Assembly (NCBI GenBank): GCA_964016885.1
Contig: OZ024760.1
Location: forward strand, 3,968,001-4,032,000
Source of the DNA: Eledone cirrhosa
Lineage: Eukaryota
Length of the DNA stretch: 64,000 bases
Direction: 5' to 3'
Shown: in pieces, positions 1-64,000 of the stretch
How positions within the stretch are numbered: the first letter of the stretch is position 1
How the letters are laid out: each line of letters begins with the position of its first letter
Program-made: the position numbers and the translations under genes
The notes under the pieces: generated by a model
Told to the model about the DNA's origin: nothing
Databases searched by the model: none
The model's input: the letters and a program-made list of their open reading frames with translations, nothing else

Positions 1-2449
1 TTGATTGTAGCCTAGAAAAGGGTCCGTCGGCTTTTTGTTGTTGCTGTTGGCCACTCTCTCCTACACCGCCCCTCGCTGGCATTGATTGTAGCCGAGAAAA
101 GGGTCCTTCGGCTTTTTGATCACCCGGTGTTGCTTTAGGATCATCAACTCCCCCCTCAACCCGTTTCCTTGCTGTTGGTGTTTTCTTTCTTTCAGCTCTT
201 CTGGTCAATCCCCACCCCTTAAATAATTTGAATTGCCACTTATGTAACACCCAGGTTTTCTGTACTGAAATAGCAGTCTTGAAGTCTTTTTTTTTAAATT
301 CTTAGATCGTAGTCATGTGGGGACATGGGGATTTGAAGATTTGTATGCCCCTAGTGTCCCTACCTGACCATATGTCACCGAAAGTTATGTCGACGCTGAA
401 AACCTGCCCATATTTAACATCGGAAGTGACTACAAGCTAGTGTTTGAAGTCGTCACCGATGTCCTACATGGTGACCGACACTCGCACATCCTATATTCCT
501 GTGGGACTAGATTGTGAGCAGCTATGTCTAAGATTGCGCTTTCGGTTCGTCACCAGTTTTGACAACTACACCCACCATATCCCCTCCTAATGGAAGAGGT
601 TCGCCCGCGTCCATTCGTTCCGTCCTCAGTTTAGAAAACAACACACCGTACCTCTCTCCCAACAAAAGATGTTCATGCCATGATTTTTCCTCTATATCTC
701 TTTCTCACTTCCATTCTCTCACTCTGTCTATCCTACTCTGGAAGAAATCTGCTGTATTCAGACCCGTGACCCGGAGAGGAGATGGGCTCCGCCAGGTTTT
801 AAAATGCCCTAGAAACGCCCTATATCAATACAACGCCCCTACGATTCCCTCAGGAGTTACGGGACCATGCATGCACGCATCGCTTTTCCTATCACGTGAC
901 TATTGTCTCCTTCCTTAGACTCGATATTTTCCACACCTTCTATTTGAGGTAGTTGCCACCACCCAACCTTTTCAACTCTGCATGTCACTTTCTTTGTGTT
1001 TGTTTCCATAGATCAAACTGTTTTCTTCGTCATATATTGTTCTACTTAAATGTCGTACATTTAATTCTATACGTACTTGTCCTCGCCATGTAGTTTCTCG
1101 AAAGTTTTGTTTTGTTTTCCATTTCCCCCTCCGACCAAATCGTTGGCCTTGTGCCTAAATTAAAAATCATTATTATCAATTATGTAAACACCAGCTATGA
1201 TCTCAAGGGATATATTGTTCGTCTGCAGTACCATAAACTTTGTGTTTGTACTTTGGAAATAGTCCTCTTCTAATGTGACGGCGATGAATTTGTTTTGCGA
1301 GGTTTTTTTATATGAAATCGTGTGTTGAAACAAATACTGTTATAAGTAAGTATGTTTTGAAACAGCAAGCAAGTTTGAAATTAGAAATAGAAGCTTTCGC
1401 CGTATTTTTAACTAAAGAAATTTTAGCCCGATGAGGTTTAGTGGGATTTAGATCTCTAAGAAATGGAAAAAGATGAGTATTGACGTACATGGAAGTCGAA
1501 CCCACATCTTTCGTTATCCAGACCACTGTGCTACCATTACACTAACACATCACCCATTGTTATATTTGGGGAGGGTCATGGTGTTATAATATTGCCATAA
1601 ATATATAATTTAAAAACACTCTTCTAGTTCGCTGTATGTTTTCTGATCCTTTCTTTAACCCTCAGTCTCCATTGTTGCAAGAGAACCCTTGAGCTCATTC
1701 ACCCCACCTCTTGTAACACGTGAGTGTGGGCAAATATAGTCTATCGCTTCACCTCGTCCATGAGCTTAAAGTCAAGGCTTATATTTTCATAACCCTTCTC
1801 TCGATCAATGGAAACCACAACATTTTATATATAAGCGAGAGCATATTCCAACTGCTCATTTGCGGGGATACTAAAATCTCTTCGCTTCTTAACGAGAAGT
1901 GATGTGTCATTTTTTCCCTTGCCTTTTCTTTGACAATGTCATAAAACAAGGCAGAATCTTTAGTGACGTACCTGTACTAAAATCTTTCTTTTCTGAGAGT
2001 TGACCCATATTCAGAATTACCTTTTTGGCAGCAAAACCCGTCAAAAAATGTATTGCTTTTTTTTTTTTTTTATAGTCTTCACTGTTTGTTGCAGTTTGTG
2101 AAATTGTCATTCGTTCCTGTGTCGTTCAAATGTCTCCGTTTATTTGTTTAAGTGTTGGCATGTGTTCTTTCAATTTGATAAATTTGTTGGTGCTGTTTGT
2201 TTTTAAATCACGTTTGTGTTTACAAAATATTCGAAGATTTGTTCAAAATTCTTTGTGAGTGTGTAAGCTATAGTTAGACGAAGAAGACGTGTTGTTACAA
2301 AAGTAAGAGAATAGTTACAAATATAGAAAAATGTGAAACGCCAAATCTTATTCTTTTCCATCACAAAGTAAAGGGCGTGTATGGATAAATAAATAAAACC
2401 ACCAAGAGCATACGCAGTAATTCGATCTACCACCAAACGATGATCATAA

Positions 2450-2664
2450 TAATGATAGTATAGGCACAAGGCCAGTAATTTAGGGGGAGGGGAAAGTCGA
2501 TTAAATCGACCCCAGTGCATTACTGGTGTTTTATTTATTGACCCCATAAGGATGAAAGGCAAAGCTAACTTCGGCAGGATTTGAACTCAGAACGTACTGG
2601 GCCGTAACTCTATGCTGTAAATCATATTGTCCGACGCTCTACCGATACTGCTAATTCACTGCTC

Positions 2665-2665
<1 letters not shown>
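2450..2665 (-). mobile_element. tRNA-derived SINE (central domain GCCTTTCATCCT...GGGTCGATAAAATAAAGTACCAG, Meta/Nin-like)
   Basis: Minus strand shows a B-box-like GAGTTCAAATCC, the conserved central domain and the GGCCTTGTGCC tail. Homologous to about 12 other copies in the window. Confidence 0.8.
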
Positions 2666-2710
<45 letters not shown>

Positions 2711-2897
2711 TGTTTCTACTTTTGGCACAAGGCCAGCAATTACCCAATGCATTACTGGTACTTTATTCTATCGACCCCGGAAGGATGAAAGGCAAAGTTA
2801 ACCTCGGCGGGATTTGAACTCAGATCATACAGGGAGGTAACTCTATGCTTCAAAGCATGGCATCCGATCCTCTACCGATACTGCCAATCCACCGCCT

Positions 2898-2898
<1 letters not shown>
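2711..2898 (-). mobile_element. tRNA-derived SINE, full length, with (ATT)n tail
   Basis: Minus strand reads GGCGGTGGATTGGCAGTATCGGTAGAG (A-box-like)...GAGTTCAAATCCC...GGCCTTGTGCCAAAAGTAGAAACAATTATTATT. Confidence 0.85.
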
Positions 2899-2954
<56 letters not shown>

Positions 2955-3196
2955 TTTTCTTTATTAACCACAAGGGTTCACATAAAGTAGACATTAAGGA
3001 CAGTACAGGACAATACAGGACGGTACAAATGGGCATTTCTGCGTGTAAAAAAACAGAGGTTGAAATAAAATAACAAAGAAAAATTCCCCAATAGGGGGGA
3101 GACTTCCAAGGGACATTTGTGGAGAAAGACCATTAAAAGACCACAGTGGCCCTGACCACCAGGGCAAGTGCCCTCTCCCAGTTTTCCACCTTTAAT

Positions 3197-6100
3197 TTAC
3201 AGACACATACTCAGAGAAGGCCCATTCATTCGGGCCATACTTGCTTCTCTCACCCATCTTTCAACAAAATGCTGGGAAGAGAGCACTTCCCTCTCTACCC
3301 TGATTTTCCTTTTCAAATGAAATTTGAAAAAGTTAATCAGGGCATTACCGAAGAGGTAAGTGCTCGTCTTCAGCCCTTTCAAACGTGTCCACCATACTAT
3401 CTCTTTCGCCATGGCCACCAGACAGATAAAAACTGCCTGCCCTTCCAGGCTAAAGGAAGGGGGCGGGGCAATCCTCACGATGGACTCAGCTGATAGCCGG
3501 ATCCGTCCTACACGTGACAGCAGGTGTTCGACATAAACCCACAAGTCAGCAATGCTCGGACACTGGACGAGTGCGTGCAGGACGGTTTCGTCGCCCTGTG
3601 CGCATCTCGAACATGCCCGGCTGACGGCACCTCCATGCCTGTAGAGTTTATCCCGAACTGGCAAAGCTCCTCGGTAGCACTGCCAGGCCAGGGATTTCTG
3701 GAAGTTGTCCATAGGCCCCGGCCCGAAAGTCCTTCCGAAGAGATTGGCTAGTTGATTTTCGTCGACGCCTAGAGTTTCTCCAAGTACGTCGTCGCTCTTC
3801 CCCTCCACTAATCCCCTATAGAACGCCAAGGTGGAGTTTCCACCGATCACATTGCCCGATTGGTCGAGGGCTGTGAGCGCCTGAAGACATTCCAGTCTCC
3901 AAGCGCTCCCTCTCGGTCTTCGCTTGACCCAGGACTGCAGCTCCGTCAAGGAGACGAGCTGGGGAAAAACGCGTCTTGCAAACGGCGACCACACCTGATC
4001 ACCGTCAAGGAAGAGGTGGAGATGTCGTAGCCTGAGCGCGTGTCTGCGCATCATCAGCCACGGCATGCCCAGCCCTCCACGTAGCGGGTGTTGACAGCAG
4101 ATGGACCGCCTGACCATCGGAGCGCGTCCCTTCCACAAGAAGCGAAAGAGCAAACGCTCCAGCGCAGTCAGGCGGGGCTTAGGACAAGGTACGACGGTCA
4201 GGCGGTAGTAGATGACGGATGCGATGTACGCATTCGCCACCTCCGCTCGACCTTTCAGGGATAGCTTCCTCTCGGCCCATTTCTGGGTGAGAGAAGCCAC
4301 CCTGCTCGTCACCTCGTCCCAGTTTTTGTCCGTCTGGAGGTCTGGACCGAACCAGACCCCTAGCAATTTAACCGGTCCGTCCGTCCAGCGCCCGACGACG
4401 CTGTTGGACGGCATGGACCTGCCTCTCCAGGTGCCGAGCTGCAGGCCCACTGACTTTTCCTGGTTGATCATTGCTCATGTCACCGCTTCGTATTCTCTTA
4501 GTGTAGTACCGATCGCCTCGATGTGTTTGGCGTTCGACACCACTACGGTGACATCGTCCGCATATGCTGACACGGATCTTCCGCATCCTAGTTCGCGCGG
4601 GACCCCCCTCAACGTCTCCAGTTTGTGCAGTAATGGCTCGAGAGTCAATACGTACAATAGGGACGAGAGGGGACATCCTTGGCGGACCGAGCGCATGATG
4701 TTGAACGGTTCCGAAAGGTGACCGTTCACTCTCACTACAGAGCAGATGTCGCTGTGCATGGCAGCGATCCAGCCTCTGAAGACGGGCCCAAAGCCAGCCG
4801 CCCTCAGGACTGCCGTTAGGTAACGATGGTCGACCCTATCGAAGGCTTTCGACTGATCTAAATTGATCAAAGACCCACCCGTGCCAGGTTCCCTAGCTAC
4901 CCTCTCTACGATGTATCGCATGAGGTGGAGGTTGTCGTGGATGGATCTGTCGGAAATGGCGCATGTCTGCGCCTCTCCCACCAGACCACCAACGACAAGC
5001 GCCAACCTCTTTGCTAGCACCTTGGCCAAAATCTTGAACTCTGTGTTTAGCAGAGTTATTGGCCTAAAATTATCTATGTTATCCCCCTTGTTCGGATCCT
5101 TTCTCAGCAGCGCCACCGCTCCTCGGCTCACAGAGCTGGGAATTCTCCCGTTCTGTTGCCAGTTGCAGTAGACGTCCGCCAAGAGGCCTCCGAACAAGTT
5201 TGGCATTTGTACGTAAAGTTCATAGGGGAGACCATCCAAACCAGGCGATTTACCCCTTGTGCAACTAGTCATTGCATCCCGTACTTCAGCGGTTGTTATC
5301 GGCTTTTCGCAACACTCCGCCTCAGTGGCCGAAAGCCGCGGCAGTCCGTCGAGCTAGACACTAAAGTCCATCCCTCGATCCGGCCCGCCACTGCCCCCGA
5401 ACAGTTGAGCGAAGTGTCGCTGAAAAGCTTCACACATTTGCCCGGGATCGAGTAGCATGCGCCCGTCGTGGTCCACCAAAGACCGGATCGTGGCTTTGTT
5501 TCCACGACGCGCCTCCGCCACTCGGGCCCATTGAACGGCGTTCGTCCCCTCGTGTCTGAGAGCACGCACCCTAGCTCTGACAACGCAGCCTTCGTGCTTT
5601 GCATTGAAGAATTGGTCAAGGGCCAATTTCGCCGCAAGTACGTCGGTCGCGATGCCTTTGCTAAGCGCCTCATCTAATTTTCTAACTAATTCTCCCTCTG
5701 CTCTATTTTTCTCTATTGCTAAAGTCTTACTAAACCTAATGGACTCTATTCTAATTGCTCTTTTCAGAGCAAACCACCACTTGTTGTTGACGATGGCCCC
5801 CGTCAACGCCCGCTTAACTAGTTCGCTAATCCGGTCTCTGTAGGCCTTGCGCGCTGGTAAGGACGCGTTTAGCTTCCAGTAGCCGGGTCCTCGTCTATGA
5901 AGCCTATCTAAGTCAAGCACACAGATCACGAATTTGTGGTCCGTGTAGCTGACTATCTTGAATTGTGGACAGCCTATGCTAGACCTATCTATTTCCCTAC
6001 AAAATACTCTATCTAGATATGATCTGGATGACCCTATGCGATTTGTCCAAGTCCACATTGGTACATTCGGGAAATCCATTCGGTACCTGTCAGACAGTTC

Positions 6101-6616
6101 AAAACGTCTGAGCAGGTTGGTGAGACTCTTGCACCCTCCTTCCCTATCCACTAATCCCACACAATCCCAGCGTGCATCTAAGATCCCGTTCCAGTCGCCC
6201 ACTAACACTAAAGAGCGGGACGTTCCAAGAAAGGTCTCCAGACGCCGGAAGAAATCAGGCCGCCCTGCTCCTGTCGGGGCATAGACGGCCACTAACCTGA
6301 AAGCTTGCCCGTCTCCGCTGGTCACGTCCAGCACCACCAACTTACCTTCTGGGTCCAGGAAGATGGCCCGTATGGCAAGATCCAAACCTCTCCGAAAAAG
6401 CACAGCAACTCCTCCCCCCGATCCCGGACGGCTGGGAGATGCGTACACATCGTAGCCGCCGAAGATCGGTGCGAAAGCCTGTGCTTCGGAGATTCTGGTC
6501 TCGCTGATGGCCACTACATCCATGTTTAGTGACCTGAGGTCGTTGAGCAGGTGGCCCTGCTTCCATGACGACCCCAAGCCACGCGCATTTATGCTGCCTA
6601 TTCTGAGTGAGGTCAT
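3197..6616 (-). pseudogene. Tx1 ORF2: APE endonuclease + reverse transcriptase + C-terminal zinc finger, one frame with two in-frame stops
   Basis: Motifs SINARGL, ISET, VGDWN, YLDR, YTDH (APE); KSPGLDG, FRPITLLN, KAFDRV, RQGCPLS, YADD (RT); CSRC...ETVLHALVQC. ORF pieces 5354-6616, 4475-5272 and 3197-4471 share one frame. Stops at 5354-5356 (TAG) and 4475-4477 (TGA). Confidence 0.92.
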
Positions 6617-6650
6617 GTTGAAAAGGAGTGGAAAAGATGGGAAAGACCAC

Positions 6651-8576
6651 TTACCTTACTTCTCGTAGGGGAAGGACGGCTTTTCCATCCTTTTCACTGC
6701 TTGTGGCCTCCTCAGGAAGGATGTCCTTATAAATCCTCCTGGAGAGTGCTTGTCGGAAGTCTCCGATGTCTTTGGGGAATTTTTGTTTTAGTGTCATGTA
6801 CGTTTTCTGTGTGATGCGAGTGATTTGTATGTGTGGAGGTGGTGTGAATTTTGGGGTTGTTGTGTAGTCTTTTTCTGTGATGCTGGTGTTGTGTTGGATG
6901 TAGTGTAATAATTGCTTGTTGTTCAAATTTAATGCTGTGTAGTGTGTATCGTTTTGGTTGTTTTGTTTTGTTTGCGTTTGTTGTGGGTTTGTTTCTGTTT
7001 CGTATTTTGGTGACTTTTGTGGTGTAGGTGATGGTGGTGCTGGGGATAATGATGGTGATGGTGTTGGTGTTTGGGTTGATGGGGTTGGTGATGCTGGTGT
7101 GGATGGTGGCATATCTGTCCTAACTTTTTTGTTTCTTAGTTTATTTGTTTCCCTCTGTATTTTGTTTTTGGAGGGGGAAGGAAGAGAATTTTTTCTTTTT
7201 TGGTTTCTTTTTTTTTTTCCGGATATCGTTTCCCACTCCTCGTCGTCACAATCTGTCTCCAGTTGTGATAGGCCGGGGAGTGGAAAATCCTCCACAGCCG
7301 TTAGTTTTGGTTGTGGTGTGGTGGATGGTGTAGGCGCTGGTGCTAGTTCTGAAGCGTTGGGTGGTGGTGGTGTTGGTTTTGCTGGTGGTGGTAGTGGTGT
7401 TGGTTTTGCTACTGTTGCTGGGGTTGTTGCTGTTATAGTTGCTTCTGTTGTTGCTGCTACAGTTGTTGCTGGCATCTCTGCTACTGGTGGTGTTGATGGT
7501 TGTGTCACTGGGGTGGGTAGGAGAGGTGGCCTCAACCTTTTAGCCTGAGGGCAGAAAGCCCTTAGGTGGGTTCCTTCACCACAAACGACACACCTAGGTC
7601 TTCTGCCCTCGACAATTACCGTGAGGTGGCTGCCGTCAGTGAGGTCTATTACCTCTGGGATCTCCTCAATGCTTTTTTGGTCCGCTTGGATCAGGAGCTC
7701 CATCCCAGATCCGGACCAGTTTTCCTGCTTTTCTTTTGCTATTGTTATTATTTTCGTGTTGGCCTCGATGCCGGCGATGACAGCCGCTATTAGCCAGGGA
7801 ATTTCGATGGCCGGTGGAACGTGGGTCACCCTGATCTTTACGAGTCTCTGGCCACAATAGCTTGGGACGAGTGTGAAGTCGTCACTTCTTAATGGGGCCA
7901 TGGAGTGTTCTCTAGCCTCCTCTGGTGTTTCAAAGAACACGTCCACGGTTCCATACTTTTGCCCACGTCTGATGTGGGTTTTTCTTGCCCACACATGTCC
8001 CAAAGCTTTTTGGATTTGGGACTCGGATGCCCGTTCCACTCGGCGCGATTTTACATTTATTGTTCTATACGACACGGTGCATAGGCGCCGATGCTCCATT
8101 TTATTAGGTGGGGGGGGGGCTGACCCTGTACCCATCTTTCTTTACCATTTGTTTGGCATTTTCTAAATCCTCCTGAGTTACCGTAAATGCTTCGAACTGT
8201 TTTGCTACTCTGGCGAAACTGAGGGTCGGTTTTATAATGTCATTGTTGTTGTTGTTGCTATCGTTATTTGTGTTAATATTAATTTTAGTTTCAGTTCTGG
8301 TGGTGGTGACGTCAGTCGTCTTTGGTGGGGAAGAGTCCATTTTGCTTGATTTCATTTCGACATCACGAGTTAATTTATTTTTTTCTTCTTTTGTTTCTGT
8401 TGTCGCGGTGGTGGTGGGGTGGTGGTTTCTGCCTGAGACAAATTTGAAATATTGCTACTGCTTATATTTTTTTTTGTGTTGGCAAACGTAGTAACATTTA
8501 CAATGGTGGTGTCGGTGTGAGGTGTTAATTTGTGAGGAAGGCTTTCAGCTGCTTGGTGCAGAGGTGAATTAGCCAT
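6651..8576 (-). CDS. Tx1 ORF1 (gag-like, CX2CX4HX4C knuckle, Pro/Thr-rich and basic tail), frameshifted near the N-terminus
   Basis: CVVCGEGTHLRAFC in ORF 6651-8135. Upstream piece 8104-8355 (SFARVAKQFEAFTVTQEDLENAKQMV) aligns by eye with copy B ORF1. One shift falls at the poly-G run near 8110-8119. The start position is uncertain. Confidence 0.8.
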
Positions 8577-8785
8577 TTTTTTTTCAAAAGAATTTTTGAT
8601 AATAATAAAAGTTTAAATTTTGGGCACAAGGCCCCAATCTTTTTGGGTGTCCTTTTCGGAAAACAATGTATGTGCGCTTATATATGATTAACAATAAAAA
8701 TTTTCCATCAATGGCAATTTTTAACAAACGGAAATAAAAAACCTTTGCGGAGCTCACGATGATAGGATTTACTACGTAGGTCGCC

Positions 8786-8842
<57 letters not shown>

Positions 8843-10724
8843 TACTTATTGATAAGATGGTAATGGGGAATTGCAGGAGGAGACACACTGATCTTGCCAT
8901 GGGATGGATAGACTACAGAAAGGCATTTGACATGGTGCCTCATTCCTGGATCACCAAAAGCCTGGATATCTTCAGGGTGGCAGATAACATCAGACAGTTG
9001 CTAGGCAGGAGTATGGGGTCCTGGGAGACAGAGTTGACATCAACTGGAGTATCCTTGGGAAGCGTGAAGATCAAGAGAGGTATCTTCCAGGGAGATAGCC
9101 TGTCCCCTCTGTTGTTTGTCCTTGCCCTGATGCCCTTGACCATTATGCTGCGAAAAGTGAGAGCAGGATACAAGTTGGGAAGGGGAGAGCTTACCATCAA
9201 TCACCTCCTCTTCATGGACGATCTTAAGCTCTTCGGGAAAAGTGAGAAGGAGTTGGATGTGCTTGTTGACACTGTCCGTATTTTCAGCAGTGATATATGT
9301 ATGCAGTTTGGTATTGGTAAATGTGGAGTCATTGTGATGAAGAGGGGTAGGTTGAGCAGAAGTAACGGGATCCAGATACCAACAGGTGAGATGATAAAGG
9401 AAATTGACTCTGAGGAAGGATACAAGTATTTGGGCGTTCTGGAGGCTGATGGCATAAAGAACAAAAAAATGAAGGAATTGTTAAGAACTGAATACATTCG
9501 GAGAGTAAGGAGCGTATTGAAGTCACATCTGAACAGCAGAAATGCCATAAGCGCAGTAAATTCCCGAGCTGTGTCTATTATTAGGTACAGTGCGGGAATT
9601 CTGAGATGGAATGTTGCTGAACAAAAAGAAATGGATAGGAAGACTAGGAAGCTATTGACTATCTACAACATGTTCCACAAGAGGAGTGATGTCGATAGAC
9701 TCTACCTAAGGAGATCTGAGGGTGGAAGATGTCTTATCAGCATAGAGGACTGTGTTCAGATGGAGAAAAACAACCTATACAAATACGTGACCTATAGTAA
9801 GGAGCCAATGCTCAGAACTGTACTGAATGAGGGGACAGAAGGCCAGGGGATGTCCAAGGAGGAAATAACATCAAGGAGGAAGAGCAGCCTTAAGGGAAAA
9901 TCCCTTCATAGTACCTTCTTTGAGAAAACTGAATTTAGAGATCCACAGACATGGAACTGGTTGAGAAGAGGAGACCTCAAAAAGGCTACAGAAGGAATGC
10001 TAATGGCTGCGCAGGAGCAGGCCCTCAAAACGAAGTGGTTGAAGCACCATATCTACAAGGAGGAGGCTAGCCCACTGTGCAGGATCTGTGGAGAGAGAGA
10101 GGAGACTGTGGCTCACATTGTGTCCGAGTGTAAACACCTAGCCCAGACCCACTATAAGGGCTGGAGACACGATGTGATGGGCAGGGTGATCCACTGGCAC
10201 CTGTGCAAAGTAAACAATTTACCACATTCTGAGAAATGGTATGAGCATAGGCCAGAGGCGGTGATGGAGAACAATCAGGTGAAGGTGCTGTGGGATTTTA
10301 GGATACAGACGGACAAAAAACTGGAACACAATAGACCTGACCTGGTGGTTGTGGACAAAGAAAAAAGATCGTGCCTGATTGTGGATGTGGCCTGCCCGTT
10401 CGACACGAGAGTGCAAGAGAAGGAGAGGGAGAAAATTAACCGATACCAGGACCTAAAGTGGGAGGTGAAAAGGATTTGGAACTGCCATGAAGTCAAAGTG
10501 ATCCCGATTGTCATAGGCGCACTGGGGACTATCTCCAAAAGTTTCCAGGGATGGTTAAAGAAAATCGGCCCCTTCACGCTTTTTGGAACGCTTCAAAAGG
10601 CATGCTTGCTTGGAACAGCAAGAACCCTCCGATACGTCCTGAATATCTGAGGCTGCAGGTAGTGGCTTGATATTCAATCCAACGGACTTTCCAGTTAACC
10701 AACATCAATGACTGAGATTCAAGG
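8843..10724 (+). mobile_element. Dong/R4-clade non-LTR retrotransposon, 5'-truncated, in (AAT)n
   Basis: RT plus RLE ORF, short 3' UTR, (AAT)n on both sides. Dong elements are known to target TAA repeats. Confidence 0.88.
8857..10650 (+). CDS. RT (C-terminal part) + CCHC zinc finger + restriction-like endonuclease, uninterrupted 597 aa
   Basis: WIDYRKAFDMVPH, GIFQGDSLSP, HLLFMDD, CRICGEREETVAHIVSEC, RHD, NRPDLVV...IVDVACP, K..RYQDL, PIVIGALG. Confidence 0.9.
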   Translation: MVMGNCRRRHTDLAMGWIDYRKAFDMVPHSWITKSLDIFRVADNIRQLLGRSMGSWETELTSTGVSLGSVKIKRGIFQGDSLSPLLFVLALMPLTIMLRKVRAGYKLGRGELTINHLLFMDDLKLFGKSEKELDVLVDTVRIFSSDICMQFGIGKCGVIVMKRGRLSRSNGIQIPTGEMIKEIDSEEGYKYLGVLEADGIKNKKMKELLRTEYIRRVRSVLKSHLNSRNAISAVNSRAVSIIRYSAGILRWNVAEQKEMDRKTRKLLTIYNMFHKRSDVDRLYLRRSEGGRCLISIEDCVQMEKNNLYKYVTYSKEPMLRTVLNEGTEGQGMSKEEITSRRKSSLKGKSLHSTFFEKTEFRDPQTWNWLRRGDLKKATEGMLMAAQEQALKTKWLKHHIYKEEASPLCRICGEREETVAHIVSECKHLAQTHYKGWRHDVMGRVIHWHLCKVNNLPHSEKWYEHRPEAVMENNQVKVLWDFRIQTDKKLEHNRPDLVVVDKEKRSCLIVDVACPFDTRVQEKEREKINRYQDLKWEVKRIWNCHEVKVIPIVIGALGTISKSFQGWLKKIGPFTLFGTLQKACLLGTARTLRYVLNI

Positions 10725-11002
10725 AATAACAACAATAATAATAATAATAATAATAATAATGTTTTCTTTATTAACCACAAGGGTTTACATAAAGTAGACA
10801 TTAAGGACAGTACAGGACAATACAGGACGGTACAAATGGGCATTTCTGCGTGTAAAAAACAGAGGATGTAATAAAATAACAAAGAAAAATTCCCCAATAG
10901 GGGGGAGACTTCCGAGGGGCATTTGTGGAGAAAGCCCATTAAAAGACCACAGTGACCCTGACCACCAGGGCAAGTGCCCTCTCCCAGTTTTCCACCTTTA
11001 AT

Positions 11003-14000
11003 TTACAGACACATACTCAGAGAAGGCCCATTCATTCGGGCCATACTTGCTTCTCTCACCCATCTTTCAACAAAATGCTGGGAAGAGAGCACTTCCCCCT
11101 CTACCCTGATTTTCCTTTTCAAATAAAATTTGAAAAAGTTAATCAGGGCATCACCGAAGAGGTAAGTGCTCGTCTTCAGCCCTTTCAAACGTGTCCACCA
11201 TACTATCTCTTTCGCCATGGCCACCAGACAGATAAAAACTGCCTGCCCTTCCCGGCTAAAGGAAGAGGACGGAGCAATCCTCACGATGGACTCAGCTGAT
11301 AGCTGGATCCGTCCTACACGTGACAGCAGGTGTTCGACATAAACCCACAAGTCAGCAATGCTCGGACACTGGACGAGTGCGTGCAGGACGGTTTCGTCGC
11401 CCTGTGCGCATCTCGGACATGCCCGGCTGACGGCACCTCCATGCCTGTAGAGTTTATCCCGAACTGGCAAAGCACCCCGGTAGCACTGCCAGGCCAGGGA
11501 TTTCTGGAAGTTGTCCATAGGCCCCGGCCCGAAAGTCCTTCCGAAGAGATTGGCTAGTTGATTTTCGTCGACGCCTAGAGTTTCTCCAAGTACGTCGTCG
11601 CTCTTCCCCTCCACTAATCCCCTATAGAACGCCAAGGTGGAGTTTCCACCGATCACATTGCCCGATTGGTCGAGGGCTGTGAGCGCCTGAAGACATTCCA
11701 GTCTCCAAGCGCTCCCTCTCGGTCTTCGCTTGACCCAGGACTGCAGCTCCGTCAAGGAGACGAGCTGGGGAAAAACGTGTCTAGCAAAATGTCGAGGAAG
11801 AGGTGGAGATGTCGTAGCCTGAGCGCGTGTCTGCGAATCATCAGCCACGGCATGCCCAGCCCTCCACGTAGCGGGTGTTGACAGCAGATGGACCGCCTGA
11901 CCATCGGAGCGCGTCCCTTCCACAAGAAGCGAAAGAGCAAACGCTCCAGCGCAGTCAGGCGGGGCTTAGGACAAGGAACGACGGTCAGGCGGTAGTAGAT
12001 GACGGACACGATGTACGCGTTAGCCACCTCCGCTCGACCTTTCAGGGATAGCTTCCTCTCGGCCCATTTCTGGGTGAGAGAAGCCACCCTGATCGTCACC
12101 TCGTCCCAGTTTTTGTCCGTCTGGAGGTCTGGACCGAACCAGACCCCTAGCAATTTAACCGGTCCGTCCGTCCAGCGCCCGACGACGCTGTTGGACGGCA
12201 TGGACCTGCCTCTCCAGGTGCCGAGCTGCAGGCCCACTGACTTTTCCTGGTTGATCATTGCTCCTGTCACCGCTTCGTATTCTCTTAGTGTAGTGCCGAT
12301 CGCCTCGATGTGTTTGGCGTTCGACACCACTACGGTGACATCGTCCGCATATGCTGACACGGATCTTCCGCATCCTAGTTCGCGCGGGACCCCCCTCAAC
12401 GTCTCCAGTTTGTGCAGTAATGGCTCGAGAGTCAATACGTACAATAGGGACGAGAGGGGACATCCTTGGCGGACCGAGCGCATGATGTTGAACGGTTCCG
12501 AAAGGTGACCGTTCACTCACACTACAGAGCAGATGTCGCTGTGCATGGCAGCGATCCAGCCTCTGAAGACGGGCCCAAAGCCAGCCGCTCTCAGGACTGC
12601 CGCTAGGTAACGATGGTCGACCCTATCGAAGGCTTTCGACTGATCTAAACTGTGCCAGGTTCCCTAGCTACCCTCTCTACGATGTATCGCATGAGGTGGA
12701 GGTTGTCGTGGATGGATCTGTCGGAAATGGCGCATGTCTGTGCCTCTCCCACCAGTCCACCAACGACAAGCGCCAACCTCTTTGCTAGCACCTTGGCCAA
12801 AATCTTGAACTCTGTGTTTAGCATAGTTATGGGCCTAAAATTATCTATGTTATCCCCCTTGTTTGGATCCTTTCTCAGCAGCGCCACCGCTCCTCGGCTC
12901 ACAGAGCTGGGAATTCTCCCGTTTTGTTGCCAGTTGCAGTAGACGTCCGCCAAGAGGCCTCCGAACAAGTCTGGCATTTGTACGTAAAGTTCATAGGGCA
13001 GACCATCCAAACCAGGCGATTTACCCCTTGTGCAGCCAGTCATTGCCTCCCGTACTTCAGCGGTTGTTATCGGCTTTTCGCAACACTCCGCCTCAGTGGC
13101 CGAAAGCCGCGGCAGTCCGTCGAGCTAGACACTAAAGTCCATCCCTCGATCCGGCCCACCACTGCCCCCGAACAGTTGAGCGAAGTGTCGCTGAAAAGCT
13201 TCACACATTTGCCCATTGAACGGCTTTCGTCCCTCGTGTCTGAGAGCACGCACCCTAGCTCTGACAACGCAGCCTTCGTGCTTTGCATGAAGAACTGGTC
13301 AAGGGCCAATTTCGCCGCAAGTACGTCGGTCGCGATGCCTTTGCTAAGCGCCTCGTCTAATTTTCTAACTAATTCTCCCTCTGCTCTATTTTTCTCTATT
13401 GCTAAAGCCTTACTAAACCTAATGGACTCTATTCTAATTGCTCTTTTCAGAGCAAACCACCACTTGTTGTTGACGATGGCCCTCGTCAACGCCCGCTTAA
13501 CTAGTTCGCTAATCCGGTCTCTGTAGGCCTTGCGCGCTGGTAAGGACGCGTTTAGCTTCCAGTAGCCGGGTCCTCGTCTATGAAGCCTATCTAAGTCAAG
13601 CACACATCACGAATTTGTGGTCCGTGTAGCTGACTATCTTGAATTGTGGACAGCCTATGCTAGACCTAACTATTTCCCTACAAAATACTCTATCTAGATA
13701 TGATCTGGATGACCCTATGCGATTTGTCCAAGACCACATTGGTACATTCAGGAAATCCATTCGGTACCTGTCAGACAGTTCAAATCGCCTGAGCAGGTTG
13801 GTGAGACTCTTGCACCCTCCTTCCCTATCCACTAATCCCACACAATCCCAGCGTCCATCTAAGATCCCGTTCCAGTCGCCCACTAACACTAAAGAGCGGG
13901 ACGTTCCAAGAAAGGTTTCTAGACGCCGGAAGAAATCAGGCCGCCCTGCTCCTGTCGGGGCATAGACGGCCACTAACCTGAAAGCTTGCCCGTCTCCGCT

Positions 14001-14297
14001 GGTCACGTCCAGCACCACCAACTTACCTTCTGGGTCCAGGAAGATGGCCCGTATGGCAAGATCCAAACCTCTCCGAAAAAGCACAGCAACTCCTCCCCCC
14101 GATCCCGGACGGCTGGGAGATGCGTACACATCGTAGCCGCCGAAGATCGGTGCGAAGGCCCGTGCTTCGGAGATTCTGGTCTCGCTGATGGCCACTACAT
14201 CTATGTTTAGTGACCTGAGGTCGTTGAGCAGGTGGCCCTGCTTCCATGACGACCCCAAGCCACGCGCATTTATGCTGCCTATTCTGAGTGAGGTCAT
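11003..14297 (-). pseudogene. Tx1 ORF2 (APE-RT), disrupted
   Basis: Same motifs as copy A, split over several frames. Deletions near 11790, 12650 and 13215 relative to copy A. Confidence 0.9.
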
Positions 14298-14332
14298 GTT
14301 TAAAATAGAGTGGAAAAGATGGGAAAGACCAC

Positions 14333-16436
14333 TTACCGTACTTTTCGTAGAGGAGGGATGGTTTTTCCATCCCTTTTCACTTGATCGTCTGGTGAAGGGA
14401 CCGTTGAATCGTCCCTTCGGCTGGTCGTCGGCTCTTCTATGAGTATGTCCGAATATACTCTTCGGTTGAGTGTCCCTCCTAGGTCTCTGAAACCACCAAC
14501 TGCGTTGGGGAATTTCGTTTTAATGTTTGTATATTGTTTCTGTGCTATTTTTAGCAGTCTTATGTTAGTTGGCGTTTTGATTGGTGCTGGTATTATGTAG
14601 TCGTGTTGTGAAATATCTGTGTGTTCAATTATGTAAGTCATTAGTTTCTTGTTGTGTGTATTTATTGCCGTGCATTCGTTTTTCTGGGGGTGGGATGTGG
14701 TTCTGCTATTTTCTTGTCGTTGTTGCTGGGTGTGTGTGTTTTGTTGTTGTGTTTGCGATGTTGGTGCTTGTGGTGGTGGTGTTGTAGGTGTTGTTGGCGG
14801 TGGGGTTGTCGCCGGTGGTGATGGTGGTGCTAGTGTGGGTGGTGATGGTGTTGGTGGTGTTGCTGCTGTAAGTCTCTTTGCAGTAGCCTTTACCCTTTTT
14901 TCATTTCTTTCCTCCCTTTTCAAAGGCGACGATGCGCTGCTTCTGCGTTTGTGCCTTCTTACGACCTTTTGCCATCCCTCTCCCACCTCACACTCCATGT
15001 CTGATTCTGTGAGGTCGGGGAGGGGACCAGCTCCACTCTTTCACTTGTTGCTGTTGGTGATGTTTGCACTGGAGTCTCTGTTGCAGCTGCATTTGGTATT
15101 GCTGTTGTTGTTGTTAATACTTCCACTGCTGCTGCTGTTTTTGATTTCCGTGGCGTGGGTATGGGTGCCACGGACCTATCGTTCCTGGTTGCCGCTTGTC
15201 CTGTTGCTGGTAGCCGTGGAGGCGGTTTCGGAAGGAGGGGGTTTTCTCCTTTCTCAGGGTCTTCTCGTTGCAGAAGGCCCTGAGGTGAGTCTTCGATCCA
15301 CAGCGAAAGCATTTCGGGCGTTTGCCCTCAACACTTATGGGCAGTTGAGTGCCGTTATCGAAGTCTATCACATCCGGGATAGCTTCGATGCACTCCTGGT
15401 TGGTTTGGATTAACATCTCAATGGAGGTGCCGACTCAATCTTCTCTTACTTTTTTCTGTACTTGCAGTACAGTTGTTTTGTCCTCGATTCCGACGAGGAC
15501 AGACGCGGCCAGCCAAGATGGGGCCATCCCGGGGGGGACGTGGGTCAGTTTGACCCTCACAATTTTTTGCCCGCAGTAGGAGGGCACCAACACCATTTCC
15601 TCGCTCCTTAGGGTCACTAAGGATTGAGCTTTTGCCTCCTGGGGTGTGGCAAAAAGTACGTCTACGGTGGCATATTTCTTGCCTCGGGTGATGTGCGTTT
15701 TCCGCTGCCACACAGACCCCAAGGCTTTTTGTATTTGAGAATCTGTGGCTCTTTCAACCCTACGGGATTTTGTACTTACTGTACGGTACGTGACCGTACA
15801 GTGCTGTTGGGTTTCGAAAACATTTTCCGCTGCCTTGTAGATTGCTCGGTGTCCAGTTTTTGTCACCATCTTCTTCGCTTCCTCTAATTCTTCATTTGTT
15901 ATGAGGATGGTTTCCAGGTTCTTTGCGATACCTGCAAACGAGATTTGTTTTTCTTTGCTGCTGTTGTTGTTGTTGTCGTCGTCAGAGCTGCTGTTACTTT
16001 TGTTGTTGCTGCAGGTACTACGACTACTGCCGCCGCCGCTGTTGCTGTGGTTGTTGTTGTTGTTGCTGCTGCTAATGCTGTTGTTGTTTATGCTGCTGCT
16101 GATGCTGTTGCGGCTGCTACTGTTGTTTTCATTGTCACTGTTGCTGTTGTTATTACGGCTGCTACTGCTATTATTCCTGACGTCAGACGAATGAAATGGG
16201 TTTTCGTATTTCCCGCACACCTGTTTCGTCGTTGTCGTCGTCGTCGTGGAGAAATCTTGCACGCTTTGCACGAGACTTTTCTTTTCTGTCGTCGCTTGCG
16301 AAAGAGAAGGGAGGGAGAGAGACACATTTAAAGAAGGGAGGGAGAGAGACAATCTTCTCTCTGCTGTAGTGACGATTGAGGAAGAAGAAGACGGAATGAG
16401 TGGGAGTGACCTATGAAAATTCTTTTTCGTAGCCAT
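14333..16436 (-). pseudogene. Tx1 ORF1 (gag-like, zinc knuckle), disrupted, with Ser/Asn-rich N-terminus
   Basis: CFRCGSKTHLRAFC; YRTVSTKSRRVERATDSQIQKALG homologous to copy A; ends GKTIPPLRKVR. Confidence 0.8.
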
Positions 16437-16671
16437 GTTGTTTTTTTGTTTAAAATAAATATTGGGCACAAAACCCCAATAAGCAGTTATTTAACCCCGA
16501 AGGGCCAAATAACGGGCAGAAAGACCCCTCTCACGAGGAGGAGGGTGTTTTTGTCTACAAGTTGGTTAAAGTTTTAAACAATTTACAATTGTTATAGCGG
16601 TCAAAATTTACAATACCTTACAGAGCCGAGCCTCCGTCAACCAAAGCATTCAATAATAATAATAATAATAA

Positions 16672-16980
16672 TTGTTTTCTACTTTTGGCACAAGGCCAGC
16701 AATTACCCCAGTGCATTACTGGTGCTTTATTTTATCGATCCCGTAAAGATGAAAAGCAAAGTTAACCACGACGGCATTTGAACACAGAACGTAAATGGCC
16801 ATAATTCTAATAATAATAATGATGGATTCTAATTTAGGTACAGGGCCAACAATTTGGAGGAAGCAGAAGTCGATTATATCAACTCCGGTATTCAAATGGT
16901 ACTTTATTTTATCGACCCAGGAATGATGAAATGCAAATTTGAAACATCGGAGGGATTTGAACTTAGAATGTTGAAAATGG
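16672..16980 (-). mobile_element. Two partial tRNA-derived SINEs with ATT tails
   Basis: GTTTTCTACTTTTGGCACAAGGCCAGCAATTACCCC tail at 16674. A second, older copy lies at about 16822-16980. Confidence 0.75.
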
Positions 16981-17176
16981 TAACTAAATACCACAAAGCA
17001 CTAGTATTGAGTACTATTTTGTTCATATTTGAATGTGCGTGTGTATGTGCACGCGTGTGTTTGCGTGTTTGTACATTTGTATATATGTATGTATACACAC
17101 GCATGTATATGCAATACATACATACACAAATACACACGCCCACATAATAGAAATATATATTTATCTGTATACAATA

Positions 17177-17490
17177 TATTAATAAATGGAAACTATATTT
17201 ATAAAACCATAATTATTTTATATATATTTCAAGGGCAACCGGGTCTTTTTTCCGGGTATGTCAATATTTATTTATAAAACAAATCTATATTTTATCTGAT
17301 GAAAGCGCACCATAATTTGCCTTGGTTGCCCTTGAAATATATATAATAAAATAATTATGGTTTTATAAATATAGTTTCCATTTATTAATATTTTGAATAT
17401 TTACTCCACTAATTGTTGAGTGCTTTATATCAGTTATAAAAATGTTTAAGCTTGTTGAATCCCAACAAATTAAATATAACCTCTGCATAT
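17177..17490 (+). mobile_element. Penelope-like pLTR fragment with hammerhead and an inverted partial copy
   Basis: 17177-17240 is the reverse complement of 17323-17392. HHR motif TTTAT CTGATGA AAGCGCACC..GGTTGCCCTT GAAA TATATATA TA ATAAA (about 17291-17351). Homologue at 47315-47735. Confidence 0.6.
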
Positions 17491-18311
17491 ATTTATCTGT
17501 ATATATAGATTGCCATACATACATGCATACGTCCATACATTCGTTTATTCTTGCTCAGTAATGCGAAGCTAATGCAGAATCAATTCGGTAAAAGCTAATC
17601 AAAAGTGCGCATGCGCAGAACAAGGTTGGTCGTCGGCAGCTTTGATCAAGCTTGTTGGAAGCTGACGTTCATGTTGCTATTGTCCTTGTTGTCGGCGATG
17701 CCAATGTTATTGCTGTTGTTGTTTGTCCTTTTATATATGTATACCTATACAATTTAAGTCAACAAAGACTATCTTCTGAACCCCCCACCCCACATACTCT
17801 CTCTCTCTCTGTCAAATTGTTCACCATCACTGTCGCACCTCTCACACTCAATATATATGTATGTATATATATACACACACTCACACACGGGTGTGTGAGT
17901 GTGTGTATATATATATGTATATATGTAGATACATATCCACACATATTTATCCAGGTTTTCGCCACTAGCTCTTTCTTCTATTCACATCTCAACCGCCTCT
18001 ATTTTTCCTTATATCCTGTCCCCCTTCCTCTCTACAACTATCCACTTCCCCCTTACTATATACTTACTACTCTCTCACCGCATCAATAATTCTCTCTATA
18101 TTTCGTGTATACATATATATTGATATATATATATATATAGATATATATATATATATACATACATATACACACATATATAAATGTATATATATATAAATAT
18201 ACACATACATATATACACACACATATATACACACATATAAATGTATATATATATATATATGCATGCATAAATATACACATACATATACACACATATATAC
18301 ACACATAAATG

Positions 18312-18342
<31 letters not shown>

Positions 18343-18468
18343 GCATACATAAATATACACATACATATACACACACACATATATATATACACATATAAAT
18401 GTATATATATATATGCATACATAAATATACACATACATATACACACACACACATATATACACACATAA

Positions 18469-18507
<39 letters not shown>

Positions 18508-18528
18508 TTGTTATATTTGGGGAGGGTC

Positions 18529-18625
18529 AAAAGTTCCAAAAGGGGGGAAACAGGCCAAGCTTGGCCTGTTTCCCCCCTTTTGGAACTTTTCCCCCGTTGA
18601 TGGGCGTGAGCCCGAAATATTGGGA
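18529..18625 (+). repeat. Perfect 62-bp palindrome followed by a degenerate minimal hammerhead
   Basis: AAAAGTTCCAAAAGGGGGGAAACAGGCCAAG|CTTGGCC...GGAACTTTT (18529-18590), then CCC CCGTTGA T GGGC GTGA GCCC GAAATATT GGG. Confidence 0.65.
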
Positions 18626-18778
18626 TTAAATCTCTACTACGGTAACCCTTCTACCTTTGTTTTGTTTTCATCTTTATCTCTCTCAATTTCCACTTTCACC
18701 TGTTTTTCCTATCTATATTTCACTTCCTACCTCGAGATTTCCCTTTGCATTGTTGTGGCTTTCTTAAATACGTATTTT

Positions 18779-18870
<92 letters not shown>

Positions 18871-19061
18871 AAAAGAGTCGGGACCCCGACGTCTGAGCTC
18901 CGGCCGTTTCGACAGCTAGATCCGAATTAAACCAGTAGTATTAGGACGGCAGGGGCCTAGCTGAATTTATGTAAGTATATATATATGTATGTGTATATAT
19001 GTATGTATGTATGTATGTATGTGTATATATGTATGTGTATATATATATATATATGTATGTA

Positions 19062-19176
19062 GGCGTGTGGCTGAGTCGTTAGAGAATTGGATTCGCAATC
19101 GTGAGGTTGTGAGTTCGATTCCTGGACCAGGCGTTGCGTTATGTCCTTGAGCAAGACACTTTATTTCACGTTGCTC
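19062..19176 (+). mobile_element. tRNA-derived SINE of a second family (CORE/V-like), 5' part
   Basis: A box TGGCTGAGTCGTT, B box GAGTTCGATTCC, then GTCCTTGAGCAAGACACTTTATTTCAC. Confidence 0.75.
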
Positions 19177-19282
19177 CTTCTACCTGGAGTTGCGACCGAT
19201 AGAGAGTATTAGCAATTGGAAAGACCAACGGAAACATTGTTTCCTCGGTCCGATTTGACGAAAGTTGGTCGATTAAAAATAT

Positions 19283-20097
19283 ATAAACGGAAAAATGAAA
19301 CGAAATTTCATTTCCCACTCTTAGTACGGCTGTTACTTAAATATAAGTATGTACACGTACATACATATATGTATACAGACGTACAGTAGTATGTATATAT
19401 ATATATACATACATGCATATATATATGTACGTATGGATTCACCGAACATTTATTATAATGCTCGGTGTGTTTGTTAACAAACATCCCGTATTAAGCCGTA
19501 GTGTCTAGCAACCATCGTTGCTCGTTTGTTCAACACTGACAAAGGAACACTGTACTAGTTTCAAGCTTATTAGCTATCGTCAGCAACGTATACCTTCCTG
19601 CCAGATTGTTGAACGTATATACTTACCTTATGCATATTAACGGCTGAGTAGCCCAATTTGCATATCGAGTGGGTTAATCGGCCGGGTGCACCGAAAACGA
19701 TAAACGGAAAAAATGAAACGAAATTTCATTTCCCACTCTTAGTACGGCTGTTACTTAAATATAAGTATGTACACGTATGTACATACATATATGTATACAG
19801 ACGTTAATATGCATAAGGTAAGTATATACGTTCAACAATCTGGCAGGAAGGTATACGTTGCTGACGATAGCTAATAAGCTTGAAACTAGTACAGTGTTCC
19901 TTTGTCAGTGTTGAACAAACGAGCAACGATGGTTGCTAGACACTAGGCTTAATACGGGATGTTTGTTTACAAACACACCGAGCATTATAATAAATGTTCG
20001 GTGAATCCATACGTACATATATATATGTGTGCATGTATGTATATATATATACATACTACTGTACATCTGAATACATATATGTATGTACGTGTACATA

Positions 20098-20100
<3 letters not shown>
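19283..20100. mobile_element. About 417-bp hammerhead-bearing repeat: one monomer plus a partial copy, then an inverted partial copy (homologue of the 470-bp array unit)
   Basis: ATAAACGGAAAAATGAAACGAAATTTC at 19283 and 19700. 19804-20100 is the reverse complement of about 19345-19641. HHR at 19548-19588 (-) and 19856-19896 (+). Confidence 0.8.
19856..19896 (+). ncRNA. Minimal type-I hammerhead ribozyme motif
   Basis: CGTTG CTGACGA TAGC TAATAA GCTT GAAA CTAG TA CAGTG; palindromic stem III ACTAGT. Confidence 0.7.
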
Positions 20101-20128
<28 letters not shown>

Positions 20129-20130
<2 letters not shown>

Positions 20131-21935
20131 AGGGCGGGTAAAATTCCCGAGATCCATGGACGAGTTCTCTCCAGCGGTCTCTGTCCCTCATTATCGCTGC
20201 CATGTCCTGCGTCTCCAACAGACCAGTGTCTGTCCTTAGGGCATCAATATACGTTAACCTTGGTCTTCCTCTTCTAGTGTGTCCATGTAGGGGCTCCCAA
20301 AGCAGCACTGAGTGCAATGTCAACTCTGGATGTCGGTGAGCATGTCCAGCTAACCTCAGTCTCCTCTGTGTCATTTTTGAGCTGACTCTTGGGAGGCTCC
20401 CATACAGCTCTGAGTTTTTCATCCTCAGTGTATACTGATTAATGTTCAGAGCCATCCTCAGCATTCTCGTGTAAACCCATCCACCATCTGAGTGAGTTTC
20501 TTGGTCAGTGTCCAAGTTTCAGACCCGCACAGCAGCACAGACTCCACTACAGCAATGAAGAGGCGGACCTTCGGGTCTTCATGAAGGTCCGACTTCCATA
20601 CCGATCTCAAGCACGCCGCCCAGGCTTTGCTCTTCCTCTCAACCACATCATCTTCCGTATTCCCAATCTTTGCTCCCAAATACAGGAAGTCCTCAACCAA
20701 TTCTAGCGGCTTCCCGCCTACATTAGTGATCCCTTCTGGCCTCTCAACATTCTCTACCAGATATTTTGTTTTAGTCTCATTCATTCTCAGCCCCAGACTC
20801 ATCGACACAGTCTCAACCTCCTGCATCAAATCCTCTGCCTCCTTCACTGTATTTGTCACCAAAATTATGTCGTCGGCAAATTCAGCATCTGATATCTTTT
20901 TCGCCTTAACTCTCCTGCTCTGAGCCGATGCTACAGTAAAGCCAGAGTCCTGGTGTTTCTCCAGTGCAAGGCGCATACAATAGTCCACTACGATGATAAA
21001 GAGGTAGGGAGCCAATGTATCTCCTTAGAGCACTCCAGCCAGTATCTCAAACAACGCTGTCATCCCATAAGGATCAATTCTATGCTGATCCTACGGAGGA
21101 GAGGATGGATACTGTGGAGGTGATGAGGGAAGAAGTCTGTACCGCTTACACTGAGGCCAGAGAGGAGGCAGTGATAGAGAAGATCAGAAGTGTGGAGAGC
21201 ACGGTTGACAGATCTGGATGTAAGGAGAGCTGGATGATCATCAACGAGATCACAGGGAGGAAGAGAAGGTGTTCGAGTCAGATTCAGGGAACAGGGCCCG
21301 AGGATAGGAAGAGGAAATAGCTAGACCATTTTAGGACCCTACTAGGAGAGCCATCCTCCACAGCCCAGAGCACTGGGGAGATTAGGCGGCTGTTTGAAGA
21401 ACTGGATATTGAAACAGAGCCCTTCACCAGAGAGGAGCTTCAGAGAGCTAAGAAGAAAATCAAGGAGGGCAAGGCTCATAGAGAAGATGGAGTGGCATCA
21501 GAGGTGATGAAGAGGTGTGATTTTGATGATATCATCCTGGGGTTCTGTAACCAAGTACTGGAGAAAGGAGTTGCCCCGAATCAGTGGAGGATCAGTAACA
21601 TCGTCCCAGTGCCAAAGAAGGGAGATCTCTCTAACACCAACAACTACAAGGGGATCTCACTGACGTCACTTGTGGCAAAGACCATCAACAGGATGATTCT
21701 TAACAGGATCCAGCCTGAGATGGAGAAGAAGCTCAGGGACAACCAGAACGGCTTCAGAGAGGGAAGATCAACCACCAGTCACATCCTGATGCTGAGGAGG
21801 ATATTAGAGGGAGCTAGAGCAAAGTGCCTTCCTGCGGTCATGGTTTTCATTGACTTTAGGAAGGCCTTTGATTCTGTGGACCGTCACTGCCTGATGAAGA
21901 TCTTCCAGGTTTATGGAATCCCCAAGAAGCTTAAG
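20129..21935 (-). mobile_element. RTE-clade non-LTR retrotransposon, 5'-truncated, with 5' inversion, in (TA)n
   Basis: Minus strand 20129-21068 encodes GVL*GDTLAPYLF, FADD, YLG, GSETW, GRPRLTYID. Plus strand 21069-21935 encodes the upstream RT part (IVPVPKKGD, NYKGISL, QNGFR, FIDFRKAFDSV, YGIPKKL). Confidence 0.88.
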
Positions 21936-21970
21936 TCATATGTATATATATGTATATGTATATATATATG

Positions 21971-22020
<50 letters not shown>

Positions 22021-22077
22021 TTTCGTTTCTGAATTTGTTTAGCAAGATTCTTTATCTGAAATCGTGTGTTGAAACCG

Positions 22078-23239
<1,162 letters not shown>

Positions 23240-23240
<1 letters not shown>

Positions 23241-23648
23241 GTAGGAGGTGAGTTTTATTGTAGTACAATAAAGCAATGCAGATATCGGATAAGAAGCACT
23301 CTACAGTTTGTAGGACTGGAGTATACATAATATATAAGAACAAAAGATGGTTAAAGGAGTTCCATGTATTTTATTATGCTCATTTCAAAAACAAATATCA
23401 TCATGCAATAATATTTGTGTTTTCATCAGATAAAACAGGAGGACATGATATGAAGGCTAAAAAACACTTGTGGATAGTGCAGTTATGTTGATTTAAAACT
23501 GCACTATCCACAAGTGTTTTTTTAGCCTTCATATCATGTCCTCCTGTTTTATCTGATGAAAACACAAATATTATTGCATGATGATATTTGTTTTTGAAAT
23601 GCGCATAATAAAATACATGGAACTCCTTTAACCATCTTTTGTTCTTAT
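23240..23648. mobile_element. Fold-back non-coding element with outward-facing hammerheads in (TA)n, copy 1
   Basis: Arms about 23332-23482 and 23499-23648. HHR 23548-23612 (+): TTTAT CTGATGA long stem II GAAA TGCGCA TA ATAAA, with a mirror on the minus strand. Confidence 0.8.
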
Positions 23649-23655
23649 ATATATG

Positions 23656-23710
<55 letters not shown>

Positions 23711-23745
23711 GTATATATATGTATATATATATGTATATATATATG

Positions 23746-23902
<157 letters not shown>

Positions 23903-23906
23903 GTAT

Positions 23907-24663
23907 ATAGTAGAATAATCGAGTATCGAAAAATCGGCGCACGAGTTCACGATAAACAAAATTCGAGATGAGCGGCAGAGGGCTCTATAATTCAAATAAA
24001 TTAGAGCTATAACTATCGTTAAAATACCGTCACACGTAGAATATGTCTACAATCAACCAAATAACCGAAAAGTTCGATATGGAAGATTCGGGACACTCAG
24101 ATAAATTATCAATAAATCAATAAATGAAATGAATGTAAAATGCAATATCTAGCTTCTTGGGTTTCTGTAAATCCTTAAACCGTCATCTATCAGCTCATAT
24201 AAAAATATAAGACTTACAGATAATCGTGGGACTGGAGTTACTTCATCAACGAGCTTCGTCCGAATGGATAAAAAGACAAGACCCAGGCTAAAAATACGCA
24301 CATGGATTTCAGCAAGGGAGATAACCTTTATATCCGCAAAAATATTCGGAAAAATGTGGCAAAAACACATATCGAATAAGAGTGCTCAATAGACATGTTA
24401 AAATAAACAGGGGCTATTCATCATTTAATAGAATCGACAAAAAATGAACAATAAAATTAACTGGTCAATATCTAAGTCTAGAGCTAAATATAGTAGAATA
24501 ATCGAGTATCGAAAAATCGACGCACGAGTTCACGATAAACAAAATTCGAGATGAGCGGCAGAGGGCTCTATAATTCAAATAAATTAGAGCTATAACTATC
24601 GTTAAAATACCGTCACACGTAGAATATGTCTACAATCAACCAAATAACCGAAAAGTTCGATAT
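23907..24663 (-). repeat. About 585-bp-period partial tandem non-coding element in (TA)n
   Basis: TAGTAGAATAATCGAGTATCG...AAGTTCGATATG occurs at 23907-24081 and 24491-24664. Homologous to 25820-26065, 48145-48485 and 48735-49160. Confidence 0.7.
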
Positions 24664-24664
24664 G

Positions 24665-24908
<244 letters not shown>

Positions 24909-25010
24909 TTTTATACTCTGCAATGTATTGAGTACCTTACTTACTGTGGTTACCTCCGATTCCACCCGGAATAACGTATATATATATATATATGTTTATA
25001 TATATATATG

Positions 25011-25041
<31 letters not shown>

Positions 25042-25134
25042 GTACATATATGTATATATATATGTATATATGTATATATATGTATATATATATGTATATA
25101 TATATATATGTATATGTATATATTTATATATATG

Positions 25135-25192
<58 letters not shown>

Positions 25193-25599
25193 TGTATATG
25201 ACCCCTTAGCCTTTGTCAAGGCAGAATTCTAGGAGAAGGAAAACTCTGATATAACACCTGCAACCCTGATGGTATCCAATGATGTTGACTTGTTCTTCTT
25301 TTTGGTAAATATCATCTTGGTTAAGAGAGTGGGACTGGCTTTGTGCAGTGCCTTTGCTCACTATAAAAGCTTCACGGCACAGGCATTGCTTTATATCTGG
25401 AGATCTCTCTGCACTTGTTGTCACATGGTACCATGGGCCCAGCACTATGTGTCAATAATTGTCACAAGTGTAGTCTTTGTACCAGAGTTTTCAAGTCGCT
25501 GGCTGGACTAAAAAGTCACACTTGTTCAGCGCATCGGTAGGGGTTCTCCTACATGGATATAAAGTAGTGGCCGTACTCGAAAACGAGTTGGCAGCCACC

Positions 25600-25707
<108 letters not shown>

Positions 25708-25819
25708 TTGTATATATATATGTATATATATATATGTATATATATATGTATATATATGTATATATATATGTATATATATATATGTATATATATATGTATA
25801 TATATATATGTATATATAT

Positions 25820-26065
25820 GGATTTTACCAACCTTCCAGGGGTCCGGGTAAATTTTCAATCACAGATATTTTTTATTTGTTTGACCCGAATTACTTGATC
25901 GTTTTTTTGGCTATGCGAATGATTGTTTAGCCATCGTCTCAGTGTGTTTGGCTTTTAACGTTTGTTATAGCTCTGGTTCATCTGAATCATTGAGCACTTG
26001 CCACACATCTCGGAAGTTGTTTTTTGTTATTTCGTGGGCCGAAATGTGATTCTCGATAATTTATA
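25820..26065 (+). mobile_element. 3' fragment of the 585-bp family element in (TA)n
   Basis: Closely similar to 48915-49160 (GGATTTTACCA..GGGGTCCG..TTGACCCGAATTACTTGATCG..TCGTGGGCCGAA..GATTCTCGATAATTT). Confidence 0.7.
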
Positions 26066-26073
26066 TGTATATA

Positions 26074-26276
<203 letters not shown>

Positions 26277-26343
26277 GTATATATATATATATGTATATAT
26301 ATATGTATATATATATGTATATATATATATGTATATATATATG

Positions 26344-26428
<85 letters not shown>

Positions 26429-26594
26429 GTATATATATATGTATATATATATATATATGTATATATATATGTATATATATGTATATATATATGTATATAT
26501 ATATATATGTATATATATATGTATATATATATATATGTATATATATGTATATATATATATGTATATATATGTATATATATATATGTATATATAT

Positions 26595-27025
26595 GTAGGA
26601 GGTGAGTTTTATTGTAGTACAATAAAGCAATGCAGATATCGGATAAGAAGCACTCTACAGTTTGTAGGACTGGAGTATACATAATATAAGATCAAAAGAT
26701 GGTTAAAGGAGTTCCATGTATTTTATTATGCGCATTTCAAAAACAAACATCATCATGCAATAATATTTGTGTTTTCATCAGATAAAACAGGAGAACATGA
26801 TATGAAGGCTAAAAAACACTTGTGGATAGTGCAGTTTTAAATCAACATATCATGATATGTTGATTTAAAACTGCACTATCCACAAGTGTTTTTTAGCCTT
26901 CATATCATGTTCTCCTGTTTTATCTGATGAAAACACAAATATTATTGCATGATGATGTTTGTTTTTGAAATGCGCATAATAAAATACATGGAACTCCTTT
27001 AACCATCTTTTGATCTTATATTATA
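26595..27025. mobile_element. Fold-back non-coding element with outward-facing hammerheads in (TA)n, copy 2
   Basis: Same sequence as 23240-23648 with a different hairpin apex (AACATATCATGATATGTT near 26844-26861). HHR cores at about 26720-26790 (-) and 26918-26985 (+). Confidence 0.8.
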
Positions 27026-27190
27026 TGTATATATATATATGTATATGTATGTATGTATGTGTGTGTTCGTGTGTTTCAATGTAGTTCGATAGATTGTATT
27101 TTTGTTGTTTTTTGGAGGAGACACTCTTGTATCGAACCGTTTGTTTAATTCGTTATGCTCTAACTAATTCCCACCGTTTCTATCATCAGC

Positions 27191-27561
27191 AACAAAAGCA
27201 AGCCACTCCAACCAGTACCAGTAGTGGAACCATGTCCTGCAGTGTTAGTGAAAGTGCTCTCCATGAATGGGCATCCTGGCGCATCAAACTCAATGAAGGT
27301 TTCTCAAACGATATTAAAGTCTACTTCGAAAGTTCGGCCACGAATTCCATCCCAGACGATCTTCCGAATCCACTTGATGGTCGCTTGGACACAGAGCCGT
27401 TCAAAAACAAAACGAAAATCCCCAACTTCGGTTTGAACATGCGACAGACGTACGGCCGGAAGTTGGCCAATCACCTGCAGAGTCACGTGATGTCTGATGA
27501 TTCTTACTTGATATACGGATTACCCAGGGTTAAGATCAATAGGGATAAGGAGCATGTTTGA
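27191..27561 (+). CDS. Possible terminal coding exon or gene fragment of unknown protein
   Basis: Non-repetitive, GC-richer open frame of about 120 aa (ESALHEWASWRIKL...GRKLANHLQSHV...) after a CAG candidate acceptor at 27188-27190. No family recognised. Confidence 0.3.
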
Positions 27562-28062
27562 CATCATGTAGCAGCTAAAAGATGACTATGATGATGATGA
27601 TGATGACTTCTTTTGTTTTTTTCATTTTCAAGTTTATATTTTTTATAATGTATGCATGTTAAGGACCCGTAACACCCAATAGACTCGTAGGGGCACCGTC
27701 GTCACATACGATGTGGTGGCACTGTCGATTTCTTCCAGAGTAAGAGAAGAATAGACTCCAGTAATGGACTGGTACTTTTTTTTTTATTGGGTCGTCATGT
27801 ATGAAATTTGTAGAAAAAAAAACATATGACCATATGCCCCACTACAAATCTCAAACTTGACGATCCAATATATTGACCACGAAAAGAGTAGAAGGCAAAA
27901 GTAACCACGGCGAGATTTGAACTCAAAAGGCGAGGAGAAATACAGCAAAACATTCTATTCGACGTTCTAACCTAGCCAATTCGTTACATATTTTTATACT
28001 ACTATTCTTATCTCTTATTCTTCCATTTAATTTTTCTGTTTACGATTCCAATATTATGGTTA

Positions 28063-28230
28063 CCGTATTTCCCGGCGTCGAAGACGCTACTTTTTTCCTA
28101 AAATAAGTCTCAAAAACCTACCATGCATCCTGGAGGCCGAAGGTTGTTCATAATTTTTTTTCAAATTTTTGGTTGTCAAAATTAGGGTACGTCCTCGAGG
28201 ACGAAGCGTCTTCGGCGCCGGGAAATAGGG
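28063..28230. mobile_element. Tc1/mariner-pogo-type MITE
   Basis: TIRs CCGTATTTCCCGGCGTCGAAGACGC / GCGTCTTCGGCGCCGGGAAATAGGG, flanked by TA on both sides. Confidence 0.8.
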
Positions 28231-28352
28231 TATTTCTATTTCCGGATTTGTTTTGTTTTTATATATTTTTATATTGAATATTTTTTTCAATTCTTGCAAA
28301 TCTTTAAAGTTCCATATTCGGGATGAAGTAATTTTGGCAATAATTTCTACAC

Positions 28353-28672
28353 CAGTGGTTCCTAAACTTTTGTGCACTATGCTCCACCTCAACAATTATT
28401 ATCACCCCCACTACCACCACCTTGATATGAAAACGGTGATGATCAACTGAAAAATGTAAACAAATTGGTGTGTAGGTGGTGCCAGATGCACAATAATGTG
28501 TAGAGAAACTGAGAGAATAGTTTCCAACAGTAATATGTACCAAAATTGCTTTGATATAAAAGTAATAATGTAAAAGCTGAAGTTTGCTCTCATTGTCATC
28601 ATTTTCAAATTGTCCCCTTAAATATTCAAATTGACCCCCTGAGGGGTGTGCGCTCCACGTTGGGAATCACTG
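28353..28672. mobile_element. hAT (Charlie-like) MITE
   Basis: TIRs CAGTGGTTCCTAAAC / GTTGGGAATCACTG; 8-bp TSD TTCTACAC/GTCTACAC; empty-site paralogue near 31740. Confidence 0.8.
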
Positions 28673-29204
28673 GTCTACACCAATCACATTGGCCTTTCCT
28701 ACAATGACGCAGCAACACTCACCAACATTACTTCATCCTGAAGAAGAAACTGTAAAAGTCTAGAAACATTGCTGATGGATTTAGGAACCTCTTTTTTTTT
28801 CAAACAAACTGCAAGGAATTTATGCGAAAATATTGAAAATAAAAAAGGACTGGGATTTCATAAAAATGATAACACTGTCATGTTATACATGTATATAGTT
28901 TTGTTTTCTATGAAAGTAAATAATGGTGGTGTTGGCGGTGTTAATGACGATGGTGATATAGTTGTGGTGATCGTGGTGATTCTTACTTGACATACGAATT
29001 TCTCAGGATTAAAATCAATAAGGTTAAGGAGATATATGACATCCAGTAGCAAACAGATGGCCATGATGATGATAATAATCATGTTCACAATCTTGATAAT
29101 TTTTCTGTATATTATTATTTTACAGTTTATATCCTCTATATAACTATATATTTTTCTTTCATCTTTTCAAAACTCTTTTGTTTTTGTTGTTGCTAGTATT
29201 CACA

Positions 29205-29350
29205 CACACATAAAGTAAACAGAAATAAAGCAAACGACACAGTAGAATGAAGAAATATATTAGTTATTAGTTTTACGCCTGATATAGTAGGAAAAGAGTC
29301 TAAACGTTTCGGACGCTAGTCCTTCATCAAAAAATAGAATGGGAAATTAA
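29205..29350 (-). mobile_element. Penelope-like pLTR fragment with degenerate minimal HHR (family of 36180-36640)
   Basis: Minus strand TTGATGA AGGAC TAGC GTCC GAAACGTT. Confidence 0.55.
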
Positions 29351-30088
29351 AGAAGAAATAAAAAGATGGAGAAGAGTGAGCGGGGGAAAGAAAATTCCTT
29401 CGAGTAAAAGCATGTCTGTTCATATCACCACCTCTCATACACAACCAAGACTGTCATTTGCCTCATCTAGAACGTAAACAAATTCAGACCAAACCACGCT
29501 ATCCACGAACACAAGCAAATGCAAATTATAATCCCACAATCAGCTCTACCCACCATACACAAACCACACCAGTCAGAAATTAATTTCTAACGTGTTCTTT
29601 GAAACCTTACCCCATTTCTCTCAGTAAAACAGCAACCAACCTGCTTCAATTACTGCTATGGTGAGGACTGACGTCAGCAGGCTGCAGCCGTTATATAACG
29701 TAGTACGAGGCAGTTTGGTATTAAAAGGGTTAAACTAAGAAGAATCAAAACTGACCTGGAGCTGTGTGCGTATAATTCATATACAGAATAACACACACAC
29801 GAGTATATGCAGATACTTGATTGTATCAACATCATATACGAAACCTATCCATTTCGCCAGCTCAGTCACGCCCCTATATATATATATATACATGTATGTA
29901 TACAAACACACATAATTACATATGTATCCGGTATACAGCCACACAAATATAAGTACATACATATATCTATACATTCCCCTCTTCAAATCTTTAATCTTAT
30001 CAATTATATCACAAATGGAATTCTTCTTTTACATATTTTTTTAAGGACAATGTATTTAACATCAAACTGATAAGAATCACTATATTAA

Positions 30089-30270
<182 letters not shown>

Positions 30271-30555
30271 TTTAATGGAATATATGAAACAAGAAATATT
30301 AAATCCCTTTGTATAATTACTATCGATACTTCATATCTTATTACTAAAAAAAAAGTAAAAAATGTTTTTAAATTATCTGAAAACAAAAACAAAATGGACG
30401 AATAGTTTCTGCACAGACATTATGGACGCTTCTGGAACAACGAAGATCGTCTGCAAATTCAATGGTTCTTTATCGGTAACTTGATTCAAGATAAACAAGA
30501 CAATTTTACTAGTTTTGCTTCCTTTGCCAAATGTTTATACATGTAATTATTTTGA

Positions 30556-30862
30556 AGCGGTGCATTGGTAGTATCGGTAAAGCGTCAGACATTATGCTTT
30601 GCAGCATCGAGTTATGGTTCTTTAACGTTCTGATTTCAAATCCCGCCGCGGTTAACTTTGCCTTACAGGGTCAATAAAATAAAGCACCACTAATGCACTG
30701 GGGTAATTGCTGGCCTTGTGCCAGAAGTAGAAACAGTTATTTTTAAGTTTAAAATATATAATTGTTTCTACTTTTGGCACATGGCCAGAAATTACTCCAG
30801 TGCATTACTGGTGTTTTATTTTATCGACCCTTTAAGGATCAAAGGCAAAGTTAACCTCGGCG
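30556..30862. mobile_element. Tail-to-tail pair of tRNA-derived SINEs
   Basis: Plus copy 30556-30740 ending GGCCTTGTGCCAGAAGTAGAAAC; minus partial copy 30762-30862. Confidence 0.75.
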
Positions 30863-30899
30863 ATATAATATCAAACGAGTAGAAGTAAACTTACACACA

Positions 30900-31222
30900 G
30901 ACGTACACCAGGTCCGAATACAGAGGAGCCGAATTCCCACTGTCCTCGCCTCCATCTCTCTCACCCTCCCCATCTCTCACTAGTATGAGCAAATGGGAGC
31001 CCACACGCTGGCCGCCCCACGGCCCCGGCGGACAGAATAGAGAAGGCGTTTCCCCGGAAGATGGTGGGGGAGATGCACTGGAAGAGCCATTCCATCTCGC
31101 GAGGCTCACACCTGCGGCTAGCCAGCTCAGCGCCTATGGTGATGAGTAGGGAGGTAGCTCTAGGGCCAAGGATATCACAAGTCTCCACTGCTTGGGGCTC
31201 GACTGCAAACCTGTCGGAGAGC
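30900..31222 (-). mobile_element. CRE-clade non-LTR retrotransposon 3' fragment (RLE C-terminus)
   Basis: AVET..ILGP...IGAELASR..EPREMEWLFQCIS..IFRGNAFSIL; homologous to 37530-37800. Confidence 0.7.
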
Positions 31223-31319
31223 GACTGTTGTTGTTGTTGTTGGTCGTGGTGGTGGTAGTTTGCAGAGCAAATATTATGATTACTGTATATTCTATTGTCC
31301 GTTAAGTCTTAACAAGGAA

Positions 31320-31535
31320 GGACCGTGGATTGACAGAACCGTTGGAGCCTCGGACAAATGCGTCCAGTATTTGTTCCAGCTCTTTACGTTCTGATTTCAA
31401 ATTCTGCCGGGGTCAACTTCACCTTCCATCCTTCTGGAGTCGATAAAATAAAGCACCAGTCAAGTACTGAAATCGATATAATCAACTTTGCTCTCAAAAC
31501 TACTGGCCTTGTGCCTAAATTAGAAATCATTATTT
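31320..31535 (+). mobile_element. Old tRNA-derived SINE
   Basis: TTCAAATTCTGCCGGGGTCAACTTCACCTTCCATCCTTCTGGAGTCGATAAAATAAAGCACCAG...GGCCTTGTGCCTAAATTAGAAATCATTATT. Confidence 0.7.
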
Positions 31536-32134
31536 CTGGTTTCGATCCAATTATTTTAGTTGTTTCTTTTTCAGATTTGAATTTTTTTTATTTTTATAAT
31601 TGAATAATTTTTCAGTTCTTTTGGAGATTTAATATCGACTGGTAGGTCTTTATTGTCAAAGGAAAGTTTCTAAATACGTTCTTCAACGGTCCTAGATCAT
31701 TATAATCCCATCTTTGGGGTGAAATAATTTTGGCGATATCTACATCAGTCATTGACCTTTCCTACAATGACGCAACAACATACGCCAACATTACTTGAAA
31801 ATTAATCTATAAAGGTCTAGAAACATTGATGATATATTTAGGAACCTCTATCGTTTCAAACCAACTACGAAGAATTTATATGGAAATAGCGGAAGGGGGA
31901 TATGGAAAAATAAAGATAAAAACTAGGACACAATTGCGATGTTGTTTTTAGTGGTGGTCTGGTGATTGCGGTAGCTTTTGTTGTTAGTAGTGGTAAGAAC
32001 TGATGTTGATAGTGGTGTTGGGAGTGTTGGTGGTGATGATGCCCATTCTTCACTATTGCATCATCAGTTACATTGTAAACAACACCCATCCTATACAACA
32101 AAAACGATGTCTTCTCTTCCGTTATGACATCATA

Positions 32135-32511
32135 GTAACACTTCCACTACCAACAACAACAAAACCATCAACACCAACAACAACAACACCACTGCCACTA
32201 ACAACAACACCATCAACCCCACCACCAACATCAACCTCACCACCACCAACAACACCATCAACGCCAACAACACCACTACCACCAACACCATCAACACCAC
32301 TACCAACAACAACACCATCAACCCCACCACCACCAACAACACCATCAACCCCACCAACAACAACAACACCATCAACCCCACCAACAACAACAAAACCATC
32401 AACACCACCAACAACAACACCATCAACCCCACCACTAACAAAAACAACAATAAAACTACTAATAACACTACTATTAACAGCATTATCAAAAACAACAACC
32501 TCGATAATATG

Positions 32512-32543
<32 letters not shown>

Positions 32544-32820
32544 ACAGCAACACATCACCAGCACCATCGTCGTTATCAACATTATCATGATCACCACCAC
32601 CACCACCAACACCATCACAAAGGAAAGTTTAGGCAATCCCAGCTATGTGGTCACTGACCTAACTACTTAACAACTTTCCCCTACCACTACTACCACTGCT
32701 ACCACAACCACCAATACCTGCAGGCCCACCACAATCATAACCATCACCACAACCCCCACAACACTACCACACCAAGCCCATAACTACTATAACGACCATC
32801 ACTAAAATTAACAACACAAG
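32135..32820. repeat. (CAA/CCA/CAT)n low-complexity trinucleotide region
   Basis: Read directly from sequence. Confidence 0.85.
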
Positions 32821-33020
32821 TGCCGCAACTACCATCACCAGCACCACCATCACTGCACCTCTTACCCTATAAATATATGATAGTCACGGCCGGGACGCCT
32901 TCGTGATTAAGATTGTAACAACACTAGTGCCGCAACTACCATCACCAGCACCACCATCACTGCACCTCTTACCCTATAAATATGTGATAGTCACGGCCGG
33001 GACGCCTTCGTGATTAAGAT
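32814..33020. repeat. About 107-bp direct tandem duplication
   Basis: AGTGCCGCAACTACCATCACC...GACGCCTTCGTGATTAAGATT occurs twice. Confidence 0.85.
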
Positions 33021-33183
33021 TAATCTGGTCCTAAGTAACAAGAATACTATTATAAAGAAATGGGTGAGGGTCGGACAAAGATTAAGTTATATCTACTTCG
33101 CAACTTCTATCAACATTTACTCACACACGAAAAGCACACGGATACAGCACAAATCAAACGTTACCGTAGTTTGCCGCCCCCTT

Positions 33184-33290
<107 letters not shown>

Positions 33291-33408
33291 TTTTTCTGTG
33301 TTGCACCATAGAGCATGTGTGTTTACGTATGTCATTGTGTTTATATGTGGGTGGAGATGTGTGCTGATGTAGGTATGTATGTTAACGTGTGTATGTTGTG
33401 GGTTCGTC

Positions 33409-35045
33409 TTAGGGAGAAGTGTTTAGACGGGGTCCGTATTTGTTAATGAAGTAAGATTCCTTGCTGATGCGCTGGGTGTGGGTGGCATTATCTTTAAATT
33501 TGTAGAGGGGAAAGATTCTGAAGTTGGGATGATTTTGGGCGGCACAGGTATCAATGTGTTCACTCAGTGGTATTTTCCTGTATTCCCGTATTTTAATTTG
33601 GGATCTATGGACAGTCATGCGTTGGCGGAGGCTGTTTTTGGTCTGGCCTATGTATTGTTCTCGACAACCTGAACAAGTTAATACATATATTAGATTTTCC
33701 GATGCACATGTGAAATTGTGTTTCACTATAAAACGTTGTCCATCTTTGAAATAGAATTCCGAACCCTCTATTAGGTTGATGCAAATGCCACAGTTGGGTC
33801 TATCGCATTTTTTTACTGTGGGTTTCGTTGTTGTGGTTGGCAGTACTTTGGCATGTGTTAGGATGTTTTTCATTGACTTGGATTGTCTTTTGCTCTTTAT
33901 GATATCGTGTGTTCGTAGAATTTGGTTCATTCTATGGTCCTTTTTCAACACAGGGATGTTCTGGAGGATGGTGTCAAAGGCCTCATTGTTGAGAGGGTTG
34001 TGTGTGGAGATGTATGGAAGGGCTTTTAGTTTCGGCTGATTTACTTTAGGGTCCTGGGTACTGAGTTTTAGGGCACGTTGGATTCCATTGTCAATTAGTG
34101 ATGCAGGGTAGTCCCTGCCTATGAGTGTGTCCTTTAGTTCTTGTAGCCGTAAGTAGCAGATGTTTTTATTGGAGACTATAGTACAGATTCTCTTGGCTAA
34201 GTTGTAGGGAATATTAATTTTAACATGTCTAGGGTGGCAAGAGTTGAAGGGGAGATATTGCTTGGAGTCTGTGGGCTTGTAGTATATGTCTGTTTCGATT
34301 TTTTTGTTATGGATCTTAATGAGGATGTCGAGGAAGGGGAGTTGTTGATGGCTGTATTCCATCGTGAAGTTAATATTCGTGTTGAGCCCATTTATAAGGG
34401 TGTGAAATTCTTTAAGTTTTTCGATGTTTTCGTGCCAAAGGATGAAGCAGTCATCTAGATATCGCTTCCAGTTCCTTTCAATGTGTAAGTGGAGGGTGTT
34501 TCCAAATTTGTTTAGGACTTTAGTGTAGAGGGTGATTTCCAGGTATCCCATGACTAGGTTGGCATAAGTGGGGGCTGTTTTCGTTCCCATAGCGGTCCCA
34601 GATGTCTGCCTGTAGGGTTTGTTATTGAAAACGAAGTAATTGTTCTCCAAGATAAATTTGAGTCCCTCTATCGCAAATTCTTTTTTGATGCGTTGTGGGA
34701 GTTCATTGTGGAAATTATCCAGCCAGAATTGGATAGCTTCTATTCCTAGGTTGTGGGGGATGTTGGAGTATAGGTTGACTACATCGAACGTCACTAGTAG
34801 GGTTTGTTCAGAAAGTTGCATATTAGGGAGGTGATTGAGCATATCTAAGTCGTCCCTTATATAGCTTTTGATGTGTTTGAGGAAGGGTTTGAGAAGGGTA
34901 TCAATGAAGTTGCTAAGACGGTGCGTTTCGCAAGCGGGGCCTGCTATTATAGGTCTTAATTTGAGATCATTGGGTGAGGGGACATTGATGACTATGTCTG
35001 TGGCTTCCTTGCATGCCTTACTTATTGATTCGCTTTTATGTACTT
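33409..35045 (-). CDS. Penelope-like element ORF: RT + GIY-YIG endonuclease, 5'-truncated, open frame of about 545 aa, flanked by (TA)n
   Basis: LRPIIAG, TFDVVNLYSNIPH, QTSGTAMG, RYLDDCF, LPFLD, YKPTD..QYL...SCHP, Cys linker CDRPNCGIC, NLIYVLTCSGCREQYIGQT, LRQRMTVH, E..FI.K..PRLN. Confidence 0.92.
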
Positions 35046-35136
35046 TATATATATATATATATTGCTTTGTGATTGATTGCCTCAAACAATTCGATTAGTA
35101 CCTGCTATATTGTGGCCACAACTTCGATTCATACCC

Positions 35137-35189
<53 letters not shown>

Positions 35190-35330
35190 TAACAGATTAA
35201 TGTTTAAGCAAAGAATCGCTGCTTTCACCCTTCTTTACCCGATTTTTATAAGCTTTGGATTTTAGTCTTCAAATGTATTATTATTACTATATATATATAT
35301 ATTCTTTGCCCACTTATCCCTGAGAGGATC

Positions 35331-35409
<79 letters not shown>

Positions 35410-36179
35410 CTCCCATGAGTTCGGCGGTAGATCTTCTACTTTTACGAATATAACCATTCTGCATCTTACTATGTATCGTTTCCAATTTCTCCACCGTCAC
35501 ACTATACTCCATTGTACGCATGTTTGTTGTTTGTTTTATAAGTTTTCTTAATGTTGTTGTTCAATATGTAAGGTTTACAGTAAAAGAAGGATTATCTCCT
35601 CAGACACTTTATAATCCCATCTCTAAGTAGATTCAATTATTAACGAATCGAGGTTTAACGAGATTTAACGTGATTTAATGCATTTCATGTCATTAACGTA
35701 ATGAGCTGGCTTTTATAACTGTTATGTCTATTGTCGCTACCCCCACCTCTCTCACCTCCATCGCTTTCTGTATATACCTGTATGTATATATGTATATAAT
35801 TATGTGTGCAAATACCTATATGTCAGTGAAACGTTTGCATACATATGAGATGTGTGCGTGTCTACATGTACATGTGGTATGTATGGATTGATGGAAGGAC
35901 TTGTGTGTGTGTGTGTGTGAATGCATGTACGTACGAACAGATGCATGTACGTATGTGTGTATGTGTTTATGTATGTATGACCGGTCGCTCTTGAAAGCTA
36001 CTGTTAACATGTAACCCTGTAAACCTGTTACATGGCCAGGTTAATGGTAAGTATTCCGGTAAACCCGAACCCCATCAAGTTTGGATGGAAAACAGAATCT
36101 GTCAACGGCAAGGGGGACAAGAGCCATCGGCCATCCAATAAAGTGCATATATGCTACTGTCCATTATATGTGTGTGTGA

Positions 36180-36640
36180 GTGTGTAAAAGGTAAACAGGA
36201 ATAACAACACCATCGGTACAGTATATGGAAGGAATATATTAAGGTTAACGCTCAAAATAGCAAGAAGAGGGTCTTAACGTTTCGGACGCTAGTCCTTCAT
36301 CAGAAGAAAGAATGAAAAATAAGATAGATTGAAGGGACGGGCGCGTTGGAATTGAAAAAAATGTCTTTAGATAAAAATAACAGGTCCATTCATGTTGACA
36401 TCTCTTGCCAAGCTGTTGATGCTGGCGTTTTGTGTATGATTTATTTTTTTTATAGAAAAGTGGATGATGGAGCGCGTCTACCTGATGCGCGCGTGCGCGT
36501 GTGTGTAAAAGGTAAACAGAAATAACAACACAAACAATACAGTATATGGAAGAAATATATTAGTTTAACGCTTGAAATAGCCGGAAGAGGGTCTTAACGT
36601 TTCGGACGCTAGTCCTTTATCAGAAGAAAGAATGAGAAAT
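36180..36640 (-). mobile_element. 320-bp-period partial tandem with minimal hammerheads (Penelope pLTR or retrozyme-like)
   Basis: HHR 36272-36307 (-): TCTT CTGATGA AGGAC TAGC GTCC GAAACGTT AAGA. Second copy 36592-36627 has CTGATAA. Confidence 0.7.
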
Positions 36641-36693
36641 TAAAAAAAATTTCTCATTCTTTAATGACTTGATTTTTTATTTCATTGTTTTAA

Positions 36694-36775
<82 letters not shown>

Positions 36776-37529
36776 ACACACACACACACACTGAGCTGGC
36801 ACTTTTTTCAACCTCGAGAGGATAATAGGCAAAGTGGATGTCGGCGGGATTTAAATTCAGAACTCACTGACACGGAAGAAATATGCAACGTTCTACCGAC
36901 GCTGCCAAATTTACCGTCTAATGTGAGTGTGCGTGTGTTCAGGTATTTATGTATGGGAATATTCCTATTTAAAAGCTGCGGCTTCCCTCACGACCCGCAC
37001 CCCACCCCTCAACGCAAGTCAAGACATGGATTTCTTCGCGGCGATTGGAGTATCACATGCCCCATGCGATCATAAAATACCTCCACTTCCGTAATTTCAT
37101 CACTCAAAAGGTGTAGTACAGGCGGGTGCGATCGTAAAGATTATTAAATGGCTATGGTGCAAGGGAGACAACTCATAGAGTTTATATTTTTTTCGTCATA
37201 TAATTTTTGCTTCGTTTATTTTACACTATTGAATGTGTGATGCGGCGTGTTTAGTGTATGTGTTTACGTTTAAGTGTGTGTGTGTGTGTGTGTATGTATT
37301 TCTGCATACGTATAAGTGTGTGTGTACGTATGTGAATGTGTACGTAAGCAAACATGTGTGTGTGTTGGTATTGTTGTTTAACGCAAAATCAACGTTAACC
37401 GAGACCATCATATCTCATGTGTAGTTTTAGTGATGAAGACAATCTGGTGAAAATGTTTATATTTAGTGTCATTGTCTTATCATGTGTGTGAGTGCGTTGA
37501 TGTTTTCTCTCTCTCTCTCACTCTTTCAC

Positions 37530-38132
37530 TCAGTCTCTCTCGCTCACCCCATCTCTCACTATTATAAGCAAATGGGAGCCCACGCGCTGCCCACCCCGCG
37601 GTCCCGGCACACAAAATAGAGAAGGTGTTTCTCCAGAGGTTGGTGAAGGAGACGCACTGGAAGAGCCATTCCAGCTGGTGAGGCAAACACCTGTGGGTAG
37701 CCCACTCCGTGCTGATGGTGGTGAGTAGAGATGTGGTCCTAGGGCCAAGGACACCAGAAGATCCACTGCTACGAGCTTGACCGTAAACCTGCCGAAAAGT
37801 GATCGATATTTGGAGAGTTTACCCTCCACGGCCCGAAGTGCAGTAGAGCCTAGATTATTCGCAGACTGCACCAGGTTGCCGCTGGAGAAAGTGTTGTTGC
37901 ATGTGGCTTCCCAGATGAGGTGTTTGCCACCGCGGAACGAGAAGAACGTCATGCCGTCTGGCCTTTTGACAATGAGGTGCTTGGCGTACCTCGACGCCGG
38001 CTCAGGTGGACAGCTGTTGAAGAACTGCCTAGCTGCAAGTGCGTCCCCCTCACACTCACCGGACACGCCGACTCCTAGTTGCACTGGGCTGAGCTCCTCG
38101 CCCACTTCAGGTGTGATGAATCTGCAGAGCAA
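37530..38132 (-). mobile_element. CRE-clade non-LTR retrotransposon, internally deleted
   Basis: PVQLGVGVSGECE (RT) joined to KRPDGMT..GGKHLIWEATC, K.SKY and LFQCVS..LWRNTFSIL (RLE). Confidence 0.75.
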
Positions 38133-38789
38133 TCAAGGGGGATCACTCTTTCTACATTTTACTCTTGTATGCATAACTCAAGATAAAATAAAATAAATCG
38201 GAAACAAAATTATCAGTGGCTAACATCAGTTGTGAATATTGACAATAACAACACCACAGCTACAATGACAACCAACATCAGCCACACCGCCGCCACCCAT
38301 ATCTACAATCACCATCAACACCACAATCTCCACTACCAAAACCACTATCATTATCACCACAACAACCACCAATACAACGTCCGTCACCAACACCTCAACT
38401 ATCACCTTTACGACAATAACACCACAACCACCACTACAAACAATACCAGTTCTACTGTTAACAATGAAACCATGTCAAAAATATCTTACTAGACTTCCTG
38501 GAAGTTAAATGCCCTGAAATGTCTAGATGTGAGTTGTCAATGAAATTGTAAATTTTCATCTTTAAAGCAGTGGTTCCCAGAGTGGGTTCCGCAAATGACT
38601 GTCTGGAGCCCATTGCCAGATTCTAGCAGAAGCATTAGTAGGGATCTGCTTTTAGGGGTGGAAAAATATACATCAAAGATCTGTGATCCGTGTTGAACTT
38701 GAATTTTTTACCTAGCAGGAATTGTTTGAGACAGGTAACAGCCCGTACGATGGCAAATGCTTCGCGTTCGATATTTGACCAATTTTCTT

Positions 38790-39175
38790 GATACATATAG
38801 GACAGTAAGTAGTTTAGGCTTCAACGCTGGTTCTTTGCATAGTTCGTCTTTAATATTCTCAAACTCATGTTGGTGCTTGTCTGCCCACTCAAAACGATGG
38901 GCAGTAGTTAGTTTCTGCATGTTTATTATTTTCTCACTGAAATTTGAAATGTATCGCCCGAAGCATCCGATTAGTCCAAGAAAGGATCGCAGTTCTTCAG
39001 TGTTCTTGGGCTGATTTAATGCCATGATTCTGTCGACGAGCCCTTTATCACGCTTAATTCCTTCTGCCGATATCACAAGACCTAAAAATGTGATGACTCT
39101 TTTGAACGCAATTTTCGCGGTTGACGCTGACTTGCTTCGCGCGTAATCTTCCGAAGATGGAATTTAAATGTTTAG
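38790..39175 (-). pseudogene. Gypsy-type pol fragment (RT C-terminus / RNase H linker)
   Basis: FLGLVISAEGIK...PKNTEELRSFLGLIGCFGRYISNFSE...FEW...FENIK..LC..P.L. Confidence 0.75.
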
Positions 39176-39532
39176 TCAGGCTCTCTATATATAAGATTAA
39201 GGAATCCACAAGTCTGATGAGCTATCGATTCTAGTGTAGTGACCCACATTCCGCGGGCTCACATACATTCTCTGTGCGTGATTTGGCTCAGCTCAGCCAA
39301 TCAGCGCCAGTAGAAGAGGATGTATCCCTACGCGTCCTGAGGGAGAAATTACCCGCGAAGATTTGAAGAATCTCTCTCTCGCACCAGGAACTTCGAACCA
39401 GCAACACGTACATGTGACGGTGAGATTTTGCACCTTGGCCTACCGGCTTTCCGGCGCAATGGCACATTCCCTTTTGTAACCTCATTTTATGTGTAACTTC
39501 AACCATACAAGTTAACCAACATTATTCTTTGA

Positions 39533-39873
39533 CGCGGTGGATTGGCAGTATCGGTAGAGGGTCGGACGCCATGCTTTCCAGCATAGTTACGTCCCTTTAC
39601 GATCTGAGTTCAAATCCCGCCGAGGTTGACTTTGCCTTTCATCCTTACGGGGTCGATAAAATAAAGTACCAGTAATGCACTGGGTAATTGCTGGCCTTGT
39701 GCCTAAAGTAGAAACAATTATTCTTTGACGCATAGAGTTACGGCCCTTGCCATTCTGAGTTCAAATCCCGCCGAGGTTAACTTTGCCTTTCATCCTTACG
39801 GGGTCGATAAAATAAAGTACCAGTAATACACAGGGTAATTGTTGGCCTTGTCCCAAAAGTAGAAACAATTATT
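39533..39873 (+). mobile_element. Two tandem tRNA-derived SINEs inside the 5' LTR
   Basis: A full copy bracketed by ATTATTCTTTGACGC, followed by a 5'-truncated copy. Confidence 0.85.
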
Positions 39874-41757
39874 TGTGCTACAACAAAATAAACATACATT
39901 TCATCTCTAATTTCTGCTGTCGACGTCATTATGTTACTCGTGTCTCAATAACATTTATAATCCATGCTGATAAATTGGTGACCTAACGTGAGGAATATTG
40001 TAAATACAAAATATACCTTTTAAAATTTTTAAAAAATTAGCAGTATTTCAAAAACTTTTCGCCACGAGGAAATTTCAAAATGGCTACCGACAAGTCCTGT
40101 CTACAATCGACAACAACAACAGCAGCAGCAGCAGCAGCAGCGACAACATTGTTTAACCACTAATCAACAACAGGGAATAGTGATATGGCAGCTTCATAGC
40201 CTTACCGACGCAACCACCACACATCATATTGTTTACTTCTATGCTTTCACATGTATTTTCAAAATTATAGCCCGGAGACATTTTTTTTTTCTTTCGATAC
40301 GGCTTCCTGCAATACAAACAAGCAACACAACCTTATGTCACACAAGGTGGCAGGACGGTAAAATGGCCACGAAAACTCTCAAAAACAATATACATCTAAC
40401 CCCTAGTGGCATTAACAAACTTCTTTTTCAGTTTTCAGATAGAACTAGTGTCAGAAAGTCTGTACACTGGTGATGTGTGAACTATTTGACTTTGAAAAAC
40501 TTTGAACTTATCATTGAGCATTAATTTCTCTGCTCCCTTATATTGACTTTGAATTATCAGTTTGTTACATTCACATATTTTTTTGTAAAATGCATTTACT
40601 TGTTTTGTGCTCTTTTGCTATTTGCTTGCTCATGGTTTTTGTTCATTCACATTCTTTGCTGTTTTACATGCTTGCATATGCACACATTTCTTTGTCACCT
40701 ACCAACATGTTGTTCTTAGTATATGTTCTTCAAACGTAATATTCTGCGAGATCCCTTTTCACCTGGTTGAGGTGCCGTCACATGCTAGCGACTCGTAGAG
40801 CTTAATTCACCTGGATTCAGACAGGCACCGCAACACGAGAATGCTAATTGCAGCTGAACTCAAACAGTTTCGCATCTCGTTGCACACTCATCGTCCATAA
40901 CAACCTCCATCTTGTTACCTTACCCGACTCACTGGGAAAATAACAAATAGAACTGGACTTGTCAGCATTTCCACCATTTCTGTGGATTCGCCCGAGTTAT
41001 GGAATTTACACTGCAACCCACTTACAGATTCAACTTGCTTTTTTTTCTTTTCAAAGCAACCAGCCATTTTTTCCTGGCTCCCTAGCACATTCGGCAATAC
41101 ATCTGGGAGGCCAACATTTTCTCGCCTACACATCATCTTCTTGCCAGCACTGGTAAACTACCATAATAGCTTCATCCACAGCTACTGGTACAACACTTAC
41201 CATTAACATTTAATGCAAGAACGGCAACTTCGCCCATGTCAGACTTTATCCGTTTTCTGTTAGACCTTTGGTAGTCACGTATAAACTACAAAACAGCTAG
41301 TCATTTGACACAGCGGCTCAACACGGCCCTTAGCGCCTCTTTTTTTCTTGCATGCATCCTTCTGCTCAATTATTTTTTCACTGATGTGCTCTTTCAGCAT
41401 TTGTTCTTGCTGATTCAATAATCTGTACCGACTTCCGTCTAGAAGGGGAGTATTGTAGTGACCTACATTCCGCGGGCTCACATACATTCTCTGTGCGTGA
41501 TTTGGCTCAGCTCAGCCAATCAGCGCCAGTAGAAGAGGATGTATCCCTACGCGTCCTGAGGGAGAAATTACCCGCGAAGATTTGAAGAATCTCTCTCTCG
41601 CACCAGGAACTTCGAACCAGCAACACGTACATGTGACGGTGAGATTTTGCACCTTGGCCTGCCGGCTTTCCGGCGCAATGGCACATTCCCTTTTGTAACT
41701 CATTTTATGTGTAACTTCAACCATACAAGTTAACCAACATTATTTGTGCTACAACAA

Positions 41758-41947
41758 GGGCGGTGGGTTGGCAGTATCGGTAGAGGGTCGGACGCCATGC
41801 TTTCCAGCATAGTTACGTCCCTTTACGATCTGAGTTCAAATCCCGCCGAGGTTGACTTTGCCTTTCATCCTTACGAGGTCGATAAAATAAAGTACCAGTA
41901 ATGCACTGGGTAATTGCTGGCCTTGTGCCTAAAGTAGAAACAATTAT
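41758..41947 (+). mobile_element. Full-length tRNA-derived SINE inside the 3' LTR
   Basis: TSD ATTATTTGTGCTACAACAA on both sides. Confidence 0.88.
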
Positions 41948-42266
41948 TTGTGCTACAACAAAAATAAACATACATTTCATCTCTAATTTCTGCTGTTGAC
42001 GTCATTATTATGTTACTCGTGTCTCAATAACATTTATAATCCATGCTGTTAAACTAGGATCGGGCCTAATTGATAACGATCGTACCTTGAGCTAAATCGA
42101 ACTTTAGCTGCAGTACAGCAAGTACCACTCGCTTTGTCTTGAGGCAATCACAAAGCTCTCAATGAATCGAAAGTTAAAATCAAACATTAAGTCCAGAGTT
42201 AAACACCGTAGTTATAAAATGTGACAACCGACTGAAGGCACAAACTATACATACAACAAAATAACG

Positions 42267-42331
<65 letters not shown>

Positions 42332-42675
42332 AATATAAGATAGTCATTGCTCCAATCAGTCTACAAATACTAATACGTATGTATGTTATAATAATGAAAA
42401 TATTGTGTACAGTGCTCAGGTGCACTACAACTCATCAAAAGTGTATGTATAGTACATAGGGTAATGTACAAACGTCAGGAAAATGAACAGTGCATGAGTC
42501 ATGATATACACATGTGTGCTTGTGTAGGTATGTATAAACATCATATATATATGAAAAGGTTAAAAGTTCAAGTGAGTAAAGTTATGTCATGTTTTGTTGC
42601 CTGACATGGTGAAGATCGAAGATCACAAGCAGTTAATGTATCGGCCGTTTTCCGATCAGATCGCCGTTGAACGGA

Positions 42676-42836
42676 CAGTGCCGGATTTAGGACAAATGAG
42701 GCCCTGTGCTAGTTAAGTTATGAGACCTTTACTTGGGCCCTGAAGGAGGTAAACAAATTGGGAGGGGGGAGGGATGCCCCAATACCAACTGGGCCCTGTG
42801 TTTAAGCACACCTAATCAATGGTAAATTCGGCACTG
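42676..42836. mobile_element. MITE with 14-bp TIRs (hAT-like ends)
   Basis: CAGTGCCGGATTTA / TAAATTCGGCACTG. Confidence 0.65.
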
Positions 42837-43183
42837 CATCGGGACGGAGTTGGCCACCTACAGGAGTGAGTCACACCAATCGGAATGACTATTTCATCAC
42901 GTCCCCATCGCTACCCTCTGGAGTAAGGGTTTCCCCATTCTGTCCGCTGGGAGGACGATAAGGTAACATACACCTACGGATCTACACATCGGAGAGTGAT
43001 CTCCCACATTATCCAGGCACATATCATTCAGGTAGCAATGGTTGATGTCTGAAAATGTATAAAAGGACTGGTCTCCATACATACAAATATGACTAACGAA
43101 CAAAATATCAATAACATCAGCTTGCTTCGGAAACTCCGAGTACCTAGCATGTTATATACCAATCTGCAATGTGTTTTATATAA

Positions 43184-43347
43184 TTGTTTCTACTTTTGGC
43201 ACAAGGCCAGCAATTAACCAGTACATTACTGGTACTTTATTTTATCGACCCCGTATGGATGAAAGGCAAAGTTAACATCGGCGGGATTTGAACTCAGATC
43301 GTAAAGGGACGTAACTATGCTGGAAAGCATGTCCGACCCTCTACCGA
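43184..43347 (-). mobile_element. tRNA-derived SINE
   Basis: Reverse complement of the 41758 copy, 5'-truncated. Confidence 0.85.
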
Positions 43348-43674
43348 GAGTCTATATGTGGATACATATATAAATTCGTACACACGTATATATATACGTG
43401 TATATATATTGTATATAAAATTTTAGACATAGGTGTTTATAAATATACATATATAATTTTACGAAATATCAATAACATCAGATTGCAGCAAAAAGTCCGA
43501 GTACCTAGGAAAATATATACCAATCTGCAATGTGTATATAGATACATATATAATTTCGTACACACGTAAATATATATATATATATATTGTATATAAAATT
43601 TTTGACATAGATATTTATATATATACAACAAGAATAACACTTGGATCCGACACCAAACTGGAGTCAGTGACATA

Positions 43675-43858
43675 ATTGTTTCTACTTTTGGCACAAGGCC
43701 AGCAATTAACCAGTGCATTACTGGTACTTTATTTTATCGACCCCGTAAGGATGAAAGGCAAAGTCAACCTCGGCGGGATTTGAACTCAGATCGTAAAGGG
43801 ACGTAACTATGCTGGAAAGCATGGCGTCCGACCCTCTACCGATACTGCCAATCCACCG
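43675..43858 (-). mobile_element. tRNA-derived SINE
   Basis: Reverse complement of the 39533 and 41758 copies; TGACATAAT on both sides as a TSD. Confidence 0.85.
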
Positions 43859-43874
43859 TGACATAATAACAACC

Positions 43875-44092
43875 ATGAAGACGAAAAAACACAGAAGGAC
43901 GATCAGTGTGACAGAATGGACACCAAGAAAATGGACAAGATCAAAAGGACTGCCAACAACAAGATGGCAAGACGATCTCACCAACGACCTGGGACCATCA
44001 TGGCCAAGACTGACAAGGGACAGAAATCGGTGGAAGGAGTCCTGAGAGGGGTTCCTTCTTCGTGAGCGATTTCAAGATCCTGGATCTGGATA
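43875..44092 (+). mobile_element. RTE-like non-LTR 3' terminal fragment
   Basis: VTEWTPRKWTRSKGLPTTRWQDDL...W.RLTRDRNRWK, a typical RTE C-terminus. Confidence 0.6.
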
Positions 44093-44109
44093 TATAATTT
44101 TATATATAC

Positions 44110-44144
<35 letters not shown>

Positions 44145-44149
<5 letters not shown>

Positions 44150-45127
44150 ACACACAGATACATGCGGACACACACATATACATGAATGCATCCACACCCA
44201 TCCGTGAGTTAATGGTGCCAACCTTACCGATGTTGCTCGATGAATGACTGGGACAGACCAATCCGGTTGAATTAGACTGAACCAGTATCAGAGTTAAAAA
44301 TACATATCTCCCCCTCCGCCTTTTGGGATTCTTTCTCACGTCGTGTAGACGCGTTCTTGAAGCTAGAAAAACGAGGTATCCTCTTGATAAGTCGGCAAAC
44401 CTCGCAGAGACTCTATATCTTTATGATGTATTGTTTTTGTTTATGCCACGAAACTACGTAGTCGAGGAATCTAGGAGCAGTTTAGGTATGATACATTTTA
44501 TTACTAATTATATCTAAATGTTCCTTCTCTCTTCATAATGTATTTTTAACTCTGATACTGGTTCAGTGTAGTTCAACCGGATTGGTCTGTCCCAGTCATT
44601 CATCGAGCAACATCGGTAAGGTTGGCACCATTAACTCACGGATGGGTGTGGATGCATTCATGTATATGTGTGTGTCCGCATGTATCTGTGTGTTTCTAAA
44701 TATATTGTTCATAACTCCCTCTGGTCGAGTAATCTTTGAAGTGTGGTGACTGCTGGAAAGCTGCCATTACTCATACTTCTCGCCTCCTTCACCACCTCTT
44801 CTACGGCTTCGATATAAATACCCCCTCCGCCTCCGTGGTATTTTCTTCGGGGTTATAAGAGGCTTAGCTCTGTTTCTCGACCGTTATATCGCGTGACTAT
44901 CTCCCCCTCCGCCTTTTGGGATTCTTTCTCACGTCGTGTAGACGCGTTCTTGAAGCTAGAAAAACGAGGTATCCTCTTGATAAGTCGGCAAACCTCGCAG
45001 AGACTCTATATCTTTATGATGTATTGTTTTTGTTTATGCCACGAAACTACGTAGTCGAGGAATCTAGGAGCAGTTTAGGTATGATACATTTTATTACTAA
45101 TTATATCTAAATGTTCCTTCTCTCTTC

Positions 45128-45131
<4 letters not shown>
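44145..45131 (+). mobile_element. 593-bp-period partial tandem with 5' inverted segment and variant hammerheads, in (TA)n
   Basis: Direct repeats 44306-44538 and 44899-45131. 44145-44303 is the reverse complement of about 44539-44698. HHR at 44379-44468 and 44972-45061. Confidence 0.8.
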
Positions 45132-45222
<91 letters not shown>

Positions 45223-45337
45223 AAGAATTCATATCTAGTAACATATATATACATACAGATGCATATCAATGTTAGCAAATATATAGGTTTTGTCTTAATA
45301 ACAGTGTGGTTCAATGCATGGGGTTGCAGAACAATAA

Positions 45338-45572
45338 TATAAGAGACGTAAAATAAGAAAATTATAAAATTAACTTACTTACTAAAATATCACTTCCAAC
45401 TAATTAGTTTCTGGAATGGAGTAAATATATTTTCCGAAATATAATATATTATTCTTCCGAAGAATAATATATTATTCTTCGGAAAATATATTTACTCCAT
45501 TCCAGAAACTAATTAGTTGGAAGTGATATTTTAGTAAGTAAGTTAATTTTATAATTTTCTTATTTTACGTCT

Positions 45573-45580
<8 letters not shown>
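45338..45580. repeat. Fold-back element (about 100-bp arms) next to (TA)n
   Basis: TATAAGAGACGTAAAATAAG...TTTTCCGAA and TTCGGAAAA...TTTTACGTCTCTTATA. Confidence 0.8.
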
Positions 45581-45627
<47 letters not shown>

Positions 45628-47277
45628 CAAGCGTGAACCTAATATGACTGTGTAAAATTGCCTCCTGTGTTCTGTTTGTTTCATTTATTATATATATATA
45701 TATGTATATATATAATTAATGTATAAAAATCAATACAATATAATTACCTCATTACCGGAGGTTTCCCGAATGAGGCGAATACGAAATAAACGACTTCATT
45801 CGTTCGTCAGACGAGGCAATATAAAACATGGGCAAATACTTAGAAAAACACATCAAGAAAATCAAAAAAAGATATAGATAAATGAAATAGAAATTGAAAT
45901 ATATAAAAATCTATCAAGAAATATAGTTAGGTGTGTGTATATGTATGTATATACGCTCCCAGATGTGCATATATGTATATGTGTACATGTACATGTATAG
46001 TGAGAAAGTGTGCGTAATTCTAAAATAGGGCAAATGTATCTATATGTCTGTATTATACAAACAGAAATGGTTACATCGTAAATATACGAATATGAAGGCG
46101 CGCGCATAAAACGCCTGGACACTCGTACGCTTGGGTGCGGAAAGAAAGGAGGTAAGGGAGTGTAATAATTAAAAGAAAAGGGTCAGTCTCGATATATTTA
46201 TAAAAATATAATAACGATAAATTAGAAAGAAAAAATTGAAGAAAACAAAAAAAGGGGGGTATATACATACACAGACACGCGTGTCTCACAAAAGAAATGT
46301 AAAAATAATTATGCTTATATAAACACGCGCACTTACACTTCCATACGTTCGATACGTACATACACACACACACACACACACACATACCTATACTCACGCA
46401 TATAAACCTGTTTACATGCCCACGTATGAAACTGAGTAAGTAAAAAAAGGAAGGGGGAGGGAAAAGAAAAAAGGAACAAAACATAAAACCGAGATGTCAA
46501 AAACACGGATATAAAGACACGTACACATACGCATAATATATACATACACACACAAACACCTGTACACACACGCAGATATACACATACACACACACATATA
46601 CATACACACACATACACACACGCACGCGCGCGCACATACGTAGTCACTCATGTACATATATAAAAAGTATACACACATTAAGGCGTTCAGCCATATTGAA
46701 ATGTGGATAAATAAGTACAAATATAAAATTGTAAGATAGGCTGCGCAAAAATAAAATAAAAATGAAAATATCTGGATTGAAAAACACAAAAGACAAGTGT
46801 GATCAGTTAGTGGAGGAAAAAGGGAAGTAAAAGAAGGGGAAGTAAAAAATAGAAAATAGGAAGTGGATCGGAGAATAAGGGGGGGGGGGGGGGAATGTGA
46901 AGTAAAAATAAATAAAAGTGAAAATAAATGAAATTATTGACAAGGATAAAAATGAAAGTAAGTCAGAAAGGGTAATTAAAAAGAGAATAATAAGAGTTTA
47001 TGGAGGATAAGTATCTGAAAGTGTGTTAAGTTTATATGAGCTGGAAAGCAGGTGTGATTTCATGTGTGGGCAACTGGTGAAATATATTATATATATACGG
47101 TATATATGACCAACATTTTAAATAGAAATCTACAGTTAAAAACAAACCGGTAAGAGATCCTGGGGTTGGCTCCGATCAAGATGGTTGGATAACATATACA
47201 TATATATATATATTTACGTATGTATCAAATTTTAAATATATATATACGTACATATATTCATACATACATATATATAT

Positions 47278-47735
47278 CCAAGGAAAATTCAACTGATAAG
47301 GTATGTTCCTTGGATATGTCAAAATTTATAAAACACACTCGTATTTGATCTGATGAAAGCGTACCAAACTTTTTGGTACCCTTTTAATATTGTAGCATTG
47401 AAGGAATATATCTTTCATTGTATCATCCTTTGTAGTGTTACCGAGGCATTTGTAATGTTATTTATGTATATATTTATATATTTATGTATAAATTTATTTA
47501 TATGCTCTGTTTATATTTTCATTCTGAAGGAATTGCAAACGATTTGTAATGTTTGTGCAACTATGAAGTATATATTTAGGAAATAAAGAATAATTCTATA
47601 ATAGAATAAATATAGTTTCCATTTATTTAATATCAATGAATATTTACTCCAGAAACTGTCGAGTGCTCTGAATCAGTTATAAACATTTATATTTGTTGAA
47701 TTACCAACAAATTAAATATCCCTTCTGCTTATATA
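47278..47735 (+). mobile_element. Penelope-like pLTR-type element (homologue of 17250-17490) with small 5' hairpin and decayed HHR
   Basis: TCCAAGGAA..TTCCTTGGA hairpin; CTGATGAAAGCGTACCA..TGGTACCCTT; shared 3' end GAGTGCT...CCAACAAATTAAATAT..CTGC. Confidence 0.6.
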
Positions 47736-48144
47736 TAGAGATAGATAGATTCGTCTGTATAAACATATTTACAATACAGCCATGACACACACGTGTGTTA
47801 TATCTCAATAAATACAGAACCTCATAACTTTAGGTTAGGTGTTAATAGACAGACTATAATAGGTGTATCTCGTAGAGCAATGTTTATTACATGAAATAAA
47901 GTTATTTCAGTTTATTTTGTAGAAAACATGGAAGGAAAATTTTTATTCAAACATTTCGATGTCTAGCTGGAAATATAAACATATTCTTATACATACCATA
48001 AAAAAAAACACTGTTAAAATTGAAACATACTAGCAATAAACCAACATTAATATTTTTTTTTTTTTCGAATTTTTTTCTTTCATTATTTTCATATATAAAA
48101 GTTTGTTTCTCTCTCTATATATATATATATATATTCCTCTCTTC

Positions 48145-49165
48145 TCTATAAGTCTTATATATCTTTTATGTGGGCTGATAGTGATCGGATTAAGGAATTG
48201 CAGAAACCCAAGAAGCTAAATTTAACATCATTCTAGCGGGTCCGGGTAAGTTTTACATTCATTTAATTTATTAATTTATTGATATTTTATTTGAGTGACC
48301 CGAATCTTCCTGGTCGTTTATTTTCGGCTGCATGGGTGATTTTAGGCATGACCTCTATGTGTTGGTATTTTAACGATAGTTATAGCTCTGATTTTTCCAA
48401 ATTATTGAGCACTCTGCCACATATATCGGATATTGTTTATCGTGATTTCGTGGGCTGATATTCCGATTCTCGATTATTCTACTATATATATATAACATAA
48501 AAATAACTTACCTTCGACATTGTTTCCCCCGGCTTGTGCGCGCGTGTGTGTAAGTCACGTGATGTGTCGTCTGCTTCCAGTTTACAGTCACTCCGCGCTT
48601 TTTTTTCATCACCCCTCCTCCCCATCTCGCTCTGCTCGTGCGCGTTCTCCTCCCTCCCCTTCTCCCCAACTCTAATTCGATTTGTGATATTTTGTATTCT
48701 TACAATAATATACACAATTGAATTCATTCGCCTAATATAGGGGTTGCCTCCCTTGCTGATCCCCACGTGGATTTAGTAAAAGTCTTCCCCTGTATTATTG
48801 AACTAAAGGCCTGTTGAAAAAGCGACTTCTTTGTTCATCATCTTACCAGAAGCCGGACATTTTTTATGTAGGCGGACGGTACCTGATTTAGGAGCCGCAG
48901 AAACCCAAATGCTGGATTTTACCATCTTTCCAGGGGGTCCGAGTAAATTTTTCAATCATATATATTTTTATTTGTTTGACCCGAATTACTTGATCGTATT
49001 TTTTGGCTGTGCGAATGATTGTTTAAGCATCGTCTCAGTGTGTTGGTATTAAACGTTAGTTATAGCTCTGGTTCATCCGAACCATTGAGCACTTTGCCGC
49101 ACATTTCGAAGATTGTTTTTCGTTATTTCGTGGGCCGAAGTTCCGATTCTCGATAATTTTATTTA
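48145..49165 (+). mobile_element. Two diverged copies of the 585-bp family element, each ending in (TA)n
   Basis: GCAGAAACCCAA..GGGTCCG..GACCCGAAT..TAGTTATAGCTCTG..TTGAGCACT..TCGTGGGC..TTCCGATTCTCGAT at 48200-48485 and 48895-49160. Confidence 0.7.
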
Positions 49166-49344
49166 TACATATATATATATATATTATGGAATACTGTTGG
49201 CTTCTTGCTACAATACTTTCTATACCTTTCATTTATATATACATATATGTATGTACGTATACATACATACTTACATTTAAGTAAGTGCCGTACTAAGAGT
49301 GAGAAATGAAATTTCGTTTCATTCTATTCCATTTATATATATAT

Positions 49345-49586
49345 ATATTTATTTAAAGGTTAAACAAGGTTCAATGAATAAATCAAAGAATGAGTTTTAC
49401 AATAGATTGGAAGCACTCAACAAAAATGGTTTTCCGGAGTTATTAATATTAATTCAAAATATTAACAAAATAGATATTCTTGTGATCAAGTATATTTTAT
49501 TATACATATTTCAACCTCTGAAATATGTATAATAAAATATACTTGATCACAAGAATATCTATTTTGTTAATATTTTGAATTAATAT
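49345..49586. repeat. Fold-back element in (TA)n
   Basis: Arms about 49446-49505 and 49528-49586. Confidence 0.75.
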
Positions 49587-49660
49587 ATATATATTTATGT
49601 ATACATATATATATATTTATTTATGTATACATATATATATATATACATATACATATATAT

Positions 49661-52600
49661 ATAAAAACAAATAACGAAACGAAATTAAATTTCGTTTCGT
49701 TTGTAACTCACTTTTGTATGACTGACGCTCAAACAATTAAGTCAAAGATGTACATCCATATATGTATACTGAAATACTAGTATGTATATGAATACACAAA
49801 CGTATACATATGTAGATGTACCAAGTTTTTTTTTCACTGATCACTTTACTGTGAGTGGCCAGCTATTCTGTATGTAAACACACAGACAAACCGGTTTTTA
49901 GAGTCATACTGGTTTTTGAGGAAACATCTTTCCTCTATTCTCCAGAAAGCCAGACAAGGAATATTGAACTAGTTTCGTTGTTGTTACAACTCATCAGCAA
50001 TATTTACCTATCTTCCGGCCTCTCTAGAGAATCGTAAAAGCACATATCGCTATATGCTTTTTCTATGAAAATTAGTAGTGGGCAGACCAACTTGCATAGA
50101 GTGTGAGTAAGTACCGGTTCAACGGAGACGATAAAAACAAATAACGAAACGAAATTAAATTTCGTTTCGTTTGTAACTCACTTTTGTATGACTGACGCTC
50201 AAACAATTAAGTCAAAGATGTACATCCATATATGTATACTGAAATACTAGTATGTATATGAATACACAAACGTATACATATGTAGATGTACCAAGTTTTT
50301 TTTCACTGATCACTTTACTGTGAGTGGCCAGCTATTCTGTATGTAAACACACAGACAAACCGGTTTTTAGAGTCATACTGGTTTTTGAGGAAACATCTTT
50401 CCTCTATTCTCCAGAAAGCCAGACAAGGAATATTGAACTAGTTTCGTTGTTGTTACAACTCATCAGCAATATTTACCTATCTTCCGGCCTCTCTAGAGAA
50501 TCGTAAAAGCACATATCGCTATATGCTTTTTCTATGAAAATTAGTAGTGGGCAGACCAACTTGCATAGAGTGTGAGTAAGTACCGGTTCAACGGAGACGA
50601 TAAAAACAAATAACGAAACGAAATTAAATTTCGTTTCGTTTGTAACTCACTTTTGTATGACTGACGCTCAAACAATTAAGTCAAAGATGTACATCCATAT
50701 ATGTATACTGAAATACTAGTATGTATATGAATACACAAACGTATACATATGTAGATGTACCAAGTTTTTTTTTCACTGATCACTTTACTGTGAGTGGCCA
50801 GCTATTCTGTATGTAAACACACAGACAAACCGGTTTTTAGAGTCATACTGGTTTTTGAGGAAACATCTTTCCTCTATTCTCCAGAAAGCCAGACAAGGAA
50901 TATTGAACTAGTTTCGTTGTTGTTACAACTCATCAGCAATATTTACCTATCTTCCGGCCTCTCTAGAGAATCGTAAAAGCACATATCGCTATATGCTTTT
51001 TCTATGAAAATTAGTAGTGGGCAGACCAACTTGCATAGAGTGTGAGTAAGTACCGGTTCAACGGAGACGATAAAAACAAATAACGAAACGAAATTAAATT
51101 TCGTTTCGTTTGTAACTCACTTTTGTATGACTGACGCTCAAACAATTAAGTCAAAGATGTACATCCATATATGTATACTGAAATACTAGTATGTATATGA
51201 ATACACAAACGTATACATATGTAGATGTACCAAGTTTTTTTTTTCACTGATCACTTTACTGTGAGTGGCCAGCTATTCTGTATGTAAACACACAGACAAA
51301 CCGGTTTTTAGAGTCATACTGGTTTTTGAGGAAACATCTTTCCTCTATTCTCCAGAAAGCCAGACAAGGAATATTGAACTAGTTTCGTTGTTGTTACAAC
51401 TCATCAGCAATATTTACCTATCTTCCGGCCTCTCTAGAGAATCGTAAAAGCACATATCGCTATATGCTTTTTCTATGAAAATTAGTAGTGGGCAGACCAA
51501 CTTGCATAGAGTGTGAGTAAGTACCGGTTCAACGGAGACGATAAAAACAAATAACGAAACGAAATTAAATTTCGTTTCGTTTGTAACTCACTTTTGTATG
51601 ACTGACGCTCAAACAATTAAGTCAAAGATGTACATCCATATATGTATACTGAAATACTAGTATGTATATGAATACACAAACGTATACATATGTAGATGTA
51701 CCAAGTTTTTTTTTCACTGATCACTTTACTGTGAGTGGCCAGCTATTCTGTATGTAAACACACAGACAAACCGGTTTTTAGAGTCATACTGGTTTTTGAG
51801 GAAACATCTTTCCTCTATTCTCCAGAAAGCCAGACAAGGAATATTGAACTAGTTTCGTTGTTGTTACAACTCATCAGCAATATTTACCTATCTTCCGGCC
51901 TCTCTAGAGAATCGTAAAAGCACATATCGCTATATGCTTTTTCTATGAAAATTAGTAGTGGGCAGACCAACTTGCATAGAGTGTGAGTAAGTACCGGTTC
52001 AACGGAGACGATAAAAACAAATAACGAAACGAAATTAAATTTCGTTTCGTTTGTAACTCACTTTTGTATGACTGACGCTCAAACAATTAAGTCAAAGATG
52101 TACATCCATATATGTATACTGAAATACTAGTATGTATATGAATACACAAACGTATACATATGTAGATGTACCAAGTTTTTTTTTCACTGATCACTTTACT
52201 GTGAGTGGCCAGCTATTCTGTATGTAAACACACAGACAAACCGGTTTTTAGAGTCATACTGGTTTTTGAGGAAACATCTTTCCTCTATTCTCCAGAAAGC
52301 CAGACAAGGAATATTGAACTAGTTTCGTTGTTGTTACAACTCATCAGCAATATTTACCTATCTTCCGGCCTCTCTAGAGAATCGTAAAAGCACATATCGC
52401 TATATGCTTTTTCTATGAAAATTAGTAGTGGGCAGACCAACTTGCATAGAGTGTGAGTAAGTACCGGTTCAACGGAGACGATAAAAACAAATAACGAAAC
52501 GAAATTAAATTTCGTTTCGTTTGTAACTCACTTTTGTATGACTGACGCTCAAACAATTAAGTCAAAGATGTACATCCATATATGTATACTGAAATACTAG

Positions 52601-55600
52601 TATGTATATGAATACACAAACGTATACATATGTAGATGTACCAAGTTTTTTTTTCACTGATCACTTTACTGTGAGTGGCCAGCTATTCTGTATGTAAACA
52701 CACAGACAAACCGGTTTTTAGAGTCATACTGGTTTTTGAGGAAACATCTTTCCTCTATTCTCCAGAAAGCCAGACAAGGAATATTGAACTAGTTTCGTTG
52801 TTGTTACAACTCATCAGCAATATTTACCTATCTTCCGGCCTCTCTAGAGAATCGTAAAAGCACATATCGCTATATGCTTTTTCTATGAAAATTAGTAGTG
52901 GGCAGACCAACTTGCATAGAGTGTGAGTAAGTACCGGTTCAACGGAGACGATAAAAACAAATAACGAAACGAAATTAAATTTCGTTTCGTTTGTAACTCA
53001 CTTTTGTATGACTGACGCTCAAACAATTAAGTCAAAGATGTACATCCATATATGTATACTGAAATACTAGTATGTATATGAATACACAAACGTATACATA
53101 TGTAGATGTACCAAGTTTTTTTTTTCACTGATCACTTTACTGTGAGTGGCCAGCTATTCTGTATGTAAACACACAGACAAACCGGTTTTTAGAGTCATAC
53201 TGGTTTTTGAGGAAACATCTTTCCTCTATTCTCCAGAAAGCCAGACAAGGAATATTGAACTAGTTTCGTTGTTGTTACAACTCATCAGCAATATTTACCT
53301 ATCTTCCGGCCTCTCTAGAGAATCGTAAAAGCACATATCGCTATATGCTTTTTCTATGAAAATTAGTAGTGGGCAGACCAACTTGCATAGAGTGTGAGTA
53401 AGTACCGGTTCAACGGAGACGATAAAAACAAATAACGAAACGAAATTAAATTTCGTTTCGTTTGTAACTCACTTTTGTATGACTGACGCTCAAACAATTA
53501 AGTCAAAGATGTACATCCATATATGTATACTGAAATACTAGTATGTATATGAATACACAAACGTATACATATGTAGATGTACCAAGTTTTTTTTTCACTG
53601 ATCACTTTACTGTGAGTGGCCAGCTATTCTGTATGTAAACACACAGACAAACCGGTTTTTAGAGTCATACTGGTTTTTGAGGAAACATCTTTCCTCTATT
53701 CTCCAGAAAGCCAGACAAGGAATATTGAACTAGTTTCGTTGTTGTTACAACTCATCAGCAATATTTACCTATCTTCCGGCCTCTCTAGAGAATCGTAAAA
53801 GCACATATCGCTATATGCTTTTTCTATGAAAATTAGTAGTGGGCAGACCAACTTGCATAGAGTGTGAGTAAGTACCGGTTCAACGGAGACGATAAAAACA
53901 AATAACGAAACGAAATTAAATTTCGTTTCGTTTGTAACTCACTTTTGTATGACTGACGCTCAAACAATTAAGTCAAAGATGTACATCCATATATGTATAC
54001 TGAAATACTAGTATGTATATGAATACACAAACGTATACATATGTAGATGTACCAAGTTTTTTTTTCACTGATCACTTTACTGTGAGTGGCCAGCTATTCT
54101 GTATGTAAACACACAGACAAACCGGTTTTTAGAGTCATACTGGTTTTTGAGGAAACATCTTTCCTCTATTCTCCAGAAAGCCAGACAAGGAATATTGAAC
54201 TAGTTTCGTTGTTGTTACAACTCATCAGCAATATTTACCTATCTTCCGGCCTCTCTAGAGAATCGTAAAAGCACATATCGCTATATGCTTTTTCTATGAA
54301 AATTAGTAGTGGGCAGACCAACTTGCATAGAGTGTGAGTAAGTACCGGTTCAACGGAGACGATAAAAACAAATAACGAAACGAAATTAAATTTCGTTTCG
54401 TTTGTAACTCACTTTTGTATGACTGACGCTCAAACAATTAAGTCAAAGATGTACATCCATATATGTATACTGAAATACTAGTATGTATATGAATACACAA
54501 ACGTATACATATGTAGATGTACCAAGTTTTTTTTTCACTGATCACTTTACTGTGAGTGGCCAGCTATTCTGTATGTAAACACACAGACAAACCGGTTTTT
54601 AGAGTCATACTGGTTTTTGAGGAAACATCTTTCCTCTATTCTCCAGAAAGCCAGACAAGGAATATTGAACTAGTTTCGTTGTTGTTACAACTCATCAGCA
54701 ATATTTACCTATCTTCCGGCCTCTCTAGAGAATCGTAAAAGCACATATCGCTATATGCTTTTTCTATGAAAATTAGTAGTGGGCAGACCAACTTGCATAG
54801 AGTGTGAGTAAGTACCGGTTCAACGGAGACGATAAAAACAAATAACGAAACGAAATTAAATTTCGTTTCGTTTGTAACTCACTTTTGTATGACTGACGCT
54901 CAAACAATTAAGTCAAAGATGTACATCCATATATGTATACTGAAATACTAGTATGTATATGAATACACAAACGTATACATATGTAGATGTACCAAGTTTT
55001 TTTTTCACTGATCACTTTACTGTGAGTGGCCAGCTATTCTGTATGTAAACACACAGACAAACCGGTTTTTAGAGTCATACTGGTTTTTGAGGAAACATCT
55101 TTCCTCTATTCTCCAGAAAGCCAGACAAGGAATATTGAACTAGTTTCGTTGTTGTTACAACTCATCAGCAATATTTACCTATCTTCCGGCCTCTCTAGAG
55201 AATCGTAAAAGCACATATCGCTATATGCTTTTTCTATGAAAATTAGTAGTGGGCAGACCAACTTGCATAGAGTGTGAGTAAGTACCGGTTCAACGGAGAC
55301 GATAAAAACAAATAACGAAACGAAATTAAATTTCGTTTCGTTTGTAACTCACTTTTGTATGACTGACGCTCAAACAATTAAGTCAAAGATGTACATCCAT
55401 ATATGTATACTGAAATACTAGTATGTATATGAATACACAAACGTATACATATGTAGATGTACCAAGTTTTTTTTTCACTGATCACTTTACTGTGAGTGGC
55501 CAGCTATTCTGTATGTAAACACACAGACAAACCGGTTTTTAGAGTCATACTGGTTTTTGAGGAAACATCTTTCCTCTATTCTCCAGAAAGCCAGACAAGG

Positions 55601-57141
55601 AATATTGAACTAGTTTCGTTGTTGTTACAACTCATCAGCAATATTTACCTATCTTCCGGCCTCTCTAGAGAATCGTAAAAGCACATATCGCTATATGCTT
55701 TTTCTATGAAAATTAGTAGTGGGCAGACCAACTTGCATAGAGTGTGAGTAAGTACCGGTTCAACGGAGACGATAAAAACAAATAACGAAACGAAATTAAA
55801 TTTCGTTTCGTTTGTAACTCACTTTTGTATGACTGACGCTCAAACAATTAAGTCAAAGATGTACATCCATATATGTATACTGAAATACTAGTATGTATAT
55901 GAATACACAAACGTATACATATGTAGATGTACCAAGTTTTTTTTTCACTGATCACTTTACTGTGAGTGGCCAGCTATTCTGTATGTAAACACACAGACAA
56001 ACCGGTTTTTAGAGTCATACTGGTTTTTGAGGAAACATCTTTCCTCTATTCTCCAGAAAGCCAGACAAGGAATATTGAACTAGTTTCGTTGTTGTTACAA
56101 CTCATCAGCAATATTTACCTATCTTCCGGCCTCTCTAGAGAATCGTAAAAGCACATATCGCTATATGCTTTTTCTATGAAAATTAGTAGTGGGCAGACCA
56201 ACTTGCATAGAGTGTGAGTAAGTACCGGTTCAACGGAGACGATAAAAACAAATAACGAAACGAAATTAAATTTCGTTTCGTTTGTAACTCACTTTTGTAT
56301 GACTGACGCTCAAACAATTAAGTCAAAGATGTACATCCATATATGTATACTGAAATACTAGTATGTATATGAATACACAAACGTATACATATGTAGATGT
56401 ACCAAGTTTTTTTTTCACTGATCACTTTACTGTGAGTGGCCAGCTATTCTGTATGTAAACACACAGACAAACCGGTTTTTAGAGTCATACTGGTTTTTGA
56501 GGAAACATCTTTCCTCTATTCTCCAGAAAGCCAGACAAGGAATATTGAACTAGTTTCGTTGTTGTTACAACTCATCAGCAATATTTACCTATCTTCCGGC
56601 CTCTCTAGAGAATCGTAAAAGCACATATCGCTATATGCTTTTTCTATGAAAATTAGTAGTGGGCAGACCAACTTGCATAGAGTGTGAGTAAGTACCGGTT
56701 CAACGGAGACGATAAAAACAAATAACGAAACGAAATTAAATTTCGTTTCGTTTGTAACTCACTTTTGTATGACTGACGCTCAAACAATTAAGTCAAAGAT
56801 GTACATCCATATATGTATACTGAAATACTAGTATGTATATGAATACACAAACGTATACATATGTAGATGTACCAAGTTTTTTTTTCACTGATCACTTTAC
56901 TGTGAGTGGCCAGCTATTCTGTATGTAAACACACAGACAAACCGGTTTTTAGAGTCATACTGGTTTTTGAGGAAACATCTTTCCTCTATTCTCCAGAAAG
57001 CCAGACAAGGAATATTGAACTAGTTTCGTTGTTGTTACAACTCATCAGCAATATTTACCTATCTTCCGGCCTCTCTAGAGAATCGTAAAAGCACATATCG
57101 CTATATGCTTTTTCTATGAAAATTAGTAGTGGGCAGACCAA
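49661..57141 (-). repeat. 470-bp tandem array, left arm (about 16 monomers); hammerhead on the minus strand
   Basis: Unit starts ATAAAAACAAATAACGAAACG at 49661, 50131, 50600 and so on. The only differences seen are T8-T10 homopolymer lengths. Confidence 0.97.
49960..50004 (-). ncRNA. Minimal type-I hammerhead ribozyme (first of 16 in the left arm)
   Basis: Reverse complement AATATTG CTGATGA GTTG TAACAA CAAC GAAA CTAG TT CAATATT. Confidence 0.85.
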
Positions 57142-60100
57142 CTGCCCACTACTAATTTTCATAGAAAAAGCATATAGCGATATGTGCTTTTACGATTCTC
57201 TAGAGAGGCCGGAAGATAGGTAAATATTGCTGATGAGTTGTAACAACAACGAAACTAGTTCAATATTCCTTGTCTGGCTTTCTGGAGAATAGAGGAAAGA
57301 TGTTTCCTCAAAAACCAGTATGACTCTAAAAACCGGTTTGTCTGTGTGTTTACATACAGAATAGCTGGCCACTCACAGTAAAGTGATCAGTGAAAAAAAA
57401 ACTTGGTACATCTACATATGTATACGTTTGTGTATTCATATACATACTAGTATTTCAGTATACATATATGGATGTACATCTTTGACTTAATTGTTTGAGC
57501 GTCAGTCATACAAAAGTGAGTTACAAACGAAACGAAATTTAATTTCGTTTCGTTATTTGTTTTTATCGTCTCCGTTGAACCGGTACTTACTCACACTCTA
57601 TGCAAGTTGGTCTGCCCACTACTAATTTTCATAGAAAAAGCATATAGCGATATGTGCTTTTACGATTCTCTAGAGAGGCCGGAAGATAGGTAAATATTGC
57701 TGATGAGTTGTAACAACAACGAAACTAGTTCAATATTCCTTGTCTGGCTTTCTGGAGAATAGAGGAAAGATGTTTCCTCAAAAACCAGTATGACTCTAAA
57801 AACCGGTTTGTCTGTGTGTTTACATACAGAATAGCTGGCCACTCACAGTAAAGTGATCAGTGAAAAAAAAACTTGGTACATCTACATATGTATACGTTTG
57901 TGTATTCATATACATACTAGTATTTCAGTATACATATATGGATGTACATCTTTGACTTAATTGTTTGAGCGTCAGTCATACAAAAGTGAGTTACAAACGA
58001 AACGAAATTTAATTTCGTTTCGTTATTTGTTTTTATCGTCTCCGTTGAACCGGTACTTACTCACACTCTATGCAAGTTGGTCTGCCCACTACTAATTTTC
58101 ATAGAAAAAGCATATAGCGATATGTGCTTTTACGATTCTCTAGAGAGGCCGGAAGATAGGTAAATATTGCTGATGAGTTGTAACAACAACGAAACTAGTT
58201 CAATATTCCTTGTCTGGCTTTCTGGAGAATAGAGGAAAGATGTTTCCTCAAAAACCAGTATGACTCTAAAAACCGGTTTGTCTGTGTGTTTACATACAGA
58301 ATAGCTGGCCACTCACAGTAAAGTGATCAGTGAAAAAAAAACTTGGTACATCTACATATGTATACGTTTGTGTATTCATATACATACTAGTATTTCAGTA
58401 TACATATATGGATGTACATCTTTGACTTAATTGTTTGAGCGTCAGTCATACAAAAGTGAGTTACAAACGAAACGAAATTTAATTTCGTTTCGTTATTTGT
58501 TTTTATCGTCTCCGTTGAACCGGTACTTACTCACACTCTATGCAAGTTGGTCTGCCCACTACTAATTTTCATAGAAAAAGCATATAGCGATATGTGCTTT
58601 TACGATTCTCTAGAGAGGCCGGAAGATAGGTAAATATTGCTGATGAGTTGTAACAACAACGAAACTAGTTCAATATTCCTTGTCTGGCTTTCTGGAGAAT
58701 AGAGGAAAGATGTTTCCTCAAAAACCAGTATGACTCTAAAAACCGGTTTGTCTGTGTGTTTACATACAGAATAGCTGGCCACTCACAGTAAAGTGATCAG
58801 TGAAAAAAAAACTTGGTACATCTACATATGTATACGTTTGTGTATTCATATACATACTAGTATTTCAGTATACATATATGGATGTACATCTTTGACTTAA
58901 TTGTTTGAGCGTCAGTCATACAAAAGTGAGTTACAAACGAAACGAAATTTAATTTCGTTTCGTTATTTGTTTTTATCGTCTCCGTTGAACCGGTACTTAC
59001 TCACACTCTATGCAAGTTGGTCTGCCCACTACTAATTTTCATAGAAAAAGCATATAGCGATATGTGCTTTTACGATTCTCTAGAGAGGCCGGAAGATAGG
59101 TAAATATTGCTGATGAGTTGTAACAACAACGAAACTAGTTCAATATTCCTTGTCTGGCTTTCTGGAGAATAGAGGAAAGATGTTTCCTCAAAAACCAGTA
59201 TGACTCTAAAAACCGGTTTGTCTGTGTGTTTACATACAGAATAGCTGGCCACTCACAGTAAAGTGATCAGTGAAAAAAAAACTTGGTACATCTACATATG
59301 TATACGTTTGTGTATTCATATACATACTAGTATTTCAGTATACATATATGGATGTACATCTTTGACTTAATTGTTTGAGCGTCAGTCATACAAAAGTGAG
59401 TTACAAACGAAACGAAATTTAATTTCGTTTCGTTATTTGTTTTTATCGTCTCCGTTGAACCGGTACTTACTCACACTCTATGCAAGTTGGTCTGCCCACT
59501 ACTAATTTTCATAGAAAAAGCATATAGCGATATGTGCTTTTACGATTCTCTAGAGAGGCCGGAAGATAGGTAAATATTGCTGATGAGTTGTAACAACAAC
59601 GAAACTAGTTCAATATTCCTTGTCTGGCTTTCTGGAGAATAGAGGAAAGATGTTTCCTCAAAAACCAGTATGACTCTAAAAACCGGTTTGTCTGTGTGTT
59701 TACATACAGAATAGCTGGCCACTCACAGTAAAGTGATCAGTGAAAAAAAAACTTGGTACATCTACATATGTATACGTTTGTGTATTCATATACATACTAG
59801 TATTTCAGTATACATATATGGATGTACATCTTTGACTTAATTGTTTGAGCGTCAGTCATACAAAAGTGAGTTACAAACGAAACGAAATTTAATTTCGTTT
59901 CGTTATTTGTTTTTATCGTCTCCGTTGAACCGGTACTTACTCACACTCTATGCAAGTTGGTCTGCCCACTACTAATTTTCATAGAAAAAGCATATAGCGA
60001 TATGTGCTTTTACGATTCTCTAGAGAGGCCGGAAGATAGGTAAATATTGCTGATGAGTTGTAACAACAACGAAACTAGTTCAATATTCCTTGTCTGGCTT

Positions 60101-63100
60101 TCTGGAGAATAGAGGAAAGATGTTTCCTCAAAAACCAGTATGACTCTAAAAACCGGTTTGTCTGTGTGTTTACATACAGAATAGCTGGCCACTCACAGTA
60201 AAGTGATCAGTGAAAAAAAAACTTGGTACATCTACATATGTATACGTTTGTGTATTCATATACATACTAGTATTTCAGTATACATATATGGATGTACATC
60301 TTTGACTTAATTGTTTGAGCGTCAGTCATACAAAAGTGAGTTACAAACGAAACGAAATTTAATTTCGTTTCGTTATTTGTTTTTATCGTCTCCGTTGAAC
60401 CGGTACTTACTCACACTCTATGCAAGTTGGTCTGCCCACTACTAATTTTCATAGAAAAAGCATATAGCGATATGTGCTTTTACGATTCTCTAGAGAGGCC
60501 GGAAGATAGGTAAATATTGCTGATGAGTTGTAACAACAACGAAACTAGTTCAATATTCCTTGTCTGGCTTTCTGGAGAATAGAGGAAAGATGTTTCCTCA
60601 AAAACCAGTATGACTCTAAAAACCGGTTTGTCTGTGTGTTTACATACAGAATAGCTGGCCACTCACAGTAAAGTGATCAGTGAAAAAAAAACTTGGTACA
60701 TCTACATATGTATACGTTTGTGTATTCATATACATACTAGTATTTCAGTATACATATATGGATGTACATCTTTGACTTAATTGTTTGAGCGTCAGTCATA
60801 CAAAAGTGAGTTACAAACGAAACGAAATTTAATTTCGTTTCGTTATTTGTTTTTATCGTCTCCGTTGAACCGGTACTTACTCACACTCTATGCAAGTTGG
60901 TCTGCCCACTACTAATTTTCATAGAAAAAGCATATAGCGATATGTGCTTTTACGATTCTCTAGAGAGGCCGGAAGATAGGTAAATATTGCTGATGAGTTG
61001 TAACAACAACGAAACTAGTTCAATATTCCTTGTCTGGCTTTCTGGAGAATAGAGGAAAGATGTTTCCTCAAAAACCAGTATGACTCTAAAAACCGGTTTG
61101 TCTGTGTGTTTACATACAGAATAGCTGGCCACTCACAGTAAAGTGATCAGTGAAAAAAAAACTTGGTACATCTACATATGTATACGTTTGTGTATTCATA
61201 TACATACTAGTATTTCAGTATACATATATGGATGTACATCTTTGACTTAATTGTTTGAGCGTCAGTCATACAAAAGTGAGTTACAAACGAAACGAAATTT
61301 AATTTCGTTTCGTTATTTGTTTTTATCGTCTCCGTTGAACCGGTACTTACTCACACTCTATGCAAGTTGGTCTGCCCACTACTAATTTTCATAGAAAAAG
61401 CATATAGCGATATGTGCTTTTACGATTCTCTAGAGAGGCCGGAAGATAGGTAAATATTGCTGATGAGTTGTAACAACAACGAAACTAGTTCAATATTCCT
61501 TGTCTGGCTTTCTGGAGAATAGAGGAAAGATGTTTCCTCAAAAACCAGTATGACTCTAAAAACCGGTTTGTCTGTGTGTTTACATACAGAATAGCTGGCC
61601 ACTCACAGTAAAGTGATCAGTGAAAAAAAAACTTGGTACATCTACATATGTATACGTTTGTGTATTCATATACATACTAGTATTTCAGTATACATATATG
61701 GATGTACATCTTTGACTTAATTGTTTGAGCGTCAGTCATACAAAAGTGAGTTACAAACGAAACGAAATTTAATTTCGTTTCGTTATTTGTTTTTATCGTC
61801 TCCGTTGAACCGGTACTTACTCACACTCTATGCAAGTTGGTCTGCCCACTACTAATTTTCATAGAAAAAGCATATAGCGATATGTGCTTTTACGATTCTC
61901 TAGAGAGGCCGGAAGATAGGTAAATATTGCTGATGAGTTGTAACAACAACGAAACTAGTTCAATATTCCTTGTCTGGCTTTCTGGAGAATAGAGGAAAGA
62001 TGTTTCCTCAAAAACCAGTATGACTCTAAAAACCGGTTTGTCTGTGTGTTTACATACAGAATAGCTGGCCACTCACAGTAAAGTGATCAGTGAAAAAAAA
62101 ACTTGGTACATCTACATATGTATACGTTTGTGTATTCATATACATACTAGTATTTCAGTATACATATATGGATGTACATCTTTGACTTAATTGTTTGAGC
62201 GTCAGTCATACAAAAGTGAGTTACAAACGAAACGAAATTTAATTTCGTTTCGTTATTTGTTTTTATCGTCTCCGTTGAACCGGTACTTACTCACACTCTA
62301 TGCAAGTTGGTCTGCCCACTACTAATTTTCATAGAAAAAGCATATAGCGATATGTGCTTTTACGATTCTCTAGAGAGGCCGGAAGATAGGTAAATATTGC
62401 TGATGAGTTGTAACAACAACGAAACTAGTTCAATATTCCTTGTCTGGCTTTCTGGAGAATAGAGGAAAGATGTTTCCTCAAAAACCAGTATGACTCTAAA
62501 AACCGGTTTGTCTGTGTGTTTACATACAGAATAGCTGGCCACTCACAGTAAAGTGATCAGTGAAAAAAAACTTGGTACATCTACATATGTATACGTTTGT
62601 GTATTCATATACATACTAGTATTTCAGTATACATATATGGATGTACATCTTTGACTTAATTGTTTGAGCGTCAGTCATACAAAAGTGAGTTACAAACGAA
62701 ACGAAATTTAATTTCGTTTCGTTATTTGTTTTTATCGTCTCCGTTGAACCGGTACTTACTCACACTCTATGCAAGTTGGTCTGCCCACTACTAATTTTCA
62801 TAGAAAAAGCATATAGCGATATGTGCTTTTACGATTCTCTAGAGAGGCCGGAAGATAGGTAAATATTGCTGATGAGTTGTAACAACAACGAAACTAGTTC
62901 AATATTCCTTGTCTGGCTTTCTGGAGAATAGAGGAAAGATGTTTCCTCAAAAACCAGTATGACTCTAAAAACCGGTTTGTCTGTGTGTTTACATACAGAA
63001 TAGCTGGCCACTCACAGTAAAGTGATCAGTGAAAAAAAAACTTGGTACATCTACATATGTATACGTTTGTGTATTCATATACATACTAGTATTTCAGTAT

Positions 63101-64000
63101 ACATATATGGATGTACATCTTTGACTTAATTGTTTGAGCGTCAGTCATACAAAAGTGAGTTACAAACGAAACGAAATTTAATTTCGTTTCGTTATTTGTT
63201 TTTATCGTCTCCGTTGAACCGGTACTTACTCACACTCTATGCAAGTTGGTCTGCCCACTACTAATTTTCATAGAAAAAGCATATAGCGATATGTGCTTTT
63301 ACGATTCTCTAGAGAGGCCGGAAGATAGGTAAATATTGCTGATGAGTTGTAACAACAACGAAACTAGTTCAATATTCCTTGTCTGGCTTTCTGGAGAATA
63401 GAGGAAAGATGTTTCCTCAAAAACCAGTATGACTCTAAAAACCGGTTTGTCTGTGTGTTTACATACAGAATAGCTGGCCACTCACAGTAAAGTGATCAGT
63501 GAAAAAAAAACTTGGTACATCTACATATGTATACGTTTGTGTATTCATATACATACTAGTATTTCAGTATACATATATGGATGTACATCTTTGACTTAAT
63601 TGTTTGAGCGTCAGTCATACAAAAGTGAGTTACAAACGAAACGAAATTTAATTTCGTTTCGTTATTTGTTTTTATCGTCTCCGTTGAACCGGTACTTACT
63701 CACACTCTATGCAAGTTGGTCTGCCCACTACTAATTTTCATAGAAAAAGCATATAGCGATATGTGCTTTTACGATTCTCTAGAGAGGCCGGAAGATAGGT
63801 AAATATTGCTGATGAGTTGTAACAACAACGAAACTAGTTCAATATTCCTTGTCTGGCTTTCTGGAGAATAGAGGAAAGATGTTTCCTCAAAAACCAGTAT
63901 GACTCTAAAAACCGGTTTGTCTGTGTGTTTACATACAGAATAGCTGGCCACTCACAGTAAAGTGATCAGTGAAAAAAAAACTTGGTACATCTACATATGT
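57142..64000 (+). repeat. 470-bp tandem array, inverted right arm (at least 14.6 monomers, runs off the window); hammerhead on the plus strand
   Basis: Reverse complement of the left-arm unit; apex AGTAGTGGGCAG-ACCAA-CTGCCCACTACT. Confidence 0.97.
57223..57267 (+). ncRNA. Minimal type-I hammerhead ribozyme (first of 15 visible in the right arm)
   Basis: 7-bp stem I AATATTG/CAATATT, core CTGATGA, stem II GTTG/CAAC, GAAA, palindromic stem III AACTAGTT; predicted cleavage after GUU at 57260. Confidence 0.85.

Follow-up and report, generated by a model that had tools for sequence, protein, structure and literature searches.

Two kinds of described element come closest to the repeats analysed here. 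Animal non-LTR retrozymes are presented in the accessible text of PMC7229834 and of bioRxiv 10.64898/2026.07.22.740005 as non-coding tandem repeats low in GC, with units that measure a few hundred bp and contain one type I hammerhead apiece, its palindromic stem III being weak; they are present in tens of thousands of copies, have large target duplications and co-occur with Penelope-like elements (PLEs). The family studied here has the same features. The class is known already, and a link to PLEs has been suggested on the grounds that the two co-occur and show pLTR homology. The preprint still calls retrozyme movement unresolved, and a model in which a circle is copied has been proposed in outline (PMC4209133; PMC7229834). 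According to the same preprint 21 frog PLEs matched retrozyme families, whereas no homologous pLTR was found here in 44 loci. A further difference lies in the inverted arms, the tail and the fixed priming sites of the present family, which do not figure in the retrozyme descriptions that the accessible text of PMC7229834 and bioRxiv 10.64898/2026.07.22.740005 gives.

PLE insertions are described as partial tandems with an inverted truncated copy, a tail of 30-40 bp on one side and target duplications of 8-10 bp (PMC8557442; PMC3846280). As in the family described here, the target is AT-rich or (TA)n, the duplications are near 10 bp and a hammerhead lies upstream of two start sites (PMC8557442; PMC3846280; PMC11167929). 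Unlike the PLE insertions of these accounts, the family has no ORF, its tail measures 55-60 or 70-75 nt rather than 30-40, an arm can hold up to about 31 perfect units, and the tail asymmetry, called "optional" in PLEs, is obligatory in two-armed copies. Competing models exist for the origin of the tandem and inverted ends and of the tails (PMC8557442; PMC11167929; PMC3846280). In vitro a PLE protein acting on AT-rich DNA cuts both strands and extends them, with two internal start sites on the RNA which mark the limits of the tail (PMC11167929). Non-autonomous Chlamys elements such as MRC1 resemble the present family in being non-coding PLE dependants with multicopy head-to-tail insertions; the Chlamys elements as reported generally match autonomous families at the 3' end, whereas no such match was found here, and their clade is described without canonical hammerheads, whereas here the ribozyme is kept (PMC8557442).

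Two related units in one window

The window, that is the whole stretch of 64,000 nucleotides of Eledone cirrhosa DNA that was analysed, carries at 19283-20103 an insertion made of 1.24 units plus an inverted 0.72 unit of a 417-bp family. The RNA sense is the minus strand, and positions in the unit ("u") are counted on the strand used by a first-pass annotation of the same DNA. A complete unit of subfamily A (19283..19699, minus), whose outer end at 19283 we call site 1, is followed by a second, partial tandem unit, u1-100 (19700..19804, minus), and by an inverted arm running from u360 down to u60 (19802..20103, plus), whose outer end is site 2; the tandem and the inverted arm overlap by 3 nt (19802-19804). 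This is the order, tandem and then inversion, that had been annotated. The insertion had also been described as bounded by TA, which holds for the right end, in a (TA)n target (20104..20129, no strand); the left flank is merely a short AT-rich stretch, and no target duplication is resolvable at the locus. A hairpin lies 10 nt inward of site 1 (19293..19314, minus; 3'-proximal in RNA sense) and is longer in the 470-bp unit described below, and the internal position of site 2 (u56-60; 19338..19342, minus) falls in the loop of a small predicted hairpin.

The complete unit contains a type I hammerhead (19544..19595, minus) with a palindromic 2-bp stem III and a U.U at the base of stem II, its predicted cut falling between 19553 and 19552. 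A second core lies inside the inverted arm (19861-19890, plus strand). Two consecutive hammerheads, taken as the mark of an active copy, occur in the big array and at other 417-type loci but not in the copy at 19283, which has one core per strand and therefore could not release a monomer itself. Its arms mismatch at 6 of 300 sites, and we infer that it is a short, older product of the mechanism proposed below. No ORF of at least 200 aa lies over this copy or over the big-array locus, and the minus strands of the 417 and 470 units fold well above shuffles (z=-9.2 and -10.4).

The big array is made of 470-bp units of subfamily D. Its site-1 arm holds 15.9 units (49661..57143, minus; hammerhead of the first unit at 49944-50015), and the inverted site-2 arm of the same insertion (57142..64000, plus) continues to window-equivalent 65012 and ends at u76. 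The array thus ends about 1 kb past the window, in non-array flank, and a 12-bp target duplication encloses the whole of it; because one duplication encloses it, the 15.3 kb array is a single insertion unit and not a chimera. GC is 0.35, and the 29 scored units are identical apart from indels. The junction is a near-perfect palindrome (432/425) between arms of nearly mirror length. By eye, a short inverted repeat is seen at 49480-49580, just upstream of the TA run of the array. A single-armed 90-bp stump (49247..49336, plus), corresponding to u1-90 on the minus strand with 7 mismatches in 90, ends at site 1 in TA; the terminal fragment annotated at about 49250-49335 is therefore real, its lineage being 417-type and not that of the big array.

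That the 417 unit is a homologue of the big array with collinear landmarks was borne out: the landmarks are all present, and a global alignment of the two units scores 185 against -43 +/- 14 for 300 dinucleotide shuffles (z=16.6), the homology running along the whole unit. Segment by segment, u1-70, the AT-rich u71-200 and the hammerhead segment had local scores that beat all 300 shuffles; the score of u335-417 was marginal, being reached by 4 of 300, and u200-235 was not significant against the 300 shuffles. Segments outside the hammerhead being significant, the homology extends beyond the ribozyme, and the alignment does not depend on the hammerhead alone. The word "miniature" fits the insertion at 19283 and not its unit.

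Genome-wide (3.0 Gb in 1,796 contigs, rich in (TA)n runs) there are at least 40,074 exact matches to the hammerhead-core pattern, with 0 for a control, and from this core count the family may, as a rough estimate, account for the order of 0.5% of the genome. The part of PMC6962438 that is accessible gives only a count of 235 hammerheads in a squid. Units measure 417-499 bp, in subfamilies of about 417-430, 466-499 and 466-470 bp. The 417 unit gave 1,343 candidate places, 40 of them scored, with full-length matches 94-98% identical; the 470 unit gave 381, 25 of them scored, and among the 150 matches listed the identity is 99-100%. Arms reach 31 units in the longest arrays found. The 31-unit array (L165-L166, G000:C1:5738327-5752443) belongs to the 466-bp subfamily, and its unit variants recur in a roughly 7-unit pattern, which suggests later local duplication.

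Assembled contigs of four sequencing runs, of a kind that is unrecorded, contain the head-to-tail joint in all cases. One run also has loose ends in TA at u71 and u75, which were left uncounted because the run possibly stems from the assembly's own sample. A closed 503-nt contig in run X4, labelled as a different organism, covers the whole unit 49661-50130 in a young haplotype; it may be an RNA circle, tandem DNA or contamination.

The window holds other repeats. Two related LINE copies with endonuclease and RT ORFs lie on the minus strand (2918-8141 and 10725-16490), 96.7-97.4% identical over 3.7 kb and differing in their upstream ORFs. Between them is a 602-aa open RT frame (8842-10650, plus) which by eye ends in an apparent restriction-like endonuclease domain. 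A dispersed SINE-like family, in part as partial tandems, occurs at 2511-2944, 16652-16971, 30546-30862, 39521-39873, 41756-41948 and 43180-43858, and a weak tRNA match (1481-1551, minus; 36.5 bits) is probably a tRNA-derived repeat.

The hammerhead and its covariation

The hammerhead core and its three stems are found in 14 of 14 aligned units. These 14 units represent five subfamilies, and their cores are identical except at two positions where hammerheads tolerate change, N7 (C/U) and H17 (A, U, C). The annotated changes in stem I (CGTTG/CAGTG versus TATTG/CAATA) and stem II (AGC/GCT versus GTTG/CAAC) are as stated; the 417 unit has in addition the U.U mismatch at the base of stem II, a feature shared with the axolotl HHR_Amex2 as it is described, and two G.U pairs in stem I. 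Rfam reports no ribozyme at the gathering score anywhere in the window and no hammerhead match to the 417 unit up to E=5, while the 470 unit has a sub-threshold match to HH9 (E=6.7e-8, with 37.7 bits where the gathering score is 52). The predicted scissile junction is preserved in all but one of 247 units. When two ribozyme fragments were co-folded, a dimer paired through the palindrome was predicted for the 470 unit only; a hammerhead with a two-pair palindromic stem III has been reported to work poorly in monomeric form and to be active in dimers (PMC4209133).

Covariation had been claimed for the hammerhead, and it holds there and weakly outside. Of the pairs predicted for the 417 unit, 29 have changed on both sides in the 470 unit, and 20 of these 29 keep their pairing (null mean 12.6, p=0.004). 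With the ribozyme left out, 16 of 24 do so for 417 versus 470 (p=0.02 to 0.04), and the other lineage pairs, including B versus D and D3 versus A, are not significant in this comparison (p=0.10-0.69). A test on a fixed structure found two-sided changes in 18 of 71 pairs against 1-4 in slid controls, a result that leans to support since the structure was derived from two of the test's own rows. For one pair of stem II there are 9,305 matches, of which the first 100 listed consist entirely of the two paired forms; of the two possible unpaired intermediates, one makes up 3 of the 9,305 copies. The swap of paired forms at that pair is one evolutionary event. Hairpin-symmetric changes can also arise by template switching. 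The proposed selection on ribozyme function is supported, at the level of sequence, by the covariation together with the near-invariant core, in a small number of lineages (about 3-5 independent).

Insertion ends, targets and Penelope-like elements

The 470 family was sampled at the 25 scored places plus the continuation of the window's array, giving 27 insertions; these loci are best hits and hence biased to young, long arrays. Two-armed insertions number 24, all of a single polarity with both arms reading inward, and three are single-armed. Where both ends are visible, 23 of 23 pair u1 with u71-76 (p=1e-7 if the sites were drawn independently), one of them having a 13-nt arm that was read by eye; one further two-armed insertion ends in an N gap. 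In the 417 family 61 loci were examined, of which 24 are distinct two-armed insertions with both ends, the others being single-armed or complex insertions, duplicates, members of other families, or cases truncated at the edge of the locus. Twenty of the 24, one of them read from context, pair u1 with u52-60; the remaining four have an eroded or interrupted end, and none of the 24 repeats a site. At the sampled loci the outer ends fall at two fixed sites and the junction position is free. The combination of u1 with a fixed second end is the signature of the Penelope "tail". The layout recurs at 24 two-armed 470 loci with different junctions; the inversion in the big array is therefore biological, as had been suspected. 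The class of the element, a retrozyme that depends on Penelope, and the fixed second end are additions to the first-pass annotation.

Targets are TA-rich in both families. Among 22 targets of the 470 family, 7 are informative and have target duplications of 11-13 bp, lengths which count up to 4 nt overlapping the element ends; of the others, 14 consist of TA alone and one is ambiguous. Arm ends fall in u1-45, at the terminal hairpin, in 13 of 48 cases (p=0.0004), and near the scissile junction in 0 of 48. Arm lengths are uncorrelated; the site-1 arm is the longer in 16 of 23, and either can be the longer. Junction homology of at least 2 nt occurs in 6 of 17 (p=0.06), and microhomology is near chance in the 470 family; 16 of 24 junctions of the 417 family scored as inserts, a measure confounded by divergence.

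The units have a hammerhead each, are short, tandem, below 50% GC and free of ORFs, and have duplications longer than 4 bp at 470 targets. Their insertions combine a partial tandem with an inverted truncated copy, have a tail on one end and lie in AT-rich or (TA)n targets; an ORF with RT and GIY-YIG, as in an autonomous PLE, is absent from the unit. Judged on sequence, the family can be placed under the definition of a non-LTR retrozyme and appears to work like a non-autonomous PLE.

Candidate helpers are plentiful in this genome. GIY-YIG gave 10,597 candidate matches, of which 150 were scored. A Pfam scan of four ORFs found RT in all four and GIY-YIG in three, and autonomous RT+GIY-YIG elements have one tailed end and one tail-less inverted end in TA at three loci (L135, L143, L176). 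Several autonomous PLE families carry hammerhead-like motifs with a palindromic stem III, and two families have copies 99-100% identical and are as young as the 470 family. In three families the hammerhead-like motif starts UUGA rather than CUGA; L174 has the same motif at both ends. L174 and L176 (G000:C1) belong to young families and have Penelope-like open frames of 938 and 1096 aa. The window itself has a 5'-truncated Penelope-like ORF (33409-35046, minus; RT and C-terminal GIY-YIG, open for about 540 aa), bounded by TA runs, with nearest copies 97-99% identical and without sequence link to the retrozyme.

None of the 44 GIY-YIG loci examined, and none of about six autonomous families, has sequence shared with the unit. 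Searches with variant-hammerhead patterns, one of which missed the commonest spacing while another was swamped by the main families, gave no ORF-bearing element that shares the unit, nor did ten loci of odd hammerheads. A tblastn search with four PLE proteins matched only separate neighbouring elements, and no ORF in the unit. Terminal likeness to two PLE families (best p=0.004 among 20 tests) does not survive. What the helper searches turned up were decayed PLE ends and an ancient relative family. At L099, L112, L188 and L192-L195 an ancient diverged hammerhead family has the same stem III palindrome, and L112 holds an inverted pair.

Models for the two arms

The explanation that we favour, and hold to be probable, is that a non-LTR retrozyme borrows the RT and the GIY-YIG endonuclease of a PLE, with a circular template and two primed arms. 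Its parts are not equally firm. The family is very probably a PLE-dependent retrozyme; independent priming of the two arms has good probability; that the template is circular is somewhat favoured. The most specific version is put forward tentatively: each two-armed insertion would be the work of one PLE complex, with priming on both target strands at two sites that are defined by structure in one circular ribozyme RNA, and each of the two cDNAs could go round this RNA up to tens of times. Tandem copies would be transcribed, and paired hammerheads would cut out a monomer which is then closed into a circle. The PLE protein would nick both target strands about 10 bp apart, and the two nicks would prime cDNA synthesis on one RNA at different places, site 1 and site 2. 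A cDNA would make between 0 and about 30 turns of the circle, often halting at the terminal hairpin, and the two cDNA ends would be joined with 0-2 nt homology. L1 twin priming, in which two target nicks prime two cDNAs and produce a 5' inversion with little junction homology, differs in that its second priming site is variable; the present family has a fixed second site and can be multimeric in both arms.

In 218 units from 26 young loci, with the older 31-unit array set aside, the number of substitutions per unit pair is 0.15 for units of one arm, 0.13 for units of opposite arms and 1.66 for units of different loci. A variant is fixed at 13 of the 26 loci, and 8 variants occur at one locus each. 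Arms that share locus-specific variants fit, on balance, two cDNAs rolled off one circular RNA, and a circle read by two strand-displacing enzymes would be the simplest account of the variants, the junction integrity, the arm ends and the arm lengths. The fixed haplotypes also fit a short insertion that expands locally very fast, and assembly polishing could homogenise units too. A tetramer circle, considered for L067, was rejected, as the variant is not periodic in both arms.

An alternative with the same element and the same class of helper assumes an uncut, linear read-through template, long arrays coming from long parents or from unequal crossing-over after insertion, the latter being the model of bioRxiv 10.64898/2026.07.22.740005. 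Two reports count against the circle: in vitro a PLE could insert without hammerhead cleavage (PMC11167929), which also suits a linear template, and of 9 frog retrozyme dimers 8 showed no cleavage (bioRxiv 10.64898/2026.07.22.740005). The weak stem II of the 417 lineage points the same way, as do the variants common to several units in L066 and in the older 31-unit array (2-unit and roughly 7-unit patterns), where local remodelling or duplication is visible. However, young arrays are star-like: nearly all of their unfixed variants are confined to one unit, and shared ones turn up at no more than 2 of 26 loci. Private variants are common to the whole of a two-armed array, in the window to all 29 scored units, which requires that the array passed through one monomer and that both arms then grew at once. 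The ribozyme pairing is also maintained. We consider a linear template unlikely.

The model of PMC3846280 would produce a single cDNA, the inverted arm being a self-primed fold-back copy and the second end being set by the endonuclease cutting at the tail. Six of 24 junctions, that of the window's big array with its nearly mirror-length arms among them, lie within 12 nt of a perfect fold-back (p=0.001), as self-priming predicts and against the explanation that we favour. The other 18 are offset by 39-231 nt with little homology, two of the six lie in the terminal palindrome, which is a general stop hotspot (the 13 of 48 ends given above), and in vitro both strands are extended (PMC11167929). 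Self-priming seems to us less plausible still than a linear template.

The remaining alternatives have little to recommend them. Non-autonomous Helitron-like elements form tandem arrays with a subterminal hairpin at AT-rich targets, and the family resembles them in all three respects; a DNA rolling-circle element of this kind, or a plain satellite with an incidental hammerhead, is nevertheless very improbable in view of the 11-13-bp target duplications, the random inner truncation, the fixed pair of ends that read inward, and the occurrence of this layout in PLEs of the genome which encode RT. That the inversions are long-read fold-back chimeras of the assembly, as the near-perfect palindrome at the big array's junction might suggest, is hardly credible given their fixed polarity and outer ends, different flanks, target duplications and unequal arms, and the diverged arms of older copies.

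No published description of the family, or of a two-site rule in retrozymes, was found in a search of mainly open-access literature. What is new with the PLE-dependent retrozyme proposed here is end-level evidence of PLE-type priming and a two-site rule which is sharp and countable. There are thousands of young, protein-free insertions with scorable ends, together with young and intact candidate helpers, and both the movement of retrozymes and the origin of Penelope ends and tails are therefore testable. If the proposal is true, the one-sided Penelope tail would be the obligatory result of two-site priming, and multi-kilobase palindromic "satellites", 15 kb in this window, would be born complete. 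The marks at the insertion ends suggest that a long mirror-image array enters the genome in one step, and a small RNA circle may in this way lead directly to palindromes of satellite size.

Follow-up and report, generated by a model that had tools for sequence, protein, structure and literature searches.

Retrozymes and Penelope-Like Elements

Type I hammerhead ribozymes that act as dimers are carried by newt satellite 2 and by Sm-alpha of Schistosoma. Retrozymes are an already described class (PMC7229834; bioRxiv 10.64898/2026.07.22.740005), for which both papers, in their accessible parts, leave open the mobilising enzyme and the question of whether arrays arise by rolling-circle reverse transcription or by local amplification. 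The synthesis of tandem cDNA on circular templates by LINEs or Penelope-like elements (PLEs) is put forward purely as a hypothesis (PMC7229834). The recent preprint describes arrays formed via local amplification, links retrozymes to pLTRs with the mechanism left open, and reports cleavage in one of nine dimers (bioRxiv 10.64898/2026.07.22.740005).

According to earlier descriptions, a PLE insertion comprises a truncated copy inverted head to head, a tail on one side and target duplications of 8-10 bp (PMC3846280; PMC8557442). The tail, for which lengths of 30-40 bp have been reported, lies between two internal reverse-transcription start sites (PMC11167929). For the PLE studied by Frangieh et al. 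(PMC11167929), cleavage is unnecessary and unprocessed RNA is the main substrate.

The repeat considered here occupies part of the window, the whole stretch of 64,000 nucleotides of Eledone cirrhosa DNA that was analysed. Judged by its sequence, it is a new non-LTR retrozyme family, hence of a known class, with cleavage predicted from sequence and fold. As in other animal non-LTR retrozymes, the units are non-coding, low in GC, arranged in tandem and equipped with one type I hammerhead each; the insertions are dispersed and flanked by duplications of more than 4 bp, and PLEs reside in the same genome. The units are moreover self-paired, and their GC content lies below 50%. The retrozyme reading given in the preliminary description is supported. 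The unit length of 470 nt is above the 170-400 nt range of PMC7229834 and inside the 51-972 nt range of the preprint (bioRxiv 10.64898/2026.07.22.740005). In contrast to the preprint's retrozymes, which show pLTR homology, the unit has none to NepA, the single PLE family with which it was compared. Inverted arms, fixed ends, a tail and chimeras are found here and are undescribed for retrozymes in the accessible parts of PMC7229834 and of the 2026 preprint. A description of inverted, two-ended retrozyme arrays was not found in the literature, although supplements, subscription papers and Repbase may hold the family or the layout; likewise, nothing pertinent was found there on a hammerhead tandem-repeat satellite of Octopus or on Penelope twin priming with inversion.

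The Repeat Unit and its Hammerhead

TRF delimits two arrays of 470-bp units with 99% matches, one of 15.9 copies at 49661-57143 and one of 14.6 copies at 57142-64000. Type I hammerheads number 31 in the window, of which the minus strand carries 16 (49997-57048) and the plus strand 15 (57230-63809), so that the hammerhead per monomer claimed earlier, with its 31 copies, was recovered in all 31 cases by TRF and motif search together. Among the complete units 25 of 29 are identical, and the remaining four vary solely in one A-run.

The first hammerhead of the right arm (57223..57267, plus strand) was identified by motif search, Rfam and the fold of two units. Its stem I pairs 57223-57229 with 57261-57267, the core lies at 57230-57236, stem II at 57237-57250 and the GAAA at 57251-57254, while stem III is palindromic. 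The GUU triplet is placed at 57258-57260, in agreement with the cut formerly predicted after 57260. Stem II allows two readings, 5 bp closed by a 4-nt loop and 4 bp closed by a 6-nt loop. The ribozyme resembles the dimer-acting type I hammerheads of metazoans, with a helix I of 6-7 bp, a helix II of 4-5 bp and a helix III of 2 bp whose loop is palindromic (PMC4209133), and differs from them in that the youngest subfamily carries GUU. At minimum energy, a transcript of two units folds into a double hammerhead, in which the stems I are crossed and both palindromic stems III are paired; cleavage as a dimer fits this predicted fold. The comparison with Rfam bears out the ribozyme in part: Hammerhead_HH9 matches over the full model with an E of 1e-7, but its 37.7 bits are under the gathering score of 52, which no hammerhead within the window reaches. 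The further Rfam matches besides HH9 are AT-rich hairpin noise.

The reference unit (57260..57729, plus strand), whose position 1 is window 57260, is non-coding, has about 35% GC and is highly self-paired. Its fold has a z of -9.65, which none of 100 shuffles equals, and its longest stop-free frame is 60 codons. An ORF for reverse transcriptase (RT) and GIY-YIG endonuclease, by which an autonomous PLE would be recognised, is absent from the 470-bp unit.

Across locus consensuses, with subfamilies at 85-100% identity, the core, the GAAA and stem III are invariant. One pair of stem II has changed in a compensatory manner: of the 456 units, 357 have U-A, 98 have A-U and 1 is mismatched; as related copies are counted many times, the swap may represent one or two events. 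The divergence of the motif as a whole (3/44, against 54/350 elsewhere) is not significant alone (p 0.17). Conservation of the hammerhead across subfamilies is borne out by the invariant parts and by stem II, and not by the divergence of the entire motif. The tail segment described below differs from the oldest subfamily at 3 of 75 bases, against 54/350 elsewhere (p 0.008); the array compared had been selected for its hammerhead. The triplet is GUU, the weaker one, in the youngest subfamily and GUC in the older ones.

Two further features of the unit were observed. An octamer-like motif lies at window ~57600-57632 (unit 341-373), is present as an exact ATGCAAAT in older subfamilies and in the second family described below, and is followed by a conserved block; it may mark a promoter of snRNA type, as in newt satellite 2. 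In addition, one contig of run X1, a run of unknown kind, at a depth of 18.6 of ~120,000, skips 91 nt (57426-57516) with GT..AG ends, which would delete the short start site; this contig was given no weight.

Related Hammerhead Families

A second, homologous hammerhead family has a CUGACGA core and a GUA triplet, the same palindromic stem III and the same or nearly the same loop 2. It occurs at window 19285-20100 and at L032 2180-3070, likewise in a two-armed layout with a long and a short end. Its ends are in register with those of the retrozyme; the alignment scores 167, and none of 300 shuffles exceeds 95. A fragment of its 3' end is also seen at window 49230-49335.

TA repeat harbours at least five further families of type I hammerheads, several of which form inverted pairs, at window 17296, 23429-26924 and 45810 and at L031, L032, L033, L038, L043, L045, L048 and L049. 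New insertions settle in the TA sequence beside older insertions. The window also contains LINE-type RT and endonuclease frames, some of them nested (3197-8141, 8842-10650, 11003-16490 and 20129-22166), and a tRNA-like match at 1481-1551.

Organization of the Insertion in the Window

The preliminary description treated the arrays as a satellite. The strands of the hammerheads, 16 minus and 15 plus, show, however, that the arrays diverge from a junction at 57142/3, and they are instead the two inverted arms of one insertion, which belongs to a dispersed family with fixed ends. The left arm (49661..57143, minus strand) comprises 15.9 units and 16 hammerheads, and its outer 3' end lies at unit 307, the "long" end. 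The right arm (57142..64000, plus strand) has 15 hammerheads visible in the window; the array runs 1,012 bp past the window end, and the arm stops at window-equivalent 65012, after 16.7 units, at unit 232, the "short" end. The insertion totals 15,352 bp. At the head-to-head junction (57142..57143) the 5'-truncated arms meet at unit positions 346 and 353, with an overlap of 2 nt.

The part of the unit that the two fixed arm ends enclose (positions 233-307; 57492..57566 on the plus strand) corresponds to a PLE-type tail, and its edges, at unit 233 and 307, are inferred to be the start sites of reverse transcription. A copy of the tail forms the outer end of the left arm (49661..49735, minus strand), and the end of the right arm is without it. 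The insertion is bounded by a target-site duplication, with the left copy at 49652..49660 (plus strand) and the right copy beginning at window-equivalent 65013; it is 9 nt long where unambiguous and 14 nt if bases common to the element end are counted. The target is a microsatellite of (TA)n type (49583..49660), and both arms abut TA repeat. Sequence shared by the two flanks was considered as a long duplication and rejected, as it derives from other hammerhead families. Inverted duplications are present in the flanking sequence at 45345-45580 and 49445-49590.

A Dispersed Family with Fixed Ends

Exact junctions of the long end with (AT) repeat number at least 2,062 genome-wide and family hammerheads 9,201, each against 0 in the control. 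Matches to the unit amount to 273 in the 22 scored of 365 candidates. The count for the short end (889 forward, 1,705 reverse) is not a clean number, since repeats of one site overlap.

The 76 insertions classified comprise 26 chosen by unit identity, 39 chosen by the long end on contig C1 and 11 chosen by the short end or the hammerhead; the 39 come from the first 40 long-end sites, of which one duplicate was dropped and one was merged with a longer stretch, and one locus held two. A long and a short end are combined in 51 of the 76, a further four pair the long end with a short-end stub, 12 have the long end only and four the short end only, three are cut by the stretch or a gap, and two are of other kinds. 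Where both ends of a two-armed insertion are visible, 51 of 53 terminate at unit ~307 and 232-237, and pairs of two long or two short retrozyme ends were found in 0 of these 53, nor do they occur in the remainder of the 76. Loci chosen irrespective of their ends give 21 long-and-short insertions out of 26. Among 12 extra short-end loci, seven are long-and-short, two carry a long-end stub and three are one-armed.

TA flanks both sides in 49 of the 53 two-armed insertions. Target duplications measure about 8-14 nt in the flanks that can be read, whereas 29 of 50 flanks consist of pure TA and are uninformative; clear cases are L082, L049, L047, L101, L160 and L169. The central junctions (n=51) are scattered along the whole unit and show overlaps of 1-9 nt in 23 cases, blunt joins in seven, inserts in 16 and longer overlaps in five. 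The median arm is ~600 bp in the unbiased sample. Arm lengths show no correlation (rho -0.16 and 0.13), and young insertions do not significantly exceed old ones in length (p 0.12). Identical ends followed by AT repeat also occur in contigs of another public run of unknown kind.

Loci L151 and L152 (C1, 55.97 and 55.99 Mb) share the same insertion and flank 17.7 kb apart, as a segmental or an assembly duplicate, and one of them was dropped from the counts. Locus L153 (C1, 56.2 Mb) lacks a second arm and has in its place 36 nt that duplicate, in inverted form, the flank on the other side of the TA repeat.

A Penelope-Like Footprint

Judged by its layout, the fixed pairing of a long and a short end with an inverted arm is the PLE footprint of an inverted copy plus tail. 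The insertions share with the endonuclease-bearing PLEs described so far the head-to-head inverted and 5'-truncated copy, the tail at one end, the duplications, the AT-rich or (TA)n targets and the delimitation of the tail by two internal RT start sites, which are putative here. They are unlike them in that the retrozyme has no ORF, both arms are multi-unit arrays and the tail, at ~74-75 nt, exceeds the 30-40 bp of PLEs. The pairing of one long with one short end is strict here, whereas the tail is described as optional for PLEs, and the PLE of Frangieh et al. (PMC11167929) synthesises strands in vitro without a difference in start site.

Direct joins with a PLE were found in 2 of 88 retrozyme insertions. 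At L140 an inverted piece of retrozyme, 40 nt long, connects the long arm of an old-subfamily retrozyme to the interior of the RT frame in an arm of the PLE family NepA, and the NepA arm stops at the short end of NepA. At L042 a young retrozyme arm of 13 units is fused to the 3' UTR of NepA, both ends being long. Both chimeras could stem from deletion between neighbours, and no further ones occurred among the 11 and 12 loci chosen by short end or hammerhead. A PLE of a second family beside L136 (57% to NepA) is read as a nested insertion and not as a chimera, because TA repeat separates it from the retrozyme.

Mobilisation in trans by an endonuclease-bearing PLE is thus very likely, and the Penelope RT proposed in the preliminary description gains from the dispersal, the fixed ends of PLE type, the duplications, the (TA)n target and the PLE chimeras. 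A related case is offered by the non-autonomous PLEs of Chlamys, such as MRC1, which are likewise non-coding parasites of PLEs and have multicopy head-to-tail insertions (PMC8557442). These, however, are without canonical hammerheads and resemble their helper at the 3' end, whereas the retrozyme carries a hammerhead and does not match NepA, its candidate helper.

The candidate helper is NepA itself, for which the case is about evenly balanced. A 5'-truncated copy with RT and GIY-YIG is present in the window as a separate insertion (33409..35094, minus strand). The family is young: the 86 copies scored, of 47,738 candidates, stand at 98-100%, many with an open frame of 784 aa. All 10 NepA insertions with both ends visible, from 36 stretches scanned, have one short and one long end. 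Neptune and Nematis are marked by a C-terminal GIY-YIG preceded by a CX2-5CxxC linker (PMC8557442); NepA carries a CX4CxxC linker upstream of GIY-YIG in its translation and is assigned by this motif to the Neptune/Nematis type, without a choice between the two. The NepA unit is 4,734 bp long, and one pattern scan of it found no canonical hammerhead. Compared with 30 NepA loci, the retrozyme unit gave no match beyond TA-rich sequence, and when the end regions of the two were aligned, 239 of 300 shuffles aligned equally well. At L086 and L087 (C5, 17.09 Mb) a NepA frame of 455 codons lies upstream of the 784-codon RT-EN frame, and the two may be joined by splicing; such a two-frame unit without a canonical hammerhead is unusual for a PLE with a C-terminal endonuclease.

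Origin of the Arrays

The explanation that covers these observations, and that we hold to be likely as a whole, is that of a young non-LTR retrozyme mobilised in trans by a PLE, with the arms copied round an RNA circle. A read-through RNA would be cut by dimeric hammerheads into 470-nt units, which a host ligase would circularise. The PLE protein would then cut (TA)n on both strands with a stagger of ~12 nt, and each DNA end would serve as a primer for copying the retrozyme RNA into cDNA, from unit ~307 at one end and from ~233 at the other. By circling its template several times the RT would make the arms multimeric from birth; the two cDNA ends would meet head to head, often via microhomology, and some arms would afterwards expand or shrink locally.

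The circular template on its own is somewhat favoured, and the evidence lies in the substitutions. Off-modal substitutions fill every covering unit at 11 of 25 young loci, in both arms at 10 of these, and variants confined to a subset of units occur at four of the 25. In the window, two off-modal bases are each present in 33 of 33 units, and no substitution distinguishes the units. Locus-specific bases in all units imply a bottleneck of a single unit followed by re-multimerisation, and rolling-circle copying of one RNA circle, which would supply both in one step, is favoured by this pattern. The pattern is not proof, because a homogeneous donor array would give the same daughter and an assembly may smooth its units. 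Unit positions 25-28 carry recurrent single-unit substitutions at many loci, a hotspot of mutation or of RT error. A cleaved linear monomer is excluded as template, since most arms cross the cleavage site and 5' ends do not pile up there (3 of 106 arms, about chance). Two RTs moving in lock-step on one circle were also rejected, as the arm lengths do not fit.

Alternatively, short PLE-type insertions of one or two units per arm might have grown later by unequal crossing-over or slippage, so that the 16+17 units of the window would be post-insertion. Periodic linked variants, of period 2-4, in two large old arrays that each have one tiny arm (C1:5.74 Mb, ~30.5 + 0.7 units; C1:14.04 Mb, ~14.7 + 0.5 units) point to local expansion there also, and the unbiased median arm length given above suits such growth. 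As a general origin it is nevertheless unlikely: in a set biased toward long arrays, young arms cross at least two cleavage sites in 18 of 21 long-end and 19 of 21 short-end cases, the arms share almost no variants, and a window without substitution in 33 units would require that both arms expanded separately and very recently.

A PLE twin-primed insertion from an uncleaved, linear and multimeric read-through transcript, with a hammerhead that is slow or acts elsewhere, is a still less probable source. It would account equally well for the ends, for the duplications and for the fact that 5' ends are lacking at the cleavage site, and the GUU triplet of the youngest copies and the uptake of unprocessed RNA by PAc in vitro (PMC11167929) agree with it. 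From such a template, however, new substitutions would be expected in single units, against the excess of all-unit over subset substitutions noted above; the former would still require a one-unit bottleneck and re-multimerisation somewhere, and the window would demand 16 intact hammerheads within one template.

The second arm could also be a DNA fold-back copy of the first, through the self-priming proposed for PLE palindromes (PMC3846280). Junctions symmetric to within 5 nt are found in 6 of 51 insertions against 1.25 expected (p 0.0016), and that of the window is symmetric to within 15 nt. Most junctions are asymmetric, however, chimeric arms derive from two templates, and the longer arm is the short-end one in 20 of 51 insertions and the long-end one in 26, while a copy cannot outrun its template. 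Because either arm may be the longer, fold-back is rejected as a general rule and is very unlikely as the explanation, though it may apply to the symmetric minority of junctions.

That the arrays are an ordinary satellite or an assembly artefact with a hammerhead by chance, as the sub-gathering Rfam score and the risk that near-identical units are over-homogenised or miscounted might suggest, is of negligible probability in view of insertions that number thousands, are dispersed and show fixed ends and duplications, of the compensatory change in stem II, of the homologous second family of the same layout and of the same ends in contigs from another run. This reading is rejected for the family, the exact unit count at the window's locus being that of the assembly.

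Within the circular-template reading, a stronger version is tentative: every array would arise at full length in a single event, in which a PLE dimer would cut (TA)n and copy one circle from two fixed sites, one for each DNA end, with up to ~16 laps per arm; the helper would read the shape of the RNA, without a canonical hammerhead of its own or a sequence match.

Implications

The insertion footprints make the open mechanism of retrozymes testable and provide unusually direct genomic evidence. They also bear on the open question of why PLEs produce copies that are inverted and carry a tail on one side. Since two start sites, a helper candidate with intact frames and a 470-nt substrate are available, the in vitro assay of PMC11167929 suits all of these questions. 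Developers of gene-writing tools would take an interest in an RT able to turn a small circle into kilobases of tandem cDNA inserted in (TA)n. If arrays are indeed born in a single event of this kind, they would record retrozyme mobilisation directly for the first time, and the tail and inversion of PLEs would be explained as the outcome of obligatory twin priming.
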